DNA of 64,000 nt, from positions 1 to 64,000 of IMG/VR virus record IMGVR_UViG_3300020442_000005; one strand, written 5' to 3'. The position numbers and the translations under genes are program-made. Of this stretch, positions 1 to 64,000 are shown piece after piece. How positions within the stretch are numbered: the stretch's first letter is position 1; every line of letters starts with the position of its first letter. Under the pieces are notes generated by a model, which made no database searches, had not been told where the DNA came from, and saw only the letters and a program-made list of their open reading frames with translations.

Positions 1-540
1 GATCTTACCGTAGTTAATGATGCCGCGACAGCCTTAAATGAGTATGAGGACATGAGATATAGTTCCGTATTGCCCAGGATACCAACCGTCGTAGTTTCTG
101 ATTCGTATAACACGAGAAATCCACGCAAAGAAACATATAAAGACGGAACTGAGATGATACACATTGTTCGCAAACTGCCAAATGTTGTTGCATATATTCA
201 GACTACAAAAGGCAGAGAGGTCAAATCGCGTGATGAGTGGAACAAATTAATGCAGGGAAGACAACCAACTGGCGAGCTGACTTCTACAGACATCCCGCTG
301 AAATCGACAAAACTTTCACGATATGGCGCGCCAATTGCAAAGGTAATTAGAAAAGCACAGCAAGAAACTCGTACATATGATGAAATTGCGGTATACGCAG
401 ATATTAAACCGGCCATAAATAAGTTTTCCGGCAAGGCACGAAAGTGGGGCGGCGAAGTTCGTTACACTTTCTTTATAATCGTACCAAAAGAAACTTATGT
501 GCCAAGATCTAAGTTGAAAACTAAGAGAAAGTCGAAATGA
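1..540 (+). CDS. Hypothetical protein, 5'-truncated (frame is open from base 1: DLTVVNDAATALNEYEDMRY...)
   Basis: Frame 1 has no stop from 1 to 540; its stop overlaps the next ATG (ATGA). Confidence 0.7.
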   Translation, partial: DLTVVNDAATALNEYEDMRYSSVLPRIPTVVVSDSYNTRNPRKETYKDGTEMIHIVRKLPNVVAYIQTTKGREVKSRDEWNKLMQGRQPTGELTSTDIPLKSTKLSRYGAPIAKVIRKAQQETRTYDEIAVYADIKPAINKFSGKARKWGGEVRYTFFIIVPKETYVPRSKLKTKRKSK

Positions 541-1232
541 AAGTTACAAGAAGACAAATCAGAGAAGCAATAAGACGTGTGATAACAGAAAGCAAAATTA
601 CTCCAGAACCGCCATACATTACGCACGGTAATCCTGGATATCAAGAAGCGTCGTCCAAATGGAACATATGGTTTTTTGAAAACACTCGTGATTGGGCATG
701 GACAAACATGCCCGAACAAAAGGGGTGGAATACTGAAAATCTCATGTATGATTTTAGAACTTCCGATACTGGTGGTGCTGAAATAAAATACGGTATTGGT
801 TTTGGATATCGATGGAGCAAATATAGGAATAATACCCTGCGGTTAATTGTTATTCCGGAACCCGGCTATGGTCAGCCAGAAGGTATATATATGCGATTTG
901 AAATTGGGCTAGGTGGTATGAGGGATATGGATGCTCGATCAATGGCCGAGATGTATTTCCCGTTTAAGAAATACAAGCCGGCAAGGGCAAGGGATAAAGG
1001 TATGTCGGCTCCGGAGATTATAGAAGAGCTATCTTTTTACCATGACGAAATTGTAGAATGCATGCGTATCCTTGTACCTTTGGGTAGTAAAACCGTAAAA
1101 AGTCTGCCGGCTTCAAAATTTTACGATATAGTTTGGCCAAAGTTAGAAAAATATGCAGCGCCAGGTATGGACGAGCATATAAGATTAAGAGAAGAACGTA
1201 TATCACTACGAAACAAACGAATGGGATTATAA
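537..1232 (+). CDS. Hypothetical protein with MKVTRRQIREAIRRVITES leader
   Basis: ORF track; the leader matches the family at 9389-11533. Confidence 0.85.
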   Translation: MKVTRRQIREAIRRVITESKITPEPPYITHGNPGYQEASSKWNIWFFENTRDWAWTNMPEQKGWNTENLMYDFRTSDTGGAEIKYGIGFGYRWSKYRNNTLRLIVIPEPGYGQPEGIYMRFEIGLGGMRDMDARSMAEMYFPFKKYKPARARDKGMSAPEIIEELSFYHDEIVECMRILVPLGSKTVKSLPASKFYDIVWPKLEKYAAPGMDEHIRLREERISLRNKRMGL

Positions 1233-1309
1233 AGATTATTAATTAATTTTTGTAAAAGCTTGGTCACAACATAAATTTCTTTCATACTTAAATTAGGGAG
1301 AGTTTATGT

Positions 1310-2872
1310 ATGTTGTTTTTATTATCACTACTGGTGGGCTGCAGTGATATCAGTCTGGGTAAGATAGAGCAAAGAGAAGCTGAGATCCTTGTTCATCCTA
1401 CTCACATAGATTTTGGTAACCTAGTTTCTGGATTCGAATCAGACCAGAAGTCATTCACGGTAATAAATACAGGCGATGATGATTTAATAATCACGTCGCC
1501 ATTTTTATTATCTGGTGAGGACAAATTCGCTATCGACGATTCAGGAGAAGAGGATATAGTTGTAGCAGCTGGAGAGCTTGTAGAATTCCATGTTACATAT
1601 ACTCCAGAAACGTTTGAGCATAACTCTGGAATGATTGAGTTTCTATCGTCCGATGAAGACGAACCAGAGATACAGGTATCACTTGAAGGTTTCGGAGACG
1701 CTCCAGTCATGACTGTGGATCCAGTCGACTTTGACTATGGCGATATATCGATAGGGTGCGATAACGAGGAAAGAATAACGATAACAAATGATGGTAATCT
1801 ACCGCTTACCATTGATAGCGTAGTTCAAATGGTTACTCAGCCGGCAGACATTGTATTGGAGTTTGGATCATTACCAGATCTGCCATGGCATTTAGATCCA
1901 GGTCTCAGTGTTGATTTCTTAGTTTCATATATACCCAACGACGTCGGGCAAGATGATTCTATAATTACAATTGCCGGCAATGATCCATACACCCCGGAGA
2001 TCGAGGCAATTCAATATGGCTCTGGTGACGTTGAACAATATTATTCTCAACGTCATATTCAGCAAGAGATACAGGTTCTAGATATTCTATGGATCATCGA
2101 TGATAGCGGATCGATGAATCGGGTTCAGTCTAATCTTTCTGGCAACATGCAAATGTTTATGAATGTTTTTGTTCAGTCACAGGCAGATTATAGAATGTCT
2201 GTTATAACAACATCAGATCCAATGATATATCAGATCGTTGATGCCACAACCCCTAACGCGACTCTGACTATGCAACAGATGGTTTCGGTTGGAGTACATG
2301 GCTCTGGTGTTGAAATGGGTCTAGAGATGGCTTACCAAGCTTTAAACGATGTAACAAGTGCTGGTCCTGGTGGTAGCTTTTTTCGAAACAATGCAGACTT
2401 AGTTTTGATATTTGTTTCAGATGAACCTGATCATAGTCCTGAACCAGTTTCATATTATACGTCGTTCTTTTCTGGATTGAAGCCTTCCGGTATGTTTTTT
2501 CCATATGCGGTTATTGGCGATATGCCTGGTGGATGCTTAATGCCAACCATGTTTGGAAACTACAATGTCCAAGCCGGTGAAGGATACTGGGATGTAGTTG
2601 ACTACTTTGGAAGCCAATGGTTTTCTCTGTGCGCAACCGACTGGGGAAACCAGTTACAGAATCTTGCAAACAACATTACCGGTCAATGGTCATATGAGCT
2701 ACATGAAAGTGATCCAATAGAAAACACAATCGAAGTGTATGTTAATGGTCAGATAGAAACTGGGTGGGTTTATAACCCTGCTAGAAACACTGTTGAGTTT
2801 ACAGAGGGTAACATACCCGAACCTGGTGACACAATTGAAATTAACTACGCTTTATGGGGGTGCTATGAATGA
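1310..2872 (+). CDS. Lipoprotein with two Ig-like (choice-of-anchor D type) repeats and a vWA domain
   Basis: Lipobox LLVGC at residue 11; repeats HPTHIDFG / DPVDFDYG..ITNDGNLPL; MIDAS-like DDSGS; later FVSDEPD; GGAGAG RBS. Confidence 0.8.
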   Translation: MLFLLSLLVGCSDISLGKIEQREAEILVHPTHIDFGNLVSGFESDQKSFTVINTGDDDLIITSPFLLSGEDKFAIDDSGEEDIVVAAGELVEFHVTYTPETFEHNSGMIEFLSSDEDEPEIQVSLEGFGDAPVMTVDPVDFDYGDISIGCDNEERITITNDGNLPLTIDSVVQMVTQPADIVLEFGSLPDLPWHLDPGLSVDFLVSYIPNDVGQDDSIITIAGNDPYTPEIEAIQYGSGDVEQYYSQRHIQQEIQVLDILWIIDDSGSMNRVQSNLSGNMQMFMNVFVQSQADYRMSVITTSDPMIYQIVDATTPNATLTMQQMVSVGVHGSGVEMGLEMAYQALNDVTSAGPGGSFFRNNADLVLIFVSDEPDHSPEPVSYYTSFFSGLKPSGMFFPYAVIGDMPGGCLMPTMFGNYNVQAGEGYWDVVDYFGSQWFSLCATDWGNQLQNLANNITGQWSYELHESDPIENTIEVYVNGQIETGWVYNPARNTVEFTEGNIPEPGDTIEINYALWGCYE

Positions 2873-3387
2873 CTTTAAAAAATTGTATGCTTATTTTGGG
2901 TGTAGGAATACTTGGCTTTGCGTTAGGTATCTCCGGCAAATACATATACGAAAGTTCCTCCGTGCACGCGTACCAGTGGAAAACACCTCCGATAATAATT
3001 AATTGCTACGGTGAAGACTTTAGCCAAACTGCAATGATAAGAGCAATACACTATTGGACCGTAAGAGGATATCCAATTGGATTTTACGAACACAATCCGC
3101 CACCCTCCGTTTGTGAAAACGATTGGCTTTATGGAATGATTATTATACGTAAGGCTCCACTTCTCAAGCTGGCACCAGAGACTCTTGCTTCAACGAGAAG
3201 ATATACTGCTTTAAACGAGATGCGTGGTGCCGTTATAGAGTATCGCCGCGGGTCTTACAACCTTGACCTTTTAAACGAGCACGAACTTGGACACGCCTTG
3301 GGTATGACCCACGTTGAAAGGCCTGGTCATATCATGCATCCTATTTACGACCAGATGGGTGAACTGTTCGATCTCAAAAAGAAATAG
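2869..3387 (+). CDS. Matrixin-family (M10-like) zinc metalloprotease, N-terminal membrane anchor/signal
   Basis: HELGHALGMTH (HExxHxxGxxH) plus Met-turn HIMHP; hydrophobic N-terminus. Confidence 0.85.
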   Translation: MTLKNCMLILGVGILGFALGISGKYIYESSSVHAYQWKTPPIIINCYGEDFSQTAMIRAIHYWTVRGYPIGFYEHNPPPSVCENDWLYGMIIIRKAPLLKLAPETLASTRRYTALNEMRGAVIEYRRGSYNLDLLNEHELGHALGMTHVERPGHIMHPIYDQMGELFDLKKK

Positions 3388-3389
3388 CC

Positions 3390-3608
3390 ATGCTTCTTAT
3401 GACTGGTGATGTTTTTTTACTGAGAGAAAAATACAGATCAAATGGATCGAACGGAATGGGCATTGTAATCATGATTGAAAGCCATGAAGGTCCTAATTTT
3501 ATCTGTTATGACTACATCGTTATGTTAGATAACGGAAATCTTATGAGAATAACTGAAAGCTGTGTTGAGGAAATTTATACCAACATTAATCAGCAAACAT
3601 TTGAATGA
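3390..3608 (+). CDS. Small hypothetical protein
   Basis: ORF directly follows matrixin; GD(V)F start typical of small phage beta-barrel proteins. Confidence 0.6.
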   Translation: MLLMTGDVFLLREKYRSNGSNGMGIVIMIESHEGPNFICYDYIVMLDNGNLMRITESCVEEIYTNINQQTFE

Positions 3609-3945
3609 TTAGGATGAGAAACGCAAGAGTTACACAACTCATAGTTTTTACTGTAAACATCGATTCATTCATATAGTACCATGTCATAATCGGAAAGGTG
3701 ATGTAGGAAAACACTGCTGCAGTGAATCTCACACTCCACAGTTCTCCAGTGGCTTCAAAACAAAATTTCGTTCCATACCAAAACGCAAGACCGGCCGGGA
3801 TCCCAAACAACACAGTTGCAAGGATAGGTTTGTTTTGCCAATAATCCCAAACAAACTGAGAGTTCCCGGCAAACCACCCAAAAATGTGACCAATAATAAA
3901 AAGTAAACAACCGTAAACCATTCTTATATCGTTAAATAGAAGCAT
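3586..3945 (-). CDS. 4-TM small membrane protein (SMR/DMT-like size and topology)
   Basis: Four hydrophobic segments in 119 aa. Confidence 0.7.
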   Translation of the reverse strand: MLLFNDIRMVYGCLLFIIGHIFGWFAGNSQFVWDYWQNKPILATVLFGIPAGLAFWYGTKFCFEATGELWSVRFTAAVFSYITFPIMTWYYMNESMFTVKTMSCVTLAFLILIIQMFAD

Positions 3946-3962
3946 AATCCTATCCTAAGTTT

Positions 3963-5360
3963 TTAAGTATCTTTCGGGTCCTCGTACCATTCTTCAATAA
4001 ATGACTCCCCTGTAAGCTCTTCAAGTTTGCGAATCATTTTCTCCATATTGATTCTTACAACTTTTCCAGTCCTAGTGTTCCTAGAAAAGTAATGCCACTC
4101 ACCTTCAGGATTGTGAGGTGATATTTGGGTCACGTTCTGTTGAGAATCACTAACAAATATCTCTGCGTGGCCGTTCACAAGCTTGGAGTATATTTGTGCA
4201 TGGTTGACAGTCAACGAAGGATCAGTTGTACCCTGGCAATTTAAGTGAAGATAATTAGAAATTGCAGCATCACCGGTAACATCCAGCTTGAAGTTCGGAG
4301 AAGTATTTCCTATTCCTATGTTACCATCAACCGTCAGGTTTGTGCTGTTTACGAGTTGTAAAGAGTCGTGTCTGAGTCGGGCTGTAATACCACTCGAGCC
4401 ATTCTTCATATTAGCAAACTCTATAATACCCTGTTCAGAACCGTCGGCGACAGAACCAATTTTCCCAGTTATCTTTGCGTAAGTCACATTTTGGTCAGCG
4501 TCGTTTTCACCTTGAAACTTAAGTTGGCCAAGATAGTCAGCGTTTGCTGGGGAAGAACTGTTTCTTTTTAGTTTGATGACAGGAGAAGCGCTACTTGAGT
4601 CTTCTGTTGTTTCTAAAAACAGCAGATCATCGGTCGTAGTGTTGTTCACGTGCAGTTGTGCGCTGTTAACTTTAACCTCATTCGGCCCTGAGCTCATTTT
4701 TTCTACTGTAAATAGATTAACCCCGCCAGCATCTAAATCGATTCTGTCATCCGTGAAATTAATTAACGTGTCGGTGTCACCGGTGTGCCTGATGTGTTGG
4801 TCAACGTATACGTTCCCTCCAAAAACAGCCGGTCCTGGAGATGTAAAAGCATCATTTGCATGGAGACTGCCTGATATGTATACAGAGCCACCAAACACTG
4901 CTTTGGCGTCAGTGGATCCAGATACGAAAAACACGACATCCGAAGGAAGAGCCTCAGCAGCTGCGGCAGTGTCGCTTTGACCATGTTCAAACTTTGCCTT
5001 ACCATCATCGTATATACGAAAGGGAAATTTTTGCGGATCACTACCAACGTTTGTTCTAGTTTTTAGGAAAAAATCTTGACTTCGTCCGGGAGATAGATAA
5101 ATGTTTTCTGCCTGGTCAAAAGCAAAAGATGCATACCAAGAGCTAGGATCGTCATCGTTTATAAATCTTAGAAAAGCGGTGTCCGGTTCTTTTTTAAATA
5201 TTGTAAGCCCGCCACCGCCCTCGGCATCGATGAACTGTGATCCTGTTACCACAAGTGCGTAATCTGAAGAATAACCATTACCATGGGCTGTGTTCCCGGT
5301 TACAATTGCGCCTTCACTAAACTTCATAGTGGCAGTGCCCATATTCTTTATTCTAGCCAT
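3963..5360 (-). CDS. Virion fibre-like beta-rich protein
   Basis: G/S/T/D-rich; shares FFVSGS..AVFGGSVYISGSL and HTGDTDTLINFTDDRI modules with 43876-49833; GIGNTSPNFKLDVTG fibre-type repeat. Confidence 0.7.
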   Translation of the reverse strand: MARIKNMGTATMKFSEGAIVTGNTAHGNGYSSDYALVVTGSQFIDAEGGGGLTIFKKEPDTAFLRFINDDDPSSWYASFAFDQAENIYLSPGRSQDFFLKTRTNVGSDPQKFPFRIYDDGKAKFEHGQSDTAAAAEALPSDVVFFVSGSTDAKAVFGGSVYISGSLHANDAFTSPGPAVFGGNVYVDQHIRHTGDTDTLINFTDDRIDLDAGGVNLFTVEKMSSGPNEVKVNSAQLHVNNTTTDDLLFLETTEDSSSASPVIKLKRNSSSPANADYLGQLKFQGENDADQNVTYAKITGKIGSVADGSEQGIIEFANMKNGSSGITARLRHDSLQLVNSTNLTVDGNIGIGNTSPNFKLDVTGDAAISNYLHLNCQGTTDPSLTVNHAQIYSKLVNGHAEIFVSDSQQNVTQISPHNPEGEWHYFSRNTRTGKVVRINMEKMIRKLEELTGESFIEEWYEDPKDT

Positions 5361-5480
5361 AAAATTGTACCTCCAAGTTCACCTACAACTTTTTACCCAA
5401 TTATATTTTTCTATTTATCATTAATTATGTATATTAGCGTGATAATTATATACATTCGTTCATATTTGTGGAGTTACTTT

Positions 5481-8108
5481 ATGTCTATACCAGACAGTAA
5501 AAAATTAAGAAAATATATAACGCAATTATTGAAAGAGCATATGCTACTCGAAGCCGCCGGTTCTATGGGTTTGGCAGCTGTACTTGCACGTGCCTTAGCC
5601 GACAAAATACTTGACGACGTCGATCGAATTGGCTTTGTATACATAGTTCAAAAACATAATGCACAATCGCGATGCAATATACCACTACTAGACGTCGTTG
5701 AAGATTTGGTGAAAAAAGACCAAGTTATAGCATTGAAAGTGCGTCCAAAGAAAAAGGAGTATAGCGTTATTGCTACTAGCTTCTCCAAGCGCATGTTGCC
5801 GAATGAGTTAGGCGCAGATAACGCAATTTTCGTGCAAAGCATAAGAAATCATGCATATCAGGATTACCCGGGCGATGCTATTGTATTGGGCAACGCTTAT
5901 TTTAACGATGTTAAAATCCCGGGATCGGGCGCGCATGGTTTAAGAAAGGAAGATTTAGACAAATTTGAAGCTATAGGGAATGATTTCCTTTCGAAGTACG
6001 TTAAATCCGCAGAGAATGAAAAGAAGATTCTCGAAGTGTTCGAATCCGTGGGCGCAGTTGGTTACTTTGCAGCTGCATTTATGGTATTTATAACCCAGGC
6101 CGAATCTGATGGCTCTCGTGGCCACGTATCCAGCTTATCGGCCACAAGCATGGGTGGAAAGCTAGTTATTGGTACCAATGCAATGACAGTTACAGCTGAG
6201 ACAACTGGCATATGGAATATGGGTATGTCATTTTTTTCGAATGATCAAATAGAACACATTAAAAAATCCATGGACTTACCTATCGGTCTTAACGTACCTA
6301 TAACAGTATCTCCAAAGCAGAGTTTTAATAATTTATCTAAACAAATGGTCGCATTTGACGAAAAGTTTCGTAGGATTATCGCTAGCAACACGACCTATAT
6401 ACACGAGTTGCAACACTTGATTCAACATGCCGGCTACCATACGCCATCTTCACAGTTAGATCCAGGCGCCGACGTCGACATAACCTCACCAACGCACCCG
6501 CTACATCCCTATAATGGTGACCCTCCAAACACTGCCGCAAGAGAAGCTGGTCTTGCGAAATCAAAAAGACCACCAGCCCAGCATATAAAGATTGTGTCTC
6601 AGATGCTAAAAGAACTGAACATAATAAAAGGTGAAGAAATAAAGATTTCCGGAATCAACAGCCCAGCATTCGAACTGGATGACGCAGCATTTTCATCCAC
6701 TACTATCGGGCTGTCGACAAGCATCTTTGTTAAAGAAAATGTATATCTAGAAGTGAACGTCGCCGATCACTTAAGTGATGTAGTTTTAAAACACATGTCG
6801 GATACGTATTTATCGGCACTTCCGTCAAAAAACATGTTTCCCGAGGAAAGAGAGGCTCAAATAAAAAGGTATGGTTCTGCAGCCGGGAAAAAATCGGTTG
6901 CAAGAAAATATCGTTTATTTCTAGCCGATATTCTTGCAGATATTGGAATATACACTTATCAAAAGTACATTTTTGATCGTACGGATCAAATAAAGGCTGA
7001 TATGGGGATTGGACCAAGAGATAAAACTATACCCGACGCATTAAAAGTCGCCTCTGAAAGGTTTCCGGACAGAACAGAAAAGGCGATCGAGCGTTTAAAT
7101 AAGTCTTTGTTAAATAAAGGCGGTAAACTATCAAAAGATTTAATCGAAAAAATGCGACCTGTATTTCCAACCATGGTTTTTTATTCGCGTAAATTGGGCG
7201 TTTTTATAGGTAAAGGTAAATACGGCCCACCCGGATGGATTAAGCAGCACCTATATATTGAATTCTTAGAAAATTATGATATAGACGAAGATCTATTGAA
7301 TGAGTTGAAAAAAGGGTCTGAAGACAGATATTATCTAAGTAAAAACCAAAAAGACCTAGGTCTCAGGTTATTAAAAGAGTTGGATTTAGTTTTGGTGATT
7401 GCACAGTCAGGTGCCGATACAGCTTTCATGGGTGAAGATGAAAGGCTTGAAGCAGAGGCCGGCCGGTCAGGCCGAGTAAGCCGAGGATATGCTTATTCAG
7501 GCTCACAATGGTATCAAAGGGCTAATGGATACACATGGCGAAGATTACAGACAGAATATGACGCTGAGTTTGTGACACAAACAGCTGGTTTTTTGTATGG
7601 CATCTATATACTAGGCACAGAGGACGATGCAACCGCAAATCGTATTTTAGCTCCAACGTATCTTATGGATTATTTTAGGCGATCTCCAAAGATTCAGCCT
7701 ATGATCGAGTTTTTGTTTGCATTGCTTGGAGAAGATATTACAAAGGTAATATCTGGTATAAAAAACTTTTCCAAGAAATCTAGACACAATTTCCAAGGAT
7801 TTATCGATCGCGATTTAGCAAAACAAAAGTCTGATCAGTACCGACGTTTGGCGATTGACATGATAGATAAGATTCAAAATATATCAGACGAAGAATTGAA
7901 TGACTTGCGAATAGATATAGCAAACAATAGCGTGGAAATGATATACGGTTCTAGAACAAAAAAAGCTACTCCAAAGCAAATCAATGATTTAACACCTGTA
8001 ATTAATGAATTTCTTGCAAGTGGAGGCTCGGTCGACCGCTTAACTCATTTACATGTAGAGACTGTAAAGGCTATAATAGGATTCGTTGGTAAAAAACTAT
8101 TGGAGTAA
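5481..8108 (+). CDS. Large hypothetical protein with HExxH motif (875 aa; start reassigned from 5283)
   Basis: GGAG RBS before ATG 5481; upstream extension is low-complexity intergenic DNA; YIHELQH at 6396-6416. Confidence 0.75.
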   Translation: MSIPDSKKLRKYITQLLKEHMLLEAAGSMGLAAVLARALADKILDDVDRIGFVYIVQKHNAQSRCNIPLLDVVEDLVKKDQVIALKVRPKKKEYSVIATSFSKRMLPNELGADNAIFVQSIRNHAYQDYPGDAIVLGNAYFNDVKIPGSGAHGLRKEDLDKFEAIGNDFLSKYVKSAENEKKILEVFESVGAVGYFAAAFMVFITQAESDGSRGHVSSLSATSMGGKLVIGTNAMTVTAETTGIWNMGMSFFSNDQIEHIKKSMDLPIGLNVPITVSPKQSFNNLSKQMVAFDEKFRRIIASNTTYIHELQHLIQHAGYHTPSSQLDPGADVDITSPTHPLHPYNGDPPNTAAREAGLAKSKRPPAQHIKIVSQMLKELNIIKGEEIKISGINSPAFELDDAAFSSTTIGLSTSIFVKENVYLEVNVADHLSDVVLKHMSDTYLSALPSKNMFPEEREAQIKRYGSAAGKKSVARKYRLFLADILADIGIYTYQKYIFDRTDQIKADMGIGPRDKTIPDALKVASERFPDRTEKAIERLNKSLLNKGGKLSKDLIEKMRPVFPTMVFYSRKLGVFIGKGKYGPPGWIKQHLYIEFLENYDIDEDLLNELKKGSEDRYYLSKNQKDLGLRLLKELDLVLVIAQSGADTAFMGEDERLEAEAGRSGRVSRGYAYSGSQWYQRANGYTWRRLQTEYDAEFVTQTAGFLYGIYILGTEDDATANRILAPTYLMDYFRRSPKIQPMIEFLFALLGEDITKVISGIKNFSKKSRHNFQGFIDRDLAKQKSDQYRRLAIDMIDKIQNISDEELNDLRIDIANNSVEMIYGSRTKKATPKQINDLTPVINEFLASGGSVDRLTHLHVETVKAIIGFVGKKLLE

Positions 8109-8110
8109 AC

Positions 8111-8374
8111 GTGGCGGATAAAAAAGATAAATGGGAAGATAATGTTGGTGGTTTTTCAATTGTAGCTGGAAAGAAAGTTTCTTTTTATGTTGATAAAGAG
8201 TGTATTTTGTGTTCAGTCTGCGAAGAGGTAGCGCCTTCCAATTTTAGAATGAACGATGACGACAGCCACGATATATGCTTTAAGCAGCCAGAAAACGAAC
8301 AGGAACTAGAAGAGTGTTATGAAGCGCTTGACAGTTGCCCGGTAGAGGCAATTGGTGACGATGACATCGAATAA
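8111..8374 (+). CDS. Single-cluster [4Fe-4S] ferredoxin
   Basis: CILCSVC (CxxCxxC) ... CPVEAI; GTG start with GGAG RBS. Confidence 0.9.
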   Translation: MADKKDKWEDNVGGFSIVAGKKVSFYVDKECILCSVCEEVAPSNFRMNDDDSHDICFKQPENEQELEECYEALDSCPVEAIGDDDIE

Positions 8375-8388
8375 AATGGCATAAATAT

Positions 8389-8417
8389 TTGTAAAGATAT
8401 ACATAGTTCTGTATTAT
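8389..8417 (+). promoter_or_regulatory. Sigma70-like promoter TTGTAA-N17-TATTAT
   Basis: Exact 17-nt spacing upstream of tk; same geometry recurs at 7 other sites. Confidence 0.7.
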
Positions 8418-8437
8418 TTATTTGCAAAGGAGCAAAA

Positions 8438-8995
8438 ATGAAACATGAATTTAGAATGTATGTCGGACCAATGTTCGGCGGCAAAACAACACGTATGTTA
8501 TCTCAACTTGAGCGATATGCATATATGGGTGAAGATGCGTTGATATTCAAGCCTAGGGTCGACGAAAGATACGAAACAGATTGGGTCTGTTCACATACTG
8601 GAGTTAAACGCCAAGCGCAGAGAGTTGAAACCGGTGCAGATATTCGTAAATGGGTTGCAACATATGTCGGCCGCACACCATCCGTGATTGCAATAGACGA
8701 AGCGTTCATGATACCAGGCGTAGGATTTGCTGCCATAACCTTGTTCAGAGAAGGTCATACGGTTCTTGTTTCTTCCTTGCAGTTGTCTTCCGATGGCACT
8801 CCATACGAGGAAGTGCAACGGATGTTTCCATACGCGACCTATGTTGCCGTATGCCCTGCTGTCGATCCAATTTCAAAGCAAGACGCTTACTATACCGAAA
8901 AATATGGTGGTAGGAAAGATCATGCAATCGAAGTTGGTGGCGCAGAAATGTATAGACCACGTGACTGGGAGGGTTTCTTTGGTAGTGATCGATGA
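8438..8995 (+). CDS. tdk: Thymidine kinase (type II)
   Basis: GPMFGGKTT Walker A, IAIDEA Walker B, lasso IEVGGAEMYRP. Confidence 0.92.
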   Translation: MKHEFRMYVGPMFGGKTTRMLSQLERYAYMGEDALIFKPRVDERYETDWVCSHTGVKRQAQRVETGADIRKWVATYVGRTPSVIAIDEAFMIPGVGFAAITLFREGHTVLVSSLQLSSDGTPYEEVQRMFPYATYVAVCPAVDPISKQDAYYTEKYGGRKDHAIEVGGAEMYRPRDWEGFFGSDR

Positions 8996-9007
8996 ATAAG
9001 TGAATAA

Positions 9008-9366
9008 GGGGCCGTAATGGCTTCGACGGGGTAGAATCAAGAGGAGTGTGCATGCAGGTAAGATACGACCTTAACAGTTCAAAACAAATAGTTGCAAACA
9101 ATAACGACAACTTCGAAGTAGCTTTAGCTGCATAATCGACGCCGGTGTCTCTTCCGGTGTGAAACAAGAGGCTTAGCCAGTTAGTCGAGGCAAACATATC
9201 AAGACTACAATGGTTATCCTGGTAACAGGTGGAATCTCCAGCCAGAGGGAGATTGGTGGAAAATTATTTGGCTAGTTTGTTAATTAACAACATAATTAAC
9301 TATGCATGTGAATGACACAAATTAAGACTGCTGCGGACGCGGGTTCGACTCCCGCCGGCTCCACCA
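9008..9366 (+). ncRNA. ssrA: tmRNA, tag reading frame ANNNDNFEVALAA* at 9094-9135
   Basis: 5' GGGGCCG pairs with 3' CGGCTCC-ACCA with a G3:U pair; T-arm GCGGGTTCGACTCCCGC; AAATAGTT before resume codon GCA; ALAA C-terminus. Confidence 0.96.
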
Positions 9367-9388
9367 CTTACTTACTATTGAGCATAAA

Positions 9389-9661
9389 ATGAAAATTACG
9401 AGAAGCCAACTAAGAAGAATCATTAGAGAATCGTACAAATACAAAGATCCATACCCATCTCGCCGGAGACAGCAAAAGAAGCAGAATTGGGTAATTGTGT
9501 GTGATTGGACACAACATTCTGATCCTTCAAAGCATAAGTATGGCGAAGCTGTATATGCTGAATATTTTGGCACTAAGAGAGATGCTGAACGTAAGGCTTT
9601 GCAATACGCAAGGGAAGAACATGCACCAATGTATGTTGAACCAGGTTTTGAAGAGGGCTAA
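9389..9661 (+). CDS. Leader-family protein (MKITRSQLRRIIRES)
   Basis: ORF track, shared leader. Confidence 0.85.
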   Translation: MKITRSQLRRIIRESYKYKDPYPSRRRQQKKQNWVIVCDWTQHSDPSKHKYGEAVYAEYFGTKRDAERKALQYAREEHAPMYVEPGFEEG

Positions 9662-9662
9662 G

Positions 9663-9962
9663 ATGAAACTAACAAAACGCCAACTTCAATTAATTGTTAG
9701 AGAATCTCTTGTAGAAGCTTACGAAAAAACTGAGTATATTCAAGCAGGTCTTGGTGAAAGGTACAGAATGAAAGAAAGTATGGATATGGATCCCTCGTTC
9801 TATGCTGATGTATCGGAACGTTATGATGGAGACATAGCCTATGAACGCGTCATGGCAGTAATTGAGGTTTTAGCAGCATATCCCGCCGCACATTCATATT
9901 TAGATATAGAGGACGTTGCGAGCGAAATCATCGACTCACTAGAAGAAAAAGGTTTAATTTAA
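9663..9962 (+). CDS. Leader-family protein (MKLTKRQLQLIVRES; start reassigned from 9495)
   Basis: ATG 2 nt after the previous stop; leader begins here. Confidence 0.85.
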   Translation: MKLTKRQLQLIVRESLVEAYEKTEYIQAGLGERYRMKESMDMDPSFYADVSERYDGDIAYERVMAVIEVLAAYPAAHSYLDIEDVASEIIDSLEEKGLI

Positions 9963-9991
9963 CCATAAACATAAAGTCATAGAGGAAAACA

Positions 9992-10249
9992 ATGAAAATC
10001 ACAAGAAGACAATTGAAAAAAATCATTAAAGAAGAGAAAGCAAAACTTATACAAGAGGCACAGTACGGAGGCGGACAGTACGGTTTACGTAGTGATGACA
10101 GAGCCGGACAGCAAAAAGCAATTGAGATCGCATTAGCTCATTTGCAAATGCTTGATGACGCATTGTATGAAGCCGGCATTGAAGTTGGAATGGGTCAACT
10201 TAGAGGTATAGTGATGGATGCATTGAATCACCCAACATCCGGATATTAA
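9992..10249 (+). CDS. Leader-family protein (MKITRRQLKKIIKEE)
   Basis: GAGG RBS, shared leader. Confidence 0.85.
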   Translation: MKITRRQLKKIIKEEKAKLIQEAQYGGGQYGLRSDDRAGQQKAIEIALAHLQMLDDALYEAGIEVGMGQLRGIVMDALNHPTSGY

Positions 10250-10557
10250 TGATGAAAATCACAAAAAGACAACTTCGAAGAATTATTAAGGAAGAAAAAT
10301 CAAAGATTATGTCGGAGGCTTTTGGAAGTCCATCCGGCAAAGATTTTGGCTTATATGATCAGATTCAAGAAAAACTTGAATATGAACTATTGATTAATAT
10401 TCAAAGTCAAATATTAAATACTCTTCCTCCTGCAATTCGTCGTACCATTGATTTAGGAACAGAAGCAGAGATGATGGGCTTTGATGATTTAATGGAACAA
10501 GTCCGAGAATGGTTTGAGAATTATGTATCGGCGATGACAGATCTGGATCGGAGATAA
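10249..10557 (+). CDS. Leader-family protein (MMKITKRQLRRIIKEE)
   Basis: TAATG coupling, shared leader. Confidence 0.85.
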   Translation: MMKITKRQLRRIIKEEKSKIMSEAFGSPSGKDFGLYDQIQEKLEYELLINIQSQILNTLPPAIRRTIDLGTEAEMMGFDDLMEQVREWFENYVSAMTDLDRR

Positions 10558-10560
10558 ACA

Positions 10561-10980
10561 ATGAAATTAACAAAAAGACAACTTCGAAGAATTATTCGTG
10601 AAGAAAAGAAAAGATTGATCAAAGAAAGCTCTATGGAGTTGTCATATCAATACGCAGAGCAATTGCTGCAAGATGCCGCCCGTGAATTAGCCGATAATTT
10701 TAGCGAGGGTCAATTAGGCAATGGTGCGCATGACGCCAAAATGAACGGCGAAAATGCGCTCTATGAATTACTGACTCTAGCTGCAATGAGAACAAGAGGG
10801 TTAATAGAACATAAGAAAAAAGCAAATTTGCTCAACGAGTATATTGATCGCGATTATCTCTTAGATCGTCTCATGGAGGTACTCATTGAAGAAGGCGCAG
10901 TTAAACCGGGGCCGGGTGCGCGTGATGATGCTTTACAATACTTAGGTTTCTTAGTCAAGGTATATGACAGAGGCAGATAA
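10561..10980 (+). CDS. Leader-family protein (MKLTKRQLRRIIREE)
   Basis: GGAG RBS, shared leader. Confidence 0.85.
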   Translation: MKLTKRQLRRIIREEKKRLIKESSMELSYQYAEQLLQDAARELADNFSEGQLGNGAHDAKMNGENALYELLTLAAMRTRGLIEHKKKANLLNEYIDRDYLLDRLMEVLIEEGAVKPGPGARDDALQYLGFLVKVYDRGR

Positions 10981-10981
10981 A

Positions 10982-11533
10982 GTGAAGATAACTAGAAAAC
11001 AACTAAGACTAATTTTAGAGACAGCTGCTAAGCAAAAAGATAAAGAGGCTGTGTTTTCAATTATATACACTTCGGCATATGTCCAAGAATATATGGAAGA
11101 TCTTTATAATGCCATATGGTCCTCTTTTGAAAATCGCGGCGAACAAGATGATTATAAGATTGTTAATGTACTTGAAGATCTAACTAGCATGCTTACAAGA
11201 CCGGTCATGGACTTGGGATCTGAATACAGCCTATACACAAAAGAATTGGATGCTGCTGATGATGAGGGAATAGAATTCGAAGCCGGCAATGCCGAAAAGT
11301 TCGATTTCGAGGAAAGTGTTTATCTGGGAATAGAGAATATTAATCGCTTTATTAACGAACAGACTCCGATGGGAATGAGCGCGCTTGAAGCATTAAGGCA
11401 TGTTAAAGATCGTAAGATCAATATCGGATTGATTAAAAGAACTACAGATTTTTTACTTTCTCTAATGGATGATGATAGAGTCTTATCTGTTCTTGACCAA
11501 ATCGATTATGAGTATCAGAGGATGAAGATGTGA
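10982..11533 (+). CDS. Leader-family acidic protein (GTG start: MKITRKQLRLILET)
   Basis: GTG 2 nt after the previous stop, GAGG 8 nt upstream; the ORF track start 10964 is in the same frame. Confidence 0.8.
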   Translation: MKITRKQLRLILETAAKQKDKEAVFSIIYTSAYVQEYMEDLYNAIWSSFENRGEQDDYKIVNVLEDLTSMLTRPVMDLGSEYSLYTKELDAADDEGIEFEAGNAEKFDFEESVYLGIENINRFINEQTPMGMSALEALRHVKDRKINIGLIKRTTDFLLSLMDDDRVLSVLDQIDYEYQRMKM

Positions 11534-12450
11534 TCACTAACGGTAACGTACTTTATATATTTGATTTCGATGATACTTTAGCAATGACTAATAGCGCAGT
11601 TCGCGTTATTAGCGCGTCAGGCCAGGTAAAAAGACTTGATAGCAGAGAGTTTGCTAAATATCGATATCAAGCAGGTGATCAACTAGACTTTTCAGAGTTT
11701 ACTCGAGCTGAAGGAACATTGATCGATAACACAGTACAAGAGATGCAAGAAGCAATTTCCCGGTACGGGATAGAAAATGTCTTTATTGTAACAGCCCGGG
11801 CTGAAGATGAGCCTGTGTTTAACTTTTTAGACTCTTTTGGGCTGGTTGTGCCTCAGGTGATCGCAACAGAAGGTTCAGCCGGAAAAGCACCATGGCTAAC
11901 AAAAACCCTTCTTTTGGGAAATTACGACAAAGTGATCGTTTATGAAGACTGTCGTAAAAACATAAAAATGCTCAGAGATGTTGTAGAAGCCTACAACGAA
12001 GAATTAAATAGAGAAGTACTGTACAGTGCAGTATGCATTTTACCGGATGGTAGACAACAAATGATTGAATCAAGAATTAGAAGGTTTGTAAGAAAAATTA
12101 TTCTAACAGAAGGAGTTAGAAATACAACTCAAGGCGCAAATGCGATTATAAACGTCATGTTGGATAATCCAGACTATAGTATTCGGAATGCTGCAGCTGA
12201 CGTATTTTGGAACTTTGAACAGCTTGGAAACCGCCGAGCTGCTCGATTTCATAGGGCTTCTATGGATAGGGTCGGCGAACAGATACAAAAACGGCTAGCG
12301 AAGACTGGAGCTGATCCACATAATCAACCAGAAGGGTTTGTGTATACGCCAGAAGAAAAAGCGCTAGTCGATCTATACCATAGCCGGGTTCCTACGAATC
12401 AACACGGTGAGTACGGCATTAAACTGGCTGATTGGAGAAAATTTAGATGA
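11530..12450 (+). CDS. HAD-superfamily phosphatase-like protein with C-terminal extra domain
   Basis: FDFDDTL (DxD motif I), IVTAR motif II, GK..W, YEDC..N motif IV. Confidence 0.8.
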   Translation: MITNGNVLYIFDFDDTLAMTNSAVRVISASGQVKRLDSREFAKYRYQAGDQLDFSEFTRAEGTLIDNTVQEMQEAISRYGIENVFIVTARAEDEPVFNFLDSFGLVVPQVIATEGSAGKAPWLTKTLLLGNYDKVIVYEDCRKNIKMLRDVVEAYNEELNREVLYSAVCILPDGRQQMIESRIRRFVRKIILTEGVRNTTQGANAIINVMLDNPDYSIRNAAADVFWNFEQLGNRRAARFHRASMDRVGEQIQKRLAKTGADPHNQPEGFVYTPEEKALVDLYHSRVPTNQHGEYGIKLADWRKFR

Positions 12451-13457
12451 GAGCAAAAAAAGGCGAATGGTTTAGTTTGTCTTGGGATATAAATGATAAG
12501 TATGATCCAATAGCTTGGGAACAGTTTAAAAATTGCCCTAGATTTCTTTATGCCGAAGAAAATAGTAATCAGGTTGAAGGAAAAATAATTAATGAGTTTG
12601 ATAGACTTAGGCTTACTAGTATTTTTCTTACTTCAATGTTTCTTAAAAACGAAGACGGTCTTAAAGTACCCACTCATTACAGAGTAGGAATATTTATGCC
12701 TGGAGACAACACAGCCTATGATAAGTGGATAAAGGAATACCACAGATTGAATCACGAGGTAACAGAGCAAATCCGTGCTAAGGAAATGTTACAACAAAAA
12801 AGTATATACCTAGAGCATGCTGCTAGAATCATCAGGCATGATATGCATTCAGGAATAAATACCTACATTCCTCGAGGTTTAAAATCACTGCTAGATAAAC
12901 TGCCGGAAGAGGTAATCAAAGAGCACCGTCTAGAGCTAAGCATTAAATTATTGGAAGAGGGCTTGAATCACGCTCAAAAAGTATACCAAGGAGTGTACGC
13001 ATTTACGAATCTAGTAAAAGACAAGTCTCAGATAGAGAAACAAAAACATAACATCAAAGACATCCTGGTTGAACATTTTAGTTCGAACGCTTACGGTCAT
13101 CTAATTGACATACAGGACATGGGTGATTTCTATGTTAATAAATCACTTTTTTGTACAGCTATTGAAAATTTTGCAAAGAACGGTTTAGCATACAACGATT
13201 CAGGTCCAGACAGAAAGGTTAGAATTTACAGCAGATATGTAGATGAAATAACAATTGCTGATAACGGCCGCGGATTAAGTCAACAGGAATACGATTATCA
13301 AACAATGCCTTTCTTGAGAGAAGAAACAAACAATGTGAATCAAATAACTGGATTGGGCATAAATATAGCTAACGCCATCCTAGTAGAACATGGCTTTAAA
13401 GTGTCAGTCGATGAACTTGAACACGGCACTGCAATTCGAATCACGATGAAAAATTAG
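12447..13457 (+). CDS. Soluble sensor histidine kinase
   Basis: RHDMHSG H-box, ENFAKNG N-box, DNGRG G1, GLGINI G2. Confidence 0.88.
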   Translation: MRAKKGEWFSLSWDINDKYDPIAWEQFKNCPRFLYAEENSNQVEGKIINEFDRLRLTSIFLTSMFLKNEDGLKVPTHYRVGIFMPGDNTAYDKWIKEYHRLNHEVTEQIRAKEMLQQKSIYLEHAARIIRHDMHSGINTYIPRGLKSLLDKLPEEVIKEHRLELSIKLLEEGLNHAQKVYQGVYAFTNLVKDKSQIEKQKHNIKDILVEHFSSNAYGHLIDIQDMGDFYVNKSLFCTAIENFAKNGLAYNDSGPDRKVRIYSRYVDEITIADNGRGLSQQEYDYQTMPFLREETNNVNQITGLGINIANAILVEHGFKVSVDELEHGTAIRITMKN

Positions 13458-13466
13458 GCCAAAAAA

Positions 13467-14744
13467 ATGTTAACAAAAAGATCCAAAGCGTGTTTAACCA
13501 TTTCGCTGTCCGTGATGGCAGGATTTTTTATTGAGCAAACTCTGGTTATTTCTGGTTTTGTTTTGCCATCATACTTCTCTGCTCTTTTTGGATACGCATG
13601 CACTATTTTGTTTACTGTGTCTTTTATATGTTTTGCAATCGATTTTTTATATACAGTAAAATCAAAAAAGCAAATTTATGATGACAAGTTAGCAGCGATC
13701 CATACGTCTAACATGGTTGCAATATATGATAACGAGGGCTTGATAATTTCAGCAAACCAAAATTTTTGTGATACTACCGGTTACAGCAACTCTGAGCTCG
13801 TTGGTTCAACCCACTGCATGGTTATGCCAAGAGAATTGATTAGATCAGAAGAGTACAGATCATTTTGGGAACAATTGAACCGGGGCATTTTCCTTAGAGG
13901 TAAATATAGACGACGAAAAAAATGTGGCAACGACTATTGGTGTTATGCAACATACAGCCCCATTCGCAACGGATCTGGAAAAGTTTATCAAATAATCGAA
14001 ATATCGTCGGACGTCACAGAAGAATATTTAGCCCAACAAGAACTTGCTCACAAAAACATATACCTAGAACACGCAGCCAAAATTTTAAGACACGACATGC
14101 ATTCCGGTATAAACACGTATATCCCGCGCGGAATTCGTAGTCTAGAAAGACGAATTAATCAAGATGTCATCGATGAGTTACATATTGAGTCACCTTTAAA
14201 ACTTATAAAGGAAGGCCTTCTACATGCACAGAGGGTTTACAGAGGGGTTTATGAATTCACAAACCTGGTAAAAAAAGATGCAGAAATGCAAAGATCAAAA
14301 TATGATCTTAAATCAATCTTGGAAGAATACATATCTAAAACAGCGTACGCTGACCAAGTTATTATTGAAGAGTTGATTAATCTTGAGGTTAATGAGGCGT
14401 TATTCTGTACTGCAATAGATAACTTGATCAGAAATGGATTAAAATACAACGATTCAGTGTCAAAACTTGTAAGAGTAAAAATGCACGACCAGTCTCATAT
14501 TGCGGTAGAAGACAACGGCCGCGGATTATCTCAGAAAGAATTCGAAGAGTTTTGCAAGCCTTACCAACGCAAAAAAGGTCAAAAGGAACCGGGTTCTGGC
14601 CTGGGATTAAATATATCAGTCGCAATATTTAATGAGCATGGCTTTAGAATGTCGATTGATGAATTGCAACAGGGAACAAGGATTCTTATTCAACTAAACG
14701 AAGATTATCTAGATGATTGCACATTGATAAGAAATTTAAAATAA
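13467..14744 (+). CDS. Membrane PAS/PAC sensor histidine kinase
   Basis: 2 TM; PAS ANQNFCDTTGYSNSELVG..H..FW..L..G; PAC YW..ATYSPI..SDVTE; HDMHSG, DNLIRNG, EDNGRG, GSGLGL. Confidence 0.93.
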   Translation: MLTKRSKACLTISLSVMAGFFIEQTLVISGFVLPSYFSALFGYACTILFTVSFICFAIDFLYTVKSKKQIYDDKLAAIHTSNMVAIYDNEGLIISANQNFCDTTGYSNSELVGSTHCMVMPRELIRSEEYRSFWEQLNRGIFLRGKYRRRKKCGNDYWCYATYSPIRNGSGKVYQIIEISSDVTEEYLAQQELAHKNIYLEHAAKILRHDMHSGINTYIPRGIRSLERRINQDVIDELHIESPLKLIKEGLLHAQRVYRGVYEFTNLVKKDAEMQRSKYDLKSILEEYISKTAYADQVIIEELINLEVNEALFCTAIDNLIRNGLKYNDSVSKLVRVKMHDQSHIAVEDNGRGLSQKEFEEFCKPYQRKKGQKEPGSGLGLNISVAIFNEHGFRMSIDELQQGTRILIQLNEDYLDDCTLIRNLK

Positions 14745-14785
14745 TTTCATATATTTATATTCGTGGATCTTTGTTGGAGTTTGTA

Positions 14786-15217
14786 ATGATAAAGTCGATA
14801 CTTTTAGTTGATGATGAAAATTTATTTCATCTTGTTTTTGAAGATGCTTGTAGCCTGCTTGATATAACCTTGGATCTGCGCAGCATTACATCATCAGATG
14901 CTGCAGCAAAACTTTTTGCCGAGTGGCAAAACGACCCAAAAGGCAAACCAGAATGTGTTTTCGTTGATTTAAATATCATAGGATCATCATTTGATGGTAT
15001 TGAACTTATTAAAAAAATTAACTATGAATATGGCAATGGCGTTGTTGTTGGAATCATATCATCTTCTGCTGACCAAGCCGAGATAGAAAAATCAAAACTG
15101 GCAGGATCCCAATTTTGGATTATTAAATCAGATGATATCGAACCCAGATTAGAACTTTTTAAGAACGATTATGCTGGATATAAAAACCGCACTAACGAGT
15201 TCAAAGTATATCGATGA
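14786..15217 (+). CDS. Single-domain response regulator (CheY/Rcp-like; start reassigned from 14717)
   Basis: ILLVDDE acidic pocket, VFVDLN phosphoacceptor, DGIELIKKI, ISSS, IIKS; GGAG RBS. Confidence 0.92.
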   Translation: MIKSILLVDDENLFHLVFEDACSLLDITLDLRSITSSDAAAKLFAEWQNDPKGKPECVFVDLNIIGSSFDGIELIKKINYEYGNGVVVGIISSSADQAEIEKSKLAGSQFWIIKSDDIEPRLELFKNDYAGYKNRTNEFKVYR

Positions 15218-15810
15218 AACTTACAAAAGAAATAGAGGATTCTTTTATTGCTTTATTAGAGGATCGTGGTGTACAACTAGAAGGAAACATTTTAAAGCTA
15301 ATAAAGACTGATAATCCAGAATTTAAAAAATACATCGACAACGCCAAAGAAGCCGATGCTAAAGCAAGAAGAGATAGACTTGCAATAACTAAACAAGTTC
15401 AATCTCAAATGCAAGATCTAGAACTAAAAAAAACTCAGTTAGAAGAAAAAGCAGTCGAAAACGAAGACCTTTTAAAAAATTTAGAAGAAGCGCTTGAAGC
15501 TGCTGAGGGTGCAAAAAAGGCTGCAATAGACGATCTAGATCTACTACAAAAGAAAACTCAGTTTGAACTAATAGGAAACATTGTAAACGTTGCCCTTTGG
15601 GTCATCATGGCAGTAGGCGTTACAACGACTGTTCTTTACGTTGTGGCACTTTTTCTAAATGGAAATGGTCCGGACACAACTCTGATTGGCAATACATGGT
15701 CAAATTTGCTTGGTATATTATTGACAAATTCTTTTTCTATAATTGGCACAATTATGGGCGTCAAATATGCAAGTGAAACGACTCCAAAAAAACCGGGTGA
15801 ATCTGTGTAA
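15214..15810 (+). CDS. Coiled-coil protein with two C-terminal TM helices
   Basis: Heptad-rich AKEADAKARR..LEEALEAAEG; two hydrophobic helices; ATGA-coupled to the receiver gene. Confidence 0.8.
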   Translation: MKLTKEIEDSFIALLEDRGVQLEGNILKLIKTDNPEFKKYIDNAKEADAKARRDRLAITKQVQSQMQDLELKKTQLEEKAVENEDLLKNLEEALEAAEGAKKAAIDDLDLLQKKTQFELIGNIVNVALWVIMAVGVTTTVLYVVALFLNGNGPDTTLIGNTWSNLLGILLTNSFSIIGTIMGVKYASETTPKKPGESV

Positions 15811-15884
15811 AACTGTTCGGTATAGATTAAATTAGATATAAAAGTTTATATCATATAATTAGTTAAGATAACGAGGAGATAATT

Positions 15885-17957
15885 ATGGGTGGTGCCGGCG
15901 GCCATATGGCGCATTTACACGAAAATACTTGGTTAACTTTTGGTGAGATTAAGTCGTTCTTAACCCAAGTTGCATCTGCAGAGTTATCGCCAATAGAAAA
16001 GGTTGATGGCCAAAACATACATTTTCGATGGACTCCAGAGGGAGTAATGTGCGCTAGAAATGCGGGGCATTTGAAGAAAGGTGGTATTGCAGAAGCAGAA
16101 TACAGAGCAATGTGGTCTGGCCATCCGGCTGAAGATGCGTTTATCAAGGGTTTTGAAAAAATTAAGTCGGCCGTTGAAAATCTGTCGGAAGAGGCAAAAG
16201 AAGCATTCAAGTCTCTACAGCCGAATTCGTATCGGTTCTGCAACTGTGAAATCATGTATCCGGAAAACGAAAACCTAATTCTGTATGACGGAAATTACAT
16301 AGTGCTCCACAATTTAAAAGAAATTACAGTCATTGGTGGTAAACCTGTACAGACTGATATATATCTCACTGGCAACCCTGAGTTCGATGTAATCGTTGAG
16401 TCGCTAGAAGATACAATAAAAACAGAAGACGCTGAAGAGTGGCAACTGTTTGGACCAAAGTTCGTTCAGTTAAACCGTCTTTCAGATGGCACTGTACTCC
16501 AAGAAACCATAGCCGGAATAAATGGTCTTGGATACGCCGACGAAGAAAAAATATTTAGATTGGTTGAGGACAAGTTTAATGGCGAGTATGGTGTTGGGTT
16601 ACCCCAAGAGAAGTCATCGCTTCTGCTTGAAAGAATAAGACTTATTTCTGAGGGTGCAAAAACCAAAGATTTGCCAGCCGTTAATACAATAAAACAGGGC
16701 TTGAATGCGGATCAAAAATCTTTGGTAACAGAGATAGGCAGTGTCGCCAAAGCAAAAAAGTTCATTGGAGAGGCAACAGTTCCGTTAGCCCGGGCTATAA
16801 GTGATTTTGCCATTGAGGTTCTACGAGGCTTAGAATCCTTTTTTGTAACGGATACCACTGCCGAGGTAGAAAGACTCCGGAGTGTATTGGGTGATTCAAT
16901 CGAGGATTTGCAAAACTATACCGGTGATGATTCTGCAAAATACGGTGAAATGCTTGAACGTCAGCTAGAAAAGTTGGGTGATATTGAAAACATTGCATCG
17001 TCACTTGAGGGAATAATTTTCGAGTATCCACCAGGCTCAAAGAATCTAGTTAAACTAACTGGCTCTTTTGCCATGGCAAATCAGATTATTGGACGAGCCA
17101 AAAGATTGCCAAATCCTCAGATAAGATTAAAAGGACAGCCAGCAGTCGCCGACGAAGCTGTTGACATATCAGAGAGCATATATTCGCTCGAGGAGCTTGA
17201 GATGTTATATGAAGCAATAAATGGGCAATCATTTGATTCAGTTGCAGTTATTCCAGGCGCTTTCAAACCTCCTCACATCGGCCATGCAGGAATGGTTGAT
17301 TACTACTTGACGTTGGCTGATAAGGTTGTTGTATATATTTCGGATCCGCAAAAACCTGCGTCACAGAGATCCATTGCAGGATCTAGAATTACTGCACAAA
17401 TGTCTAGGGATATGTGGCGTATATTATTGGACGGTAAGCCAAATGTTGAAGTTCTTATTAGCCCACAGCCAAGTCCAGTATCCATTGCGTATGATTCAAT
17501 CATGCCGGCAAACCCGGCAAAAAATTATGCAGGAACGCCATATCAGCCTGGTACAACAGTATATCTAGGCTCGTCGCAAAAGGGAGATGACGCAAAAAGA
17601 TTTTCATATGCGTTAGCCAGTGCCAGCCCTGACTTAATAGTTCCAGATCCGGTAGCCAATGCAGCCCCGGCCATTGAGCATGAACCAGCTTATCTAGCTG
17701 CTTTAATGAGCTCAAAGTATAGTACGACCATGCCATCAGTCTCAAACCCATCAAAAGACCCTGCCGACTTTCACGCATCAGATTTCAGATATATTCTCGA
17801 ACAGGCCGTAACAGATCCAGAAGCAAGAGAACTAGCTGCATACTTTGTCGGCGGCCGTCAAAAACTATTGGCGTTCATGGACGTTCTAGGTCTGATGCCC
17901 ATTATGGAGTCTCAATCAAAAAAATACTCACTATTAGCTCAAATGTACGGTGAATGA
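15885..17957 (+). CDS. Fusion of a ligase-like (KxDG) domain and an HxGH nucleotidyltransferase domain
   Basis: IEKVDGQN near the N-terminus; PGAFKPPHIGH in the C-terminal third. Confidence 0.7.
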   Translation: MGGAGGHMAHLHENTWLTFGEIKSFLTQVASAELSPIEKVDGQNIHFRWTPEGVMCARNAGHLKKGGIAEAEYRAMWSGHPAEDAFIKGFEKIKSAVENLSEEAKEAFKSLQPNSYRFCNCEIMYPENENLILYDGNYIVLHNLKEITVIGGKPVQTDIYLTGNPEFDVIVESLEDTIKTEDAEEWQLFGPKFVQLNRLSDGTVLQETIAGINGLGYADEEKIFRLVEDKFNGEYGVGLPQEKSSLLLERIRLISEGAKTKDLPAVNTIKQGLNADQKSLVTEIGSVAKAKKFIGEATVPLARAISDFAIEVLRGLESFFVTDTTAEVERLRSVLGDSIEDLQNYTGDDSAKYGEMLERQLEKLGDIENIASSLEGIIFEYPPGSKNLVKLTGSFAMANQIIGRAKRLPNPQIRLKGQPAVADEAVDISESIYSLEELEMLYEAINGQSFDSVAVIPGAFKPPHIGHAGMVDYYLTLADKVVVYISDPQKPASQRSIAGSRITAQMSRDMWRILLDGKPNVEVLISPQPSPVSIAYDSIMPANPAKNYAGTPYQPGTTVYLGSSQKGDDAKRFSYALASASPDLIVPDPVANAAPAIEHEPAYLAALMSSKYSTTMPSVSNPSKDPADFHASDFRYILEQAVTDPEARELAAYFVGGRQKLLAFMDVLGLMPIMESQSKKYSLLAQMYGE

Positions 17958-18106
17958 TGGAAACTATTGATTATCAAAAAATGCATGTTCTCATAAAAGA
18001 AGTTTCAAAATATATCAAAAGAGAAGATAGCTACCGAGCCGGCAAAGCACTTGATGCATTATCGAAACATGTCAAAAAATGTCAGGCTAAAAAAAATAAA
18101 AATTAA
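17954..18106 (+). CDS. 50-aa basic hypothetical protein (below the ORF-track cutoff)
   Basis: ATGA overlap with the previous stop; MMETIDYQKMHVLIKE...KNKN*. Confidence 0.5.
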   Translation: MMETIDYQKMHVLIKEVSKYIKREDSYRAGKALDALSKHVKKCQAKKNKN

Positions 18107-18107
18107 T

Positions 18108-18136
18108 TTGTAAAAATTGAACGTGCTTTATATTAT
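18108..18136 (+). promoter_or_regulatory. Promoter TTGTAA-N17-TATTAT
   Basis: Same hexamers as 8389-8417; upstream of hsp20. Confidence 0.7.
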
Positions 18137-18198
18137 TAAATTGTTCGATCAAAAACGAGCGTTACAGTTTAACTTAGCAAAGACAGGAGATATAAAGC

Positions 18199-18654
18199 AT
18201 GTCTAATCTTATTAAAAAAACTTATTTCGGATCTACATATCCAAATACTATTTACTCTGATTTTGATTCTATTTTTACGCCTTTCATGAGGCAGTTTACA
18301 CGTAATGACAATAAATTCTACCAAACAGTTCCCCGCGCGAATGTTTACTATCGTGACAACGAAGGTTATTCTGTAGAGATGGCAGTACCTGGATTTGCTC
18401 GAGAAGACTTCAATCTCGACATTGAAAATGGTACGCTCACCGTTTCACTAAATGGAAAAGTGGAAGATACCGAGTCTGAAAACGATAGCATCAGACAGAG
18501 AGAGTGGTCGTATTCAACATTTAAACGTTCATTCTCGCTGCCAGATAATACTAATCTAGATGGTATTACTGCACGATATGATGCTGGTATTCTATATATC
18601 CAAGTACCAGTTGAAGACAATCAAAACCGTCGAACAAGAATCACTGTCGATTAA
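18199..18654 (+). CDS. Small heat-shock protein Hsp20/alpha-crystallin
   Basis: EMAVPGF.REDFNLDIENGTLTV, FKRSFSLPD, ARYDAGILYI; AGGAG RBS. Confidence 0.95.
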   Translation: MSNLIKKTYFGSTYPNTIYSDFDSIFTPFMRQFTRNDNKFYQTVPRANVYYRDNEGYSVEMAVPGFAREDFNLDIENGTLTVSLNGKVEDTESENDSIRQREWSYSTFKRSFSLPDNTNLDGITARYDAGILYIQVPVEDNQNRRTRITVD

Positions 18655-18685
18655 TCTGTATACACTTGACATGTGTTCGACATCT

Positions 18686-18712
18686 AAATGCCCGGTTTTC
18701 CGGGCATTTTTT
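18686..18712 (+). terminator. Rho-independent terminator
   Basis: AAATGCCCGG-TTTT-CCGGGCATTT followed by a T run. Confidence 0.9.
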
Positions 18713-18753
18713 GTTTTTGCATATAATTATATTTATAGAACAGAGAGGTACAT

Positions 18754-19431
18754 ATGTTGTTGCTTTTAGCATGTTTAGCTTTTGCAGAAGAACCAGAAGC
18801 CATCGAAACTGTAGCTGATGCAGAAATAGAAGTGGTTGCAAGTAAAGATATAGAAGTATTTGTTGCGCCAATAAAGATAAATAACCTGAGCACAGGCCAG
18901 ACTATTGAGGCGGTTATCGATGAAGATTCTGCTTTTGCATATACCGGTTCATATGCTCCGAGAAACGTAAAGACCGTCAATGACCGCGGAATATATGAAC
19001 CACTTTCGCTCGCCGGTGTTGAAATGATGGTATATAACGAAAGAACGATAGGCTATCATTGGCCTGACTGTAATTACCGTAGAGATCCTTTAAAGTGCAC
19101 AATCGCTAATTCTCAGTATTTTATGGAAACAATAATTACCATTGATGACAATCAATTAGTTGTAAGATCGACCTTGTATGATTCATATGCACAAGTTGTA
19201 TCAACATCAACGCAAACCGATAACAAGATTGTCCGCTGGATTAAGCAACAAGAAACAACTGTCGTTGTAAATCAGCAGAATGGCGGCTTGCTCGGAGGCG
19301 GTGGTACTACCACTACGATTCATCAGCCGAAAGAAGAATTGCCGCTTAAATGGGAAATACCTCATATGCTAACTGATAAAATGATAAGAGATACTGTTGT
19401 GGGTCTTTGGACTGGACTTAGATTGAAATAG
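18754..19431 (+). CDS. Exported hypothetical protein (signal peptide)
   Basis: MLLLLACLAFA-EE signal; GAGG RBS. Confidence 0.75.
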   Translation: MLLLLACLAFAEEPEAIETVADAEIEVVASKDIEVFVAPIKINNLSTGQTIEAVIDEDSAFAYTGSYAPRNVKTVNDRGIYEPLSLAGVEMMVYNERTIGYHWPDCNYRRDPLKCTIANSQYFMETIITIDDNQLVVRSTLYDSYAQVVSTSTQTDNKIVRWIKQQETTVVVNQQNGGLLGGGGTTTTIHQPKEELPLKWEIPHMLTDKMIRDTVVGLWTGLRLK

Positions 19432-19481
19432 ATTTTATTGATTTGTATGCATATTTATAATGTAATGACGGAGAAATAACT

Positions 19482-20507
19482 ATGGTATCATACAGCTTGG
19501 TTTCAAATACTGGCTCTCAGTTAGGATTGATTGATCAACAAACTATTTTAGAACAAAAGCTAGCTGATTTTTGGGATTCACCGTATGAAATACACCAGTT
19601 AAACGAATATTGTGAGCTGGTTTGCGAAGGTGATTTGCTACTTGAGTTTAGTCTCAAAGATTTTGTTATGGAACATCTGGTCAACGTTCTGCAGGCCTCA
19701 ATTGGCGCAGCGCTAGAGGCTGGAATAACCATTGGGACCGCTGGAGTGGGAACTGGTGGTGGTGTTGTTGCTGAAACTTTAAACGATCTTATATTCTTTG
19801 GATACTCTGTTGGTGACTTTGTAGTATCTGCCAAGGGTATATTTTCGGACTTGATGGAACTCAAGGAATTGTTGATTGAAATATTTAGTACCTCTATCGA
19901 AGATGAGCCGCAAGACATATACGACGCGGTACAGGAAGCAATTTCAGGTGCTGGTGATTTAATCAACCGTTTAGGTTTTGATTTTGATGAAATGATGGAA
20001 AAAATAACAAATGCATTTCAGTCACTTACAAAAAAAATCGCTAAGCCAGCCGGAGATATGATTGCGATTTTTAGCCCTGTACCAGGCACTGATGCCGCCG
20101 TACAAACGTTTATGAGTGAATTTGCGGATGATGCATTTAAGCTGTTTATAGAAAAATACGATTTAATTCCTGATTGGCTTAAAGAACTTTTACATGATCC
20201 AGATAGTTTACTCAATTTCGTCGAAGAAGGAATTGACGCCACTGTTAATTTTCTTGATGATATGATGAATACATCTGCAGAAGAAGCAGAGTCTCTGCTC
20301 GGTGCGATCGCATCCATAGGCCAAGATATTACAAATCCAGTTCTTGCAGTTCTTAAAAGAACGGGTCATGTCGAAAAGCTAATTAAATTTCTGAAAGGAG
20401 CTGCACTTGATGCCGCCGAATTTGCAGTTGAAACTATAGAAAAAATATATCCAATTATGATGGCTGGATTATCCGCATTGACTGTTATAACCACTGAAGA
20501 TTACTAA
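19482..20507 (+). CDS. Acidic helical hypothetical protein with Gly-rich hydrophobic segment
   Basis: ORF track; IGAALEAGITIGTAGVGTGGGVVA. Confidence 0.75.
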   Translation: MVSYSLVSNTGSQLGLIDQQTILEQKLADFWDSPYEIHQLNEYCELVCEGDLLLEFSLKDFVMEHLVNVLQASIGAALEAGITIGTAGVGTGGGVVAETLNDLIFFGYSVGDFVVSAKGIFSDLMELKELLIEIFSTSIEDEPQDIYDAVQEAISGAGDLINRLGFDFDEMMEKITNAFQSLTKKIAKPAGDMIAIFSPVPGTDAAVQTFMSEFADDAFKLFIEKYDLIPDWLKELLHDPDSLLNFVEEGIDATVNFLDDMMNTSAEEAESLLGAIASIGQDITNPVLAVLKRTGHVEKLIKFLKGAALDAAEFAVETIEKIYPIMMAGLSALTVITTEDY

Positions 20508-20818
20508 TGTCTAAACTACGTGAAGAGATTGGTCGCAATTATAGTACGATTGACCTGGATTTTAACAAGCCATACAGCATGATGGACAACACCGACGTTG
20601 ACGTCAACATGTTTGCAATGGACAACGGTAAATGGTCAGCTGAAGTAAAATGCATAAGTAACCCAAAGCTATCAACGCACATGAGAATCTTTAATGACGA
20701 AGCATCTGCGAATCATTGGGCAAGAATGCAAGTCGATCGCATAACAAGAAAGACCATGAATGAAAGTAAAATACGATTAATGGTAAGAACTGTTCTAAAA
20801 GAGCATTTTAGCCTGTAA
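20507..20818 (+). CDS. Hypothetical protein; C-terminal leader-like motif NESKIRLMVRTVLKE
   Basis: TAATG coupling. Confidence 0.75.
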   Translation: MSKLREEIGRNYSTIDLDFNKPYSMMDNTDVDVNMFAMDNGKWSAEVKCISNPKLSTHMRIFNDEASANHWARMQVDRITRKTMNESKIRLMVRTVLKEHFSL

Positions 20819-20841
20819 AGTTTAAGCACGGCCATTATAAT
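20813..20841 (+). promoter_or_regulatory. Promoter CTGTAA-N17-TATAAT
   Basis: Perfect -10 box, 17-nt spacer. Confidence 0.7.
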
Positions 20842-20868
20842 GAAATGTACTTTTATAATGGAGGAAAT

Positions 20869-21462
20869 ATGTCACTAAATGGCGTAAGTGCGGAATATAC
20901 TGTTAAGAAACTTTACGAGGTGTCGACCGGGTCTTCGGAGGATTCAAAAACGTTTGAATCAATGTGGGGATATTCTTTGTCTTATTTAGGCAAAGTGGAA
21001 ACAGGCAGAGTGCGAATTAGAATTACCAAAATGTCGGCTAGCGATTTCTTAGCTGCGTTTGGCAAAAATCCGGATGCCGATGAATACGCATCATCCGATC
21101 TTTCTGGTTACTCTATTTCTGGCTATTTAGAGAAGTGGCAGAAAGATAGAGGATGGGTTATGTGTTTGGACTGGCTTGGAGAACCTGAGGCATCTAATCT
21201 TACAATTGAGCAGGAGCTGCTCGACATGTTTAAGGCGTTCGTCACTGGCATGCCTAGTAAGATACTCATGAGCGATCCAGATGATTCGCCGGGATTTTCA
21301 AAGCCAAGATATAAGTCGACAATCGATTTTTCAAAATACATAAAACCTAATGAATACGATAAAGAAGAATTTCCAGAAGATGATGCACCAAAAGCAGCTG
21401 CCAAAAAGCCGAAGCCGAAGCCGAAAAACGATTCTGATGATGACGATATAGACTGGATTTAA
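20869..21462 (+). CDS. Hypothetical protein (start reassigned from 20845)
   Basis: GGAGG RBS before ATG 20869; acidic/basic tail. Confidence 0.75.
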   Translation: MSLNGVSAEYTVKKLYEVSTGSSEDSKTFESMWGYSLSYLGKVETGRVRIRITKMSASDFLAAFGKNPDADEYASSDLSGYSISGYLEKWQKDRGWVMCLDWLGEPEASNLTIEQELLDMFKAFVTGMPSKILMSDPDDSPGFSKPRYKSTIDFSKYIKPNEYDKEEFPEDDAPKAAAKKPKPKPKNDSDDDDIDWI

Positions 21463-21473
21463 TTTGAAATTTT

Positions 21474-21502
21474 GTGTATAACCTTTACGAGCAGGCTAAA
21501 TT
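21474..21502 (+). promoter_or_regulatory. Promoter GTGTAT-N17-TAAATT followed by ATATATGTAA
   Basis: Shares TAAATTATATATGTAA with the site at 22050. Confidence 0.6.
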
Positions 21503-21543
21503 ATATATGTAACAATCAAGTTATAGCAAAAAATGGAGTTACC

Positions 21544-22035
21544 ATGGCAAGAAGAAAACGTTTGGCCGGCATTTCTAGAAGTGAAATACGTGAAGCCATC
21601 AAAAACATCAAGCAAGAAGAGTCGGCTGAAGAATGTGTATCTGACACTAATTCAGCTGACATTCGTCCAAGTCAAGAATGGCGATCTGAGAAGATTCGTG
21701 CTAGAAAAGAAAAAATGCATCAAATGAGACAGGCTAGCCGTGAATTAGATTCTATCGTCAGATCAGAGTCAGTTGATGAGGTAACTCACATCGTCAGACA
21801 AAACTTCATCAGTGAAGGTGACATGGTCACATGGCGAAGTCGACCACAGATCATAAGAGAAGGTGAAGACCATGCCGGTGAAAAGTTTGGACTTGTGCTA
21901 GAAACAGAGGATTATGTCCATGAACGTTATCCATCTGGTACTCCAAAACGTATCACTAAATGTCATAAAGTCACAGTTCTCGTTGGTTCAACTGTTGAAG
22001 TTTGGCCGGCTAAAGCTGTAAATGTTTGTGAATAA
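21544..22035 (+). CDS. Hypothetical protein (start reassigned: MARRKR...)
   Basis: GGAG RBS; C-terminal SH3/KOW-like ISEGDMVTW. Confidence 0.7.
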   Translation: MARRKRLAGISRSEIREAIKNIKQEESAEECVSDTNSADIRPSQEWRSEKIRARKEKMHQMRQASRELDSIVRSESVDEVTHIVRQNFISEGDMVTWRSRPQIIREGEDHAGEKFGLVLETEDYVHERYPSGTPKRITKCHKVTVLVGSTVEVWPAKAVNVCE

Positions 22036-22049
22036 AATATCTAAAAACC

Positions 22050-22078
22050 GTGTAACCTGTATAACAACAAGATAAATT
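22050..22078 (+). promoter_or_regulatory. Promoter GTGTAA-N17-TAAATT followed by ATATATGTAA
   Basis: 16-nt identity with the preceding promoter's -10 region. Confidence 0.6.
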
Positions 22079-22122
22079 ATATATGTAAGAAGAAATCTTA
22101 CAGCTAACCTCTAGGAGACAAT

Positions 22123-23223
22123 ATGTCAGCAAAAAACCCGATCACTATTGCAACTTTCAATGTAGTTGCTCCAAATCTTCCGGCCTCTATTGCAGTTCTG
22201 ATGCGAGGACCAACTGGTGTTGGTAAATCACATCTAGCAAAACAGATCGCCGATCACCATGGCCTCCCGTTCATCGATGTCCGCGGTTCTACAATGTCTG
22301 AAGGTGACGTTGGCGGCTATCCCGACATCGAGTCAATGAAAGAGTCTGGTATCATGACGTTCTGTATGCCATCTTGGTTTGTCCGCGCTTGCAACGAACC
22401 AGTTGTTCTTATGCTTGACGAGTTGAATCGCTCTCTTCCAGGTGTTCAACAAGCATTCTTCCAGATTGTTCTTGACCGCGAGCTCGGTAACGATAAGAAT
22501 GGTAAGCCATACCGTTTGCATCCAGATACTCGAGTTATTGCTGCCATCAACTTCGGTTCTGAATACGACGTCAACGAAATGGACCCCGCTCTTCTTCGTC
22601 GATTTTGGGTAGCTGACATCGAGCCATCTACTGAAGACTGGCTGTCTTGGGCCGGTAACAATGACATCGACCCAGTGATGATGGACTTTATTCGCCAAAA
22701 TCCTGCTCATCTCCGTGTTGATCCTTCAACTGTTGAGCCTGGTACAGTCTGTCCAAACCCTGCATCTTGGGACCGTCTCAATCAAGCATTGACTCACATG
22801 AATATGAGTCCAACATCGGTTGCCGGCGCGCCGCGGCCTGATGGGATATATGCATTGTCTATGGGTATGGTTGGTACAGAAGCCGCTATTGCATTTTGCG
22901 CTTTCATGGAAAACTATGCTCGCCAAATCTCTGCAGAAGATGTTCTAGATGGTAAGGTTACAAAAGAAGTCATCAAAGATGCTCAAGTGTCAATGATGAA
23001 CAGTGTCATTGCGAAAGTATCAGAACACTCAAAAACAAATCAGTGGACTAAAAAGCAGGCTCGTAACGTTGCTGACTTCATGGAAGCATTGCCTGGTGAA
23101 ATGATGGTTGACCAGTGGAACAAAATCACTGAATCTCAGAACATCGCAAACATTCAGGTTATGCACAAACTCATCGGTCAAAAAATCGTTGAAGCTGTTA
23201 AGAAAAGCCGACAACTCAACTAA
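22123..23223 (+). CDS. MoxR-like AAA+ ATPase
   Basis: GPTGVGKS Walker A, LMLDELNR Walker B, DPALLRRF arginine finger. Confidence 0.9.
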   Translation: MSAKNPITIATFNVVAPNLPASIAVLMRGPTGVGKSHLAKQIADHHGLPFIDVRGSTMSEGDVGGYPDIESMKESGIMTFCMPSWFVRACNEPVVLMLDELNRSLPGVQQAFFQIVLDRELGNDKNGKPYRLHPDTRVIAAINFGSEYDVNEMDPALLRRFWVADIEPSTEDWLSWAGNNDIDPVMMDFIRQNPAHLRVDPSTVEPGTVCPNPASWDRLNQALTHMNMSPTSVAGAPRPDGIYALSMGMVGTEAAIAFCAFMENYARQISAEDVLDGKVTKEVIKDAQVSMMNSVIAKVSEHSKTNQWTKKQARNVADFMEALPGEMMVDQWNKITESQNIANIQVMHKLIGQKIVEAVKKSRQLN

Positions 23224-23228
23224 GTTGG

Positions 23229-23260
23229 ATGGGGGAGGCTAGTCCTCCCCCATTGTGTTT
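23229..23260 (+). terminator. Hairpin terminator
   Basis: ATGGGGGAGG-CTAGT-CCTCCCCCAT then TGTGTTT. Confidence 0.75.
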
Positions 23261-23274
23261 ATTGGAGAATACAT

Positions 23275-23547
23275 ATGGACAGAATATACAAAGGTGATTT
23301 AGTCATGGTGAAATCAACGCAGCAATTTGGTATTGTTGTTGAGATCGTCCGACGATCACCTCAAAACCCTGATTGGGATTTGATTTGTGTTCATTATGAC
23401 GGAAGTATTGACGAGGTGAGTCCTCGTACACTTACAAAAAATGTAAATAAATTCGTAAAATCTGTGAAAGACGTAGAAAAAGTGGATAAATTAAGTATGT
23501 ACCTAGCAAAAAGGAGTGAATATGTCAAAGAAAGAAACCGGAAATGA
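23275..23547 (+). CDS. Small KOW/SH3-like hypothetical protein
   Basis: YKGDLVMV..FGIVVEI; GGAG RBS. Confidence 0.65.
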   Translation: MDRIYKGDLVMVKSTQQFGIVVEIVRRSPQNPDWDLICVHYDGSIDEVSPRTLTKNVNKFVKSVKDVEKVDKLSMYLAKRSEYVKERNRK

Positions 23548-24931
23548 GGCATTAGTCTCGCGAGAAGTTTCTGCTGAAGAAGTCAGCAATTTCAAACTTG
23601 ATGAGTATATTATTCGTCTTATGTGGAAAGAGCCATTCTTTGCAGAGATTTTTAGAATTATGAAGAAAAAATCCACGGATCGCATTCCAACAGCCGGCGT
23701 GTTTATTCAAGACGGCGAAATGCATCTTTGGTACAATCCAAAGTTCATGGCCGGCCTAACAAATGCTCAGATTATTGGTTTGCTTAAGCACGAGTGTTAT
23801 CACTTAATCTATCAGCATACAACAAAGAGGCGACACAAGCCGCACATCATCTGGAATTATGCAACTGATCTTGCAATCAACTCATTGATTGATGAAAACG
23901 AGCTGCCTGAAGGCGGACTTATTCCAGGTAAAGCATTCTCTGCACTCACTCCTGAACAAAAGCAACAAATGGGTCCAAAGGCCGCTGAGCGTTACGAAAT
24001 GATTTCGGCCAAGATTGCAAGTTTTCCAAAGTTTGAATATTCTGAATGGTACTTTGCGCAGCTAATGGATGACGAAGACGTCAAACAAGCGATCGAATCT
24101 TCCGAGGCTATGGGCGGCAAATCACTTAGTGAGGCTCTAGCCGATGGCGACGTTATGATCGATGAAGACGGTAATCTGATCGATGCTGACGGCAACCCGG
24201 TAACAGTTGTCCCAGGTGCCGGTGCTGAAGGTTCTATGGATTCGCATGAAGGCTGGGATGAGCTAACTGACGAGCAGCGTGACGCTGTAAAGGCAACCGT
24301 TCAAAAGGCAATCGAAGACGGCGTCAACAAATGCAACCAATCTAATAAGTGGGGTTCTGTTAGTACAGAGATGCAGCAAGAGTTGAGAAAAATGATTTCA
24401 AAAGAAATCCCATGGCAGTCAGTGCTCAAACAGTTCTGCGGTATGACAAGAAGAGCTGACAGAACATCTTCAGTGCGCCGACTGAATCGTAAGTATCCTG
24501 CTATTCATCCAGGTACTCGTCGAAACTACAGGGCATCGATCGCTGTTTATCTGGATCAATCAGGTTCTGTTTCTGACAGCGACTTAGAAATGTTGTCCGG
24601 TGAGCTGGAAAGCCTTGCAAGCCGAGTTGAGTTTACGTTATTCAACTTTGACACTAGTGTTGATGAGGCATCTGAGAGAACTATCAAGCAGCGTTCGGCT
24701 GTCAGCCTGAACAGAACAAGATGCGGTGGAACTGATTTTCAATGCGTACAAAACCATGCCAACAAAAATGCAAAAAGATTTGATGGCTATCTGGTTCTAA
24801 CTGATGGTTTTGCCCCCGCCACGACCGGCCACAACAAACTGAAAAGAGGTTGGGTGATTGTACCGAACGGCGAGTTACAGTTTGCAAAACCTGGACGTGA
24901 CTTTGAAATCAAAATGCAAGGCAACCAATAA
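23522..24931 (+). CDS. DUF2201-type metallopeptidase-like plus vWA protein
   Basis: HECYH (HExxH), N.A.DLAIN, acidic linker, LDQSGS MIDAS, GGTDF, LTDG; AAGGAG RBS. Confidence 0.88.
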   Translation: MSKKETGNEALVSREVSAEEVSNFKLDEYIIRLMWKEPFFAEIFRIMKKKSTDRIPTAGVFIQDGEMHLWYNPKFMAGLTNAQIIGLLKHECYHLIYQHTTKRRHKPHIIWNYATDLAINSLIDENELPEGGLIPGKAFSALTPEQKQQMGPKAAERYEMISAKIASFPKFEYSEWYFAQLMDDEDVKQAIESSEAMGGKSLSEALADGDVMIDEDGNLIDADGNPVTVVPGAGAEGSMDSHEGWDELTDEQRDAVKATVQKAIEDGVNKCNQSNKWGSVSTEMQQELRKMISKEIPWQSVLKQFCGMTRRADRTSSVRRLNRKYPAIHPGTRRNYRASIAVYLDQSGSVSDSDLEMLSGELESLASRVEFTLFNFDTSVDEASERTIKQRSAVSLNRTRCGGTDFQCVQNHANKNAKRFDGYLVLTDGFAPATTGHNKLKRGWVIVPNGELQFAKPGRDFEIKMQGNQ

Positions 24932-24941
24932 CAGTTGCCTT
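24918..24941. terminator. Hairpin at a convergent gene junction
   Basis: AAGGCAAC-N8-GTTGCCTT. Confidence 0.5.
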
Positions 24942-24946
24942 TTAGA

Positions 24947-25684
24947 TCAATCCTTTTGAATGCAGTATTTTTCACAAGTTGAACTTAGAAAAAGAAAGGT
25001 TTTGATCTTTTCAACACCAGGTCCAAGTACCAAATGAGCAAAATCCTCTGTGACGGATGAAATCACTCCAACGATTTCTCCGTCACTGTTTATTACAGAG
25101 CTTCCAGAGCTACCGCCAGTTACAGCTAGACTAAACATTGAAAACCCAGCTTTGTCTGTTCCAGAATAAAAGCCGGTGAAATGATGTAAATTTTCCGGCA
25201 TGTATAAACCCATTGGATAACCAGAGTACTGTACGTAGTCTCCAGATTCAAGCCTTTCGTTGCTGACAGAAATGGCTTTCGCCTGTGTATATATCCTGAG
25301 AAGACAAAGATCGGATTCAAAGTCTACGGCAATTAAATCTGCATCGTGTTCGTTACCATCAAAGTCAAATAGCTGATAGACATATTGAGTATCAGGTAAA
25401 TTAAAATAGTAGTCAATACAAACATGGCCGGCCGTTAAGACATCGGAGTAGTTTTTATTTGAAGACACAGCTGTGCCAGTACCAGATGATTGAGAAAGCA
25501 GCAGCGGCTCATTGTTTTCTACCATAAAGTCGGATCGATAAATAAAAAAGACGCTGTCTTTCACGTTTTTGAAAGAAGCGCCGTAGTTAAGATCGACTTT
25601 ATGTTTTGCATATCCACAACATGAAACCGAAAAAACGATTATCATAAGCAGCAGTATTTTTTTTATTGTTTCATTTACATTCAT
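24947..25684 (-). CDS. Trypsin-like (S1) serine protease, probable lipoprotein
   Basis: LTAGHV (His), DLCLL (Asp), GGSSGS (Ser); hydrophobic N-terminus ending FSVSC; GGAGAG RBS before ATG 25684. Confidence 0.88.
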   Translation of the reverse strand: MNVNETIKKILLLMIIVFSVSCCGYAKHKVDLNYGASFKNVKDSVFFIYRSDFMVENNEPLLLSQSSGTGTAVSSNKNYSDVLTAGHVCIDYYFNLPDTQYVYQLFDFDGNEHDADLIAVDFESDLCLLRIYTQAKAISVSNERLESGDYVQYSGYPMGLYMPENLHHFTGFYSGTDKAGFSMFSLAVTGGSSGSSVINSDGEIVGVISSVTEDFAHLVLGPGVEKIKTFLFLSSTCEKYCIQKD

Positions 25685-25713
25685 AATGTCTCTCCCCAAA
25701 GAAATATGAAAAC

Positions 25714-25742
25714 TTGTACACCCGTATAAAATTAAGTATGAT
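25714..25742 (+). promoter_or_regulatory. Promoter TTGTAC-N17-TATGAT
   Basis: Fits the recurrent class. Confidence 0.65.
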
Positions 25743-25762
25743 ATTTAAAACTGAGGATACCA

Positions 25763-26560
25763 ATGAAAAAAATTGTTTTGTTTGACATGGATGGCACTTT
25801 AACTCCTGCAAGAAAGAAAATGACAATCGAAATGTGCCGTAAACTTGATGAGCTGCAAAGACATGGATTTGAAATAGGTATTGTTACGGGTAGTGACATG
25901 GAATATCTTAAAGAACAGTGCGATTTAATGCTTGGTCTCGGACCGGTCAACGCGTCACGAGTTCACTATCTGCCATGTAATGGTACAAAATACTATAAAA
26001 TGTATAACAACAAATTTCAAGCAGTATACGAAAGAGACATGTGGCAGGAAATAGGTGATCAACAGTTTAAAAAGTTAAACTCTCTTTTGTGTAGTTTGCA
26101 AAACTCTATTGCGACTTTTTACGATATCTCTTTAGCTGGTAACTATATAGTGTATCGAGGATCAATGATAAACTGGTGTCCAATAGGACGATCGGCAACT
26201 GCCGCAAACCGAGCACAATGGTGTTTTAAAGATCGAAAACAGGAAATTAGAAAGCAGTGGTTAAGAATCACACGCCAAGCCTTGAATAACCACGATCTAG
26301 AGAACGTCGTTGTTAAGCTTGGTGGAGAAACTAGCTTCGATATATACCCAGAAGGATGGGACAAGACATACGCTTTCAGGAACTTTAATGATGAGGACAC
26401 TATTTATTTCGTGGGTGATCGTTGTCAGCCGTATGTCGGTAACGATTACGAGGCGTATATACACGCGAAAAATCGTGGCAATGGTAACGGTTATTCAACT
26501 ACTGGACCTGAAGAAACTATTCGAATAATTGACGAAATTATCTTTAATGAAACAAAATAA
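25763..26560 (+). CDS. Eukaryote-type HAD-IIB phosphomannomutase-like protein
   Basis: FDMDGTLTPAR, VTGSD, RGSMINWCPIGR, GGETSFDIYPEGWDKTY, GD..GNDYE. Confidence 0.88.
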   Translation: MKKIVLFDMDGTLTPARKKMTIEMCRKLDELQRHGFEIGIVTGSDMEYLKEQCDLMLGLGPVNASRVHYLPCNGTKYYKMYNNKFQAVYERDMWQEIGDQQFKKLNSLLCSLQNSIATFYDISLAGNYIVYRGSMINWCPIGRSATAANRAQWCFKDRKQEIRKQWLRITRQALNNHDLENVVVKLGGETSFDIYPEGWDKTYAFRNFNDEDTIYFVGDRCQPYVGNDYEAYIHAKNRGNGNGYSTTGPEETIRIIDEIIFNETK

Positions 26561-26792
26561 ACTACCGAAAGGCGACCTACTAGGAATTGTCGATGGCGAT
26601 CTTGTTGAGATTCATGAATCTTTTGAGTCAATGGCCAAATGTAAATATGCGTTAGTTGTAAGGGCTTATTGGACAAATCCAGCACCATCAACTCATTTAA
26701 AAAGAACCATGCTCGAAGTAATGAAAGAGGATGGTACAATTTCAAAAATACCATTATCATTTATAAAAACAGTGTATAGAAAAGATGATTAG
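26547..26792 (+). CDS. Small hypothetical protein
   Basis: ATG 26547 (MKQNKLPKGD) in the ORF-track frame. Confidence 0.6.
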   Translation: MKQNKLPKGDLLGIVDGDLVEIHESFESMAKCKYALVVRAYWTNPAPSTHLKRTMLEVMKEDGTISKIPLSFIKTVYRKDD

Positions 26793-27222
26793 TGCATACA
26801 ACGAAAATATAGAAAAATATAAAAACAATCCATTGTTCGCGCATTGTATTGAGATTACAGTACCACCTGGCTACGTTGAATTGTTTGATGAACTAGTTGA
26901 GTGGATTGAGAATTACAACATACAAAACAAAACGTTTATCGGGTTTTCTCAAATCAAACTAAAATTCGGTTTATTAACAATCTATGTCGAGCATTATGTC
27001 AATCGGATCCATGAGTGGCAAGAGGATCAAAAGGCTTTAGGTTGGCCAGATTACTACAAGATTAAAGCTGTACAGGACCACATAGCCAACGTCTGTGAAA
27101 AGTCTAGATTGTTGTGCAAAGTTTGTGGAAAACAAAAAACAGAATTAGTTGTCGATTCAAAAGTTAAACTAATTTGCTTTGAGCACATGAAAAATGAAGA
27201 TAAATGGTGGGACGCAAAATGA
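26785..27222 (+). CDS. Hypothetical protein (QIKxKFG.L family-like, C-terminal CxxC)
   Basis: FSQIKLKFGLLTIY; CKVCG..ICFEH. Confidence 0.65.
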   Translation: MISAYNENIEKYKNNPLFAHCIEITVPPGYVELFDELVEWIENYNIQNKTFIGFSQIKLKFGLLTIYVEHYVNRIHEWQEDQKALGWPDYYKIKAVQDHIANVCEKSRLLCKVCGKQKTELVVDSKVKLICFEHMKNEDKWWDAK

Positions 27223-27527
27223 CTTGGCATCCGTTACGGTATAGATACCAAATGAGAAATGAATATGAAATAGGTGATTTAGTTCTTGTTACACCAGATC
27301 TGACGTTATATACATACATCGTAACAGAATCTGGCTGTGTAGAGCAACAATATATATTTTTAGATGAGGACGATATCGCATTTGGTATAATATATGACAT
27401 TTGTTATGATGATAAGATTCCATATTGTCAAATCAAGTTTCTTGTAGGCAATGAGATATTTTATCTTGACTGCCACGAAACTTTTACACCAGGCTTAAAA
27501 ATTATAAACGAGGAGAAACAATGTTAA
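27219..27527 (+). CDS. Hypothetical protein
   Basis: ATGA coupling; YEIGDLVLV. Confidence 0.6.
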   Translation: MTWHPLRYRYQMRNEYEIGDLVLVTPDLTLYTYIVTESGCVEQQYIFLDEDDIAFGIIYDICYDDKIPYCQIKFLVGNEIFYLDCHETFTPGLKIINEEKQC

Positions 27528-28120
27528 CTGCAATGGGCGACGTTATGCGCCGGGCATATGAGAAAGGTTGGATAACTACGAGAGATGGAAACATATCTGT
27601 TCGTCGATCAGGTAAAAGCACGCTTTATATCACTCCCTCAGGCTGGAGAAAAACCATCATCCATCCAGAACATATCATAAAAATTAAGATGAAGGGCAGC
27701 GAGCTTTTAGTACCAAACGGAGCACTTCCGTCTGGAGAATTAGAAATGCATCATAAGCTGCAGCTTCTCAACAGAAACAAAACACAAGCCATAGTTCACC
27801 TGCATCCCACAAACATTATTGCGGCATGTTTTGCTGGCTGGGACATGCAAGCACTATCAGCTGAGTTTCCTGAGGTTTCTAGATACACTAGGGTTGGTCC
27901 TACAGTACCTGTACTACCGGTAACTTCGCCTGAGCTAGCAAATGCTACATTTCATGCAATGACCGGCTTTAAAAACGAGAACATAGAGTTTGATATTGTA
28001 GCCCAAGCAAATCATGGAGTATGCGCAATTGCACAGAATCCGTGGGACGCTTATGAGCACATTGAAAGGTTAGAACACATATGCGAGATAGCATTAAAAT
28101 CAGGCGTAAGGCCATATTAG
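27521..28120 (+). CDS. Class II aldolase/adducin-family protein
   Basis: DGNIS, ITPSG, SGELEMH, VHLHP, NHGV Zn ligands. Confidence 0.9.
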   Translation: MLTAMGDVMRRAYEKGWITTRDGNISVRRSGKSTLYITPSGWRKTIIHPEHIIKIKMKGSELLVPNGALPSGELEMHHKLQLLNRNKTQAIVHLHPTNIIAACFAGWDMQALSAEFPEVSRYTRVGPTVPVLPVTSPELANATFHAMTGFKNENIEFDIVAQANHGVCAIAQNPWDAYEHIERLEHICEIALKSGVRPY

Positions 28121-28143
28121 GCAATAGTTATATTTGGTGACAT

Positions 28144-28527
28144 ATGAGATACAGTGATAAGGTACAAGAGCATTTTAACAACCCAAAAAACGTTGGGTCA
28201 CTTGACAGGAACGATCCATCTGTTGGTACAGCCGTAGTGGGCGCACCGGCATGCGGTGATGTTATGCAGCTGCAGCTAAAAATCAATGATGAAGGAATTA
28301 TAGAGGATGCAAAGTTCAAGACGTTCGGTTGTGGATCAGCTATCGCATCATCATCATTGGTGACGACACTTGTAAAAGGAAAATCTCTAGAGCATGCCTC
28401 TCAAATAAAAAATGTAGATATTGCAGCGGATCTGGAATTGCCACCACAGAAAATTCACTGTTCCGTCCTTGCAGAAGATGCGATTAAGGAAGCGATCAGA
28501 AACTATAGAGAAAAAATGAACAAATAG
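28144..28527 (+). CDS. iscU: Fe-S cluster scaffold IscU
   Basis: YSDKV.EHFNNPKNVG, APACGDVM, FKTFGCGSAIASSS, KIHCSVLAEDAI. Confidence 0.97.
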   Translation: MRYSDKVQEHFNNPKNVGSLDRNDPSVGTAVVGAPACGDVMQLQLKINDEGIIEDAKFKTFGCGSAIASSSLVTTLVKGKSLEHASQIKNVDIAADLELPPQKIHCSVLAEDAIKEAIRNYREKMNK

Positions 28528-28536
28528 AAACCGTGA

Positions 28537-28565
28537 ATGTAAAACCTGTTAGTCATGTATATAAT
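28537..28565 (+). promoter_or_regulatory. Promoter ATGTAA-N17-TATAAT
   Basis: Perfect -10 box, 17-nt spacer, upstream of the helicase. Confidence 0.7.
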
Positions 28566-28589
28566 GTACATGTACAAACAGGAGCAAAT

Positions 28590-30194
28590 ATGACCAAATC
28601 ATGGAAAACATACTTTCCCTATAATCAACCACGACCAGAGCAAATTAGAGCAATAGATTTTTCGCTTGACGCATTTGACAATGATAAAAGATTCGTTATT
28701 GTTGAGGCTGGTACCGGTGTTGGAAAAAGCGCAATTGGATTTACAGTTGCGCAAGCAGTACTTCAGGCAGCCAACCCACACGACGCTGTATTTAGTCCCA
28801 GTGCATATTATTTGACAACTCAGAAAATCCTACAAGAACAATACATGAGAGATTTTAAGTCGAAGGGAATGCTATCGCTTAAGTCTTCAAGCAATTATAG
28901 GTGTCAGTATTATAAAAGCAAGTCATGCAGCGAAGCTAGACGAGAGTTATCAGCGAGCAAAGATCCAAACTTTCGAAAGTCTTGTACCGGCGGCTGCCAC
29001 TATGTGGTTGATAAAAATAAGTTTATTGCAGGTGAGCATGGAGTTACTAACTTTCCATATTTTCTAACAGAAATAAACCTTGCAGGAAACTTGCCACCAA
29101 GAAAAATTATGGTAATCGATGAGTGTCACAATATAGAGCTAGAAATGTCAAAGTTTGTCGAGGTTTCAGTTACTGAATACTTTGCAAAAAAGATGCTGAA
29201 ATTAAAACCGAACAATCTTCGCACGCAATTTCAAGTTTATAGTTGGATAAAGTCGACTTACATGCCAAAATTGACTGCAGTTCGTAGCCAAATGGCAAGA
29301 ACACTTGAAAACACTGGCCTAAAAAACAGACTAGACGAATTTGTGGCCTTGCAAAAAAAGTGGGCTGCCATTGATGGCCATTGGTCGAAATTAGACAGAT
29401 TTATCCAGCTTTACGATAAGGATAATTGGGTCATGAACATTGTTGATAATCCAAATGGTAAAAAGTTTGAGTTTAAACCGATTGACATTGCGCCTTTTAC
29501 AAACGATCTATTGTTTAGAAGAGCTGATAAAATATTTCTGATGTCGGCGACAATTATGAATAAGTCGGCATTCTGCAAAGTTCTAGGTATCGACGAAAAG
29601 GAGGCTGCTTTTATACACATTCCAAGCCCTTTCGATATCGAAAAGCGTCCAATTCACGCATTCCCGATTGCAAAAATGGGTGCAAAAGATATTGATGCTA
29701 ATCTGCCTAAAATGGCTGAAGCTGTTAAATCAATACTTGAGCAGCACAAAGACGAGAAAGGAATCATACATTGTCATTCATATAAAATAGCACGGTATTT
29801 AAAAGACAATATAAGGTCAAAGCGTCTATTAAGTCATGATTCAACAGATCGTGACAAGGTTTTGGCATACCACCAAGCAGATACTAGACCAACGGTGTTG
29901 TTGTCTCCATCCATGACAGAGGGTGTCGATCTCAAGGGAGATGCTAGTAGATTTCAAATCATATGCAAGATACCATATCCATACTTAGGTGATAAACTAG
30001 TGAAGAAGAGAATGAATAAATGGAAATGGTGGTATCCTTTACAGACAGCAAAAGTAATTGTACAATCTGTAGGACGGTCAGTGCGTAACGAAGAAGATCA
30101 TGCCATCACGTATATTCTTGATGCAGGGTGGGATTATTTCTTTACAAAAAACAAGGATGTGTTCCCAGAAGATTTTAGAAAAGCGTTGAGGTAA
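28590..30194 (+). CDS. DinG/XPD-family SF2 helicase with 4-Cys Fe-S domain (start reassigned from 28533)
   Basis: PRPEQ Q-motif, AGTGVGKS, IDECH, MSAT, EGVDL, QSVGRSVR; C-x7-C-x18-C-x3-C. Confidence 0.9.
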   Translation: MTKSWKTYFPYNQPRPEQIRAIDFSLDAFDNDKRFVIVEAGTGVGKSAIGFTVAQAVLQAANPHDAVFSPSAYYLTTQKILQEQYMRDFKSKGMLSLKSSSNYRCQYYKSKSCSEARRELSASKDPNFRKSCTGGCHYVVDKNKFIAGEHGVTNFPYFLTEINLAGNLPPRKIMVIDECHNIELEMSKFVEVSVTEYFAKKMLKLKPNNLRTQFQVYSWIKSTYMPKLTAVRSQMARTLENTGLKNRLDEFVALQKKWAAIDGHWSKLDRFIQLYDKDNWVMNIVDNPNGKKFEFKPIDIAPFTNDLLFRRADKIFLMSATIMNKSAFCKVLGIDEKEAAFIHIPSPFDIEKRPIHAFPIAKMGAKDIDANLPKMAEAVKSILEQHKDEKGIIHCHSYKIARYLKDNIRSKRLLSHDSTDRDKVLAYHQADTRPTVLLSPSMTEGVDLKGDASRFQIICKIPYPYLGDKLVKKRMNKWKWWYPLQTAKVIVQSVGRSVRNEEDHAITYILDAGWDYFFTKNKDVFPEDFRKALR

Positions 30195-30196
30195 TC

Positions 30197-31357
30197 ATGA
30201 AAAAAAGTCAAGAATTAGACAAAAAACTGTTAAAAATTCTTCAAAATGAATCAAACAGACAGCACGAAATGCATAACTTTATAGCATCAGAGAATTTTTC
30301 ATCTGATCAAGTTCGCCGCTTCGTTGGTTCGAAGTTTACGAACAAGTATGCTGAAGGGTATCCTGGAAGACGGTATTATAACGGCTGCGAAAACTATGAT
30401 GAGCTAGAAAAGTATGCAAATGGATTGCTTAAAAATTTATACGGATGCAAATTTGCAAATGTACAGCCTCACTCCGGGGCCAATGCAAACTTGGCAATAT
30501 ACAAAGCGTTTTTGAAACCGGGCGACAGAACGCTTGGAATGGACTTAACCGCTGGTGGACATTTATCCCATGGATCTGGAGCAAATTTATCTGGCCAGTG
30601 GTTTGATGCACACTTCTATAACGTTGGAAACCTAGGTTGGCTAGACTATGATATCATAAGAAAAACAGCGAAAGAAGTTCAGCCAAGATTAATTGTTGCC
30701 GGCGCATCAGCATATCCCCGACAGATCGATTGGCTAGCTTTTCGACACATTGCTGATGAAGTCGGCGCATACCTTTTGGTTGATATGGCACACTACAGTG
30801 GTCTCATAGCCGGCAACGTTTATCCTAATCCAGTGCCGTATGCTGATTTTGTAACATCGACAACACATAAGACTCTACGTGGGGCACGTGGTGGAATGAT
30901 ACTGTGGAATAATCCAGACTATCGAAGAAAAATAAACTCAGCTGTTTTTCCTGGCACTCAGGGCGGTCCTCTTATGAATCAAATAGCTGGGAAAGCGCAA
31001 GCATTTTTTGAGGCATCCCAACCGGCATTTAAAGAATATGCTCAGACGGTCATCGATAACGCCAAAGTCATGGTACATACTTTTCATTCGAATGGAATTC
31101 AAATGTCGACAAACGGTACGGACTCTCACATAATCCTAATCCATACGGGAGATAAAACCGGAAAGGATGTTGCCAATGAACTTGAGCAAAAGCATGGTAT
31201 AGTGTGTAACAAAAACACTGTTCCAAATGATCCAAGGTCGGTTATAGAGACGTCTGGCATTCGAATTGGAACTGCCGCAATGACAACTCGAAAGGGTGCT
31301 GACTACGATTATTTCAAAAACATTGCAACAATAATCTCAAAAGTCATAAAGGAGTAA
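30197..31357 (+). CDS. glyA: Serine hydroxymethyltransferase
   Basis: IASEN, YAEGYPGRRYY, QPHSG, GGHLSHG, DMAH, TTHKTLRG, FPGTQGGP. Confidence 0.97.
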   Translation: MKKSQELDKKLLKILQNESNRQHEMHNFIASENFSSDQVRRFVGSKFTNKYAEGYPGRRYYNGCENYDELEKYANGLLKNLYGCKFANVQPHSGANANLAIYKAFLKPGDRTLGMDLTAGGHLSHGSGANLSGQWFDAHFYNVGNLGWLDYDIIRKTAKEVQPRLIVAGASAYPRQIDWLAFRHIADEVGAYLLVDMAHYSGLIAGNVYPNPVPYADFVTSTTHKTLRGARGGMILWNNPDYRRKINSAVFPGTQGGPLMNQIAGKAQAFFEASQPAFKEYAQTVIDNAKVMVHTFHSNGIQMSTNGTDSHIILIHTGDKTGKDVANELEQKHGIVCNKNTVPNDPRSVIETSGIRIGTAAMTTRKGADYDYFKNIATIISKVIKE

Positions 31358-31360
31358 ACG

Positions 31361-31891
31361 ATGGCTATAGTTTCAAACATAAGTACACTAAGGACATATC
31401 TTAGCGAAAACAGTAACCAAAGACCGATATATATGACCTCCGGAGGATTTGATCCAATGCACGTTGGCCATGTCCGATGCATCGCCGGAACGTATGCCTT
31501 GGCTTCTAATAAAGACATCCACCCTTGGCAGATGAAAGGATTAGTTGTGGTTGTTGTTAATGCCGATTCGTTCCTTATTAGAAAAAAAGGCTATGCTTTT
31601 ATGCCTCTTGAAGAAAGAATGGAAATAATCGATGCCATCGAGGGAGTCGACTTTGTCGTGCCTTGGGAAACAGACGGTGACCAAACTGTTTGTGGTGCGA
31701 TCGAAATTCTAAAGCCCACATTTTTTACAAAGGGAGGAGATAGATTTGACGCGTCGACGATACCCGAGTGGAGTATATGCGAAAAAGTGGGTTGCGAGAT
31801 CATTACTGGCGTTGGTAAAGGCGGAAAAATACAGAGTAGCTCAGAGCTGATTGAAAGAGCAAACAAGTTTCTTGGTACCAACAATGAATAA
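31361..31891 (+). CDS. Cytidylyltransferase-like protein (TagD/RfaE-C type)
   Basis: SGGFDPMHVGH, ERMEII, KGGDR, SSS. Confidence 0.88.
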   Translation: MAIVSNISTLRTYLSENSNQRPIYMTSGGFDPMHVGHVRCIAGTYALASNKDIHPWQMKGLVVVVVNADSFLIRKKGYAFMPLEERMEIIDAIEGVDFVVPWETDGDQTVCGAIEILKPTFFTKGGDRFDASTIPEWSICEKVGCEIITGVGKGGKIQSSSELIERANKFLGTNNE

Positions 31892-32480
31892 ATCAATTGA
31901 TTATTTCGAGCATTATGATAAACATTTAATTATATTTGATTTTGATGAAACGTTGTGCCACAATCCGAGCGCAAAAGTATATATTGAAAATAATCGAACA
32001 GGTCAGACTATAGAAATGTCTCCAACCGAATATTCGAAATGGAGATCAACTGGCGAGTATGAAAAAAATAAGTCTGATTGGGAAATGAATTTTGAAGAAT
32101 TTCAAAAGTATCCAAAAAACGGCAAACCAATCACGAGTACTGTCGAAAAATTAAAGCATTACGCCTCACGTGATCATTACGTGGTTGCTTTAGTTACGGG
32201 AAGAGACAATCTTATTGGGCCAAAAAAGTGGATGAGTGATTTTTACATTCCTATAAATAAAATAACAATGCACTGTTCCGGCAGCCCTGATAAGCGAAAC
32301 TGTTTTCGTTCACTTATTAATACTTTTGAACCAATGCACGTTACAATATATGAAGATTCAGTAGAATACATAGAACAATGCCAGGAAATATGTGCATTTT
32401 TTGAAATACCATTTTCGGGTGTGTTAGTTAAAGACGGAGTCATAAATATTAATTGGAGAAAAAATGACACGAAAAGTTGA
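31884..32480 (+). CDS. HAD-like phosphatase, paralogue of 11530-12450
   Basis: FDFDETL, VTGR, YEDS; start ATG 31884. Confidence 0.78.
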   Translation: MNKSIDYFEHYDKHLIIFDFDETLCHNPSAKVYIENNRTGQTIEMSPTEYSKWRSTGEYEKNKSDWEMNFEEFQKYPKNGKPITSTVEKLKHYASRDHYVVALVTGRDNLIGPKKWMSDFYIPINKITMHCSGSPDKRNCFRSLINTFEPMHVTIYEDSVEYIEQCQEICAFFEIPFSGVLVKDGVININWRKNDTKS

Positions 32481-32817
32481 AAAACCATGGGGCCATGAAG
32501 TTATTTGGGCGGAAACAAAAGATTATGTTGGAAAAATACTACATATAAACTCTGGCCATCGATTGAGCCTACAATATCACGAAACGAAAGAAGAAACTAT
32601 ATACGTTTTATCTGGACAGCTAGCGCTATGGACATCTGAAGATGATAATAGCTACATCGTTCTGGGCGAGGGTGCATCGTATCACGTTAAACCAGGGCAA
32701 ATACACAGATTCGGCTCTCTTGAGAAAGAAAGTTTAGGTAAGCCAACAGTATTGATCGAGGTTAGTACACCACATTTGCAAGACGTTAAAAGATTAGCTG
32801 ACGATTACAAGAGGTAA
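32464..32817 (+). CDS. Cupin (mannose-6-phosphate isomerase type II C-terminal-like)
   Basis: VEKPWG, LSLQYH..KEET, HRF, EVSTP. Confidence 0.85.
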   Translation: MTRKVEKPWGHEVIWAETKDYVGKILHINSGHRLSLQYHETKEETIYVLSGQLALWTSEDDNSYIVLGEGASYHVKPGQIHRFGSLEKESLGKPTVLIEVSTPHLQDVKRLADDYKR

Positions 32818-32819
32818 AA

Positions 32820-33017
32820 ATGTATCACAAAGAGGAGTTGTTTAAAAAAATACTAGCTTGGAAACTAGTTTCTATTATGTCAACAACTTTTATAACTTGG
32901 ATTCACATCGGATCAATAATTAAGTCAGCATACTTTGCATTGGTATTGCATACATGCCTAACTATTTTGTTTTATTTGTTTTCATTTATTTGGGATAAGA
33001 AAAAGGAAGACCCATAA
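32820..33017 (+). CDS. Small 2-TM membrane protein
   Basis: Two hydrophobic segments. Confidence 0.6.
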   Translation: MYHKEELFKKILAWKLVSIMSTTFITWIHIGSIIKSAYFALVLHTCLTILFYLFSFIWDKKKEDP

Positions 33018-33053
33018 TTATCTACAGCGTTTATTAATCAACAGAGAGCAACT

Positions 33054-33830
33054 ATGAGATTGAATGAAAGAAGATTAAGAAGGGTTATTAGAGGCCTAGT
33101 TTTAGAATTTGTGTCACAAATCCCACAGCCGCCGCCGGCATTAGAAAAGCTGCCTGGATATGCAAAAAATAAAGAGATGAATATCTTCAATGATTTGCAT
33201 GACCTTGCTAACAGCGCATTGCGAGACGAAGTTTTCAAACCAATTGATGATTCATATAGAAAGGGCCTCGATCAACCAAACGCAGATATCCAAGAGCCGG
33301 ACCACCTAAGAGATCCAGCTAGAAACGACTACTCGGAGTTTCTAGTTTGGGACATTGATGATGATCCACATCCAGACGTAATCCGCGGAATGAAACCAAA
33401 GGCTGGATACATGAAGTTATCTTTAAGCGCAACGGATCTAAGTCGAGAAGCAGGTTTATACTCTAAGGCTGATACGGTCGCGCGACTCAAGGACGGCCGG
33501 CATTTTGCAGAAATGAGTGGTCCCGCAGCTGGTGTTGCAATGACCGCTGGTGTAAAAGCTATTTTAGATCCAGAAAAAGTTCAAGAGTTACTCGGAAGTA
33601 GAAAAAAGATTCAATGGTTTGGAGTACATCCACACGATCAAGGTCATCCGGATTTTCAGGATAAAAACTCACGCCTCGAGGCAGAAGGCGCAAGAAGAAA
33701 ATCATCGGCAGATTACAAACCAGAAGATGAGACGGTACGGACGCCTGGCATGTATGATGGATGGTATGTACGAATGCTCGGCATGCCACCAAAGCCACAT
33801 GCTAAAATGATTTTCGGTGAAATAAACTAA
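33054..33830 (+). CDS. Hypothetical protein with leader variant MRLNERRLRRVIRGLVLE
   Basis: ORF track; leader-like N-terminus. Confidence 0.78.
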   Translation: MRLNERRLRRVIRGLVLEFVSQIPQPPPALEKLPGYAKNKEMNIFNDLHDLANSALRDEVFKPIDDSYRKGLDQPNADIQEPDHLRDPARNDYSEFLVWDIDDDPHPDVIRGMKPKAGYMKLSLSATDLSREAGLYSKADTVARLKDGRHFAEMSGPAAGVAMTAGVKAILDPEKVQELLGSRKKIQWFGVHPHDQGHPDFQDKNSRLEAEGARRKSSADYKPEDETVRTPGMYDGWYVRMLGMPPKPHAKMIFGEIN

Positions 33831-33834
33831 TAAT

Positions 33835-34236
33835 ATGGCCGGTGCAGGTTTTATCATATACTCTACCAGAGACAAAACAATAAAGTTTCTTGGATTAGTT
33901 GGGCCGCGTGAAATGCAGGTTAATCATGACGGAATATTCGACATTCCTAAAGGCACAATAGACCCGGGTGAAGATACCCTTGCTGCAGCCTTGAGGGAAT
34001 TAAAAGAGGAAACAGGCATAATACTTCCAAAAAAGAATTACCCTTATACTAGCTACGAAGGTCTGACAATCTATTTGGCACACAGCGAGAAACAGGCAAG
34101 AATACAGCCTAACCCAGAAACTGGCATTGTAGAGCATCAGATGGCTTTATATGTAGCGCCAGACCTATTAGAAAACCAAGCCTATGATTATCTGAGGCCG
34201 GCTATCGCGTGGGCAAGAGATTACTTATCAAATTAA
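33835..34236 (+). CDS. NUDIX hydrolase
   Basis: PKGTIDPGEDTLAAALRELKEETG Nudix box. Confidence 0.92.
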   Translation: MAGAGFIIYSTRDKTIKFLGLVGPREMQVNHDGIFDIPKGTIDPGEDTLAAALRELKEETGIILPKKNYPYTSYEGLTIYLAHSEKQARIQPNPETGIVEHQMALYVAPDLLENQAYDYLRPAIAWARDYLSN

Positions 34237-34293
34237 TTTTATATATTTACCCATTGCGATATATAATTATGAGTATATATTAATGGAGTAAAA

Positions 34294-35454
34294 ATGTCAA
34301 GTGTATTTTCGCATCACAAAACAGTTGCAGATCGATCTGCGTCTGATAGGCGGCGTCATAAGAAAAAAATAGAAGAAGCCATTAAGGATGGTATACACGA
34401 CATTGTCGCAGAAGAGTCTATTATAGGACAGGATGGGAAGAAAAAAATAAAAATTCCTGTTCGCGGTATTAAGGAATATAAGTTTGTATATGGTTCGAAC
34501 AATTCCGGAACAGGTGCCGGTGGCGAACATGACGTCAAAAAAGGCCAAGTTTTAAAGAAAGGACAGAAAAAACAGCAGCAAGGCCAAGGTGACAAACCTG
34601 GAAATCAGCCCGGGCAGGAATATTATGACGTTGAAGTCACACTAGAGGAATTGGCAGATTACCTGTTTGCTGATCTAGAGTTGCCAGAGCTAGAGAAAAA
34701 ATCATTAAAACAAATCGTTGCTGAAAAGTGGAAGCGTAAAGGATACAGACCGCAGGGCATAAGACCTAGACTTTCGAAAAAAGAAACAGCAAAGCAGCGC
34801 ATACGAAGAAAGAAAGCGGCAGAGCGCGCGTCTAGCATAGACCCAGATGAGCCGTTTTCATTTATCGAATCTGATCTGAGATACAAGCACATTACAAAAA
34901 CCGAGAAGAATATCTCAAACGCTGTAATATTTTTTATTATGGATGTATCCGGATCCATGTCAAAGGACAAGAAATATTTGGCAAGGAGTTTCTTCTTCTT
35001 GCTATATCATTTTATAAGATCGAAGTATGAAAAAACGGATCTAGTCTTTATAGCACATGATACTAGACCCTATGAGGTAGATGAGGACAAGTTTTTCAAC
35101 AGAGGTACTGGCGGTGGTACTATGGTATCTCCTACCTTGGAATATGTTTTAGAGGCAATCAATAAAAGATATGATCCATCAGCATGGAACATATATGCTT
35201 TCCATTGTTCAGACGGAGATAATTGGTCGTCCGATAACGACAAAACCTTAGAGCTGACGCTAAAAATAGCAGACATATGTCAATTGTACGGCTATTGCGA
35301 AATTGATCCGATGGAAACGGTTGCTTGGCTCAAATCCGACAACTCTCTAGGAGCGCTCTATGACAAAATACATTCAGTCAAATCAGCATTCATCAATTCA
35401 AAAAAAGACGTCTGGCCGGCCTTCAAAGAGTTTTTTGGAAAAACATCCAGTTAA
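34294..35454 (+). CDS. yeaH: YeaH/YhbH (DUF444) vWA protein
   Basis: DRRRH..KI, MDVSGSM, FIAHDT, GGGT.VS, YAFHCSDGDNW. Confidence 0.93.
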   Translation: MSSVFSHHKTVADRSASDRRRHKKKIEEAIKDGIHDIVAEESIIGQDGKKKIKIPVRGIKEYKFVYGSNNSGTGAGGEHDVKKGQVLKKGQKKQQQGQGDKPGNQPGQEYYDVEVTLEELADYLFADLELPELEKKSLKQIVAEKWKRKGYRPQGIRPRLSKKETAKQRIRRKKAAERASSIDPDEPFSFIESDLRYKHITKTEKNISNAVIFFIMDVSGSMSKDKKYLARSFFFLLYHFIRSKYEKTDLVFIAHDTRPYEVDEDKFFNRGTGGGTMVSPTLEYVLEAINKRYDPSAWNIYAFHCSDGDNWSSDNDKTLELTLKIADICQLYGYCEIDPMETVAWLKSDNSLGALYDKIHSVKSAFINSKKDVWPAFKEFFGKTSS

Positions 35455-35704
35455 AGAATCGACATTAGTAAGATTTGGATGGTATTACAGAAACAAACCC
35501 ATTCCGGATGATGAGACAAAAATAATTGGAGTGGTTTTAGATTCTCCAGAATGGAGATATTTTAGATACGAGAAGTTAAGTTTTTCAAAAGGAAAATGGT
35601 GTATTATTGAAAAAGAAGAGAACACATTAGTTGTTTGCGTTTATACACTGCATGGTGAGTTTGTATACTATCCATTATATAATTTGATAAAGGTTGAGGA
35701 ATGA
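35360..35704 (+). CDS. Small hypothetical protein inserted between yeaH and spoVR (true start uncertain)
   Basis: Fills the 35455-35708 gap; aromatic-rich. Confidence 0.55.
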   Translation: MTKYIQSNQHSSIQKKTSGRPSKSFLEKHPVKESTLVRFGWYYRNKPIPDDETKIIGVVLDSPEWRYFRYEKLSFSKGKWCIIEKEENTLVVCVYTLHGEFVYYPLYNLIKVEE

Positions 35705-35708
35705 AAAA

Positions 35709-36992
35709 ATGAGCGATTGGAATCTACGTGATCTTGAAAAATGGGATGAAGAGATTTGTAAAATAGCAAAGGACCATGGTTTAGATTGGTATCCAATAAC
35801 GTATGAAACATGCGATTATTATGAAATGATTGGCAACATGTCATACCACGGCATGCCGACACATTATGGCCACTGGTCATTTGGTAAATCTTTTGAGATA
35901 CAACATTCACAGTACCAGCATGGTGTGACTGGATTGCCTTATGAGTTGATTATAAATTCTGATCCTTGCATTTCTTACTTAATGCGTGAGAATCCACTAT
36001 ATTTACAGATATTGATTATGGCTCACTGCGTTGGCCACAGTGATTTTTTCAAAAAAAATCGAATGTTTGGATTTACCCGAGCTGATACAGTTGTACCGAG
36101 AATGAGAAACGCAAAAAAGAGAATTCAAAAATATGTCGAAGATCCATGGATCGGTATTGAAAAAGTCGAAAAAGTGATAGATGCCTGCCAAGCTCTTTCA
36201 TATCAGGTACCTAGGCACCCCAAAGACGTTGTTTCTCTTAAGGAAGAGTACGAAGCTGATAAAATAGTAAACAAAAAAGCAGAACTAGAAAAGCCACCAT
36301 ACAAAGAGTATGATATATTAGGGTTCGTGCTAGATTTTGCAACAGACTTGCCAGAGTGGAAAAGGGATATCATATCAATTGTTCGTGATGAAGCTTATTA
36401 TTTTATGCCGCAAATAAGAACAAAAGTTATGAATGAAGGTTGGGCATGTTTCTGGCATTACAAAATCGTACATGAACTGAATTTACCGCAAAAGTATCAC
36501 ATTCCTTTTTTAAAATCTCATAATCAAGTTGTAAGACCACACGTTGGAAGAATCAACCCTTATCATTTGGGCTTTCATTTGTTTAACAAAATAGAAGAAA
36601 GACACGGCCTGAAGGAATGTTTTATTGCCCGTGAAGTCCATAATGATGAGTCTTTTATAAGACAATATCTGACACAAGAAGATTGCGAAGAACTTAATCT
36701 ATTTTCATATTCTAAAAACGATATTAATGATTTAGTTGTCGACGAAGTATCAGACTATGATGGTTGGAAAACGGTTAAAAACAATTTAATAAACCAGATT
36801 GGTTCGAACTCAATTCCGGTAATTTATGTAGAATCGATCGAAAAAGACAATACACTAATACTACACCATGAACACGACGGACGTGACCTACAGATTCAGT
36901 ATGCTGAACATGTTTTAGAACATTGTAAACATCTGTGGCAATCTGATGTAAGATTAATAACAATGCTTGACGAAGCACCATACGAAATTTAA
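35709..36992 (+). CDS. spoVR: SpoVR/YcgB family protein
   Basis: GMP.HY.HWSFGK, LPYELIINSDP, AH..GHSDFF, TKVMNEGWA, NPY.LG. Confidence 0.95.
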   Translation: MSDWNLRDLEKWDEEICKIAKDHGLDWYPITYETCDYYEMIGNMSYHGMPTHYGHWSFGKSFEIQHSQYQHGVTGLPYELIINSDPCISYLMRENPLYLQILIMAHCVGHSDFFKKNRMFGFTRADTVVPRMRNAKKRIQKYVEDPWIGIEKVEKVIDACQALSYQVPRHPKDVVSLKEEYEADKIVNKKAELEKPPYKEYDILGFVLDFATDLPEWKRDIISIVRDEAYYFMPQIRTKVMNEGWACFWHYKIVHELNLPQKYHIPFLKSHNQVVRPHVGRINPYHLGFHLFNKIEERHGLKECFIAREVHNDESFIRQYLTQEDCEELNLFSYSKNDINDLVVDEVSDYDGWKTVKNNLINQIGSNSIPVIYVESIEKDNTLILHHEHDGRDLQIQYAEHVLEHCKHLWQSDVRLITMLDEAPYEI

Positions 36993-37003
36993 GGGAGCAA
37001 ATA

Positions 37004-38929
37004 ATGTCGTCTAATTTTTTAGATATTATTAAAAAACAAAGAAAAAAATCAAAGGACAAGAAGTTCGAGGGAACGTTTCTGGAATATCTAGAGCTAGTTC
37101 GTGAAAACCCAGACATCGCAAAGCATGCGCATAAAAGATTGTATGATGCTATAAGAAGCCAGGGAGTACGAGAAATTTCAGATGAAGATCCACGTAAACG
37201 AAAAATTTTCGATAACGAGGCTGTTAGAGTATATGAATACTTCGACAAAGAATTCTTTGGAATGGAATCGGTCATTGAAAAGATTATGCGTTTTCTTAAA
37301 GGAGCTTCCTTACGCGGTGAAGAGTCACGACAAGTGCTTTTGCTGATGGGACCGGTTGGAGCGGGTAAGTCTGCTTTGACAGAACATATCAAGTCAGCGC
37401 TGGATGGTTTATCTTACTACCATCTAAAAAATGATCCGCAGCGAGGAGAACCACTACAATTGTTGCCAAGGTCTCTTCGAAAGCAGTTTGAAGATCTGTT
37501 GAGTGTAAAGATCGATGGAGACATATCTCCTGTTGCAAGATGGAATCTCCTAAATGAATATAGTGGCAAATACGAGAACTTCGATGTAGTCCAGTCGACT
37601 TTTTCTCAAAGAGGGCGCCGCGGCATTGCCTCTGTTCCACCTATGGATGCAAATTCTCAAGACGTCTCTGTGTTAATTGGAAGTGAAGACATATCTAAAC
37701 TTGATAAGTTCTCTGAGGACGATCCTCGTGTGCTTAATCTAACCGGTGCCTTTAACGTTGGGAATCGGGGACTAGTTGAACTGATTGAGGTATTCAAGAA
37801 TGAGATCGAGTTTTTACACACTATTATTACGGCAACGCAGGAAAAACGCGTTCCTGCTCCGGGTAAGCATGATATGGTCTTCTTTGATGGTGTTATCCTG
37901 GCTCACTGTAATGAAAGCGAATGGAATCGATTTAAGTCAGAGCATACCAACGAGGCAATCCTGGATCGTGTTGTTAAGATCAACGTCCCATACGTGTTAG
38001 AGCTTGACCAAGAAGTAAAAATTTACGAAAAAATACTTTCAAAGTCAGACTTCAAAGCGCATATAGCTCCGCATACTATCAAAGTGGCTGCAATGTTTTC
38101 CGTCATGTCGCGACTTAAGTCAACCGGAAAATGTGACTTGCTAACAAAGATGAAAATCTACAACGGCGAAGACGTGATTGAAAAGGGTAGAGTAAAGAAA
38201 ATTGATATAATGGATCTGAAAGAGGAAGTCCGAGACGAAGGGATGACCGGCATCTCTACAAGATTTATATCAAAGGCAATTGACCACGCGTTAACTGATC
38301 ATTCTAAGCAATGTGTTACTCCTATCGGCGTGATGAAATCGCTCACTAAAATGGTAAAAGAGCAGATAGTTGATAATGACTTCCGTGAGCACTGCCTTGA
38401 AATCATTCAGAAGATTGTCAGAGAAGAATATCTTCGCATCCTAGAAACAGAGATTGCAAAGGCATTTATCACTGCGTATGAGGAACAAGCTCAGTCACTT
38501 TTTGACACTTATCTTGACAATGCAGAAGCCTATACGACTAAGAGAAAAATAAGAGATGATGTTACGGGCGAAGAAAGAAACGTCGATGAAAAGTTTATGA
38601 AATCAATTGAAGAAGTAATCGGCATCACTGGATCTTCTCGTCAAGGATTTAGATCTGATGTGACAGCTTACATGTTTGCAAAAATCAGGCACGGCGAAAA
38701 AGTCGATTATACTTCATATGAGCCGTTGAAAGAAGCAATCGAAGCATACCTTATAAACTCGGTAAAAGATATGGCTAGAATTGTTACTAAATCAAAATCA
38801 CGTGATGACGACCAAAAGAAAAAGTATAGCGATATGGTAGAAACACTTATTGAAGAATACGGATACAACGAACATAGTGCCGAAGAGATTCTACGTTATG
38901 CATCTAATAATCTTTGGAGAGATTCCTAA
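37004..38929 (+). CDS. prkA: PrkA/YeaG AAA+ ATPase (serine kinase family)
   Basis: FFGME.VIEKI, GPVGAGKS, G.FNVGNRG, EAILDR, GISTRF. Confidence 0.95.
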   Translation: MSSNFLDIIKKQRKKSKDKKFEGTFLEYLELVRENPDIAKHAHKRLYDAIRSQGVREISDEDPRKRKIFDNEAVRVYEYFDKEFFGMESVIEKIMRFLKGASLRGEESRQVLLLMGPVGAGKSALTEHIKSALDGLSYYHLKNDPQRGEPLQLLPRSLRKQFEDLLSVKIDGDISPVARWNLLNEYSGKYENFDVVQSTFSQRGRRGIASVPPMDANSQDVSVLIGSEDISKLDKFSEDDPRVLNLTGAFNVGNRGLVELIEVFKNEIEFLHTIITATQEKRVPAPGKHDMVFFDGVILAHCNESEWNRFKSEHTNEAILDRVVKINVPYVLELDQEVKIYEKILSKSDFKAHIAPHTIKVAAMFSVMSRLKSTGKCDLLTKMKIYNGEDVIEKGRVKKIDIMDLKEEVRDEGMTGISTRFISKAIDHALTDHSKQCVTPIGVMKSLTKMVKEQIVDNDFREHCLEIIQKIVREEYLRILETEIAKAFITAYEEQAQSLFDTYLDNAEAYTTKRKIRDDVTGEERNVDEKFMKSIEEVIGITGSSRQGFRSDVTAYMFAKIRHGEKVDYTSYEPLKEAIEAYLINSVKDMARIVTKSKSRDDDQKKKYSDMVETLIEEYGYNEHSAEEILRYASNNLWRDS

Positions 38930-39111
38930 TGACTAAAATTACGATAGGCATGCCTGAGTTTTTACTTGCATATAGTTTTTGTATGTACAACGTCTCATGG
39001 GGATTGTCCGTTTTAACGCTTACAATTGCGGTAATCAGCAGATTAGCAAGCACACTGGTGGATTATGGTGACAAAAAACAAGATGGTTTGGTCAGCGACC
39101 AAATCAAATGA
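38929..39111 (+). CDS. Small membrane protein
   Basis: TAATG coupling; hydrophobic core. Confidence 0.55.
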   Translation: MTKITIGMPEFLLAYSFCMYNVSWGLSVLTLTIAVISRLASTLVDYGDKKQDGLVSDQIK

Positions 39112-40297
39112 TTTCGAAAACATAGTTCATGATATAAAAAAGCTTTCCACTTCTGGAATATACTCATCACAAAACGTGTTTTTCAAGAACGATGTTTTTA
39201 ATTACATACGTTCCCTAGAGTCCGATTCAAGTCTGGACTATGCAAAAAGAAACATCATTCTTGATACACTGCTTTGCGCAAGAAAATACTCACCCGGAAC
39301 AGAAGTATTGTTGGCTGATATGATTGTATCAGCCGACTCTTATAACAACGAAAGAGTGTGTCGAATAAGTTCCGGCGAAGCTGCCAGTCTTACAAAGTCA
39401 AAGATTCAAAATCGGGAAGCCCAGCGTATATTTCAATCGATAGTTGATTTAATGGGTACTACTGGGCGTATTCATATCACTGAAGAACCCATCGCGTCAA
39501 CAGAGATTAAGCTCAGTGAAGGATGCGAAATAAACATTACGATAGACCATAGATTTGCGGCTCAGTCAAATGTAAAAAATATAAAATTTGATTTTGTTAA
39601 AGTATGCATTATTGAAGGCGCACCAGCTTCAGTTTCTGAAATAAATAAACTTCTTACTCACTGTCATGAAAACAACACGGTGCTTCTTCTGTTAGCAAGA
39701 TCTTTTCCAGAAGAAGTAATCAACACCTTATCAGTTAATTGGAACAGCAAAAAACTGAGGGTTATGCCCTACGTATATGGTGACAGCGTTTACAATATTA
39801 ATTCACACGCAGATCTCGCTGCGGTGTCCGGTGCCATTCCTGTATCGCAAATGTTTGGTGATTCACTGTCTTCAGATTTAACAGAAAAATTTGGTTCACT
39901 GTTGCAGTTTGTTAACCACGGAAAAAAAGTAACAGCCAGACCGACCTGTGATCCAAAAAGATTAATCAATGACTTAAAAACAAAATTGAGTAAGGTCGAC
40001 TGGTCAAATCATGACAGTGTTGAAATTATAACCAGAAGAATATCGGCATTATCAGACAAAACTTTGTATGTGAAAATTGCAAAATCACAAGAATCCTGGC
40101 GAATAAAAAATGAAGTAGATATTGCAATTGCTCAGTACAACAGCTATTGTAGGAAGACAATTGTCGTAAAAAGAAACGGAAAATTAGAAAAATTACCTTA
40201 TGACATTTACAAAAAAGCAACCGAACTGCAGAATACTTTTAGAACGCTGACAGAAAAAATAGGTGGCTTTATTGTTTACTGTGATAAAAAACATTGA
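39065..40297 (+). CDS. Divergent, shortened GroEL-like chaperonin
   Basis: IVDLMGTTGRIHITE..EIKLSEG ~ GroEL AMDKVGKEGVITVED..ELDVVEG; apical LLLLARSFPEEVINTLSVN; DLAAVSGA. Confidence 0.75.
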   Translation: MVTKNKMVWSATKSNDFENIVHDIKKLSTSGIYSSQNVFFKNDVFNYIRSLESDSSLDYAKRNIILDTLLCARKYSPGTEVLLADMIVSADSYNNERVCRISSGEAASLTKSKIQNREAQRIFQSIVDLMGTTGRIHITEEPIASTEIKLSEGCEINITIDHRFAAQSNVKNIKFDFVKVCIIEGAPASVSEINKLLTHCHENNTVLLLLARSFPEEVINTLSVNWNSKKLRVMPYVYGDSVYNINSHADLAAVSGAIPVSQMFGDSLSSDLTEKFGSLLQFVNHGKKVTARPTCDPKRLINDLKTKLSKVDWSNHDSVEIITRRISALSDKTLYVKIAKSQESWRIKNEVDIAIAQYNSYCRKTIVVKRNGKLEKLPYDIYKKATELQNTFRTLTEKIGGFIVYCDKKH

Positions 40298-40339
40298 ATA
40301 ATAACTTATGAGCAATAATTATAACAAGGAGTATAAAAA

Positions 40340-40567
40340 ATGCCAAAAACAAAAGAACAGACAGCAAAAGAAAACGCTGTAAAAACATATCGTGAAGTAT
40401 CTGCAGTTTTTAAAACCAATCTTATTCAAGATGTAAATACAGCATTTACGCAGGGTACGGTAAACATTGAGGACAATGAAAAAGACAGATTTCTAAGTTT
40501 GTTGAGTAATCTTATTGATGTACATCAAGCCAATGGCCACGAGCAATTTACACGACTCAACAAATAG
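40340..40567 (+). CDS. Hypothetical protein
   Basis: AAGGAG RBS. Confidence 0.7.
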   Translation: MPKTKEQTAKENAVKTYREVSAVFKTNLIQDVNTAFTQGTVNIEDNEKDRFLSLLSNLIDVHQANGHEQFTRLNK

Positions 40568-40575
40568 ATAATACA

Positions 40576-41034
40576 GTGGAAGGGTACAAGCATCTTATAG
40601 AATGTCATTGCGTTTTACCGCAATACAGAAGCGCAAAAAATCCGCCATGGCATAAATTTGTTGTATTCAGTACAATTGATGATGGTGATACTGTAGTACC
40701 AAAGCATGCAAAATGCAACAACTGTGGTGTAGTTCACAACGTGTTCGATATAGGTAAATCTGAAATACTTCCAGGCCAAGAAACAGGGGCAGTTATGGAT
40801 ATTGATGATGTGAAAATAATGATGCCGGATTCTCTAAATAGAATGTTGTCAACATACAACTGCGATATCGCTACGTGGGAAAATGTGCTTTTTGTTTTAC
40901 AGCATAATAAGTTCCCAAGTAGTATAGTTTTAGATAGGAACGAAGAGAATGGTGTAATTTCCGGAAAAATACTGGATATGAAAGATTACGCAGTGTACTC
41001 TATAAGGCCATATTCTGGCAAGGTTGAGACATGA
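40576..41034 (+). CDS. Hypothetical protein with possible Zn ligands
   Basis: CHC ... CNNC..H; GTG start. Confidence 0.7.
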   Translation: MEGYKHLIECHCVLPQYRSAKNPPWHKFVVFSTIDDGDTVVPKHAKCNNCGVVHNVFDIGKSEILPGQETGAVMDIDDVKIMMPDSLNRMLSTYNCDIATWENVLFVLQHNKFPSSIVLDRNEENGVISGKILDMKDYAVYSIRPYSGKVET

Positions 41035-41273
41035 AAAGATTAAATAAAAATGACGAATTAGAGATTGAAGACAGATCAAAAGCTAGAGAAATTATACAGG
41101 TAATTTTGGATTATGGAATCAACCAGAACCAAATTTATCACATGATTTATTTATTGGCTTTAGAGCTGGAAAAAGTTGACGACATGAAAGATATTACAAA
41201 GTTGGTAACAAAGTTAACAAACACAACAAACAACAAAACAACTGGTCTTATAACAACAGGAGATGAACCATGA
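41031..41273 (+). CDS. Hypothetical helical protein
   Basis: ATGA coupling on both sides. Confidence 0.7.
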   Translation: MKRLNKNDELEIEDRSKAREIIQVILDYGINQNQIYHMIYLLALELEKVDDMKDITKLVTKLTNTTNNKTTGLITTGDEP

Positions 41274-41467
41274 GTAATCCAGTAATTGAAAAATGGCAAG
41301 AGCTAAAAGTTCTTATGGAATCTATCGATTTAGATGTACATAAAAACGCAAACGGAAATGCATCCGCCGGCGTGCGTGCACGCAAAGGCCTAAGATTGCT
41401 TAAAACGCAAGCTGCAGATTTAGTTAAGCTTACTGTCGAATTAGACAAGGCAAAAAAAACTAAGTAA
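41270..41467 (+). CDS. Histone H1-like Hc1-family small protein
   Basis: GNASAGVRARK motif, basic, 65 aa. Confidence 0.75.
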   Translation: MSNPVIEKWQELKVLMESIDLDVHKNANGNASAGVRARKGLRLLKTQAADLVKLTVELDKAKKTK

Positions 41468-41519
41468 GACTAAGTTTTTAGTCTTTGCAAATAAATGGAG
41501 ATCTTTGATCTCCATTTTT
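41466..41519. terminator. Tandem hairpins / bidirectional terminator between convergent genes
   Basis: AAGACTAA-GTTT-TTAGTCTT and AAATGGAGATC-TTT-GATCTCCATTT. Confidence 0.85.
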
Positions 41520-41544
41520 AGTTTTTACAGCATAATTATTAATA

Positions 41545-41799
41545 CTAACAATCGATCTTGAATACGTACTCTCGTATTTTTTTAAGAGCAGATTTTTCAA
41601 TTTGGCAAATGCGCATTCTAGTTAAACCACATAAATCACCTATCTGCTGCAAAGTCCTAGGACCTTCTCGAGACGCAATGATCGTACAATTATTAAACTG
41701 TTTACATGCCATCCACTGTCGACAAGACTTGTTTTGGCATGATTTATTATTATTCAAATGCTCTTTGAAGCATGTTTTGTTATTTAAGACTTTATCCAT
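41545..41799 (-). CDS. Stand-alone sigma70 region-4 HTH protein with Cys-rich N-terminus
   Basis: RTLQQIGDLCGLTRMRICQIEKSALKKIR matches sigma r4 TLEE.G..F.VTRERIRQIE.KALRKLR; GGAGG RBS. Confidence 0.85.
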   Translation of the reverse strand: MDKVLNNKTCFKEHLNNNKSCQNKSCRQWMACKQFNNCTIIASREGPRTLQQIGDLCGLTRMRICQIEKSALKKIREYVFKIDC

Positions 41800-41822
41800 T
41801 CAAACCTCCGGATACAATATTA

Positions 41823-41851
41823 ATTGTAACCAGGAAAAACAATTTGTACGA
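41823..41851 (-). promoter_or_regulatory. Promoter TCGTAC-N17-TACAAT (minus strand)
   Basis: 17-nt spacer, upstream of the sigma-r4 gene. Confidence 0.55.
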
Positions 41852-41859
41852 GGAAAAAA

Positions 41860-43218
41860 ATGAGTAGAAAAATATTCGTTGTTGATACATCAGTTATGCT
41901 TTATGATAAGCTAGCAATTCATCAGTTTAATGGTAACGACATTGTACTACCACTTTGCATTCTGGAAGAACTCGATAAGTTCAAAGAAAAAAGTGGACTC
42001 CTTGGAGAATCCGCGCGATATGTAAATAGATACTTAGATGCACTCAGAGACTCTGAAAAAGATTCTGCGGCATGGAGCATCTCCCCAGAAAACGACATTA
42101 GATATAAATTTGTTACAAAATCATTAAAGTCTTTTATTCCGGAAGGTCTAGACACAAGCTACACAGACAATCAAATAATCGCATGCGCAAAATACTTAAA
42201 AGAAATGCATCCAAACAAGGTCGTCTTAGTTATCACTAAAGACATAAATCTTCGTGTAAAATGTGATGCTGTGGGTGTCGTTGCTGAAGATTATTTTAAA
42301 GACCACATTGAATCCGACGTAAAATCGTTGCGTGGCTATAGAGAGATAGAGGTAGATTCGACTGTTATCGATGAGTTTTACTCAGAGGGAAGTGTGAAGA
42401 TTGACTGTGAAGCCGATCAAAAAATAGAGGAAAATTGTTTTGTGATTGCAAAATCCAACTCTGGATCAGGTCAATCTTTTTTGGGAATCAACAAAGGTTC
42501 TAGTATTAAAAAACTAAACTATGAAATGAACGGCTTTATAAGTGTAGAGCCAAGAAATTCAGAGCAACGTTTTGCAATAGAGGCCTTACTTGATCCAAGC
42601 ATTTCACTTGTAACATTAACTGGCTTGGCAGGTTCCGGAAAGACTTTTTTGGCACTTATGGCTGGATTATACAAGTTACAAAACAGCAATCGCGGCGTAG
42701 GTGGTATCAAAATACCAGAAGAATTTGCTAACTTTTCAGACAATTATGACAGATTAGTAATTACTCGGACGTTGCAGCCTGTTGGTCGTGATTTAGGATA
42801 TTTACCTGGTAGCATGGAAGACAAAATGCAGCCATGGCTAATGCCCATACTAGATAACGTACGTCATGCATTTAAGGATATATCATATTTTAAAATGATG
42901 ATAGACAATGGCGAAATTGAAGTTGCTCCTATTCCATATATCAGAGGTCGTACTTTCACAAATTCTCTAGTATTGGTTGACGAAGCACAAAACGCAACAA
43001 TACATGAGCTCAAAACTATTATTACGCGTATAGGATCGGGATCAAAAATAGTATTACTAGGGGACATCGATCAAATCGATACGCCATATATTGACAGACA
43101 GTCTTCGGGTTTGAGCATAGTTATAGACAAGTTTCGTAATTCAAAATTGGCTGCTCACGTCAATCTGTCAAAAGGTCAAAGATCTGATTTGGCATCTGCC
43201 GCGGGTATGATTCTGTAA
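41860..43218 (+). CDS. phoH: PIN-PhoH ATPase (PhoH2/YlaK-like)
   Basis: VVDTSV, TKDINLRVK, GLAGSGKT, IRGRTF, DEAQN, GDIDQID. Confidence 0.93.
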   Translation: MSRKIFVVDTSVMLYDKLAIHQFNGNDIVLPLCILEELDKFKEKSGLLGESARYVNRYLDALRDSEKDSAAWSISPENDIRYKFVTKSLKSFIPEGLDTSYTDNQIIACAKYLKEMHPNKVVLVITKDINLRVKCDAVGVVAEDYFKDHIESDVKSLRGYREIEVDSTVIDEFYSEGSVKIDCEADQKIEENCFVIAKSNSGSGQSFLGINKGSSIKKLNYEMNGFISVEPRNSEQRFAIEALLDPSISLVTLTGLAGSGKTFLALMAGLYKLQNSNRGVGGIKIPEEFANFSDNYDRLVITRTLQPVGRDLGYLPGSMEDKMQPWLMPILDNVRHAFKDISYFKMMIDNGEIEVAPIPYIRGRTFTNSLVLVDEAQNATIHELKTIITRIGSGSKIVLLGDIDQIDTPYIDRQSSGLSIVIDKFRNSKLAAHVNLSKGQRSDLASAAGMIL

Positions 43219-43230
43219 AGGAGAAATAAA

Positions 43231-43569
43231 ATGGCTGGTACCGCTTTTAAAAGTGTTGATAAACAAAGGTTTAAAAAAATATATCCAGCACATCGATTCA
43301 AGCCTGTGCTTGTAAAACAAACAAACAAGGGATTAACTTTTGAATCTACGTCATTGCAATTTACTGAAGCTTCTGGTACTACCAGTCAAACATACACGTT
43401 TACGCAACAGTATGCCCAGCTGCCTAATGTAACTCATGGAATTAGATCAACCAATGGTGATATGGTACTAGTAAAAATAACATCACTTACCACATCATCA
43501 GTAACAATTGAGATATCTGCAGCTTTCGATGGAGCCATAGATTTACAAATTGTGGAGATTGAGCCATGA
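43231..43569 (+). CDS. Small beta-rich probable virion protein
   Basis: T/S-rich; AAGGAG RBS; precedes the fibre gene. Confidence 0.6.
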   Translation: MAGTAFKSVDKQRFKKIYPAHRFKPVLVKQTNKGLTFESTSLQFTEASGTTSQTYTFTQQYAQLPNVTHGIRSTNGDMVLVKITSLTTSSVTIEISAAFDGAIDLQIVEIEP

Positions 43570-43859
43570 CAATTGGCAATATACAGGGATATCTAGAAAC
43601 CGGGTTTGTTGATTTCACAGGCGAGACAATACAGACGGTTACGTTGCAGACTGCATCAAACGCAGGCAGAATAAACATAATGGTGTATGAAAACCAGCCT
43701 TTAGGCGCTTCGGCTAATACTGAGACAGATATACCTACCAGAAATCTTGGTAATATACAGATATCAGCACATCTTGTTACCAACTCAACAAATCAGTTTA
43801 ATATATCAACTAGCGCAGAATTTTATGGAAGAGTTATTTGGTTCGTAATGGCTGAATAA
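43566..43859 (+). CDS. Small beta-rich probable virion protein
   Basis: ATGA coupling; similar composition to 43231-43569. Confidence 0.6.
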   Translation: MTIGNIQGYLETGFVDFTGETIQTVTLQTASNAGRINIMVYENQPLGASANTETDIPTRNLGNIQISAHLVTNSTNQFNISTSAEFYGRVIWFVMAE

Positions 43860-43875
43860 CGAAAGGAGTTTTTTA

Positions 43876-46800
43876 ATGTCAAAAGATTTTAGAATCAAAC
43901 AATTGCGTACGACTCAGGTCATAGTATCGGGATCCGCTGTAGGAACTACCCCGAGTTTGCTAATTTATTCAGCATCGGCTGCAACCAATCTAGATGGAGG
44001 CGTTCATGCAGATTTGCTGACGTCAGTAGGAAAAGATGTCTGGATGTTTGTATCTGGTGCAAAAAACGACTCAGATCAGGCCCAAACGCTACACAGTGAC
44101 AAGATTTTATTCGGCGGTGACGTTGTTATATCGGGTACTCTATACGCTGAAAAACAAGTTTTAGAAGTTGATTATTCTCAAAAATCCGATCTTTTTCTAT
44201 CTGGCGCAATCGTATTCGGAGACCAAGGTGCCGCCGGCCAAGATGCTGGACAGGCAAGATTGCTAGAGTCGGTTGGTAACAATTCAGGTTCGTTGTTTAT
44301 ATCGACTGGATCTTTATATTTAGGCCTTAAATCATCCGGAAATTACGCAGAAACAGAGTTAACTCCTAAGGTTTATGTGGCCGCTAACGGTTTGGGAGAG
44401 CAAGTCGCGACTGCGACAAATACGTCTTTTAATCTAGATATTAACAATCTCACCGGATCTCTTACGCAGGCAACTATAGCTTCTGGTGATTTATTCGCAG
44501 TAGCAGATATTAATGCCGTAAATAACGAATCTAAAAAAATTACACTTGCAAACGTTGCACTTAAGCTTGCCGGCACCGGTTTAGAAGCGACGGATGGAGT
44601 GGTCGCAGTAGACCTGAACGATTCTGGCGCTGGAACGATCAATCTAACAAATGATAGTATTGTATTTATTGATGCAGATGATTCGAACGCAACGAAAAAA
44701 CAGACAATAAGTGCGGTTGCGACAGCCCAGGCCGGAGACGGAATACAGGCCACAAACGGTGTTTTTGCTGTTGACGTTTCTGATTTTGCTGGTGACGGAT
44801 TGTCCGATGACGGTTCAGAAAATTTAAAAGTCGATCTCAACTCGCTAGCCACATCCGCAGCAATTAACCAAGCAGATTCAATTGCGTTCATTGACTCAGA
44901 CAATGTAACTAAAAAGGGCACAATCGATTCTCTTGTAACGGCAATTGCAGGATCTGGATTATCAAACACATCAAGTCAGCTAGCTTTAACAAGTAACGAA
45001 GTGACTGTCACGGCTGGTGACGGACTAAAAGGAGGAGGTGGCGTCAGCCTCGGAGGTTCCGTAACAATAAACGTTGAACCCAATGATTTTGCTGGTACTG
45101 GCCTAGAAGATGACGGATCGGACAATTTGCGAATAGCCGCTTCAGCAGCGGGTGACGGTCTAAGCGGTGGAGGTGGATCTGCTCTTGCTGTCTCTACGGG
45201 AACTGGCCTTAAAATCGTTGGTGATAACGTCGCGACCGACGATAGTGTAGTTGCACATCTGACTGGATCAGTTTTTACAGGTGTTGTTCAGTTTGACAAT
45301 ACCGTAAATGTCGCAGCTGATATTGCACATGCTGGTGGCGATACAGACACAAAAATTACATTTAATACCGATAGAGTGACTGTAACTGCAGGAAATGTAA
45401 ATGCGATTGACGTTATTGAGGACGGTTCGAATTCAGAAGTGGTTATCAACGAAACTGGTGATGCTACAATGGATTTTAGGGTCGAAACAGACAATCTGCA
45501 AAAGGCAATCTACACTAATGCCGAAATGGATTATGTGACCATAGGGGATGACGTCGGCGTAAAACAGGACATGCATCTGTTTGTTTCGGGTACCATCGGA
45601 GGTGTCGGTACCGAAGGTGTCGCTGTATTCGGAGGCGACGTTGTAGTAAGCGGTTCATTACTTGATGGTAGTCATAATCCAATAAAATTGTTGTCCTACA
45701 ATGAAAACGGTACATTCACAACTCCTCCAAATGCCACCGGGACAAATGCCGTTGCGATAGGTAATAACGCTGTTGCTAGTGGAAACAACTCTATAGCAAT
45801 GGGTACAAGCACGACAAACCAAACAGACGCTACAGGGATTCACTCACTAGCGATTGGAGGTGACGATGCAACAGCTTCCGGCCAGTATGCTTCCGCGATT
45901 GGTGGTTATCAAAATACATCCAGTGGAAATTATTCCGTCACTATGGGTCGCGGGAACACAGCTTCGGAATCTGATGCAATTGCAATTGGTAAGTCACTAA
46001 CCGTTAATACCGCTGACACTATAGCTATTGGAAACAGTTCAGACAATGCATCCATACAACTAAAGGGCAACGTTGCTGTCGAGGGAACATCAACTTTGGA
46101 AGGAGACGTAACCCTTGGTAATACTGCTGATTTAATTATTCCTACGTTTATAAAACACAAATCAGATCTTAATACTTATATTCAGTATAACACTGACCGT
46201 ATAAGACTGGTTACTAATGGTGCAACAGATGTCGACATTACGACAAATCAGATTTTACTCACCCCTGGAGCTGACGGTACACCAACAGAATCAGCAGGTT
46301 TGGACGTCGCATTTTATGTCTCTGGTTCTGTCGCCACTCAAGGTACCACAGTCCGGGCAACATCACTCTTCGGTGGCGATGTGCACGTCTCTGGTTCTTT
46401 ATCTGGGCCTGACTCCTTTACTTTTGGAAACGATAACACAAGGATATTTAGAGACGGCAATAATCTAAAATTTGATGATGGCAACAACACAGTAAAAACA
46501 TTATCAGAACTAGCAACCGTTCCGGGCGAAGGTGCATTTATAAATGGCGTACACGGTGGTTCAAATAACTCTAAAGCCGCAACCTCAGCATCGTTTGCGA
46601 TTGCTGGAACTCAGGGTGCTAGCTTCTATACTGAAAACATCGGATCTGATGTTTTGTTATATGTTTCTGGTGGTTTAAGATCTGATACTGCTGCATACGG
46701 AAAGACCGCGGCCGTGTTTGGCGGAGCAGTTGTGTTCTCAGGTTCAGCAACATATCTTGGTGAAACTAGTTTTAACGTTATAGAAGCAACGACTGCAATA

Positions 46801-49800
46801 AAAACACCGTCGATACAAGATGCATCTGGAAACGAATCGATTAGAATTAATTCACAAAAAGTTGCGGTGGGTAATGCTATCAATGCAAATCCAAGTGCTA
46901 TATTTGAAGCTCCCCTAGCTGATAATACTCAGGCTGCAGCAACAAACGAAATTAGTAACTTTAACATCTTCCTAAACAACAGATCAGTACAAACAAATGC
47001 CTTTGCCGGAATAGGTTTCGATGTGTCGACAGAAGTCGACGCTGATTCTATTGGCGCTGCAATTAGAGCCGAAAGAGACACGTCGGCTAGTACCACGGCC
47101 GCAAATCACGCTACAAACTTGACATTTGCTACAAACCCAAATACCGGGGATGATGCTCTTACTGAAAGAATGCGTATTACTCATGATGGAAAGGTTGGTA
47201 TCGGTGTTGATCCAGGTTACGCTCTAGATGTTTTTGGTGACGTACGTATCCGTGGTAATGATTTAAGAGATAATAGTGGTGCAGTGTTTATCAGTGCAGA
47301 CGGCAGCGCAAACACAACCGTTTCGTTGGATCTTACTGTCGCCGGCGGTAATATTTTTGGACCACCCACCGGTGACTTAAACATTAAATCCGACGGAAAT
47401 CTTACTTTTGTCCTAGATAACGATAACAATGAAACGTCCCAAAGACTATTGGTTCAAAACACATCAAGCGACATATTTGAAGTAACTGAAGCGGGAGATG
47501 TTGTTGTTGGTAACGACTTATTCGTTTATGGCAACGATATAAAGGATTCCGGGGATCACACTGTGATCACATTCAACGGCCTAGGAGAGACGTCAATAGG
47601 TAACCTCACCATCACCGGTTCGAACTTGGTTGTTGGTCCAGATGCTGATGGCGCCGATCGATCTATTGTGTTTGGTCATTCTACACTAAAATCAATCATG
47701 GGTATTGACGACGATCAAGATGTGTTTGCCATTAATACTGATGCAACGTTCGAATCTGTAAATGATTTTGAGATAGACGCATCAGGTAACGTTACAATAG
47801 GTAATGGCGATCTTCAAATCGGCGGCGATGATATTAAGGATTCAGGTGGAAATATAGCAATATCCTTCGACGGATCTGGTGCCATAGACAACAACGCTTC
47901 TTTCAGCGGAATTGTTGAGTTTACACGTTCAGGGCCAGGTTCCAATCCTGCCTCTATTAAGTTGGCAAAAGGTATAGGTAGTACAGACGAAGCAACCACT
48001 TTAATAGCTGTAAATGGCGACTCTGGAAGAAATATTGAACTACTTCCCGCAGGCATTAACTTCTTGAAGTGTAAAAACCCATCTTCTAGTCAGAAAGAAA
48101 TTGTTATCAACGATGACAGCAGCGACATTGACTTCAGGGTTGAATCTAACGCCGAAACACACATGTTTTTTGTTGATGGCGGCACGGATAGAGTAGGTAT
48201 TGGTATAGACGGTCCAACGACTACGCTTGAGATTAAGGGAGCAAACGCTGACGAGACTGCAGTTCAGATTAAAGATTCTCAAAGCTCAGATACAATTATA
48301 AAACTACATCACGAAAACGGTGAAGACGACGGTGTACTCGATCTATACGTTAACGGGACTGCAAACACAAGATTGCATGGAAACGGTACATTGAGTGTTG
48401 CTTCTGGAAATCTAACGCTAGAAACTACTGGAACTGATTCTGATATTATTTTCAAAGTCGATGATAATACTACTGAGTTTACGGCGTTAACAATCGATGG
48501 ATCAGACCTCGGAAGTTTATTACATACTCCGTTGGATGGCGGCTCTTTGCAGGTAAACGACACCGGTACTGACGGTTTCTCCGAGGTTAATGGAAACGGT
48601 GGATTGAATCTATATAGATATTCAGACAGTGCTTCTTCGACAGCGACTGTTAATTTTTATAAGGCTCGTGGCAATGAATCATCACAATCAGCATTAAGCA
48701 CAGATGACACAATTGGATCGCTTACCTTCTTTGGTTACGATACCGCTGCATCTGCAGCTGCGCGTATACAAGTGAAAGCCGCGGATGCTCATGGATCTCT
48801 CGGTGATACAACAGACTCCCCAGGAAAGATATTATTCCAAACAGTTCCAAATGGTAGTAGCACACTAACAGACGCTCTATTAATTGGTTCTGACCAGTCA
48901 TCAACTATTTACGGTGATATATTTTTGCCACAGACAAGTACTATCGACACTACCGGTAACCTAACTATCGAAGCATCCGGAGACATCAAGTTTACGCATG
49001 ACGGTACTCAATTCATGCAGATTGAAGATTTCACCGGTGACGTTGCGATTGGATCACACGATCCGACCGTTAGGCTTGACGTTGAAGATACTACAACAGG
49101 CTACGTAGTTGAGTTTAATAACGGAAGTACATCTTCCGGATGCGATATGTTGCTGATGAAATTTACCGGTGTAGTGAATCCTGGAGGTACTATAATAAGA
49201 GCTATCGGCTCAGCCTCTGGCCAGGTATACGCAGTCAACGGCGACGGCGACGGTACCAGTACAGTGTCTACGACGTTTACCGGATTCCATGATACTGCAA
49301 CACTTTCCTCTGATGATCTAATACCTGGAATGATTGTTGAGTCGACTGGAATTCCTTGGGTTAAGGATCCGACAAATAACTACCATAATATGCTGCCATA
49401 TACTAGAATATGCGCATCAAACGGATCATCAACTGTTTTTGGTGTAACTGCAAAGGACAATGCGCTCGATATATATGACGAGAATGATGATAAAATACCT
49501 AATCCAAATTTGGGCGGACTAAGACCAGGATGCTTCCCAGCGCTTTCGACAAACAATCCAATGGCATCTAATCATGAACATCTGTCTGTTATGTCACTGG
49601 GCGAAGGTGCAATCTGGGTAACAAACATAGCTGGAAATATAACAAATGGGGATTTGATTGAATCGTCTGAGATCGCTGGTTACGGAAGATTGCAGCCTGA
49701 TGACATTATGAGATCTAAAACAGTTGCAAAGTGTACAGAAGCAATTGACTGGGATTCGGTCTCCGCAGTTATCGAACATAATGGCCAAACTTACAAAAAG

Positions 49801-49833
49801 TATTTGACATCCTGCACTTTCCATTGCGGTTAA
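43876..49833 (+). CDS. 1985-aa tail-fibre/adhesin-like protein with YadA-head-like repeats
   Basis: A.G.NAVAIG repeats (~45730-46040), repeated VSG..FGGD.V.SG.L modules, C-terminal GEGAIWV..GDLIESS..GYG..Q..TVAK..FHCG domain. Confidence 0.8.
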   Translation: MSKDFRIKQLRTTQVIVSGSAVGTTPSLLIYSASAATNLDGGVHADLLTSVGKDVWMFVSGAKNDSDQAQTLHSDKILFGGDVVISGTLYAEKQVLEVDYSQKSDLFLSGAIVFGDQGAAGQDAGQARLLESVGNNSGSLFISTGSLYLGLKSSGNYAETELTPKVYVAANGLGEQVATATNTSFNLDINNLTGSLTQATIASGDLFAVADINAVNNESKKITLANVALKLAGTGLEATDGVVAVDLNDSGAGTINLTNDSIVFIDADDSNATKKQTISAVATAQAGDGIQATNGVFAVDVSDFAGDGLSDDGSENLKVDLNSLATSAAINQADSIAFIDSDNVTKKGTIDSLVTAIAGSGLSNTSSQLALTSNEVTVTAGDGLKGGGGVSLGGSVTINVEPNDFAGTGLEDDGSDNLRIAASAAGDGLSGGGGSALAVSTGTGLKIVGDNVATDDSVVAHLTGSVFTGVVQFDNTVNVAADIAHAGGDTDTKITFNTDRVTVTAGNVNAIDVIEDGSNSEVVINETGDATMDFRVETDNLQKAIYTNAEMDYVTIGDDVGVKQDMHLFVSGTIGGVGTEGVAVFGGDVVVSGSLLDGSHNPIKLLSYNENGTFTTPPNATGTNAVAIGNNAVASGNNSIAMGTSTTNQTDATGIHSLAIGGDDATASGQYASAIGGYQNTSSGNYSVTMGRGNTASESDAIAIGKSLTVNTADTIAIGNSSDNASIQLKGNVAVEGTSTLEGDVTLGNTADLIIPTFIKHKSDLNTYIQYNTDRIRLVTNGATDVDITTNQILLTPGADGTPTESAGLDVAFYVSGSVATQGTTVRATSLFGGDVHVSGSLSGPDSFTFGNDNTRIFRDGNNLKFDDGNNTVKTLSELATVPGEGAFINGVHGGSNNSKAATSASFAIAGTQGASFYTENIGSDVLLYVSGGLRSDTAAYGKTAAVFGGAVVFSGSATYLGETSFNVIEATTAIKTPSIQDASGNESIRINSQKVAVGNAINANPSAIFEAPLADNTQAAATNEISNFNIFLNNRSVQTNAFAGIGFDVSTEVDADSIGAAIRAERDTSASTTAANHATNLTFATNPNTGDDALTERMRITHDGKVGIGVDPGYALDVFGDVRIRGNDLRDNSGAVFISADGSANTTVSLDLTVAGGNIFGPPTGDLNIKSDGNLTFVLDNDNNETSQRLLVQNTSSDIFEVTEAGDVVVGNDLFVYGNDIKDSGDHTVITFNGLGETSIGNLTITGSNLVVGPDADGADRSIVFGHSTLKSIMGIDDDQDVFAINTDATFESVNDFEIDASGNVTIGNGDLQIGGDDIKDSGGNIAISFDGSGAIDNNASFSGIVEFTRSGPGSNPASIKLAKGIGSTDEATTLIAVNGDSGRNIELLPAGINFLKCKNPSSSQKEIVINDDSSDIDFRVESNAETHMFFVDGGTDRVGIGIDGPTTTLEIKGANADETAVQIKDSQSSDTIIKLHHENGEDDGVLDLYVNGTANTRLHGNGTLSVASGNLTLETTGTDSDIIFKVDDNTTEFTALTIDGSDLGSLLHTPLDGGSLQVNDTGTDGFSEVNGNGGLNLYRYSDSASSTATVNFYKARGNESSQSALSTDDTIGSLTFFGYDTAASAAARIQVKAADAHGSLGDTTDSPGKILFQTVPNGSSTLTDALLIGSDQSSTIYGDIFLPQTSTIDTTGNLTIEASGDIKFTHDGTQFMQIEDFTGDVAIGSHDPTVRLDVEDTTTGYVVEFNNGSTSSGCDMLLMKFTGVVNPGGTIIRAIGSASGQVYAVNGDGDGTSTVSTTFTGFHDTATLSSDDLIPGMIVESTGIPWVKDPTNNYHNMLPYTRICASNGSSTVFGVTAKDNALDIYDENDDKIPNPNLGGLRPGCFPALSTNNPMASNHEHLSVMSLGEGAIWVTNIAGNITNGDLIESSEIAGYGRLQPDDIMRSKTVAKCTEAIDWDSVSAVIEHNGQTYKKYLTSCTFHCG

Positions 49834-49912
49834 TTAAATTTTATACATCCCTGTTTTATTGATACAATATGGTATGAATTACTTGTTACAGTAAAACAGG
49901 AGTATAAATAAC

Positions 49913-51841
49913 ATGTTCAATACAAGCGTTTTCGAAGAAAAGCAAAAAGAAATCATAGTGCCGGCAGATTGCAACGTAGTGTTTGTGTCTGACGCTTTTG
50001 CAGAGGATTACGTTGGAGGCGCAGAACTCACAACTAAAGCAATCATAGACTCAGCTCCAGAGCACGTTAAGGTTTTTAAAATCCACTCATCTAACGTTAC
50101 AGAAAAAACAATTGAGACAGGCTATCAAAAATATTGGATTTTCGGTAATTATGCTGGACTGAATCCTAACCTTATTCCAGCTTTTGTAAGAAATTGCAAA
50201 TATTCCATTATAGAATATGATTACAAATTTTGCAAATACCGATCGATAGAGAAGCATAAAAACGAAACTGGAAGTGAATGTGATTGCAACGACTCTCCTC
50301 ATGGGAAAATAGTATCAGCATTTAAGCACGGCGCCAAAACAGTATACTGGATGTCAGAAAAGCAATTTAGGCGATACGAAGAAAGATTCCCATTCTTGGG
50401 TGACCCCGCCGAAGGTTCTAGACAGATTATTTTATCTTCTGTTTTTTCAGACCATACATTTGCTGCGCTAGCAGAATTAAGAAGAAAAGCTAGTAACAAT
50501 GGTAAGTACATAGTTTTAGGATCTGACTCTTGGATTAAAGGTAAAGAGGCTTCAATAGAGTACTGTAAAAATAATAATTTAGATTATGAAGTGCTATGGA
50601 ACATACCATATGCCGAGTTTTTGCAAAAGCTTTCAGAATCTGCCGGCTTAGTCTATATGCCTCTCGGTGGAGATACATGTCCCAGAATGGTCCTAGAAGC
50701 TCAGTTAATGGGTAAACAAACAATCGTTAACGAAAACGTACAACATGCATCAGAGTTTCCTTTTACGGGCGGAACAGATGAGGAAATATGGGACTACATG
50801 ACGGGAAGATCTCAACATTTCTGGGTCAACACTATTGATGACATGGATCTGTTCCCTCGTATCTCTGGCTATACAACTACATACAATTGCGAATCGCAGG
50901 GCTATCCATTCGTAAAGTCAATTAAGTCAATGTTACCGTTTTGTGCTGAGATTGTAGTGATGGACGGCGGATCCGATGATGGTACTTGGGAAACATTGCT
51001 TAAACTGGCGGAAGAGAACAAAAAAATCAATGTTTACCAGCATGTTGTTGACTGGAATAAACCAAGATCTGCAGTTGAAGACGGACTTCAAAAAGCAAGG
51101 GCTCGAGCACAGTGTACCCAAAAGTACTGCTGGCAACAGGATGTTGATGAAATCGTACATGAAGATCATTATGCCATGATTTTGAAATTAGCACCACAGT
51201 TTCCGGCATTTGTCGATTTAATATCTTTGCCGGTTGTCGAATATTGGGGAGACAAAGGTAAAGTCCGAATGGATGTTAACCCATGGAAGTGGCGTTTTTC
51301 ACGAAATAAGCCAAATATTACACATGGTATACCTAAGCATCTAAGACGACAAGACGATAATGGTGAACTTTACGCAGAGCAAGGAACGGATGGGTGCGAC
51401 TACATCGACGCTAATACGTATGAGCCTATTCAACATGCATCTTTTTACACGCCTGAGATGCATCAATTACGCTTAAGCGCATTTGATGGTGACTTAGAAG
51501 CCAAGAAAAATTACGAAGCTTTGTTTAATAACATGGTTAAAAAAGTCCCAGGTGTGTTTCATTATTCCTGGTTTGATCTAGAACGAAAGATAAAGACATA
51601 TAGAGGTTTTTGGCAAAGACACTGGGAAAGTCTATACAATGTCAAGCGTGAAGATACGGCAGAAAACAACATGTTTTTTGATAAACCGTGGAATGAAGTA
51701 ACTGATGAAGATATATCAAATCTAGCTACAAAAATGGAAAAAGAAATGGGCGGATGGATTTTTCATAAAAAAATCGATTTTAATTCTCCTACACCCCATC
51801 TTAATTTAGACGTGGCACATCCAGAGATAATGAATGACTGA
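49913..51841 (+). CDS. Bifunctional glycosyltransferase (GT-B-like N-half plus GT2 C-half)
   Basis: PRMVLEAQLMG; TTTYN..VMDGGSDDGT..QDVDE. Confidence 0.8.
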   Translation: MFNTSVFEEKQKEIIVPADCNVVFVSDAFAEDYVGGAELTTKAIIDSAPEHVKVFKIHSSNVTEKTIETGYQKYWIFGNYAGLNPNLIPAFVRNCKYSIIEYDYKFCKYRSIEKHKNETGSECDCNDSPHGKIVSAFKHGAKTVYWMSEKQFRRYEERFPFLGDPAEGSRQIILSSVFSDHTFAALAELRRKASNNGKYIVLGSDSWIKGKEASIEYCKNNNLDYEVLWNIPYAEFLQKLSESAGLVYMPLGGDTCPRMVLEAQLMGKQTIVNENVQHASEFPFTGGTDEEIWDYMTGRSQHFWVNTIDDMDLFPRISGYTTTYNCESQGYPFVKSIKSMLPFCAEIVVMDGGSDDGTWETLLKLAEENKKINVYQHVVDWNKPRSAVEDGLQKARARAQCTQKYCWQQDVDEIVHEDHYAMILKLAPQFPAFVDLISLPVVEYWGDKGKVRMDVNPWKWRFSRNKPNITHGIPKHLRRQDDNGELYAEQGTDGCDYIDANTYEPIQHASFYTPEMHQLRLSAFDGDLEAKKNYEALFNNMVKKVPGVFHYSWFDLERKIKTYRGFWQRHWESLYNVKREDTAENNMFFDKPWNEVTDEDISNLATKMEKEMGGWIFHKKIDFNSPTPHLNLDVAHPEIMND

Positions 51842-52568
51842 TAAACAGCTTAAAGTTTTAGTAACAATATGCAACTATAATCACAGTAAATATTTAGAAC
51901 AATCAATAAAATCTATTCAAGATCAGACATATCAAAACCTTGATATTTGCGTTGTTGATGATGGATCTAAAGACATTGATAAAGTAACAGAGCTAATAAA
52001 CCGGCTTCAAAAAAATGATAAAAGAATTCGATTTATAGATCTCGAGAAAAATTATGGTAAGTGGCATGCGCTCAACGAAGCAATAAGAACGACCGATGCG
52101 CATGTTTGTACTGCCCATGATGCTGACGATGTTTCATTGGTAGATAGAATACATTTGCAGTTGATGACAATGCTCACTTCAAAAACTCAGCACAACTTAT
52201 GTGGGTTTCACCACTGTTGGAATGAAGAGGACGTAAATTCAAGACTTCATGATCGTATCGATGCGTCAAAAGTAAAAATGATTCCACCAGCCGATGTACA
52301 AAAGCTCGTAACTGGTGGTTACAATCACCCTAGTATTAACCATTATTTTACCGGTGATTTTGAGACAGCAGGAGTTTCAGCCATGTTCTACAAACGTATT
52401 TGGGATTATGGGCTAAGATTTAACCCTCCTGGCATGGGATTACGCACTCTTCTTTCTGAGGATTCTGACTTTAATTTTCGTTGTACAGCAGTCACAAACA
52501 CGTCGGTACTTTTAGAAAAGCCGTATCTTTATCGACGAAATACTAGTACAAATCAAGAACTCAGATAA
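51834..52568 (+). CDS. GT2 glycosyltransferase
   Basis: CNYNH..SI..QTY..VVDDGS, HDADD, EDSDF. Confidence 0.92.
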   Translation: MTDKQLKVLVTICNYNHSKYLEQSIKSIQDQTYQNLDICVVDDGSKDIDKVTELINRLQKNDKRIRFIDLEKNYGKWHALNEAIRTTDAHVCTAHDADDVSLVDRIHLQLMTMLTSKTQHNLCGFHHCWNEEDVNSRLHDRIDASKVKMIPPADVQKLVTGGYNHPSINHYFTGDFETAGVSAMFYKRIWDYGLRFNPPGMGLRTLLSEDSDFNFRCTAVTNTSVLLEKPYLYRRNTSTNQELR

Positions 52569-52577
52569 TAGGTAGAC

Positions 52578-53480
52578 ATGTTTTACTCTGACAGAGCTAA
52601 TGTTAACAACCAGTATCTGACAAATGTTTTCTGCGTTGCGAAGACTCATGGCCTTAATTTGCCAGTCTATCAAATTAATTTTTGTAACAAAAACAAATAC
52701 AAGGGTTTAGGTGACATAAAATGTGACGCCTTTGTTCTGATGATATGTGGCAACGAAAATCATGAATCAGTCGAACACTATTTATCTGATTCTAGAGTTA
52801 AAATGATAGTAAAAAATTATCCTAGAATGTTAAACATCACAGACGGGAATGAAACCGGTCAAACGTATGAAACGTTTTTAGATCAAAACGGACGTGAAAA
52901 ATTTATTGTTGAAAAAGAAAGTGATAATATTATTACGATACCACTTGGCTATTGTAACGATTTTAATCCAGTTCCAACATTTAATCACCGGGAGCCTGGT
53001 GGTTTTATTGGGCAGTGGACTCAGTTTCGAAATGATAAGATTAAAGCTATTGACAAAGCTTTCGATGACAGTCCGTATGATTGGGTGTTTTATAGGGGGT
53101 TTGGACCATTTGTTCAATCTGACGTCGATAGCGATAATAAAAAAATTAGCTATAGCTTAAAGCCTAAAATATATTCAAATTTTATGTCAAGGATAGAATC
53201 AGCTTTTGTATTTTCTGGCCAAAGCCCAGAGACTTATAGGCTTTTTGAAGCGGCCATGGCCGGATGTATTATAGTTCATGATATACTTCCGGATACCTGG
53301 TATTATAATGATTTACCGTACGTACCATGTGATTTTGACAATTTTAAATCGGTGTACGATTATATAGAAACCCATAAGCATGACTTAAAATCATTAACTG
53401 GGATATGGTGGCAAAATTTTGCTAGCCCGGTTGCGGTAGGAAATAAAATAGCACAATTTGCAAAGAGCGTAGGTGTTTAA
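52578..53480 (+). CDS. Exostosin-like/GT-B glycosyltransferase-like protein
   Basis: SGQSPETYRLFEAAMAGCI. Confidence 0.6.
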   Translation: MFYSDRANVNNQYLTNVFCVAKTHGLNLPVYQINFCNKNKYKGLGDIKCDAFVLMICGNENHESVEHYLSDSRVKMIVKNYPRMLNITDGNETGQTYETFLDQNGREKFIVEKESDNIITIPLGYCNDFNPVPTFNHREPGGFIGQWTQFRNDKIKAIDKAFDDSPYDWVFYRGFGPFVQSDVDSDNKKISYSLKPKIYSNFMSRIESAFVFSGQSPETYRLFEAAMAGCIIVHDILPDTWYYNDLPYVPCDFDNFKSVYDYIETHKHDLKSLTGIWWQNFASPVAVGNKIAQFAKSVGV

Positions 53481-54200
53481 ATGAAAATACTATATAAATA
53501 TCCAACTAGAGATCGACCTCTAAAGTTTTCAAAATGTATTAACGAATATTACAGGTTGATGGATCGCACATCAGATTTTAATTTTATCGTTACAGTCGAT
53601 GAAGACGACAAAAAAATGAACGATGAAAACGTTATTGATTTCATGAATCAGATTCCTAAATGCAAACATGTCTTTGGGAATAGCTCAACGAAAATCGAGG
53701 CAATTAATGCTGATATTCCAAACGACGACTGGGACATACTGGTCTTAATAAGTGATGATATGATCCCGGAAGTCCCCGGCTTCGATGACATTATTAGGCA
53801 GAAAATGATAAAACATTTTCCAGATACGGACGGTGTGCTTTGGTTCTTTGATGGTTGGCGTAGAGACTTAAATACACTTTGCATACTCGGCCGAAAATAC
53901 TATGATCGATTTGGCTACATATATCATCCAGACTATAAGAGCTTTTGGTGTGATGCTGAATTCACAGAAGTAGCAACAGCGTTGGATAAGCAAGTGTTTA
54001 TAGATCAGGTCATCATTAGGCATTTACATCCGGATATAGTAATGCAAGACAAAGAAACGTACGAAAAGTTTGCATCTTTTTTGCCCGAGTACACGTCTCA
54101 AGGCTCATGTGGTCATGACAGTTTATGGCAAAAAAACGGAAAACTAGATTCCGATGATCATAAAACATACATAGAAAGAAAAAACAATGGATTTAAATAA
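53481..54200 (+). CDS. GT-A fold glycosyltransferase
   Basis: PTRDRP, KIEAIN, ISDDMIP (DD), FWCDAEFT. Confidence 0.75.
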   Translation: MKILYKYPTRDRPLKFSKCINEYYRLMDRTSDFNFIVTVDEDDKKMNDENVIDFMNQIPKCKHVFGNSSTKIEAINADIPNDDWDILVLISDDMIPEVPGFDDIIRQKMIKHFPDTDGVLWFFDGWRRDLNTLCILGRKYYDRFGYIYHPDYKSFWCDAEFTEVATALDKQVFIDQVIIRHLHPDIVMQDKETYEKFASFLPEYTSQGSCGHDSLWQKNGKLDSDDHKTYIERKNNGFK

Positions 54201-54889
54201 TGTCATACGTAGATTCACAGAAAAAAATATGTTTCACCCACATTGCAAAAAACGGCGGTAGGTCTGTAAGTAATTATTTGCTCGAGCTGTGTGGCCCTTC
54301 CGACCATTTTATTGATCAACGCCATCGCGGATGGTGGTTCCAAGGTTCAGGCCATTCGACATATCACTTGGCAAAAAACAATTATGATGAAAACAAAACT
54401 TGGTTTGCTTTTGCACATATAAGAAACCCCATAGATAGAGTATATTCGGCATGGAAAGGTTATGAAATGTATGGCCACGTAATTACATTTCCTAGGTTTT
54501 TAGATTACATTGAAAATTTAAAAGAGAATTCTCCACTTTGGAATGAAAAGGAGTGGGCCCACAACCCACATGATATTCGCGATATGCCAGAAATATATGC
54601 AGATCCGGTCGCTGTTAATGCACACATTGCACCTCAGTGTTTTTATTTTGATAAATCAGACAACATAAAGCTTTATTCTTTTAATAATTTGTTTGGTTTT
54701 GTTGATGATTTACCGGATCAAGAATGGAGACGAGCTGCAAAAACAACCACCAAGCCGCATGTCAAGGACCACGATTATGAGAAACCTACTCATGAAGAAA
54801 GTATAGTAGATCAAATAAAAAGAATTTACGCCAAAGATTTCGAGATATACGAGGAGATTGAAACCAATGAAAAAGCTAATATGTTATAG
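54200..54889 (+). CDS. Sulfotransferase family 2 protein
   Basis: FTHIAKNGGRSV (5'-PSB), IRNPIDRVYSAW (3'-PB). Confidence 0.85.
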   Translation: MSYVDSQKKICFTHIAKNGGRSVSNYLLELCGPSDHFIDQRHRGWWFQGSGHSTYHLAKNNYDENKTWFAFAHIRNPIDRVYSAWKGYEMYGHVITFPRFLDYIENLKENSPLWNEKEWAHNPHDIRDMPEIYADPVAVNAHIAPQCFYFDKSDNIKLYSFNNLFGFVDDLPDQEWRRAAKTTTKPHVKDHDYEKPTHEESIVDQIKRIYAKDFEIYEEIETNEKANML

Positions 54890-55541
54890 TCTCTGGGGAA
54901 AGGACCCAAAATACACAATAGGCGCAATCAGAAACGCAGAGCAAATCAAAAAAATATATCCAGGCTGGATTGCTAGGTTTTACTGTGGAACATCAGTACC
55001 AGATGATATAACATCTCAACTTCTCGATTTAGGTACCGAAGTAACCCTTATGCCAGAAGAAGGCAACTGGTCTGGAATGTTTTGGCGTTTTGCTGCTATA
55101 GCTGAGCCTGACGTTGAAGTAATGTTGTCACGCGATACAGACTCCAGGTTAACCAACAGAGAAGCTTTAGCAGTGAATCAATGGTTACAGTCAGACAAAC
55201 TGTTTCATGTCATGAGAGATCATCCTGAACATAATACTGAAATACTAGGCGGTATGTGGGGAGCAAAAAAACCTATACTGCAAGACATGATACAGCTTAT
55301 GAATTCCTATGAGAAAGGCGACTTTTGGCAAGTTGACCAAAACTTTCTAAGACAAGTCATTTGGCCCCGGGTAGCATATACAACCTTTACTCACGATCCG
55401 TTTTTTGCAAAAATTCCATTTCCCAGTCCGAGAAACGGATTAGAATTTGTTGGCCAAGTATGGAACGAAAACGAAGAAACAGTGGTAGAACATCAGCAGC
55501 TCTTAAAAGCCGCAATCGAGAGACAAAACAATGAAGTATAA
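54867..55541 (+). CDS. Putative glycosyltransferase-like protein (SLWG..KY..GA..N family)
   Basis: MFWRF, RDTDSR (DxD), MRDHP.H, ILGGMWG. Confidence 0.65.
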   Translation: MKKLICYSLWGKDPKYTIGAIRNAEQIKKIYPGWIARFYCGTSVPDDITSQLLDLGTEVTLMPEEGNWSGMFWRFAAIAEPDVEVMLSRDTDSRLTNREALAVNQWLQSDKLFHVMRDHPEHNTEILGGMWGAKKPILQDMIQLMNSYEKGDFWQVDQNFLRQVIWPRVAYTTFTHDPFFAKIPFPSPRNGLEFVGQVWNENEETVVEHQQLLKAAIERQNNEV

Positions 55542-56229
55542 ACAGACAAGTCAGTACGGTGAATGTAAAATCTTGCATGCGTTATTTTCAGGCAATCCTG
55601 CGGGGTACTTTATAGACATCGGCGCTGCTGACGGTATTAGATATTCGAATACGCTCAACTTGATCGATAGTGGCTGGAGTGGAATATTAGTTGAACCTTG
55701 CAAGCATTTTTTATCTACGTTAAACAAGAACAACTCAGATAATCCAAACGTGCACGTATTTGCAGGAGCAGTTTCAGACTACAATGGAGAATCAAACTTC
55801 TATGTTTGGAAAGAAAAAGGGGATTCTCAAATTTCCACTATTGAAGATGAACAATATGAAAGCATACGGAATGACGAGTGGTGGAAATCACAGGGTTCAT
55901 TTACTGATCAGTATCTAGTTGATGTTATTAGACCATCAGAATTACTTGAAAAATTTAATTGCCCAAAGAAAATAGAATTTGTTGATATCGATGCTGAGGC
56001 TTCTGAAATGAAAATATTAAATAATTGGCCATGGGATGATTATGCAGTTGAGTTATTTTGCATTGAGTTTTCTATGGGCAAAGATTTTATAACAAAGTTT
56101 ATGAAAGAGAAAAATTATGTTCCGATAGTACAAACCGGTGGAAATTTACTTTTTTGCAAAAAACAGCAGTATTCAGAATTTTTAGCAAGGTTAGAAGCAA
56201 ATTTGGCTGAGATGATGGTGAAATCGTGA
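55531..56229 (+). CDS. FkbM-family methyltransferase
   Basis: FIDIGAADG..SNT, VEP, DIDAE..E. Confidence 0.88.
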   Translation: MKYKQTSQYGECKILHALFSGNPAGYFIDIGAADGIRYSNTLNLIDSGWSGILVEPCKHFLSTLNKNNSDNPNVHVFAGAVSDYNGESNFYVWKEKGDSQISTIEDEQYESIRNDEWWKSQGSFTDQYLVDVIRPSELLEKFNCPKKIEFVDIDAEASEMKILNNWPWDDYAVELFCIEFSMGKDFITKFMKEKNYVPIVQTGGNLLFCKKQQYSEFLARLEANLAEMMVKS

Positions 56230-57086
56230 AAATATTAATCATTCAAGAAAACGGTAGAAACGACGCTAATAGGCACATGCGCGAATGCCATTCGCTGGCA
56301 TATTGGTTCGAACAGCTTGGCGCAGAAACAGCTTGTTGGGGCAAAGGTCATGACACGTTTCATATTCCATTTGAGCAATTTCAAAAGGATTACGATGTTA
56401 TATTTTGTCTTGAAAATTATGATGATGGATGGCTTCCAGATCTATCTAGCATAAAAAAATATAAAGTGTTTTGGTCGATCGACAGTCACATGGAACTGCA
56501 AAATCATTTAAAATTCTGTCAAAAATCTGGAATCAATTTGCATTTAAATGCTCAACTGCCGTATATCGAGCATTTTAAAGATTTTGCCGAGCATCACATG
56601 TGGTGGCCAACCGCTGTCGACACGCGCTGGTTCAAGCCGATGGATCTTTCGAAAGACATCGAAATAGGTTTTGTCGGTTCAATGATCGCCGATCGACCGC
56701 AAATAACAAAATTGTTGCATCAGTGTGTTGGTCTTCAAAGTTTTACAAACGTGCTAGGCCAAGAAATGGTAGATCTTACAAATCGATTTAAGATTGGTTT
56801 TAACAAAACAATATCAAACGACATCAACATGAGAACAGTCGAAACAACAGCATGTAATGTACCGCTAATTACAAACGTTACTCCAGGGTTAGAAAAAATG
56901 TACAATTTCGATAGTGACATTATGATATATAGGTCACTAAAAGAAATGATTGGAGTCTGTCAGTGGTTGACTTCTGATCATGCTGCGAGACAACAAATTG
57001 CTCAAAACGGGTATAAGCGTACATTAAGGGACCATACTTATAAAAATAGATGCCAACAAGTCTATGAGCATATAAAATCGATTTGA
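56226..57086 (+). CDS. CgeB/YkvP-like glycosyltransferase
   Basis: IGFVGS, KIGFN, INMRTVETTAC. Confidence 0.8.
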   Translation: MKILIIQENGRNDANRHMRECHSLAYWFEQLGAETACWGKGHDTFHIPFEQFQKDYDVIFCLENYDDGWLPDLSSIKKYKVFWSIDSHMELQNHLKFCQKSGINLHLNAQLPYIEHFKDFAEHHMWWPTAVDTRWFKPMDLSKDIEIGFVGSMIADRPQITKLLHQCVGLQSFTNVLGQEMVDLTNRFKIGFNKTISNDINMRTVETTACNVPLITNVTPGLEKMYNFDSDIMIYRSLKEMIGVCQWLTSDHAARQQIAQNGYKRTLRDHTYKNRCQQVYEHIKSI

Positions 57087-57095
57087 GAGAGACAC

Positions 57096-58580
57096 ATGAC
57101 AATTTGCCTAATAACTCCACCTTCGCCATTTCTTCTTGATGAACGCGTATTTATGCATTTGGGCATTTTAAAGGTCGCATCATCATTAGAAGCCCGCGGG
57201 CATAAAGTAGATTTTCTGGACCTCTCCGGTATTGACAATTATATAGATGTTATCACTGATTATTGCAAATCAAGGTCCGGTGTTACATTTGGTATCACAG
57301 CCACAACTCCACAAGTGCCCTTTGCTGTTAATGTATCGCGACAAATAAAGCTTTGCATGACAGATTCTAAAGTAATACTTGGCGGCCCGCATGTTACTTT
57401 AATGCATACTGCCGCTAAAAGAGAGGCAAAGAGAGGACTAGACAAGTCTGATCGAGCGTCGGTTGAAATTAGTAATTTAATTAACTTGTTTGATGTACTA
57501 GTTTGCGGTGATGGTGAACTATCTATATTTGAAGCGTTAGAAATTGACAAGGGGATTATCGATGCAGATGATAGAAAATCCAAATATTTTCTGTCAAATC
57601 AAGATTTTTCTGACCTGCCATTACCAGCGCGTCATCTAGTTGACGTTGAGTCATACAAGTATGCAATTGAAGGCAAAAAATCAACTAGTTTAATCGCTCA
57701 ACTTGGCTGTCCTTTCAAGTGCTCGTTTTGCTCTGGGAGAAACTCGCCATTTTTAAGAAAAATTAGACAAAGAAGTTCAGATTCAATAATCGAAGAAATG
57801 AAGCATCTTTATCATAACTACGGATACACCGGTTTTATGTTTTACGATGATGAGTTAAACGTAAACAAGGGTTTAATTGAGCTGCTAAATAAAATAACCG
57901 ATTTACAAATGGATCTCGGAGAAGAATTTCGACTACGTGGGTTTGTCAAAGCCGAACTATTTAAAGAGGAGCAAGCAGCTGCAATGTATAGAGCCGGCTT
58001 CCGATGGTTACTTACGGGATTTGAGTCAGGCGATGAGCGTATCTTAAAAAATATTAAAAAAATGGCAAAGAAAGAAGACAACACACGCGCAGTTGAGATT
58101 GCCAAAAAACATAATTTGAAGGTCAAGGCACTGATGTCAATAGGCCACGCTGGAGAAAGCTATGAAACAATTCAAAACACAAAACAGTGGCTGCTCGACG
58201 TTGAGCCAGAGGAGTTTGATTGCACAATAATTACAACTTATCCAGGGTCACCATATTTTGATGACGCCGTAAAAAGAAAAGACGGAACATACGTATATAC
58301 ATCAGACTTGACTGGTGACAAGCTGTATCAGTCTAGCATTGACTACTTATCAGAACTTGACTATTACAAAGGCGACCCGGACGGAGGATACGTTTCATAC
58401 GTTTGGACTGATCATATAAGTGCAAAAGATTTGGTTACGGCGAGAGATGAATTGGAAAGAGATGTACGTGACCAACTAGGCATAAAGTTTAATCCTGCAA
58501 ATCCAGCTGCAAAGTACGAGCATTCTATGGGTATGGGAAATATTAATATTCCAGAACACATACTAAGGAGATCAAAATGA
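57096..58580 (+). CDS. B12-binding radical SAM protein
   Basis: LG.LKVASSL, ILGGPH, GDGE, GCPFKCSFC, FYDDEL, GFESG. Confidence 0.93.
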   Translation: MTICLITPPSPFLLDERVFMHLGILKVASSLEARGHKVDFLDLSGIDNYIDVITDYCKSRSGVTFGITATTPQVPFAVNVSRQIKLCMTDSKVILGGPHVTLMHTAAKREAKRGLDKSDRASVEISNLINLFDVLVCGDGELSIFEALEIDKGIIDADDRKSKYFLSNQDFSDLPLPARHLVDVESYKYAIEGKKSTSLIAQLGCPFKCSFCSGRNSPFLRKIRQRSSDSIIEEMKHLYHNYGYTGFMFYDDELNVNKGLIELLNKITDLQMDLGEEFRLRGFVKAELFKEEQAAAMYRAGFRWLLTGFESGDERILKNIKKMAKKEDNTRAVEIAKKHNLKVKALMSIGHAGESYETIQNTKQWLLDVEPEEFDCTIITTYPGSPYFDDAVKRKDGTYVYTSDLTGDKLYQSSIDYLSELDYYKGDPDGGYVSYVWTDHISAKDLVTARDELERDVRDQLGIKFNPANPAAKYEHSMGMGNINIPEHILRRSK

Positions 58581-59257
58581 TTGACGTAATCATGCCAGCA
58601 TATCTACCGACCAAAGGTCATCATGACATGCTGTTGCGCGCTATTAAATCTTTAGAAAAACAAACATATAAAGATTTTTCTGTTATCGTCGTTTTGAATG
58701 GATGTTATACAGAATATAACACGATAATAGAATCTGTTGATTCTCCGCTTAGAATTACTTGGCTGACAATAGACGGAAAAGCATCGGGTGCTATTGCTCG
58801 TAATTTTGGCATCAACCACTCAAAAGCTAAGTACATTGCGCAGCTAGATGCCGACGATCAATACCATGAAGACAAGTTAAAAATACAATATGAGTTTTTT
58901 AAAAATAACAGTAGCTACGACTTTGTCGGCACTTTGGCAGCGGACTATTACGGACCGGACGATATTAGAGCTTCAATTTTTGACCCGGGTCAATTTCAAA
59001 CCCATATGCAGATATCTCGAGGATTGCTTTTGCAAAACATAATGTGTCATGGTTCAATCATGTTTAAACGAAGTGCGTTCTTACAGCTTGGTGGATATGT
59101 TGAAAAATATAAGCCAGGCGATGTTTGGCCTGAATATAATCGAAGAATGTGGGAGGATTGGGATTTATGGAAACGAGCTATACAAAACGGCTACAGGTTC
59201 TATAATATCCCAGAAAGACTGTATTATTGGTCGACTAACACTAGCGTCGAGAGGTAA
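58577..59257 (+). CDS. GT2 glycosyltransferase
   Basis: DVIMPAY, ARNFGI, LDADD, EDWDLW. Confidence 0.92.
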   Translation: MIDVIMPAYLPTKGHHDMLLRAIKSLEKQTYKDFSVIVVLNGCYTEYNTIIESVDSPLRITWLTIDGKASGAIARNFGINHSKAKYIAQLDADDQYHEDKLKIQYEFFKNNSSYDFVGTLAADYYGPDDIRASIFDPGQFQTHMQISRGLLLQNIMCHGSIMFKRSAFLQLGGYVEKYKPGDVWPEYNRRMWEDWDLWKRAIQNGYRFYNIPERLYYWSTNTSVER

Positions 59258-59260
59258 ACG

Positions 59261-59935
59261 ATGTATGATGAGCAACGAAGAGCAAATGAATCTTATTTAT
59301 GGAGATTCTTAGGACAGGAATATAGAAGATTTGATTATGGTCAAACAGTCGATAGCAACTATGGAAACGTATATACAGGGCTAATTTCAAAAGATCCAGT
59401 TTTCCTAGATTTAGGCGCTTTCAAAGGTAATTGGTCAAAAGAAATGGTGACTAGATACGGTGGTTGCGCGCATCTGTTTGAGGTGCAGCCTAATCTAGTT
59501 AAAAGACTCAAAGATGACCTAGGCGACGATATGCGATATACAGTGTATGACTATGGATTAGCACCAAAAAACGAACTAATTGATGTTGGATCGTACGATG
59601 ATGGAGAAGGTTTTAGTTTATCGAAACCAAAATCCGTTGGAATCTCAAACAAAGTCGAGCTTAAGTCATTTAAAGATTTTGTGGAACAAAACAACATCAA
59701 AGAAATTGACGTTTGTAAAATAAACATTGAAGGTTCAGAATACGATCTACTCGAAAACATGATTGAAAACAACTTGCATATGCTTTGTAGGAATATACAG
59801 GTTGAATTCCATAGGCAATATCCAGTACCAAACTGGTACAATAGATACAACTCAATCCGGAACAATCTATTGAAGACGCATACGCCAACTTTAGACTATT
59901 ATTTTTCTTGGCAAAATTGGTGTCGAAAAGATTAA
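59261..59935 (+). CDS. FkbM-family methyltransferase
   Basis: LDLGAFKG, FEV, KINIEGSEY, QVEFH. Confidence 0.88.
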   Translation: MYDEQRRANESYLWRFLGQEYRRFDYGQTVDSNYGNVYTGLISKDPVFLDLGAFKGNWSKEMVTRYGGCAHLFEVQPNLVKRLKDDLGDDMRYTVYDYGLAPKNELIDVGSYDDGEGFSLSKPKSVGISNKVELKSFKDFVEQNNIKEIDVCKINIEGSEYDLLENMIENNLHMLCRNIQVEFHRQYPVPNWYNRYNSIRNNLLKTHTPTLDYYFSWQNWCRKD

Positions 59936-59956
59936 TCACGCGTTAGGAGTAAATAA

Positions 59957-61183
59957 ATGAGTACTAGAGACGTAGCATCCCAGATCAAATACGTAGGTGG
60001 CCTGACATTGCCAGAGATGCTTAATACAGCAAACCCAGTCTGGGTTCAGGCAGCTGAAAACACTATCAACCTCATGAACAGAAGACAGTTTTCCGAAAAC
60101 CCTGATCGGAAAAACGTTACTATATGTTATAACAACATGGGTCGTGACATGGGAGATTTAGGCAATCAGCTGTTTCAATTAGCGTTTCTTGTTGGTATGG
60201 CTAAAGTTAACAAAACTTCTTTTAAGATTCCTAATGGAAATTCGCCATACTACAAAGAAAAGGGAGTAAAATTAAATTGTTTTGATATTCCAGAGCATTT
60301 ACTTCACGATATTCCTCTTACGGAAAATACGGTCAACCTGTCAGAAAAATCATTTAACTTAAGAGACGAAACATTATCAATGTTTTATTGTACGGCTCAC
60401 TATCTAGGAATACTTCCAAAAAATTGCAACATTAATATCTTCGGGTTTTTTCAAAACTACATGATAGCTGACTATTTGGATGATGATCTCCGAAAGCTCT
60501 TAACATTTAAAGAAGAGCATGAACAAAGAGCAGAAGATTTTATTAAGGCGCTAAAGTCAAAATACAAAGACCCGGTAGCTTTTGTACATGTGAGACTTGG
60601 TGACCAAAAGGACGACGAGGTCAACCACCCTGTACTAACAAAAGAGTATTACGACATTGCTTTTAAAAAATGTTTGGATTCAAACCCTAATACAAAGTTT
60701 CTTATAATTTCAGATGAGCCAGAAGACTGTAAGAAAATATACCATGGTCCGCAGTTTATTTATCAGAATGATATTTTTGAAAAAGAAATTAGTGACCATA
60801 GAACAGAGCAGGATTTGAAATCGTATTTTTCGGCACCCGTAGATCTATGCATTATGTCAAAAGCAGAAACTTTAATAATGGCAAACAGTACTTTCAGCTG
60901 GTGGGGAGCCTGGCTAGCAAAAGACGCTAAGATATATGCGCCAATCAGATCGAGATGGTTCGGTCAGGCCTTGAATTTTAAACCAATGACTGATTTTTAT
61001 CCCCCAAGATGGGAAGAGATTTGGTTTCCACAAATAGAAAATGCTAAATTTAACAAATCGCAGACATATATGATTCCTATTTTTGGAGATGATCGATCAC
61101 CAGTGAGTTTTGACGAGCTAGGATTATTGAAATCAGAACAAGAAATTGATAACTTTATTATTAAGGCAATGCAATTGCATTAA
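59957..61183 (+). CDS. GT11 alpha-1,2-fucosyltransferase-like protein
   Basis: GDLGNQLFQ, HVRLGD, ISDE, NSTFSWWGAWL. Confidence 0.92.
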   Translation: MSTRDVASQIKYVGGLTLPEMLNTANPVWVQAAENTINLMNRRQFSENPDRKNVTICYNNMGRDMGDLGNQLFQLAFLVGMAKVNKTSFKIPNGNSPYYKEKGVKLNCFDIPEHLLHDIPLTENTVNLSEKSFNLRDETLSMFYCTAHYLGILPKNCNINIFGFFQNYMIADYLDDDLRKLLTFKEEHEQRAEDFIKALKSKYKDPVAFVHVRLGDQKDDEVNHPVLTKEYYDIAFKKCLDSNPNTKFLIISDEPEDCKKIYHGPQFIYQNDIFEKEISDHRTEQDLKSYFSAPVDLCIMSKAETLIMANSTFSWWGAWLAKDAKIYAPIRSRWFGQALNFKPMTDFYPPRWEEIWFPQIENAKFNKSQTYMIPIFGDDRSPVSFDELGLLKSEQEIDNFIIKAMQLH

Positions 61184-61198
61184 ACGTAAGGGTTGAAT

Positions 61199-61864
61199 AT
61201 GAAAAAATTAAATTATAATTCTTCTAGATACAGATTTGCAGAGATAGTTTGCGAGCATTTTAAAGTTACTTCTTTAGAAAATTTACATATTGAAAGGAAA
61301 GACTTACTGCCACAAGAAAAATTAAACTTTGAAAATGAAAGCAAAACAAGATATCATGATCATTTTTACTCAAGGTTACGATCTGGCTGGGATGAAATAA
61401 CAACAGCGTATGAGACTTTTATAAAAAACGAAATAAAACCATTAGTTAGAGACGAGTTTGTATATCAAGCGTTTCCTACTGTGCGTTTTCATATTCCAGG
61501 TGATCAGGCTATACATTATTGGCATTACGATTCCGATGAAGATCATCGACACCCAGAAGGTGAAATTAATTTTCAAGTTGCATTAACCAATATACATGAT
61601 ACACAAGCCATGTGGATAGAATCAGTTCCGGGATTGGGGGATTATTCTCCAATGAATATGTCGTACGGCGAATATTACGTATTTAATGGCAACAAATGCA
61701 CTCATGGAAATAAATGTAATGAGACTAATAAAACAAGAGTAAGTTTTGATTTTAGAATATTGCCTTTAAAAAAGTACGAAAATTATTTAAAATCAAACAC
61801 AAATAAAAGTTCAGCAACAATGGACAGAAAATTTATTGTTGGAAGCTATTATTCAAAATTTTAG
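61199..61864 (+). CDS. 2OG-Fe(II)/StrG-like oxygenase
   Basis: YQ.FPT.RFH.PG, HYD, HGN..N....RVSFDFR. Confidence 0.75.
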   Translation: MKKLNYNSSRYRFAEIVCEHFKVTSLENLHIERKDLLPQEKLNFENESKTRYHDHFYSRLRSGWDEITTAYETFIKNEIKPLVRDEFVYQAFPTVRFHIPGDQAIHYWHYDSDEDHRHPEGEINFQVALTNIHDTQAMWIESVPGLGDYSPMNMSYGEYYVFNGNKCTHGNKCNETNKTRVSFDFRILPLKKYENYLKSNTNKSSATMDRKFIVGSYYSKF

Positions 61865-61874
61865 TGGGGATTAA

Positions 61875-62453
61875 ATGAGTACAGATGAAAAAAAACACTA
61901 TACATACGACTATTGGTTTAAAAACGATTTTCACAAATCATGGCATGAAGGTGGCGAAGAATATTACGTTAACCGATTTTATGAAGACATAGTTTTTAAT
62001 CTAGATATTCCGAATGAAGGATATATAGTTGTTTTAGGCACTTACAAATGCGTTTCTTTCGAAAAGCTGTGTAAAAAGTATGGCGCGGAAAGATGCATAG
62101 GGTATGATTTACATAACCCTACTAATCATCCAAGAGTAATTATAAAAAACGGTTTGGAGTTATCATCTGAAGACAATATCCCAATCGCGTTCTGCCATAA
62201 TGATTTTGGTGGTTTTCAACATACACCAAAGCTGAAAATCCACGGTCAGAAGTGGGCTGCCCAGAATATTATACCGGGAGGCTATTTTTTAGGCAACAGT
62301 AGCCAGAATAGCATAAATTTTGACATTGAAAAGTTAATGTCTGACATTGGTTTTGTTAATACACGATTGGTGGATTTACCACCAGAAAAGTTTAATTTAT
62401 CTAATCTACCAGAGTTTAGACATCATTCTTATATGCTGTCAAGGAGAAAATAA
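61875..62453 (+). CDS. Hypothetical protein (possible degenerate SAM-binding fold)
   Basis: VVLGT..IGYDL; weak support. Confidence 0.55.
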   Translation: MSTDEKKHYTYDYWFKNDFHKSWHEGGEEYYVNRFYEDIVFNLDIPNEGYIVVLGTYKCVSFEKLCKKYGAERCIGYDLHNPTNHPRVIIKNGLELSSEDNIPIAFCHNDFGGFQHTPKLKIHGQKWAAQNIIPGGYFLGNSSQNSINFDIEKLMSDIGFVNTRLVDLPPEKFNLSNLPEFRHHSYMLSRRK

Positions 62454-63116
62454 ATGTGGGCAGAGTTAAATGAAGTGATACCGCTCTTATCAGAACAAGG
62501 ATTTGTAATAAATGACCCATGGGACGTAGTAAAAGCTTTTGAGAAAAAAGTTGCAAACTACGCTGGAGCTAAATACGCAATTGCGCTCGATAATTGTACG
62601 AATGGTTTATTTCTGTGTTTAAAGTATTTAAAACATGAAGGCAAAACAATCGAAATACCTGCGTGTACTTATATTTCAGTTCCCTTTGCAATTATTCATG
62701 CTGGCTGTAAACCAAAGTTTGTAGACAAAGAGTGGTCAGGTAAGTATGAACTAGGAGACACTAACATTATTGATGGCGCCACAAGATTTTCCAAAAACAT
62801 GTATGAACCAGGAACTTTTCACTGTTTGTCTTTTCATTTAAAAAAAGTGTTAAAGTTGGGCAAAGGTGGCATGATTTTAACTGATGATAAAGAAGCCTAT
62901 GATTGGTTTCAGTCCGCATCAAAAATAGGAAGACATGTTGATCGATTATATAAAGACGACTACTTTGACATTGTTGGTTGGAATATGTTTATGCCACCCG
63001 AGCAGGCAGCAAAGGCGATTTTATTGTTTGAAAATCTAGCCGATGAAAATGCTGATGCTGGTGGCTCTAGTACATATCATGATCTTAGAAAACACAAAAT
63101 TTTTAGAGAATACTAA
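62454..63116 (+). CDS. Short DegT/DnrJ/EryC1/StrS aminotransferase-like protein
   Basis: AIALDNCTNGLFL, PACTY.SV, LSFHLKK, GKGGMILTDD. Confidence 0.85.
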   Translation: MWAELNEVIPLLSEQGFVINDPWDVVKAFEKKVANYAGAKYAIALDNCTNGLFLCLKYLKHEGKTIEIPACTYISVPFAIIHAGCKPKFVDKEWSGKYELGDTNIIDGATRFSKNMYEPGTFHCLSFHLKKVLKLGKGGMILTDDKEAYDWFQSASKIGRHVDRLYKDDYFDIVGWNMFMPPEQAAKAILLFENLADENADAGGSSTYHDLRKHKIFREY

Positions 63117-64000
63117 TGCAAAACGTTTACCTCTTTGAAATCAACGACATTCTTGCAAATCAAGCAAAATTGCCATATTCTACTGGCTTGATTTGGTCTT
63201 ATTGTTCAACGATACCTGAAATAGATAATGCTTATACCTTGGGAAATCTTTTCTTTTGGCGTCAAAGCACAGAAGATTATTTGAAACAAATAGAAAATCC
63301 GTCAGTTGTGGGTTTTAGTTGTTTTGTGTGGAATTGGACTAGCAACATCGAGATGGCAAAAGCAATTAAAGATAAATACCCTGATTGCTTAATTGTATTT
63401 GGCGGATGGCAAGTTCCTATGTCTGATCGTATACAAGGGTTTTTTCGAAAGCATCCGTACGTAGATATAGCAGTGCATGGCGAAGGTGAGCTTACATTTG
63501 CTGATATTTTGCTGGAAAACTTAAAAGGATTTCCTGAGTGGGAAAAAATCGAGGGATGTTCTGTTCCATATAGAATGCTACATAACAAAAAATCGATTAA
63601 TAGAATTGTAGATCACGGTTTGGTAACAAAAAAAGAAATATTCGCAAAATCTTACAAACCTCTTGATACGTTCACAACAAAACCAAGAGCAAGAATAAAA
63701 TCAATTGCATCGATGCCGTCTCCTTACTTAGATGGTTTATTTGACAGATTAATTAAGGACTGTAACTATGATTTAGAAGCTACGTTTGAAACGACGAGAG
63801 GGTGTCCGTATGCATGCACATATTGCGAAATAGGAACAAAATATTATCAAAAAATAAAATACCATGGATTAGAAAAAATATATGCTGAGATAGACTGGAT
63901 GTCAGAAAACAAGGTAGTATTTGTTTACAATGCCGACTCTAACTTTGGCATGTTAAAGGATCATCTTCCAATTACAAAATATCTTGTAGACAAAAAAAAG
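63116..64000 (+). CDS. B12-binding radical SAM protein, 3'-truncated by the window (absent from the ORF track)
   Basis: TAATG coupling; open frame MQNVYLFE..LPYSTGLIWSY..FGG..HGEGE..ETTRGCPYACTYC (63803). Confidence 0.9.
   Translation, partial: MQNVYLFEINDILANQAKLPYSTGLIWSYCSTIPEIDNAYTLGNLFFWRQSTEDYLKQIENPSVVGFSCFVWNWTSNIEMAKAIKDKYPDCLIVFGGWQVPMSDRIQGFFRKHPYVDIAVHGEGELTFADILLENLKGFPEWEKIEGCSVPYRMLHNKKSINRIVDHGLVTKKEIFAKSYKPLDTFTTKPRARIKSIASMPSPYLDGLFDRLIKDCNYDLEATFETTRGCPYACTYCEIGTKYYQKIKYHGLEKIYAEIDWMSENKVVFVYNADSNFGMLKDHLPITKYLVDKKK

What the first reader, a model, noticed from the sequence alone, without database searches (positions are those of the whole stretch)
34294..38929. Complete YeaH-SpoVR-PrkA (YeaG/YeaH/YcgB) module in a phage
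Seen: all three members, full length, in the order yeaH, small inserted ORF, spoVR, prkA. Established: the trio is conserved in bacteria and archaea and linked to nitrogen starvation/stationary phase (E. coli) and sporulation (B. subtilis), with a poorly defined mechanism. Inference: the phage manipulates host dormancy or development, or uses its own AAA+/vWA remodelling or proteolysis machine.
Basis: partly seen in the sequence, partly recalled or inferred. Interest (0 to 1): 0.72.

Follow-up and report, generated by a model that had tools for sequence, protein, structure and literature searches.

The report
PrkA-YeaH-SpoVR operon in marine jumbo phage
A 273-kb marine phage, like at least 175 related uncultured viral contigs, carries an intact and strongly conserved copy of the bacterial PrkA/YeaH/SpoVR starvation module, which most likely lets the phage drive ATP-dependent breakdown or remodelling of host proteins during infection.

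Summary
Window 34294-38929 encodes full-length YeaH/YhbH (DUF444, intact vWA MIDAS), a small extra ORF, SpoVR and PrkA (AAA+ with Walker A, plus the PrkA C-domain). The genes are co-oriented, tightly packed and have good ribosome-binding sites. The contig is a phage: a 273-kb T4-like jumbo myovirus with terminase, portal, major head and sheath genes.

The trio is not a recent passenger. All related viral loci fetched that hold upstream DNA have the same order, yeaH-spoVR-prkA. All true cellular loci retrieved (L103-L177) that hold the neighbours have prkA-yeaH-spoVR. The phage copies form one clade in all three gene trees. PrkA is more conserved than terminase or capsid, and dN is 0.02-0.07 at saturated dS.

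Phage-borne trios were already in GenBank (Thermus phiYS40, Ralstonia RsoM2USA, megaphages) and in PHROGs, but I found no discussion of them as a module.

Best mechanism, inferred: a phage-made AAA+ motor with a vWA adaptor and SpoVR, which here shows a zincin (thermolysin-like) fold, drives host-protein turnover, as E. coli YeaG/SpdA does in starvation.

Sporulation control is unlikely. This is a new member of a known kind and moderately interesting.

The parts
33835..34236 (+). NUDIX hydrolase gene, the upstream neighbour; syntenic with the module in many clade members
   Evidence: PF00293 E 1.4e-11. tblastn finds it just upstream of yeaH in many related loci at 31-45% identity.
34238..34267 (+). 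Promoter-like site (TTTATA-18-TATAAT) in the 57-nt AT-rich gap before yeaH; a weak candidate only
   Evidence: 10/12 match. The number of promoter-like sites in the region is not above the shuffled expectation, so this is only a lead. Sequence.
34294..35454 (+). yeaH/yhbH: DUF444 protein with a C-terminal vWA domain and an intact MIDAS motif (D217-x-S219-x-S221, T276, D307)
   Evidence: Pfam DUF444 3e-112 and TIGR02877 2.7e-122. GGAG lies 5 nt before the ATG. The MIDAS residues are conserved in at least 97% of 147 phage and cellular homologues.
35360..35704 (+). Small lineage-specific ORF between yeaH and spoVR. It is 114 aa from ATG 35360 (AGGAG 6 nt upstream) or 89 aa from TTG 35435, overlaps the yeaH 3' end, and has no known family.
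   Evidence: The frame is open and conserved in close kin L095-L097, with a 33%-identical ORF in L015/L098. dN/dS is about 0.2. No Pfam, NCBIfam or PHROG hit. The Atlas holds it from residue 26. It is absent from most clade members and was not called by gene callers in close kin.
35694..36992 (+). spoVR/ycgB homologue (probable start ATG 35709). The N-terminal ~330 aa has a zincin-like fold with H111-x3-H115 and N247-E248 motifs; a small C-terminal alpha/beta domain follows.
37004..38929 (+). prkA/yeaG homologue: AAA+ domain (Walker A G116-PVGAGK122-S123; conserved E259/E262; F236 at the position aligning with the published pore-loop Tyr) plus the PrkA C-terminal domain
   Evidence: PF08298 4e-136 and PF06798 4e-79. 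PDB 9xip 'serine protein kinase' E 7e-90. 173 positions are conserved in at least 97% of 159 homologues, all kept here. GGGAG lies 6 nt before the ATG.
38929..39111 (+). Small hydrophobic ORF (~60 aa) translationally coupled to prkA (TAATG overlap)
   Evidence: Sequence. An equivalent 49-59-aa gene is called at the same place in close relatives. 42% identity in L015. Function unknown.
39065..40297 (+). Shortened, fast-evolving GroEL-like (Cpn60 family) protein; downstream neighbour in many clade members
   Evidence: phrog_5725 'chaperonin groEL' 1.3e-8. PDB GroEL 5da8 E 2.9e-4. Atlas structure TM 0.78 to a viral GroEL family. Syntenic at 20-32% identity.
41493..41517 (+). Terminator-like hairpin (11-bp stem, T tail), a possible end of the transcription unit
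   Evidence: Terminator-like sites: 16 found against 8.8 +/- 2.9 expected. Inference only.

Best explanation
Shown: the locus is a complete, intact yeaH-(small ORF)-spoVR-prkA operon in a ~273-kb marine T4-like jumbo myovirus. It is an ancient, vertically inherited core gene set of a large clade of uncultured marine jumbo phages, and it has a phage-specific permuted gene order.

Inferred: it works as the cellular module is now thought to work, as a three-part ATP-driven protein-remodelling or proteolysis machine.
- PrkA is the AAA+ (Lon/FtsH-like) motor.
- YeaH is a vWA/MIDAS adaptor, as in MoxR-vWA pairs.
- SpoVR is a zincin-fold (thermolysin-like) partner that keeps an HxxxH...E metal-site signature and may supply or regulate peptidase activity.

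Because the phage makes these proteins itself, the machine would run in the infected cell without the host's starvation sigma-factor control. It would turn over bulk host cytoplasmic protein, as E. coli YeaG/SpdA does in carbon starvation, releasing amino acids and energy for producing a very large virion in nutrient-poor seawater.
For: - Identity and integrity. These show the Walker A Lys, the MIDAS residues and all family-invariant residues.
- Phage context.
- Core status: the order yeaH-spoVR-prkA is found in every related viral locus that holds upstream DNA (175 stretches matched, 80 loci examined), including two complete DTR genomes of 293 and 298 kb.
- PrkA identity exceeds that of TerL and MCP in the same genome pairs: 87 vs 81/72, 76 vs 64/65, 71 vs 58/63 and 71 vs 59/64 %.
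- Selection: against 95-97% aa-identical relatives, dN is 0.024-0.07 while synonymous sites are saturated (pS 0.76-0.82), so omega is far below 0.1.
- Single origin: the phage clade is monophyletic in the PrkA (98), YeaH (90) and SpoVR (97) trees. All true cellular loci retrieved that hold the neighbours have the order prkA-yeaH-spoVR, at 54-57% PrkA identity.
- Mechanism, from literature: E. coli YeaG is required for starvation-induced, largely non-specific cytoplasmic proteolysis (PMC13684143). B. subtilis PrkA is reported as an ATP-dependent, Walker-A-dependent protease (PMC9512850). B. anthracis PrkA is an AAA+ clade-III protein with a pore loop (PMC13001217). The three genes are tightly cofit in six bacteria (bioRxiv 072470).
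- Proteostasis context: GroEL-like neighbour, full GroEL, ClpP-like gene and tmRNA in the same genome.
- Relatives' module sequences occur in seawater metatranscriptome assemblies.
Against: - No experiment bears on the phage proteins.
- Pure B. anthracis PrkA had no protease or kinase activity, and the earlier protease report may reflect a contaminant (PMC13001217).
- SpoVR lacks the catalytic Glu of HExxH in every homologue: Cys in 78/78 phage copies, Val or Ala in cells. It may therefore be a pseudo-peptidase.
- Complex prediction for PrkA and YeaH gave no verdict.
- The host is unknown.
- Metatranscriptome contigs do not prove transcription.
- The bulk-proteolysis phenotype is shown only for E. 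coli YeaG, which is about 30% identical and belongs to a different subfamily.
Confidence: 0.45

Rival explanations
1. Signalling kinase. Phage PrkA acts as a Ser/Thr protein kinase, with YeaH and SpoVR as accessory signalling parts, and phosphorylates host proteins to reprogram metabolism, dormancy or development.
For: The family's historical annotation is serine protein kinase. The C-terminal PF06798 domain has distant kinase similarity (PMC9512850). YeaG was reported to phosphorylate itself or casein, and the trio was proposed as a signalling pathway (bioRxiv 072470). Phage-encoded kinases are common.
Against: Kinase activity was not reproducible for B. subtilis or B. anthracis PrkA, and the kinase P-loop is degenerate. 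The only nucleotide site shown to matter is the AAA+ Walker A. Sporulation is not relevant to the likely hosts: the phage is found in marine metagenomes and its nearest cultured relatives infect Flavobacterium and cyanobacteria.
Confidence: 0.15
2. Phage-directed chaperone or maturase. The AAA+/vWA pair works like MoxR-vWA systems, on the phage's own proteins. It would assemble, mature or insert a cofactor into a large phage complex (virion or replication machinery), together with the neighbouring GroEL-like protein.
For: The AAA+ plus vWA/MIDAS architecture. A conserved GroEL-like neighbour, and a full GroEL elsewhere in the genome. Core-gene conservation exceeds that of TerL and MCP, as expected for something essential to the phage itself.
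Against: The operon lies among nucleotide-metabolism and host-takeover-type genes (helicase, SHMT, NUDIX, PhoH), about 80 kb from the structural block. The same trio in cells has no phage substrate and yields starvation and proteolysis phenotypes. Other phages of similar size lack it, for example the Flavobacterium phage immuto.
Confidence: 0.2
3. Targeted counter-defence or takeover. The machine degrades or inactivates specific host proteins, such as defence systems, sigma factors or regulators, rather than bulk proteome.
For: AAA+ proteases often act on specific regulators. B. subtilis PrkA affects sigma-K/ScoC indirectly. The position among early or middle-type genes fits takeover. The small lineage-specific ORF and the fast-evolving GroEL-like neighbour could be adaptors.
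Against: Extreme sequence conservation of all three proteins is unlike arms-race genes. PADLOC was not searched and no anti-defence similarity was tested. The E. coli data indicate largely non-specific turnover.
Confidence: 0.1
4. Artefact or passenger. The contig is cellular or chimeric, or the trio is a recent, non-functional capture of host DNA.
For: IMG/VR classes the record as 'linear' with 82% estimated completeness. Some relatives are filed in bacterial MAGs. Enterobacter phage LAU1 carries YeaG-YeaH at its very end, which looks like captured host DNA.
Against: Phage hallmark genes lie on the same contig. The MAG contigs have phage gene order and phage neighbours, and two of the MAGs also carry the clade's capsid gene. 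The nearest cellular homologues are only 54-57% identical and have a different gene order. The module is conserved across the clade under strong purifying selection.
Confidence: 0.02

Closest known systems
Cellular PrkA-YhbH-SpoVR operon of the PrkA type (Bacillota/Clostridia, Thermodesulfobacteriota, Binatia; B. subtilis PrkA/YhbH/SpoVR)
   Same: Same three families, all full length, with the same invariant residues (Walker A, MIDAS, SpoVR HxxxH/NEGWA). This is the nearest sequence relative: PrkA 54-57%, YeaH 41-48%, SpoVR 40-47% identity. The SpoVR model superposes on B. subtilis SpoVR at TM 0.86.
   Different: The gene order is permuted: yeaH-spoVR-prkA in phages against prkA-yeaH-spoVR in the cellular loci. 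The phage copies form a separate, long-stemmed clade. SpoVR position 112 is Cys in 78/78 phage copies and Val in 63/63 cellular ones. The module is encoded by a virus, next to NUDIX and a GroEL-like gene, and this genome has an extra small ORF.
E. coli YeaG (SpdA)/YeaH/YcgB
   Same: Same families and the same predicted SpoVR fold (TM 0.86 to YcgB). This is the best functional reference: YeaG-dependent starvation-induced bulk proteolysis (PMC13684143) and cofitness of the three genes (bioRxiv 072470).
   Different: It belongs to a different subfamily: very distant in the PrkA tree, and the window's PrkA scores 404 bits against a cut-off of 576 for the YeaG equivalog model. E. coli splits the genes into yeaGH and ycgB, and they are under RpoS control. 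The phage operon carries its own signals.
Trios already present in sequenced phages: Thermus phages phiYS40, TMA, Lalka and MN1; Ralstonia jumbo phage RsoM2USA; four 595-642-kb metagenomic megaphages (PHROGs 19072, 35217, 22605)
   Same: Phage genomes carrying all three families. phiYS40 even has the order yeaH-spoVR-X-prkA.
   Different: They are only 21-37% identical to the window's proteins. RsoM2USA groups with E. coli YeaG, and phiYS40 sits on a very long branch, so there were probably at least three independent acquisitions. None belongs to the marine clade, and none of the papers found discusses the trio as a module.
ATP-dependent metalloprotease FtsH (AAA+ plus M41 zincin) and MoxR-vWA pairs (RavA-ViaA, CbbQ-CbbO, Mg-chelatase BchI/BchD)
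   Same: The working analogy is an AAA+ motor with an aromatic residue at the predicted pore-loop position, combined with a zincin-fold partner (as in FtsH) and with a vWA/MIDAS adaptor (as in MoxR systems). The knowledge of these systems is established; the parallel is my inference.
   Different: The parts are separate polypeptides. SpoVR lacks the HExxH glutamate. PrkA has an extra C-terminal kinase-like domain. No membership is claimed, and no significant sequence similarity was found beyond the Lon/RuvB-like P-loop region.

Membership tests
PrkA/YeaG family (AAA_PrkA + PrkA C-domain) | N-terminal PF08298 AAA_PrkA domain and C-terminal PF06798 domain, both full length | tested here: met
   E 4e-136 (profile 2-357/358) and 4e-79 (1-255/255). 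Solved homologue 9xip E 7e-90 over residues 14-635.
PrkA/YeaG family (AAA_PrkA + PrkA C-domain) | Walker A GxxGxGK[ST] with the lysine needed for ATP binding (B. subtilis K108) | tested here: met
   G116-P-V-G-A-G-K122-S123; these positions are conserved in at least 97% of 159 homologues. K108 function from PMC9512850.
PrkA/YeaG family (AAA_PrkA + PrkA C-domain) | Score above NCBIfam's equivalog cut-off for YeaG (PRK15455) | tested here: not met
   404 bits against a cut-off of 576. The protein is of the PrkA (Bacillota-like) type, not the enterobacterial YeaG type.
PrkA/YeaG family (AAA_PrkA + PrkA C-domain) | ATPase, protease or kinase activity | not testable with these tools
   Needs biochemistry. 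The literature on cellular homologues disagrees.
YeaH/YhbH (DUF444, vWA) | Full-length DUF444 with the vWA MIDAS motif (DxSxS ... T ... D) | tested here: met
   PF04285 3e-112. D217, S219, S221, T276 and D307 are conserved in at least 97% of 147 homologues.
YeaH/YhbH (DUF444, vWA) | Score above the TIGR02877 'sporulation protein YhbH' equivalog cut-off | tested here: not met
   408.5 bits against a cut-off of 467.95, though aligned end to end. It is therefore not an orthologue of the sporulation protein by NCBI's rule.
SpoVR/YcgB | PF04293 plus the SpoVR_C domain, and the family fold | tested here: met
   1e-119 and 3e-10. Model pLDDT 88; TM 0.86 to P37875 and P29013.
Conserved prkA-yeaH-spoVR module | All three genes adjacent and co-oriented | tested here: met
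   Gaps are 11 nt (spoVR to prkA) and about 250 nt (yeaH to spoVR), the latter filled by the small ORF.
Conserved prkA-yeaH-spoVR module | Canonical gene order prkA-yeaH-spoVR | tested here: not met
   The order is yeaH-spoVR-prkA here and in all related viral loci. The canonical order is found in all retrieved cellular loci that hold the neighbours.
Zincin (gluzincin) metallopeptidases, considered for SpoVR | Thermolysin-like catalytic-domain fold | tested here: inconclusive
Zincin (gluzincin) metallopeptidases, considered for SpoVR | HExxH with catalytic Glu, plus a downstream Glu ligand | tested here: not met
   H111-C-V-G-H115 has the two His but never Glu at position 112: C in phages, V or A in cells. 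N247-E248 ('NEGWA', resembling what I recall of the M1 'NEGFA' motif) is invariant. Do not file SpoVR as an active zincin peptidase.
Zincin (gluzincin) metallopeptidases, considered for SpoVR | Significant sequence or profile similarity | tested here: inconclusive
   hhalign against the E. coli PepN catalytic domain gives E 0.063 and probability 0.9%, on the GAMEN region only. A profile search against PDB finds nothing.
Tailed phage (T4-like jumbo myovirus) | Terminase large subunit, portal, major head protein and tail sheath on the same contig | tested here: met
   Nearest cultured relatives: Flavobacterium phage immuto (TerL 42%), Microcystis phage Mel-JY01 and cyanophages.

The most novel reading that the evidence does not exclude
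A widespread clade of marine jumbo phages carries its own 'starvation proteolysis' engine, in which SpoVR is the long-missing peptidase-like (zincin-fold) subunit of the PrkA/YeaG AAA+ machine. The phage would use it to convert the host proteome into amino acids and energy. This would be a viral, autophagy-like auxiliary metabolic module, and a compact, highly conserved set of proteins for working out the biochemistry of the whole family.
Probability: 0.3. Interest if true: 0.85.

Novelty: new member of a known kind. Interest (0 to 1): 0.6.

Why it matters
The PrkA/YeaG-YeaH-SpoVR trio is one of the most widespread bacterial modules whose mechanism is still poorly understood. In 2026 YeaG was tied to global starvation-induced proteolysis in E. 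coli, but the biochemical roles of the three parts remain open.

A large clade of ocean jumbo phages keeps the whole trio and conserves it more tightly than capsid and terminase. This implies that the machine works autonomously in a foreign cell and gives the phage a strong benefit. It suggests a new class of viral auxiliary function, recycling of host protein, to set beside the known recycling of host DNA.

The phage proteins also form a natural minimal set for reconstitution. The zincin-like fold of SpoVR yields a direct, testable hypothesis for where proteolytic or substrate-handling activity in the family resides.

Tried and rejected
- blastn of the locus against GenBank phages found no match. 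Only protein-level relatives exist there.
- A numeric dN/dS could not be computed for the three genes, because synonymous sites are saturated (pS 0.76-0.93) even against 95-97% aa-identical relatives. Only the bound omega far below 0.1 is claimed. A first script timed out.
- Complex prediction with PrkA 22-641 and YeaH 1-380, using my own alignments, scored 0.00 with no verdict. This is neither for nor against binding.
- Foldseek against PDB found nothing at E <= 0.001, for both the whole SpoVR model and the domain model.
- PDB sequence searches for SpoVR and YeaH found nothing meaningful, with either a single sequence or a profile.
- hhalign of the SpoVR profile against the E. coli PepN catalytic domain gave E 0.063 and probability 0.9%. 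It is not significant.
- The promoter scan found no more sites than shuffled sequence, so the promoter before yeaH is only a candidate.
- I considered a frameshift or slippage fusion of YeaH to the small ORF at the A7 run and rejected it. The ORF is in the +1 frame, L015 has its own ATG overlapping the yeaH stop, and the A run simply encodes a conserved Lys-Lys.
- B. subtilis T217, the PrkC phosphosite, is Ile in the phage, so I considered escape from host kinase control. This was not pursued, because the nearest cellular homologues also have I or V there (pattern).
- RNA evidence is limited to metatranscriptome contigs of relatives at 80-90% nt identity, laid on yeaH, spoVR and prkA. DNA carry-over cannot be excluded.
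- Host assignment was not achieved.


Full report
**1. The observation**

ORF listing gives four co-oriented ORFs at exactly the stated coordinates:
- 34294-35454 (386 aa)
- 35360-35704 (114 aa, another frame, overlapping the end of the first)
- 35694-36992 (432 aa)
- 37004-38929 (641 aa)

Pfam assigns them as follows:
- First ORF: DUF444 (E 3e-112).
- Third ORF: SpoVR (1e-119, profile 1-404 of 407) plus SpoVR_C.
- Fourth ORF: AAA_PrkA (4e-136, 2-357 of 358) plus the PrkA C-terminal domain (4e-79, 1-255 of 255).

NCBIfam aligns YhbH end to end, so all three proteins are full length. Each gene has a Shine-Dalgarno sequence: GGAG 5 nt before yeaH and GGGAG 6 nt before prkA. Close relatives start spoVR at the ATG that corresponds to 35709.

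**2. It is a phage**

- The window is the first 64 kb of a single 273,025-bp IMG/VR virus record with 39.9% G+C.
- 184 of 202 ORFs of at least 150 aa are on one strand.
- The first 165 bases recur at the other end with two mismatches, which suggests a closed assembly. IMG/VR nonetheless classes the record as linear, and CheckV estimates 82% completeness.
- Outside the window lie terminase large subunit (120937-122514), portal, major head protein (130393-132372) and tail sheath.
- The nearest cultured relatives by TerL and capsid are Flavobacterium phage vB_FspM_immuto (42-44%), Microcystis phage Mel-JY01, Rhodothermus RM378 and T4-like cyanophages.
- Near-identical DNA is present in marine metagenomes of at least eight studies.

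**3. The trio is a core gene set of a large phage clade**

- A protein search returned more than 7,500 PrkA homologues. The best 120 are 76-100% identical and come from marine (Tara and other) assemblies, with contigs of up to 215-306 kb.
- A scan of IMG/VR found 175 viral stretches. I examined 80 loci. Every locus with enough upstream DNA has yeaH, spoVR and prkA adjacent and in that order.
- Two of these records are complete genomes with direct terminal repeats (293 and 298 kb).
- In the same genome pairs, PrkA is more conserved than terminase or major capsid protein:

| Genome | PrkA % | TerL % | MCP % |
|---|---|---|---|
| G001 | 87 | 81 | 72 |
| G002 | 76 | 64 | 65 |
| G004 | 71 | 58 | 63 |
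| G005 | 71 | 59 | 64 |

- Against three relatives whose PrkA is 95-97% identical, dN is 0.024-0.043 (prkA), 0.050-0.054 (yeaH) and 0.055-0.070 (spoVR). Synonymous sites are saturated (pS 0.76-0.82).
- Omega is therefore far below 0.1, and these are the most constrained genes of the neighbourhood (phoH dN 0.16; GroEL-like gene 0.31). The second refuter, relaxed selection, also fails.

**4. Origin**

- A scan of one genome per prokaryote species gave two kinds of hits.
- Five 'MAG' contigs are 69-84% identical: Methylococcaceae TMED69 (a 305,838-bp contig), Legionellales, Halobacteriovorax, Bdellovibrionota and Luteolibacter. They have the phage gene order and phage neighbours (NUDIX, GroEL-like, PhoH). 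Two of these MAGs also hold the clade's capsid gene. These are mis-binned phage contigs.
- All true cellular loci (Bacillota/Clostridia, Thermodesulfobacteriota, Binatia and others) are only 54-57% identical in PrkA. Those that hold the neighbouring genes all have the order prkA-yeaH-spoVR.
- In maximum-likelihood trees the phage copies form one clade for PrkA (SH-aLRT 98), YeaH (90) and SpoVR (97). The clade sits among the PrkA-type cellular sequences, without a resolved sister group. It is very far from E. coli YeaG, with which the Ralstonia phage copy groups.
- The simplest reading is one ancient capture of the whole operon, one rearrangement, and then vertical inheritance.

**5. What was already known**

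- PHROGs has families for all three proteins.
- Among 50,697 GenBank phage records, PrkA occurs in 17 and SpoVR in 14. They are Thermus phages (phiYS40, TMA, Lalka, MN1, phiLo), Ralstonia jumbo phage RsoM2USA and four 595-642-kb megaphages. Enterobacter phage LAU1 carries YeaG-YeaH at its end.
- phiYS40 has yeaH-spoVR-X-prkA, and RsoM2USA has prkA-yeaH-spoVR.
- The RsoM2USA paper lists SpoVR and PrkA separately, under replication and signalling (PMC8504454).
- I found no paper that treats the trio as a phage module or reports the marine clade.
- The finding is thus a new, very large lineage of something already on record.

**6. How it probably works**

From the literature:
- The three genes are mutually cofit in six bacteria (bioRxiv 072470).
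- B. subtilis PrkA binds and hydrolyses ATP through Walker A K108. It was reported to degrade casein, and no kinase activity was found (PMC9512850).
- Highly purified B. anthracis PrkA is an AAA+ clade-III protein with a Tyr-Gly pore loop, but it has no protease activity on its own (PMC13001217).
- E. coli YeaG, renamed SpdA, is required for starvation-induced, largely non-specific degradation of cytoplasmic proteins that feeds stress-protein synthesis (PMC13684143).

Shown here:
- The phage PrkA keeps Walker A (K122), the conserved acidic residues E259/E262, an aromatic residue (F236) at the position that aligns with the published pore-loop Tyr, and all 173 near-invariant family positions.
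- YeaH keeps the MIDAS residues.

For SpoVR:
- I built a confident model (pLDDT 88, pTM 0.88) that superposes on B. subtilis SpoVR and E. coli YcgB at TM 0.86.
- The family-invariant H111-x3-H115 and N247-E248-G-W-A lie on two long helices. From my own knowledge, these correspond to the HExxH helix and the Glu helix ('NEGFA' in M1) of gluzincins.
- The catalytic Glu of HExxH is never present: Cys in 78 of 78 phage copies, Val in 63 of 63 PrkA-type cellular copies, and Ala in E. coli and RsoM2USA.
- Foldseek and profile comparisons are not significant.

I therefore state only that SpoVR has a zincin-like fold with a retained metal-site signature. It may be a non-canonical peptidase or a pseudo-peptidase that handles substrates.

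Putting this together, my inference is an AAA+ motor, a vWA adaptor and a zincin-fold partner, in effect a split FtsH/MoxR-like machine. Made by the phage, it would act without the host's RpoS-type control and turn host protein into building blocks and energy.

The genomic context fits a proteostasis theme:
- A small hydrophobic ORF is coupled to prkA by a TAATG overlap.
- A shortened GroEL-like gene follows directly.
- The genome also encodes a full GroEL, a ClpP-family protease and a tmRNA.

**7. Rivals**

- Kinase signalling, with dormancy or sporulation control, is weakened by the failure to reproduce kinase activity and by the marine setting.
- A chaperone or maturase for phage proteins remains plausible: the module is a core gene set and has a GroEL-like neighbour.
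- Targeted counter-defence is possible, but it fits poorly with extreme conservation.
- Artefact or passenger is excluded.

**8. The small ORF**

- The frame 35360-35704 is open and conserved in the three close relatives, and a 33%-identical ORF with its own ATG sits at the same place in L015 and L098.
- dN/dS is about 0.2.
- It has no family match.
- Most clade members lack it: yeaH and spoVR are about 0-45 nt apart there.
- It is an accessory insertion, not part of the conserved machine.

**9. Weak or negative results**

- Complex prediction gave no verdict.
- Promoter-like sites are not enriched. One site lies in the gap before yeaH, and a terminator-like hairpin lies at 41493-41517.
- Contigs of three seawater metatranscriptomes at 80-90% nucleotide identity lie on yeaH, spoVR and prkA. 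This is compatible with transcription of relatives' modules but does not prove it.

**10. Verdict**

- Novelty: a new member of a known kind. It is a large marine phage lineage of an already recorded, unstudied class of phage-borne PrkA modules.
- It has above-average interest because it links ocean jumbo phages to the newly described starvation-proteolysis programme, and because it suggests a role for SpoVR.

Noticed in passing
window 9008-9366 (+): The phage encodes a tmRNA with tag peptide ANNNDNFEVALAA. ARAGORN finds it and Rfam RF00023 scores 114.7 bits. A phage-borne tmRNA fits the proteostasis theme and might help host assignment.
   Followed up: partly
window 39065-40297 (+); also G000 205120-206709 and 169135-169617: A shortened, fast-evolving GroEL-like protein lies directly downstream of prkA and is syntenic in many relatives. 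The same genome also has a full-length Cpn60 (E 2e-59) and a ClpP-family protease (E 2e-28) outside the window.
   Followed up: partly
window 38929-39111 (+): A ~60-aa hydrophobic ORF starts with an ATG that overlaps the prkA stop codon (TAATG). It is conserved in position in relatives. It may be a membrane partner or be unrelated.
   Followed up: no
window 36027-36029 (SpoVR residue 112): The position equivalent to the catalytic Glu of HExxH is Cys in all 78 phage-clade SpoVRs, Val in all 63 PrkA-type cellular ones, and Ala in E. coli YcgB and RsoM2USA. This is a clade-diagnostic substitution next to the putative metal site.
   Followed up: partly
L098 (NHDW01000006.1, 305,838 bp), L099-L102: Contigs filed in GenBank MAGs of Methylococcaceae TMED69, Legionellales, Halobacteriovorax, Bdellovibrionota and Luteolibacter carry the phage-order module with phage neighbours. 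Two of the MAGs also hold the clade's capsid gene. These look like jumbo-phage contigs mis-binned into bacterial MAGs.
   Followed up: partly
run X3 laid on window 33800-39700: A very small run (2.5 Mb of contigs) is labelled with an organism name rather than 'metagenome'. It holds this phage at 95-100% identity across the locus. It may be a single-cell genome and so a host link, but the name is coded.
   Followed up: no
L069 / G003 (IMG/VR record of 361,490 bp, classed 'provirus'): This record carries the same yeaH-spoVR-prkA order, and its PrkA falls inside the phage clade. It has no close TerL or MCP homologue and no shared flanking genes, so the module may also sit in a second, different jumbo-virus lineage.
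   Followed up: partly
window 1-165 and G000 272861-273025: The contig ends overlap by 165 bp with two mismatches. The assembly is probably circularly closed, or shows population variation at the join, although IMG/VR labels it linear and 82% complete.
   Followed up: yes
window 41860-43218, 30197-31357, 43876-49833: Other cargo near the module: a PIN-PhoH fusion protein, a serine hydroxymethyltransferase, and a 1,985-aa ORF. In relatives the gene at the corresponding position has a weak YadA_head hit, so this ORF may be a fibre or adhesin.
   Followed up: no

What the first reader, a model, noticed from the sequence alone, without database searches (positions are those of the whole stretch)
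39065..40297. Apparently ATPase-dead, truncated GroEL homologue
It aligns by eye with the GroEL intermediate and apical domains. The GDGTTT phosphate loop is replaced by SPGTEV, the catalytic VEDAL (Asp398) reads VDIAI, and roughly 100 C-terminal equatorial residues are missing (410 aa). No groES is nearby. Inference: an ATP-independent holdase/minichaperone, a subunit that reprograms host GroEL rings, or a chaperonin fold repurposed as a structural protein.
Basis: partly seen in the sequence, partly recalled or inferred. Interest (0 to 1): 0.66.

Follow-up and report, generated by a model that had tools for sequence, protein, structure and literature searches.

The report
Short ATP-site-less GroEL paralogue in phage
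A marine T4-like jumbo phage that has its own normal GroEL also carries a second, stripped-down GroEL relative without the ATP-binding site or the ring-to-ring contact surface, and this relative belongs to a large viral protein family that I found described nowhere.

Summary
The ORF at 39065..40297 (+, 410 aa) is real, under purifying selection, and a true GroEL homologue. The AF2 model matches GroEL over its whole length (Z 23.4) and profile alignments reach 97-100% probability.

PGTEVL sits where GDGTTT should be, Asp398 is Ile, and the GGG loop and residues 479-481 are deleted.

The "C-terminal truncation" is wrong in detail. The 138 missing residues are mostly internal (GroEL 30-37, 100-103, 108-131, 415-419, 423-491) plus the flexible tail. 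They remove the whole inter-ring interface, while the N- and C-terminal strands remain.

New findings:
- The window is the start of a 273-kb marine T4-like jumbo phage that has an intact GroEL at about 205 kb and no detectable GroES or gp31.
- The short protein belongs to a large viral family (at least 150 clusters at 50% identity, none with GDGTTT). It has no Pfam hit and no match among cultured phages.
- All 5 near-complete genomes that carry a family member also carry a canonical GroEL.
- Conservation peaks on the apical helix H/I face.
- A small membrane-protein gene usually lies directly upstream and overlaps the start.

Best reading: a nucleotide-independent binding module (holdase or adaptor). 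Its partners are inferred, not shown.

The parts
39065..40297 (+). CDS of the short GroEL-like protein (410 aa plus stop)
   Evidence: ORF. 25 homologues of about 400-420 aa found by word search. GroEL fold over the whole length. dN/dS 0.16 against a 96%-identical relative.
39065..39352 (+). Reduced N-terminal equatorial segment (aa 1-96, equivalent to GroEL 1-133). It lacks GroEL 30-37, 100-103 and 108-131, the distal helix D/E hairpin.
   Evidence: Transitive hhalign mapping. Model secondary structure.
39293..39310 (+). PGTEVL (aa 77-82) in place of the GDGTTT phosphate loop. P77, G78 and E80 are invariant or nearly so in the subfamily.
   Evidence: VIA anchor of model 52 to chain 60 in 1sjp.
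39353..39517 (+). Intermediate domain, first segment (aa 97-151, equivalent to GroEL 134-190)
   Evidence: hmmsearch and hhalign alignments.
39518..40063 (+). Apical domain (aa 152-333, equivalent to GroEL 191-376)
   Evidence: Isolated GroEL apical-domain structures align at Z 19-19.6, rmsd 2.6 A. The superfamily invariants G185, N225, N246, D250 and R325 lie here.
39605..39859 (+). Conservation peak (aa 181-265, equivalent to GroEL 221-305). It covers helices H and I and the following loops. Changes: L234->N194, L237=L197, L259->I219, V263->S223, V264=V224, N265=N225.
   Evidence: Sliding conservation. Residue mapping.
40064..40153 (+). Intermediate domain, second segment (aa 334-363). VDIAI lies here, with Ile353 (40121-40123) at the position of catalytic Asp398.
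40154..40294 (+). C-terminal equatorial remnant (aa 364-410, equivalent to GroEL 409-422 plus 492-524). GroEL 423-491 and the GGM tail are absent. P378 equals P496. The IGG strand replaces TEC.
38929..39111 (+). 60-aa membrane-protein gene. Its N-terminal motif MxKITIGMPEFLL is followed by a hydrophobic stretch. Its ATG overlaps the PrkA stop (TAATG) and its 3' end overlaps the GroEL-like start by 47 nt.
   Evidence: Sequence. Homologous ORFs with SD-like sites sit upstream of GroEL-like genes in L002, L003, L004, L006, L009, L010 and L012 and in several IMG/VR loci.
40340..41467 (+). Conserved downstream block: 75-aa, 152-aa (Cys4), 80-aa and Hc1-like 65-aa genes
   Evidence: Same order in L002, L003, L004, L006, L010, L016 and L075. 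The 152-aa gene lies 1.2-3.3 kb downstream of the GroEL-like gene in 5 divergent genomes. Hc1 Pfam hit.
41493..41517 (+). Terminator-like hairpin (11-bp stem followed by a T-run), probably the end of the transcription unit
   Evidence: This is a consensus scan only.
34294..38929 (+). Upstream DUF444/YeaH-like, SpoVR/YcgB-like and PrkA/YeaG-like genes. They are context only and specific to this subclade.
   Evidence: Pfam. Present next to the gene in L002, L003, L010 and L075. PrkA is absent from 5 other genomes of the clade.

Best explanation
The gene encodes a member of an old, fast-evolving, virus-borne branch of the group I chaperonin (GroEL) family.

Shown:
- It keeps the apical domain, the intermediate domain and a minimal equatorial base. 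The N-terminal strand, stem-loop, last helix and C-terminal strand are retained.
- It has lost the nucleotide pocket and every segment that makes GroEL's ring-to-ring contact.
- It therefore cannot work as an ATP-driven, double-ring folding cage.

Inferred:
- It most likely acts as a nucleotide-independent binding module, a holdase or adaptor. It would grip a specific partner or client through the strongly conserved helix H/I face of its apical domain.
- In this phage clade it probably works alongside the phage's own full-length GroEL, for example by holding or handing over phage clients such as the oversized 646-670-aa gp23-type capsid protein.
- It probably also works with the small membrane protein that is co-translated from the overlapping upstream gene.
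For: Homology and fold.

Loss of the ATP site and the inter-ring interface:
- Residue mapping: D87->G, T89->E, S151->I, D398->I, D495->L. The 30-33 loop, G415/416 and N479-A481 are deleted.
- A109, E434, R452, E461, S463 and V464 all fall in deleted segments.
- None of the 148 retrieved family representatives checked has GDGTTT.

A real, selected gene:
- dN/dS is 0.16.
- 1626 representatives score E<=1e-3 and 739 score E<=1e-10. The top 150 are all 505 aa or shorter.
- ESM Atlas clusters of 71-244 members are 94-100% viral.
- 54 IMG/VR contigs carry a relative.

Binding surface under selection: conservation peaks at aa 181-265, the helix H/I face. All superfamily-invariant residues are apical, and the equatorial remnant is least conserved.

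Link with canonical GroEL:
- The own genome has an intact GroEL.
- All four further records with CheckV completeness of 74% or more that carry the short gene also carry a full-length GroEL.
- Cpn10 occurs in only one of them.
- Their capsid proteins are 646-670 aa.

Membrane partner: a membrane-protein gene lies upstream and overlaps or abuts the GroEL-like gene in most loci. Two unrelated types occur.
Against: - No binding, oligomer or activity data exist.
- The co-occurrence with canonical GroEL comes from related T4-like jumbo phages. It may reflect shared ancestry rather than function.
- The two genes lie about 166 kb apart in this genome.
- The hydrophobic groove is only partly kept. Y199, Y203, L234 and V263 have become polar or small, which argues against a generalist holdase.
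- The upstream membrane gene is missing in some loci (L014, L015).
- The PrkA neighbourhood is subclade-specific.
- The hinge glycines G374/G375 are not kept, so GroEL-like domain movements may be absent.
- An unconventional nucleotide site cannot be ruled out from sequence alone.
Confidence: 0.5

Rival explanations
1. It is a dedicated partner of the phage's (or the host's) GroEL. It could be a subunit that inserts into GroEL rings, or a single ring that caps them. Either way it would change cavity size or substrate range, like a co-chaperonin derived from the chaperonin itself. This would let the phage fold its very large capsid protein without GroES or gp31.
For: - The elements that make GroEL's intra-ring beta-sheet are kept: the N-strand (aa 7-11), the stem-loop hairpin (32-39) and the C-strand (401-405). 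The inter-ring elements are deleted.
- All 5 near-complete genomes have both genes.
- No GroES or gp31 is found in the own genome or in the two 99-100% complete relatives.
- The capsid protein is 646-670 aa. From general knowledge of T4 gp23 and gp31, this is larger than the GroEL-GroES cage normally holds.
Against: - About a quarter of the chain, mostly equatorial, is missing, so a seamless fit into a GroEL ring is doubtful.
- The phage's canonical GroEL is 55-58% identical to cellular GroELs and could simply use host GroES.
- One relative (G006) does have Cpn10.
- The genes are not linked on the genome.
- No interaction test was run for this pair.
Confidence: 0.2
2. It is the soluble partner of the membrane protein encoded just upstream. 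It would hold, insert or gate that protein at the cell membrane, for example in a lysis-timing or membrane-remodelling function. On this reading it is unrelated to general protein folding.
For: - The upstream membrane-protein gene is conserved across members that share only about 20% identity, and it comes in two unrelated types.
- Type 1 (60-113 aa) is seen in the window and in at least 16 other loci. Type 2 (137-175 aa, C-terminal TM) is seen in at least 14 loci.
- The overlapping reading frames suggest coupled translation.
- Type 2 proteins weakly resemble holin and XhlA-like 'hemolysin' PHROGs (E 0.0037 and 3.5e-5).
Against: - The holin and XhlA similarities are weak.
- Some family members lack any upstream membrane gene.
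- Adjacency alone is weak evidence of binding.
Confidence: 0.2
3. It is a chaperonin fold reused as a structural or scaffolding component of the virion or of an intracellular assembly.
For: - It is a core-like gene of a clade with unusually large capsids.
- It lies 3.6 kb upstream of a 1985-aa fibre-like gene.
Against: - It is not in the structural gene block. The capsid and portal genes lie at 122-132 kb.
- Its neighbours are regulatory or metabolic: PrkA, PhoH, Hc1 and a sigma-like gene.
- No virion proteomics data exist.
Confidence: 0.05
4. It is a decaying GroEL pseudogene or a chance similarity.
For: No Pfam Cpn60 hit. Only 21% identity to the phage's own GroEL.
Against: - Intact ORFs of similar length occur in well over a hundred divergent clusters, with invariant residues.
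- dN/dS is 0.16.
- The structural match is Z 23.4.
Confidence: 0.01

Closest known systems
Canonical GroEL / Cpn60 (group I chaperonin, Pfam PF00118), including this phage's own GroEL at about 205 kb
   Same: Three-domain fold in the same order. The apical domain superposes at rmsd 2.6 A. Shared invariant residues are F204, L237, N265, D291, G318, R368, L372, P496, G170 and G173.
   Different: - 138 residues shorter.
- The ATP/Mg site is gone and the inter-ring interface is deleted.
- There is no GGM tail, and hinge residues G374/G375 are lost.
- It scores below Pfam detection.
- It is separated from all canonical GroELs, phage and cellular, by one branch of about 3.3 substitutions per site with SH-aLRT 100, in a quick unrooted tree.
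Phage-encoded chaperonins such as Pseudomonas phage EL gp146 (PDB 6tmt; PMC7185714)
   Same: A phage-borne GroEL relative that works without GroES and prevents aggregation without encapsulation (PMC7185714 abstract). The structural match is Z 18.4.
   Different: gp146 is full length (about 550 aa), hydrolyses ATP and switches between double and single rings (PMC7185714). The protein here lacks the ATP site and the inter-ring segments, and it sits beside a separate canonical GroEL in the same genome.
GroEL apical-domain 'minichaperones' (engineered fragments 191-376, e.g. PDB 1kid, 1fy9)
   Same: These provide a precedent that an isolated apical domain can bind substrates without ATP. The structures match the apical domain here at Z about 19.
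   Different: They are laboratory constructs. The natural protein here also keeps the intermediate domain and part of the equatorial domain, and several groove residues have changed.
Viral GroEL/GroES and thermosome-like genes of marine virioplankton (PMC5649160)
   Same: Marine phage origin. Some viral GroELs there also lack an adjacent GroES.
   Different: That survey took full-length GroELs (E. coli 8-514). For the putative co-chaperonin (GroES) sequences it states that those missing key functional regions were discarded. The short family is not described there. BFVD holds only full-length viral GroELs (511 aa or more) and thermosome-like proteins as structural matches.
Chaperonin-like proteins with degenerate ATP sites in cells (chlamydial GroEL2/3; eukaryotic BBS6/10/12; the Cpn60_TCP1-like domain of PIKfyve/Fab1). 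These come from my own knowledge and were not tested here.
   Same: The chaperonin fold is kept as a binding or assembly module with reduced or no ATPase.
   Different: They are cellular, mostly group II or full length. None is reported with the specific deletion of the inter-ring interface seen here.

Membership tests
Group I chaperonin (GroEL/Cpn60) | Equatorial-intermediate-apical three-domain fold | tested here: met
   VIA-align Z 23.4, 393 residues aligned, model 5..407 against 4v4o_G 3..527. Foldseek E 4e-21.
Group I chaperonin (GroEL/Cpn60) | Sequence membership by Pfam PF00118 at the gathering score | tested here: not met
   No PF00118 hit even at E<=10. Ten other family members also have none. 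Homology is seen only with PHROG 5725 and with profiles.
Group I chaperonin (GroEL/Cpn60) | Nucleotide site: GDGTTT (86-91), D52, S151, D398, GGG 414-416, N479-A481, D495 | tested here: not met
   PGTEVL replaces GDGTTT. D398->I, S151->I and D495->L. The 30-33 loop, 415-416 and 479-481 are deleted. Only the D52 position keeps D/N.
Group I chaperonin (GroEL/Cpn60) | Back-to-back double ring through equatorial contacts (A109, E434, R452, E461, S463, V464) | tested here: not met
   All these residues fall in segments with no counterpart, GroEL 108-131 and 423-491. The actual oligomer state could not be tested.
Group I chaperonin (GroEL/Cpn60) | Heptameric ring assembly | not testable with these tools
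   The strands that form the intra-ring sheet are present in the model, but no homo-oligomer prediction was possible.
Group I chaperonin (GroEL/Cpn60) | Hydrophobic helix H/I groove for substrate and the GroES mobile loop (Y199, Y203, F204, L234, L237, L259, V263, V264) | tested here: inconclusive
   F204, L237, L259 (as I) and V264 are kept. Y199->T/S, Y203->R, L234->N (invariant) and V263->S/A.
Group I chaperonin (GroEL/Cpn60) | Co-chaperonin (GroES/Cpn10 or gp31) partner gene | tested here: not met
   None in the 273-kb record, which is 82% complete. A host GroES cannot be excluded.
Phage EL gp146-type autonomous chaperonins | Full-length subunit with active ATPase and a double/single ring cycle | tested here: not met
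   410 aa, ATP-site residues lost. Structural similarity only, Z 18.4.
Short GroEL-like viral family (defined here) | About 360-505 aa, no GDGTTT, GroEL ~415-419 and most of ~439-487 deleted, invariant apical G185/N225/N246/D250 and R325 | tested here: met
   One clade against all canonical GroELs (quick tree).

The most novel reading that the evidence does not exclude
The short GroEL-like protein is an obligate, chaperonin-derived co-factor of the phage's own GroEL. It would form a capping or mixed ring that replaces GroES or gp31 and enlarges or opens the folding chamber for the 646-670-aa capsid protein. This would be a third kind of co-chaperonin solution, after GroES and T4 gp31, and it may be tethered to the membrane by its small partner protein.
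Probability: 0.12. Interest if true: 0.9.

Novelty: new variant of a known kind. Interest (0 to 1): 0.68.

Why it matters
GroEL is among the best-studied molecular machines, and its ATP site and double-ring design are usually treated as defining features. Here a natural and very diverse viral lineage has removed exactly those two features. It has kept, and strongly conserved, the apical binding face.

This lineage always sits beside a normal GroEL in large T4-like marine phages, and most of those phages lack a recognisable GroES or gp31.

If the protein is a passive holdase or adaptor, it is a natural counterpart of the engineered 'minichaperone'. If it works with the phage GroEL, it points to an unknown way of folding capsid proteins that are too large for the classical cage.

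Either way, the family is currently invisible to Pfam-based annotation. It has no Pfam hit and only a weak partial hit to the PHROG GroEL family, so it goes unrecognised in viromes.

Tried and rejected
- tblastn of the protein and megablast of the locus against 50,697 phage records found no match.
- tblastn with two more distant family members hit only canonical GroEL genes, weakly. No cultured phage is known to carry the family.
- The scan of genome contigs found no relative.
- BFVD fold search returned only full-length viral GroELs and thermosome-like proteins.
- Complex prediction for the GroEL-like protein plus the 60-aa upstream membrane protein scored 0.00. The verdict was 'no answer', so it counts neither for nor against binding.
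- The direct hhalign of the window subfamily against GroEL is reliable only for residues 66-343. Its forced global version misplaces the N-terminus. I therefore used the transitive route through the longer subfamily.
- The 152-aa downstream neighbour was folded to see whether it is GroES- or gp31-like. It is not. It matches no known fold (Foldseek E>0.29, best VIA Z 4.2).
- The T4 late-promoter motif TATAAATA occurs at chance level and not upstream of genes in this genome. The sigma-70 scan is also at chance level. Nothing can be said about expression timing.
- Reads: the DNA occurs in marine metagenomes of at least 10 studies. In one metatranscriptome library, two 151-nt contigs lie on 38819-39115 only. 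That does not show transcription.
- Alignments A4 and A5 were too diverse for the search for related loci.
- The 242-kb ENA contig behind L002 is not held, so co-occurrence there could not be checked.
- PrkA/SpoVR/DUF444 as functional partners: rejected as a general link, because PrkA is absent from 5 other genomes that carry the family.
- Literature searches found no description of a truncated or ATP-site-less phage GroEL paralogue.
Full report
**1. The observation**

The ORF 39065..40297 (+) is present and encodes 410 aa. It has no Pfam hit. It matches PHROG 5725 'chaperonin groEL' over aa 120-338 (E 1.3e-8) and PDB GroEL sequences (E 2.9e-4).

A word search found 25 homologues of about 400-420 aa from metagenomes, at 96-31% identity. 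Their alignment (A1) used as a profile hits PDB GroELs at E 4.5e-15, with profile positions 111-339 on GroEL 153-385.

An AlphaFold2 model built on A1 is confident (mean pLDDT 86.7). Foldseek gives E 4e-21 against Hsp60/GroEL. VIA-align gives Z 23.4 with 393 residues aligned, model 5..407 on T. thermophilus Cpn60 3..527. The best-fitting chains are GroES-bound, open-state subunits (rmsd 4.1-5.2 A). Apo-state chains fit at rmsd about 12-13 A. That is a property of a predicted model and I draw no conclusion from it.

The gene is under purifying selection. Against a 96%-identical relative (L075) there are 27 synonymous and 17 non-synonymous differences, giving dN/dS 0.16.

**2. Residue-level anatomy**

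The direct profile-profile alignment to GroEL is reliable only for aa 66-343 (Prob 96.5%). A bridge solved this.
- The big profile search returned many longer relatives of 455-505 aa.
- An alignment of 34 of them aligns end to end with canonical GroEL (Prob 99.7%, E 2.9e-25, 9-482 on GroEL 1-524).
- The same alignment aligns end to end with the window's subfamily (Prob 100%, E 7e-46).

Chaining the two gives the map. GroEL residues 30-37, 100-103, 108-131, 337-340, 415-419, 423-491 and 525-548 have no counterpart, a total of 138 residues.

So the protein is not C-terminally truncated. The last equatorial helix and the C-terminal strand are there, with P378 equal to P496 and the IGG strand at 399-401. 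The N-terminal strand and the stem-loop hairpin are also there.

What is missing:
- the 30-37 nucleotide loop;
- the distal half of the helix D/E hairpin;
- the GGG loop;
- the helices that follow the GGG loop and the 476-487 hairpin;
- the flexible tail.

All residues known to make GroEL's inter-ring contacts (A109, E434, R452, E461, S463, V464) lie in the deleted parts.

In the nucleotide site:
- G86-D87-G88-T89-T90-T91 corresponds to P77-G78-T79-E80-V81-L82.
- S151 -> I, D398 -> I353, G414 -> R and D495 -> L.
- 415-416 and 479-481 are deleted.
- Only the D52 position keeps D/N.

Hinge residue G192 is kept (G153). G410 is Thr in this protein but Gly in most of the wider family. G374/G375 are not kept.

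**3. Where selection acts**

In canonical GroELs the intermediate and N-equatorial parts are the most conserved. In this family the order is reversed. The apical domain is the most conserved and the equatorial remnants the least.

The peak is at aa 181-265, equivalent to GroEL 221-305. This covers helices H and I and the loops after them. It is the face that binds substrates and the GroES mobile loop in GroEL.

Across 135 divergent members the invariant positions are G185, N225, N246, D250 and R325. Nearly invariant are E192, T221, P235 and G265. All are apical.

The groove is only partly hydrophobic:
- F204, L237, L259 (as I) and V264 are kept;
- Y199, Y203, L234 and V263 have become T/S, R, N (invariant) and S/A.

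This looks like a specific binding surface rather than a general sticky one. That is an inference.

**4. Genome and family context**

- The window is the first 64 kb of a 273,025-bp IMG/VR virus record (CheckV 82%). Its DNA occurs in marine metagenomes of at least 10 studies.
- The phage is T4-like. It has a Gp23-type capsid gene in a 670-aa ORF and a T4-type portal.
- It has an intact GroEL of 529 aa with GDGTTT at 205120-206709. That protein is 55-58% identical to cellular GroELs and only 21% identical to the short protein over 168 aa.
- No co-chaperonin was found with Pfam Cpn10, PHROG GroES, PHROG gp31 or T4 gp31 itself.
- The exhaustive profile search found 1626 cluster representatives at E<=1e-3 and 739 at E<=1e-10. 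The 1626 probably include canonical GroELs.
- The best 150 are all 505 aa or shorter, and 128 of them are 360-505 aa. None of the 148 I retrieved has a GDGTTT-like motif. Ten sampled members have no Cpn60 Pfam hit and only apical/intermediate PHROG-GroEL hits.
- The ESM Atlas lists several clusters of about 400-434-aa viral 'hypothetical proteins' with 71-244 members.
- A quick ML tree puts all short proteins on one side, and all canonical GroELs, including the phage's own, on the other side of a single long branch (SH-aLRT 100, length 3.3). The phage's canonical GroEL nests among cellular ones. This was a quick search, unrooted, with long branches. The short protein is therefore not a recent duplicate of the phage's GroEL.
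- No cultured phage and no BFVD entry carries a short member. I found no paper describing one.

**5. Co-occurrence with canonical GroEL**

54 IMG/VR contigs carry longer-type relatives. Among the 15 contigs of 100 kb or more, a full-length GroEL (533-588-aa ORFs, 191-251 bits) is present in all four with completeness of 74% or more (81, 99, 74 and 100%). It is also present in one 35% fragment.

With the window's own genome, that makes five of five near-complete genomes carrying both genes. Cpn10 is present in only one of them and absent from the 99% and 100% complete ones. All have Gp23-type capsid ORFs of 646-659 aa.

These genomes are related, so this is not five independent observations.

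**6. Neighbours**

Immediately upstream lies a 60-aa ORF (38929-39111).
- Its ATG overlaps the PrkA stop (TAATG), and its end overlaps the GroEL-like start by 47 nt.
- It has a conserved N-terminus (MxKITIGMPEFLL) followed by a hydrophobic stretch.
- Equivalent ORFs with Shine-Dalgarno-like sites precede the GroEL-like gene in eight other loci. These include members that are only distantly related (P0171, P0186).
- In the IMG/VR loci the gene is preceded in at least 22 of 38 distinct cases by a membrane-protein gene of one of two types. Type 1 is as above. Type 2 is 137-175 aa with the 'LNGGFD' and 'IHxAIYDP' motifs and a C-terminal TM helix. Type 2 has weak holin and XhlA-like PHROG hits.
- Some loci have neither type.

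Downstream lies a 75-aa / 152-aa / 80-aa / Hc1-like block that is conserved. The 152-aa Cys4 protein is found 1.2-3.3 kb downstream on the same strand in all five divergent genomes. Its confident model (pLDDT 88) matches no known fold and is not GroES-like.

The DUF444-SpoVR-PrkA genes upstream are specific to the window's subclade. A terminator-like hairpin at 41493-41517 may end the unit.

**7. Interpretation**

Shown:
- a true, selected GroEL homologue;
- ATP site lost;
- inter-ring interface deleted;
- apical face most conserved;
- a large viral family;
- a canonical GroEL in the same genomes.

Inferred:
- It acts as a nucleotide-independent binding module.
- I put about 0.5 on that general mechanism. 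Within it, the partner could be the phage GroEL and its clients, the upstream membrane protein, or both.
- The rivals are a GroEL ring or cap co-factor (0.2), the soluble partner of the membrane protein with no folding role (0.2) and a structural protein (0.05). These are not mutually exclusive with the general statement and are separated by the experiments listed.
- A pseudogene or chance similarity is excluded.

**8. Verdict**

Its interpretation is partly supported. The finding is a new and widespread variant of the group I chaperonin family, with a clear and testable anatomy.

Noticed in passing
G000:C1:205120-206709 (outside the window; L001:1426-3015): Intact 529-aa GroEL with GDGTTT, 55-58% identical to cellular GroELs. 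It has no GGM tail and no adjacent GroES. A sigma-70-like gene lies just downstream.
   Followed up: yes
window 34294-38929: A complete YeaH(DUF444)/YcgB(SpoVR)/YeaG(PrkA)-like stress module in a phage. PrkA's stop overlaps the start of the small membrane ORF. The module is absent from five other genomes of the clade.
   Followed up: partly
window 40576-41034: 152-aa protein with invariant C10, C12, C47 and C50. It is syntenic with the GroEL-like gene across very divergent genomes. Its model is confident (pLDDT 88) but matches no known fold.
   Followed up: partly
window 41270-41467 and 41545-41799(-): A chlamydial Hc1-type histone H1-like protein (65 aa), and on the opposite strand an 84-aa protein that relatives' annotations call Sigma70_r4-like. 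A strong terminator-like hairpin at 41493-41517 lies between them.
   Followed up: no
window 41860-43218: PIN-PhoH fusion protein (452 aa), conserved next to the block in all related contigs.
   Followed up: no
window 12447-14744: Two adjacent histidine-kinase-like genes (HATPase_c, one with a PAS domain) in a phage genome.
   Followed up: no
window 22123-24931: A MoxR-type AAA+ ATPase (AAA_5) followed by a DUF2201 metallopeptidase/VWA protein. This is a second chaperone-like pair in the same phage.
   Followed up: no
window 25763-31357 and 49913-61183: Auxiliary metabolic genes: phosphomannomutase, serine hydroxymethyltransferase, several glycosyltransferases and a B12-binding radical SAM enzyme.
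   Followed up: no
window 43876-49833: A 1985-aa fibre-like protein. Its relatives carry weak YadA-head hits.
   Followed up: no
G000:C1:130630-132342 and equivalents in G006, G008, G009, G011, G013: The Gp23-type major capsid gene lies in an unusually long ORF (646-670 aa). The Pfam match is split, which suggests an inserted domain between profile positions about 80 and 115.
   Followed up: partly
L013, L033, L035, L037, L051-L053, L055, L058, L061, L063, L064, L069, L072 (upstream of the GroEL-like gene): A second, unrelated family of 137-175-aa tail-anchored proteins sits directly upstream of shorter GroEL-like genes. They carry 'LNGGFD..L..KV.KIE' and 'IH.AIYDP..GLY' motifs and a C-terminal TM helix. 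They have weak holin and XhlA-like hits.
   Followed up: partly
window 38819-39115: In one seawater metatranscriptome library, two 151-nt contigs cover the PrkA end, the small ORF and the GroEL-like start with 1-2 differences. This is not proof of transcription.
   Followed up: partly

What the first reader, a model, noticed from the sequence alone, without database searches (positions are those of the whole stretch)
41545..41799. Stand-alone sigma70 region-4 mini-protein with altered recognition helix and Cys cluster
An 84-aa lone minus-strand gene with its own TCGTAC-N17-TACAAT promoter and a double terminator. The recognition helix is TRMRICQ instead of TRERIRQ, which changes residues that read the -35 element in sigma70. 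The N-terminus has C10, H14, C21, C26, C32 and C38 (possible Zn/Fe or redox switch). With no region 2 it cannot be a sigma factor. Inference: a sigma-4 mimic that occupies the RNAP beta-flap or redirects -35 recognition, possibly to the TGTA promoter class.
Basis: partly seen in the sequence, partly recalled or inferred. Interest (0 to 1): 0.72.

Follow-up and report, generated by a model that had tools for sequence, protein, structure and literature searches.

The report
Free-standing sigma region-4.2 mini-protein of jumbo phages
A conserved 84-residue jumbo-phage protein consists of a four-cysteine module fused to the promoter -35-reading helix of a sigma factor, in phages whose own sigma factor lacks exactly that helix; so promoter recognition may be split between separate proteins.

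Summary
Window 41545-41799(-) is a real, strongly conserved 84-aa gene: 89 near homologues, 248 clusters at 50% identity, 250 IMG/VR loci. Only residues ~43-79 are sigma-like (region 4.2 helix-turn-helix). Residues 1-45 are a module with invariant C10/C21/C26/C38 (C-x10-C-x4-C-x11-C) that matches no solved fold. H14 and C32 are not conserved. The helix TRMR[IV]CQ is present in all 80 phage loci checked.

The window is the start of a 273-kb marine jumbo-phage record. Its only clear RpoD-like sigma (233 aa, at 206.8 kb) carries regions 1.2, 2, 3 and 4.1 and stops just before 4.2, as do 20/20 relatives. The mini-protein aligns to RpoD from exactly that point. All four ≥90%-complete genomes carrying either gene carry both. 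The mini-gene is always divergent from a PIN-PhoH gene. Its promoter belongs to a phage-wide class, TGTA(A/C)A-N16-TATAAT.

Best reading (confidence ~0.4): it is a trans-acting -35-reading subunit of a split sigma. Rivals: an autonomous regulator of the divergent promoters, with the 90-aa ORF next to the sigma gene as the sigma's true partner; or a region-4 decoy on RNA polymerase. Binding to the polymerase, to the sigma or to DNA, and the metal, remain untested. I rate it a new variant of a known kind.

The parts
41545..41799 (-). CDS of the 84-aa mini-protein (P0001); the stop codon is at 41545-41547
   Evidence: ORF and translation. Homologues: 89, 248 representative clusters, 250 IMG/VR loci. 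AlphaFold2 model with pLDDT 90.
41665..41799 (-). N-terminal Cys4 module, residues 1-45. C10, C21, C26 and C38 are invariant; F11, W29 and N37 are nearly invariant. Presumed metal site.
   Evidence: Alignments A1 and A2. Spacing is 10/4/11 in 79 of 80 loci. No match to any solved fold: PDB hits cover only residues 46-84. Whole-domain matches exist only in unnamed or viral clusters.
41548..41664 (-). Sigma region 4.2 helix-turn-helix, residues 46-84 (helices 50-57 and 61-83), with recognition helix TRMRICQIEK
   Evidence: Pfam Sigma70_r4 profile positions 16-50. RpoD_Cterm TIGR02393 positions 195-226 of 238. The top Foldseek hits are all sigma region 4 (39-52% identity, rmsd 0.5-1.8 A over 31-36 residues), though E-values are above 0.1 because the stretch is short. 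TRMR[IV]CQ occurs in 80/80 loci.
41823..41851 (-). Promoter of the mini-gene: -35-like (T)CGTACA at 41851-41845, a 16-17 nt spacer, and -10 TACAAT at 41828-41823
   Evidence: Both blocks are invariant and the spacer varies in 7 relatives (A5). The same architecture is on the sense strand in 26/62 homologous spacers, against 2 antisense and about 1 in shuffles. TGTACA occurs in 19/62 against 2.3 expected.
41813..41828 (.). Inverted repeat TACAAT-TAAT-ATTGTA overlapping the -10; a candidate operator
   Evidence: Read directly from the sequence. It is only partly conserved in relatives, where the downstream arm reads ATTATA. It could be a chance occurrence in AT-rich DNA.
41805..41809 (-). Shine-Dalgarno sequence GGAGG, 5 nt before the ATG
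   Evidence: Sequence; conserved in alignment A5.
41452..41517 (.). Two hairpins between the convergent mini-gene and the Hc1-like gene: a bidirectional terminator-like stem at 41493-41517, and a second stem at about 41467-41484 with a T-run at 41452-41459
   Evidence: Terminator scan; RNA fold with z = -5.5.
41860..43218 (+). Divergent neighbour: a PIN + PhoH (PhoH2-type) gene whose start lies 60 bp from the mini-gene start
   Evidence: Pfam PIN_4 at 3.6e-27 and PhoH at 1e-48. Divergent in 80/80 loci and directly adjacent in 76/80. The arrangement also holds for a 40%-identical member.
20814..20841 (+). Example of the same promoter class in the window, TGTAAA-N16-TATAAT. Other examples start at 1251, 15806 and 28538.
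   Evidence: Pattern counts in the genome are 16 on the + strand and 1 on the - strand, with 4 and 3 for the reversed-pattern control. The class is also present in relative G001.

Best explanation
The gene encodes a free-standing sigma region-4.2 subunit: a small Cys4 module, presumably metal-binding, holds a canonical -35-reading helix-turn-helix.

The phage clade's own RpoD-like sigma keeps regions 1.2, 2, 3 and the 4.1 helices but ends just before the recognition helix. I propose that the mini-protein joins RNA polymerase carrying this truncated sigma and supplies -35 recognition in trans. That would be a sigma factor split inside region 4.

Its changed base-contacting residues (M62 and C65 in place of Glu and Arg) would give a new specificity. 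The most plausible target is the clade's TGTA(A/C)A -35 element, set 16 nt upstream of TATAAT, which also drives the mini-gene itself.

Shown here: the domain anatomy, the complementary domain boundaries, conservation, co-occurrence, and the existence of the promoter class.

Inferred, not shown: association with the truncated sigma or RNA polymerase, the DNA target, and metal binding.
For: 1. The genome's only strong Sigma70_r2 protein (P0091, 233 aa) has regions 1.2, 2, 3 and the 4.1 motif LTKQEEMVLRLRFGI, and then stops.

2. All 20 aligned relatives, from phages with GC 34-58%, end 15-35 residues after the invariant RLRFG. Distant ones keep a remnant of the first HTH helix and stop right before the recognition helix.

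3. The boundaries are complementary. On RpoD_Cterm (TIGR02393) the sigma covers positions 1-198 and the mini-protein 195-226 of 238. On phrog_351 they cover 481-697 and 683-726.

4. The mini-protein is the only Sigma70_r4 hit in the genome.

4a. All four genomes that are ≥90% complete and were found through either gene carry both.

4b. Five partial records with the sigma but without the mini-gene also lack its PhoH neighbour. So the region is simply unassembled there.

5. The recognition helix is invariant in 80/80 loci while the rest of the protein diverges to about 45% identity.

6. A phage-specific promoter class with a non-canonical -35 at canonical geometry exists. There are 16 sites on the + strand against 1 on the - strand, and the class recurs upstream of the mini-gene in 26/62 diverged relatives. 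A -35 motif shared by phages of very different GC argues for a phage-encoded reader.

7. There is precedent for split sigmas: T4 gp55/gp33, SPO1 gp33/34, SigO-RsoA and Tn916 Sig7-8 (bioRxiv 10.64898/2026.10.01.756105; PMC7892883).
Against: A conserved 90-aa helical ORF (P0092) lies directly downstream of the truncated sigma gene in every phage checked, with its own ribosome-binding site. 8 of 31 of its members give weak Sigma70_r4_2 hits, best E 0.02. It is the more parsimonious partner for the sigma.

The mini-gene lies 165 kb from the sigma gene, on the other strand.

The Cys4 module seems to replace region 4.1 within a self-contained fold. The protein may therefore not need the sigma's 4.1 helices.

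Related Cys4 + 4.2 proteins occur in a bacterial genome that has full-length sigmas and in other phages in a different gene context. The family's function therefore cannot depend on a truncated sigma.

Co-occurrence may only mean that both are core genes of the clade.

The exact TGTAA-N16-18-TATAAT pattern was not found in two distant members, G003 and G007.

There is no binding evidence of any kind.
Confidence: 0.4

Rival explanations
1. It is an autonomous DNA-binding regulator. The Cys4-HTH protein binds TGTA(C/A)A-type sites or the TACAAT-N4-ATTGTA repeat in the 60-bp divergent spacer. From there it controls its own promoter, the PIN-PhoH operon, and possibly other TGTA sites. The truncated sigma's real partner is the adjacent 90-aa ORF.
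For: The gene is divergent from the PIN-PhoH gene in 80/80 loci and directly adjacent in 76/80, with spacers of about 15-110 bp. This persists down to 40% identity. The spacer has conserved blocks and an inverted repeat over the -10. Three TTGTA motifs occur within 60 bp. The adjacent ORF90 gives weak region-4-like hits. Cellular homologues coexist with intact sigmas.
Against: A single region-4.2 HTH binds DNA weakly on its own (established knowledge of sigma-70), and no dimerisation element is evident. The conserved blocks are equally well explained as an ordinary -35/-10 promoter of a genome-wide class. The inverted repeat is only partly conserved. Adjacency may be inherited synteny, because the whole block is syntenic. 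Another subfamily is not next to PhoH.
Confidence: 0.3
2. It is a sigma region-4 decoy or appropriator. It occupies the beta-flap tip of host RNA polymerase, or host -35 DNA, so that host sigma-70 cannot use -35-dependent promoters. Phage transcription proceeds with the 4.2-less sigma.
For: The fold is a bona fide region-4.2 HTH. Phages are known to target this surface: T4 gp33 clamps the flap-tip helix as region 4 does (PMC7892883), and AsiA remodels region 4 (PMC7824862). A phage sigma lacking 4.2 would be immune to such competition.
Against: Most of the flap-binding surface of region 4 comes from 4.1 and the C-terminal tail (my knowledge of holoenzyme structures). The mini-protein lacks both, since only profile positions 16-50 match. 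There is no homology to gp33 or AsiA. The invariant, altered recognition helix argues for a specific DNA target rather than mere occupancy. The beta-flap prediction gave no verdict.
Confidence: 0.15
3. It is a redox- or metal-gated switch. The Cys cluster is an Fe-S or redox-active site that turns DNA or RNA polymerase binding on and off. This is an add-on to any of the models above rather than an alternative.
For: Four invariant cysteines occur in 144 sequences. An extra invariant cysteine sits in the recognition helix of the phage subfamily.
Against: The spacing C-x10-C-x4-C-x11-C fits neither the WhiB-type nor the ferredoxin-type Fe-S motifs known to me. A structural Zn site is the commoner role for a Cys4 site in an 84-aa protein. 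C65 is an Arg in the canonical subfamily, so it is a specificity residue rather than a ligand. Nothing was tested here.
Confidence: 0.1

Closest known systems
Two-subunit (split) sigma factors: B. subtilis SigO-RsoA, Tn916 Sig7-Sig8, SPO1 gp33/gp34
   Same: Promoter recognition is divided between two polypeptides, one with a region-4-like HTH and one with region 2 (bioRxiv 10.64898/2026.10.01.756105). Here too, region 2 and the region-4.2 HTH lie on different proteins.
   Different: The known cases split between regions 2 and 4, are ECF-like or phage-specific, and have adjacent co-transcribed genes. Here a group-1-like sigma keeps regions 1.2 to 4.1, and the break falls inside region 4. The 4.2 piece carries a Cys4 module and is encoded 165 kb away on the other strand. 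A second candidate partner (ORF90) sits next to the sigma gene. Function is unproven.
T4 gp55 + gp33 late-transcription system
   Same: A phage sigma lacking -35 recognition (gp55) works with a small separate protein (gp33) that sits where region 4 sits, on the beta-flap tip helix (PMC7892883; PMC2988020).
   Different: gp33 is structurally unrelated to region 4 and does not bind DNA by itself (PMC7892883). The mini-protein is a true region-4.2 HTH that retains base-contacting residues. No sequence or fold match to gp33 or gp55 was found.
Region 4.2 of primary sigma factors (RpoD/SigA), e.g. Taq sigmaA region 4 bound to -35 DNA (PDB 1KU7)
   Same: Identity is 39-52% and rmsd 0.5-0.7 A over the HTH. 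The equivalents of R584, R586, Q589 and E591 are conserved.
   Different: Regions 1-3, the 4.1 helices and the C-terminal tail are absent. E585 is replaced by Met and R588 by Cys. The N-terminal Cys4 module is not seen in any solved sigma.
'Minimal sigma factor' of group 2 jumbo phages (Iyer et al. 2021, PMC7824862)
   Same: That survey notes single-HTH sigma-like proteins and gp33 orthologues in jumbo phages that lack their own RNA polymerase.
   Different: The paper, as searched, does not describe a Cys4 module, a sigma truncated before region 4.2, or this family. Whether its 'minimal' proteins include relatives of this one was not checked.
WhiB-like (Wbl) Fe-S proteins bound to sigmaA region 4
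   Same: They combine a four-Cys cluster with sigma region 4. PDB entries of WhiB with sigmaA region 4 top the Foldseek list.
   Different: The match is to the sigma chain, not to WhiB. In Wbl systems the Cys protein and region 4 are separate molecules, whereas here they are fused. The Cys spacing also differs (my knowledge of Wbl motifs).

Membership tests
Sigma-70 family sigma factor | Region 2 (core binding, -10 recognition and melting) | tested here: not met
   The 84-aa protein has no PF04542 hit. The genome's region-2 hits lie elsewhere.
Sigma-70 family sigma factor | Region 4 helix-turn-helix | tested here: met
   PF04545 at E 4.8e-10, above the cut-off, but covering only the 4.2 half, profile positions 16-50. 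PDB fold hits are to sigma region 4.
Split (two-subunit) sigma factor | Two polypeptides that together carry region 2 and region 4, neither complete alone | tested here: met
   P0091 has regions 1.2, 2, 3 and 4.1 but no 4.2. P0001 has 4.2 only. Their boundaries on the RpoD models are complementary.
Split (two-subunit) sigma factor | Genes adjacent or co-transcribed, as in SigO-RsoA and Sig7-8 | tested here: not met
   The mini-gene is at 41.5 kb on the minus strand and the sigma gene at 206.8 kb on the plus strand. The adjacent gene is ORF90 instead.
Split (two-subunit) sigma factor | Both subunits associate with RNA polymerase and both are required at the cognate promoter | not testable with these tools
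   This needs pull-down and in vitro transcription experiments. The single complex prediction gave no verdict.
T4 gp33-like beta-flap coactivator | Homology or fold similarity to gp33 | tested here: not met
   No gp33 appears among the PDB or BFVD fold hits. tblastn against isolated phages found nothing.
T4 gp33-like beta-flap coactivator | Binds the beta-flap tip helix | tested here: inconclusive
   The complex job that included the E. coli beta-flap (residues 830-940) gave no answer.
WhiB-like Fe-S proteins | Wbl fold and Cys motif | tested here: not met
   No Pfam Whib hit. No fold match to Wbl chains. The spacing of 10/4/11 differs from the Wbl motif as I know it.
Zinc-binding small DNA-binding protein (generic Cys4 + HTH) | Four invariant Cys positioned to chelate one metal ion | tested here: inconclusive
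   Invariance is shown.
Antitoxin or regulator of a PIN-PhoH2 toxin (PhoAT-like) | Small gene upstream of phoH2 and co-transcribed with it (10.1101/2020.01.15.907535) | tested here: not met
   The gene is divergent, not co-directional, in 80/80 loci. One subfamily is unlinked to PhoH.

The most novel reading that the evidence does not exclude
Sigma in this jumbo-phage clade is a modular, multi-part factor. A common core (regions 1.2-4.1) pairs with exchangeable free-standing -35 readers. One is the adjacent 90-aa protein. The other is the distally encoded, separately timed Cys4 region-4.2 protein. Each would direct RNA polymerase to one of the two promoter classes that share TATAAT, namely TGTA(A/C)A and TTAAATTA. 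The Cys4 site would make the second reader responsive to metal or redox state. On this reading the phage's temporal programme runs by swapping a sigma sub-domain rather than a whole sigma.
Probability: 0.15. Interest if true: 0.9.

Novelty: new variant of a known kind. Interest (0 to 1): 0.7.

Why it matters
Sigma factors are usually treated as single polypeptides whose region 4 reads the -35 element. The few known split sigmas break between regions 2 and 4.

Here a whole clade of uncultivated 200-340-kb phages, marine and other, carries three things. One is an RpoD-like sigma cut just before the -35 recognition helix. The second is a widespread family (hundreds of clusters) of free-standing region-4.2 proteins with a new Cys4 module. 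The third is a promoter class with a non-canonical -35.

If the pieces work together, this would be a new way for phages to build and time promoter specificity. It would also be a compact, possibly metal-gated -35 reader of interest for synthetic transcription control. It would assign a function to a large uncharacterised protein family, now annotated only as 'Sigma-70 region 4 domain-containing'.

Even if the protein proves to be an autonomous regulator, the conserved 4.2-less sigma still needs an explanation.

Tried and rejected
Complex prediction. Chains were the sigma C-terminus (residues 170-233), the E. coli beta-flap (830-940) and the mini-protein. The verdict was 'no answer': the score was 0.45 but a control scored higher.

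Isolated phages. Megablast of the 10-kb region, and tblastn of the mini-protein and of ORF90 against INPHARED, found nothing. The sigma finds only RpoD-like genes at ≤41% identity.

Genome-contig scan. The pattern generated from the canonical subfamily matched ordinary rpoD genes, so it gave no taxonomy for the cellular homologues.

Naming the cellular homologues. Cluster look-up returned no names. Among 41 relatives of the bacterial genome that carries one, only 2 have the full-length protein.

ORF90 as a diverged region 4.2. hhalign against the mini-protein family gave probability 0.3%. The PDB profile search and Foldseek on its model (pLDDT 74) gave no sigma hit. Only weak Sigma70_r4_2 hits remain. 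This is left open.

Transcription evidence. No RNA run holds this DNA. Laying relatives' metatranscriptome contigs gave only scraps of 30-160 nt without strand information, so transcription is not shown.

The second sigma-like ORF (G000:72783-73523) has no Pfam, PHROG, NCBIfam or PDB support beyond a 13.8-bit region-2 hit.

Rejected: C65 as a fifth metal ligand, because it is Arg in the canonical subfamily. Rejected: H14 and C32 as ligands, because they are not conserved. Rejected: a frameshift or assembly error as the cause of the sigma truncation, because there is a TAA stop, the next ORF has its own AGGAG ribosome-binding site, and 20/20 relatives are the same.

Full report
WHAT IS THERE

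The window is the first 64 kb of a 273-kb IMG/VR virus record, estimated 82% complete. GC is about 39%, and about 94% of the called ORFs lie on the + strand.

The minus-strand ORF at 41545-41799 encodes 84 aa. Pfam Sigma70_r4 matches above its cut-off at E 4.8e-10. The match covers only residues 43-77, which are profile positions 16-50, i.e. the region-4.2 helix-turn-helix. PHROG 351 'RNA polymerase sigma factor' matches residues 40-79.

THE GENE IS REAL AND BELONGS TO A LARGE FAMILY

- The word-indexed search found 89 proteins of about 72-103 aa at 45-92% identity. Several lie on 240-290-kb marine (Tara) contigs.
- An exhaustive HMMER pass found 248 clusters at 50% identity.
- IMG/VR holds 250 confirmed loci.
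- No isolated phage in INPHARED has it.
- The ESM-Atlas and AFDB neighbours that cover the whole domain are unnamed and, in the Atlas, viral.

In 144 aligned members only C10, C21, C26 and C38 are invariant, and N37 nearly so. The spacing is C-x10-C-x4-C-x11-C in 79 of 80 phage loci. H14 and C32 vary.

In the jumbo-phage subfamily R61, M62, R63 and C65 are also invariant. TRMR[IV]CQ occurs in 80/80 loci, although overall identity falls to about 45%. Other subfamilies keep the Cys4 module but carry other helices. One carries a fully canonical TRERIRQIEAKALKKL.

So the Cys4 module defines the family, and the recognition helix is its variable, specificity-bearing part. C65 is a specificity residue, not a metal ligand.

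STRUCTURE

AlphaFold2 with 144 sequences gives pLDDT 90, with helices at 10-17, 39-43, 50-57 and 61-83.

The top Foldseek hits in the PDB are all region 4 of primary sigmas: mycobacterial SigA, and Taq SigA on -35 DNA (1KU7). They align over only 31-36 residues, at 39-52% identity and rmsd 0.5-1.8 A, and the E-values are poor because the stretch is so short. An independent all-against-all aligner also matches only residues 46-84, to region 4 of many sigmas, with Z ≤ 3.1.

The N-terminal 45 residues match no solved fold. The protein is therefore a region-4.2 HTH whose usual region-4.1 helices are replaced by a Cys4 module. Metal binding is inferred only from the invariance of the four cysteines.

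THE DECISIVE CONTEXT LIES OUTSIDE THE WINDOW

The genome's only strong Sigma70_r2 hit is a 233-aa RpoD-like protein at G000:206827-207528. It has regions 1.2, 2 and 3 and the 4.1 motif LTKQEEMVLRLRFGI. Fifteen residues later it ends at a TAA stop. The mini-protein is the only Sigma70_r4 hit in the genome.

The two proteins are complementary on the same models:
- On RpoD_Cterm (TIGR02393) the sigma covers positions 1-198 and the mini-protein 195-226 of 238.
- On phrog_351 they cover 481-697 and 683-726.

The truncation is not an assembly artefact:
- The top 120 homologues are 155-269 aa long.
- All 20 aligned relatives end 15-35 residues after the invariant RLRFG.
- This includes phages with GC from 34% to 58% and genomes of 200-340 kb.
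- The more distant ones keep a remnant of the first HTH helix (DYPITEEE...G.GLT) and stop exactly where the recognition helix should begin.

CO-OCCURRENCE

Of 14 large contigs found through the mini-protein, 6 carry the truncated sigma, including both that are ≥90% complete. Of 20 found through the sigma, 7 carry the mini-protein, again including both that are ≥90% complete. Five partial records with the sigma but without the mini-gene also lack its PhoH neighbour. The region is therefore simply missing from those assemblies.

This fits a functional pair, but equally fits two core genes of one clade.

A SERIOUS COMPETITOR FOR THE SIGMA'S PARTNER

Immediately downstream of the truncated sigma gene, with its own AGGAG ribosome-binding site, lies a 90-aa ORF (P0092). 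It is conserved in that position in all seven phages inspected (G000 and six relatives) and forms a family of 348 clusters.

Its model (pLDDT 74) is helical, with a disordered but highly conserved N-terminal peptide. It shows no significant similarity to the mini-protein family or to any solved structure. However, Sigma70_r4_2 is its commonest weak Pfam hit, in 8/31 members with best E 0.02, over the HTH part of the profile. It may be the diverged, split-off region 4.2 of this sigma.

LOCAL ANATOMY

The mini-gene is divergent from a PIN + PhoH gene in 80/80 loci. It is directly adjacent in 76/80, with spacers of about 15-110 bp. A 40%-identical member with a somewhat different helix keeps the arrangement. 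A more distant subfamily sits co-directionally in a different phage module without PhoH.

In the window the spacer is 60 bp. Across seven close relatives the blocks C(G/A)TACAA and TTACAATT are invariant, while the 14-15 nt between them vary freely.

The promoter belongs to a class:
- TGTA[AC]A-N15-17-TA[ATC]A[ATC]T occurs 16 times on the + strand of the genome against once on the - strand. The reversed-pattern controls give 4 and 3.
- The spacer is nearly always 16 nt, and 12 of the 16 sites lie just upstream of gene starts.
- The class recurs in the closest large relative.
- The looser pattern [TC]GTA[AC]A-N15-17-TAnnnT is found on the sense strand in 26/62 unique mini-gene/PhoH spacers from diverged phages. 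The antisense strand has 2, and shuffles give about 1.

Read with a 17-nt spacer, the -35 hexamer is TTGTA(A/C) rather than TTGACA. Canonical TTGACA-type promoters are rare in the genome. A second AT-rich upstream motif, TTAAATTA(A)TTT with TATAAT, also recurs, and one copy precedes the sigma gene.

Downstream of the mini-gene, two hairpins fill the gap to the convergent Hc1-like gene.

HOW IT MOST LIKELY WORKS

The HTH keeps the fold-determining and backbone-contacting residues of region 4.2, and two of the four base-contacting residues (the R584 and Q589 equivalents). It invariantly replaces the other two: E585 by Met and R588 by Cys. This mapping uses my knowledge of the 1KU7 complex and of sigma-70 genetics. 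So it is built to read DNA, but not TTGACA.

Hydrophobic Met and Cys would suit thymine methyl groups in an A/T-richer element such as TTGTAA. This last point is inference only.

Three observations fit together:
- the sigma lacks exactly this helix;
- the clade shares a non-canonical -35 motif at canonical spacing;
- split sigmas have precedent.
The precedents are T4 gp55/gp33, SPO1 gp33/34, SigO-RsoA and Tn916 Sig7-8 (bioRxiv 10.64898/2026.10.01.756105). In addition, T4 gp33 clamps the flap tip as region 4 does (PMC7892883).

The best single explanation is therefore a trans-acting -35-reading subunit. I put this at about 0.4, for four reasons. ORF90 is an equally good or better candidate partner. 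The Cys4 module may make the protein self-sufficient. Homologues exist alongside full-length sigmas in a bacterium. And nothing was measured.

The main rival, at 0.3, is an autonomous regulator acting on the divergent spacer, which contains a TACAAT-N4-ATTGTA repeat over the -10 and three TTGTA motifs. A redox or metal switch could be layered on any of these.

COMPARISON WITH KNOWN SYSTEMS AND NOVELTY

The protein is not a sigma factor, because it has no region 2. It is not a gp33 or AsiA homologue, not a Wbl protein, and not a PhoAT-type co-transcribed antitoxin.

It works most like the region-4 subunit of a split sigma, but differs from the known ones in four ways. The break lies inside region 4 of a group-1-like sigma. 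The protein carries a Cys4 module. Its gene sits at a distance on the opposite strand. A second candidate subunit exists.

A survey of jumbo phages mentions 'minimal' single-HTH sigmas and gp33 orthologues but, as searched, not this arrangement (PMC7824862). Full-text searches for truncated or region-4-less phage sigmas found nothing relevant.

I therefore rate it a new variant of a known kind, with interest 0.7. A specialist in phage transcription would find the clade-wide 4.2-less sigma plus the stand-alone Cys4 region 4.2 surprising, and the idea is directly testable. The mechanism, however, is still inference.

Noticed in passing
window 9008-9366 (+): The phage carries a one-piece tmRNA gene with tag peptide ANNNDNFEVALAA. 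Rfam RF00023 scores 114.7 bits.
   Followed up: partly
window 34294-38929 (+): YeaH/DUF444 (34294-35454), SpoVR (35694-36992) and PrkA (37004-38929) lie in a row. This is the bacterial PrkA-YeaH-SpoVR triad inside a jumbo phage, and it is conserved next to the mini-gene block in many relatives (PrkA in 41/80 loci).
   Followed up: partly
G000:206827-207820 (outside the window; L002:1399-2392): An RpoD-like sigma lacking region 4.2 (233 aa) is followed by a conserved 90-aa helical ORF with its own ribosome-binding site. The ORF has a highly conserved N-terminal peptide (MSMPKG.K..GYATV) and belongs to a family of 348 clusters with no Pfam assignment.
   Followed up: yes
G000:72783-73523 (outside the window; L003:1282-2022): A 246-aa ORF gives a marginal Sigma70_r2 hit (13.8 bits, E 0.013) and has a C-terminal HTH-like stretch. 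It may be a second, very divergent sigma-like factor. It has no support in Pfam, PHROGs, NCBIfam or the PDB.
   Followed up: partly
window 41270-41467 (+): A 65-aa Hc1-like (chlamydial histone H1-like) protein, Pfam E 1.7e-8, is convergent with the mini-gene. It is present in 73/80 related loci.
   Followed up: no
window 15828, 34232; genome 109348, 134391, 191405; L002:1340-1380: A second recurrent upstream motif, TTAAATTA(A)TTT, lies about 20-25 nt before TATAAT-like hexamers. One copy precedes the truncated sigma gene. It is a possible second promoter class.
   Followed up: partly
window 22076-22102 (-) and genome 247429-247455 (-): Two nearly identical minus-strand elements read TGTAAG(A/T)TTT.TTCTTACATATATAAT. 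Each is a small inverted repeat followed by TATAAT, lying in a genome that is otherwise almost entirely + strand.
   Followed up: no
window 30197-31357, 22123-23223, 24947-25699, 39065-40297, 43876-49833: Auxiliary genes: serine hydroxymethyltransferase, a MoxR-like AAA ATPase, a minus-strand trypsin-like peptidase, a weak GroEL-like 410-aa protein (a full GroEL also lies at about 205.4 kb), and a 1985-aa fibre-like protein with YadA-head repeats.
   Followed up: no
L091 (bacterial MAG contig, gene at 8001-8297): A cellular member of the Cys4 region-4.2 family has a fully canonical RpoD recognition helix. It sits 3 nt upstream of an EngB-like GTPase gene and after a 5-kb stretch with no called genes. 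The 1.9-Mb genome has full-length sigmas. Only 2 of 41 related genomes have the gene.
   Followed up: partly
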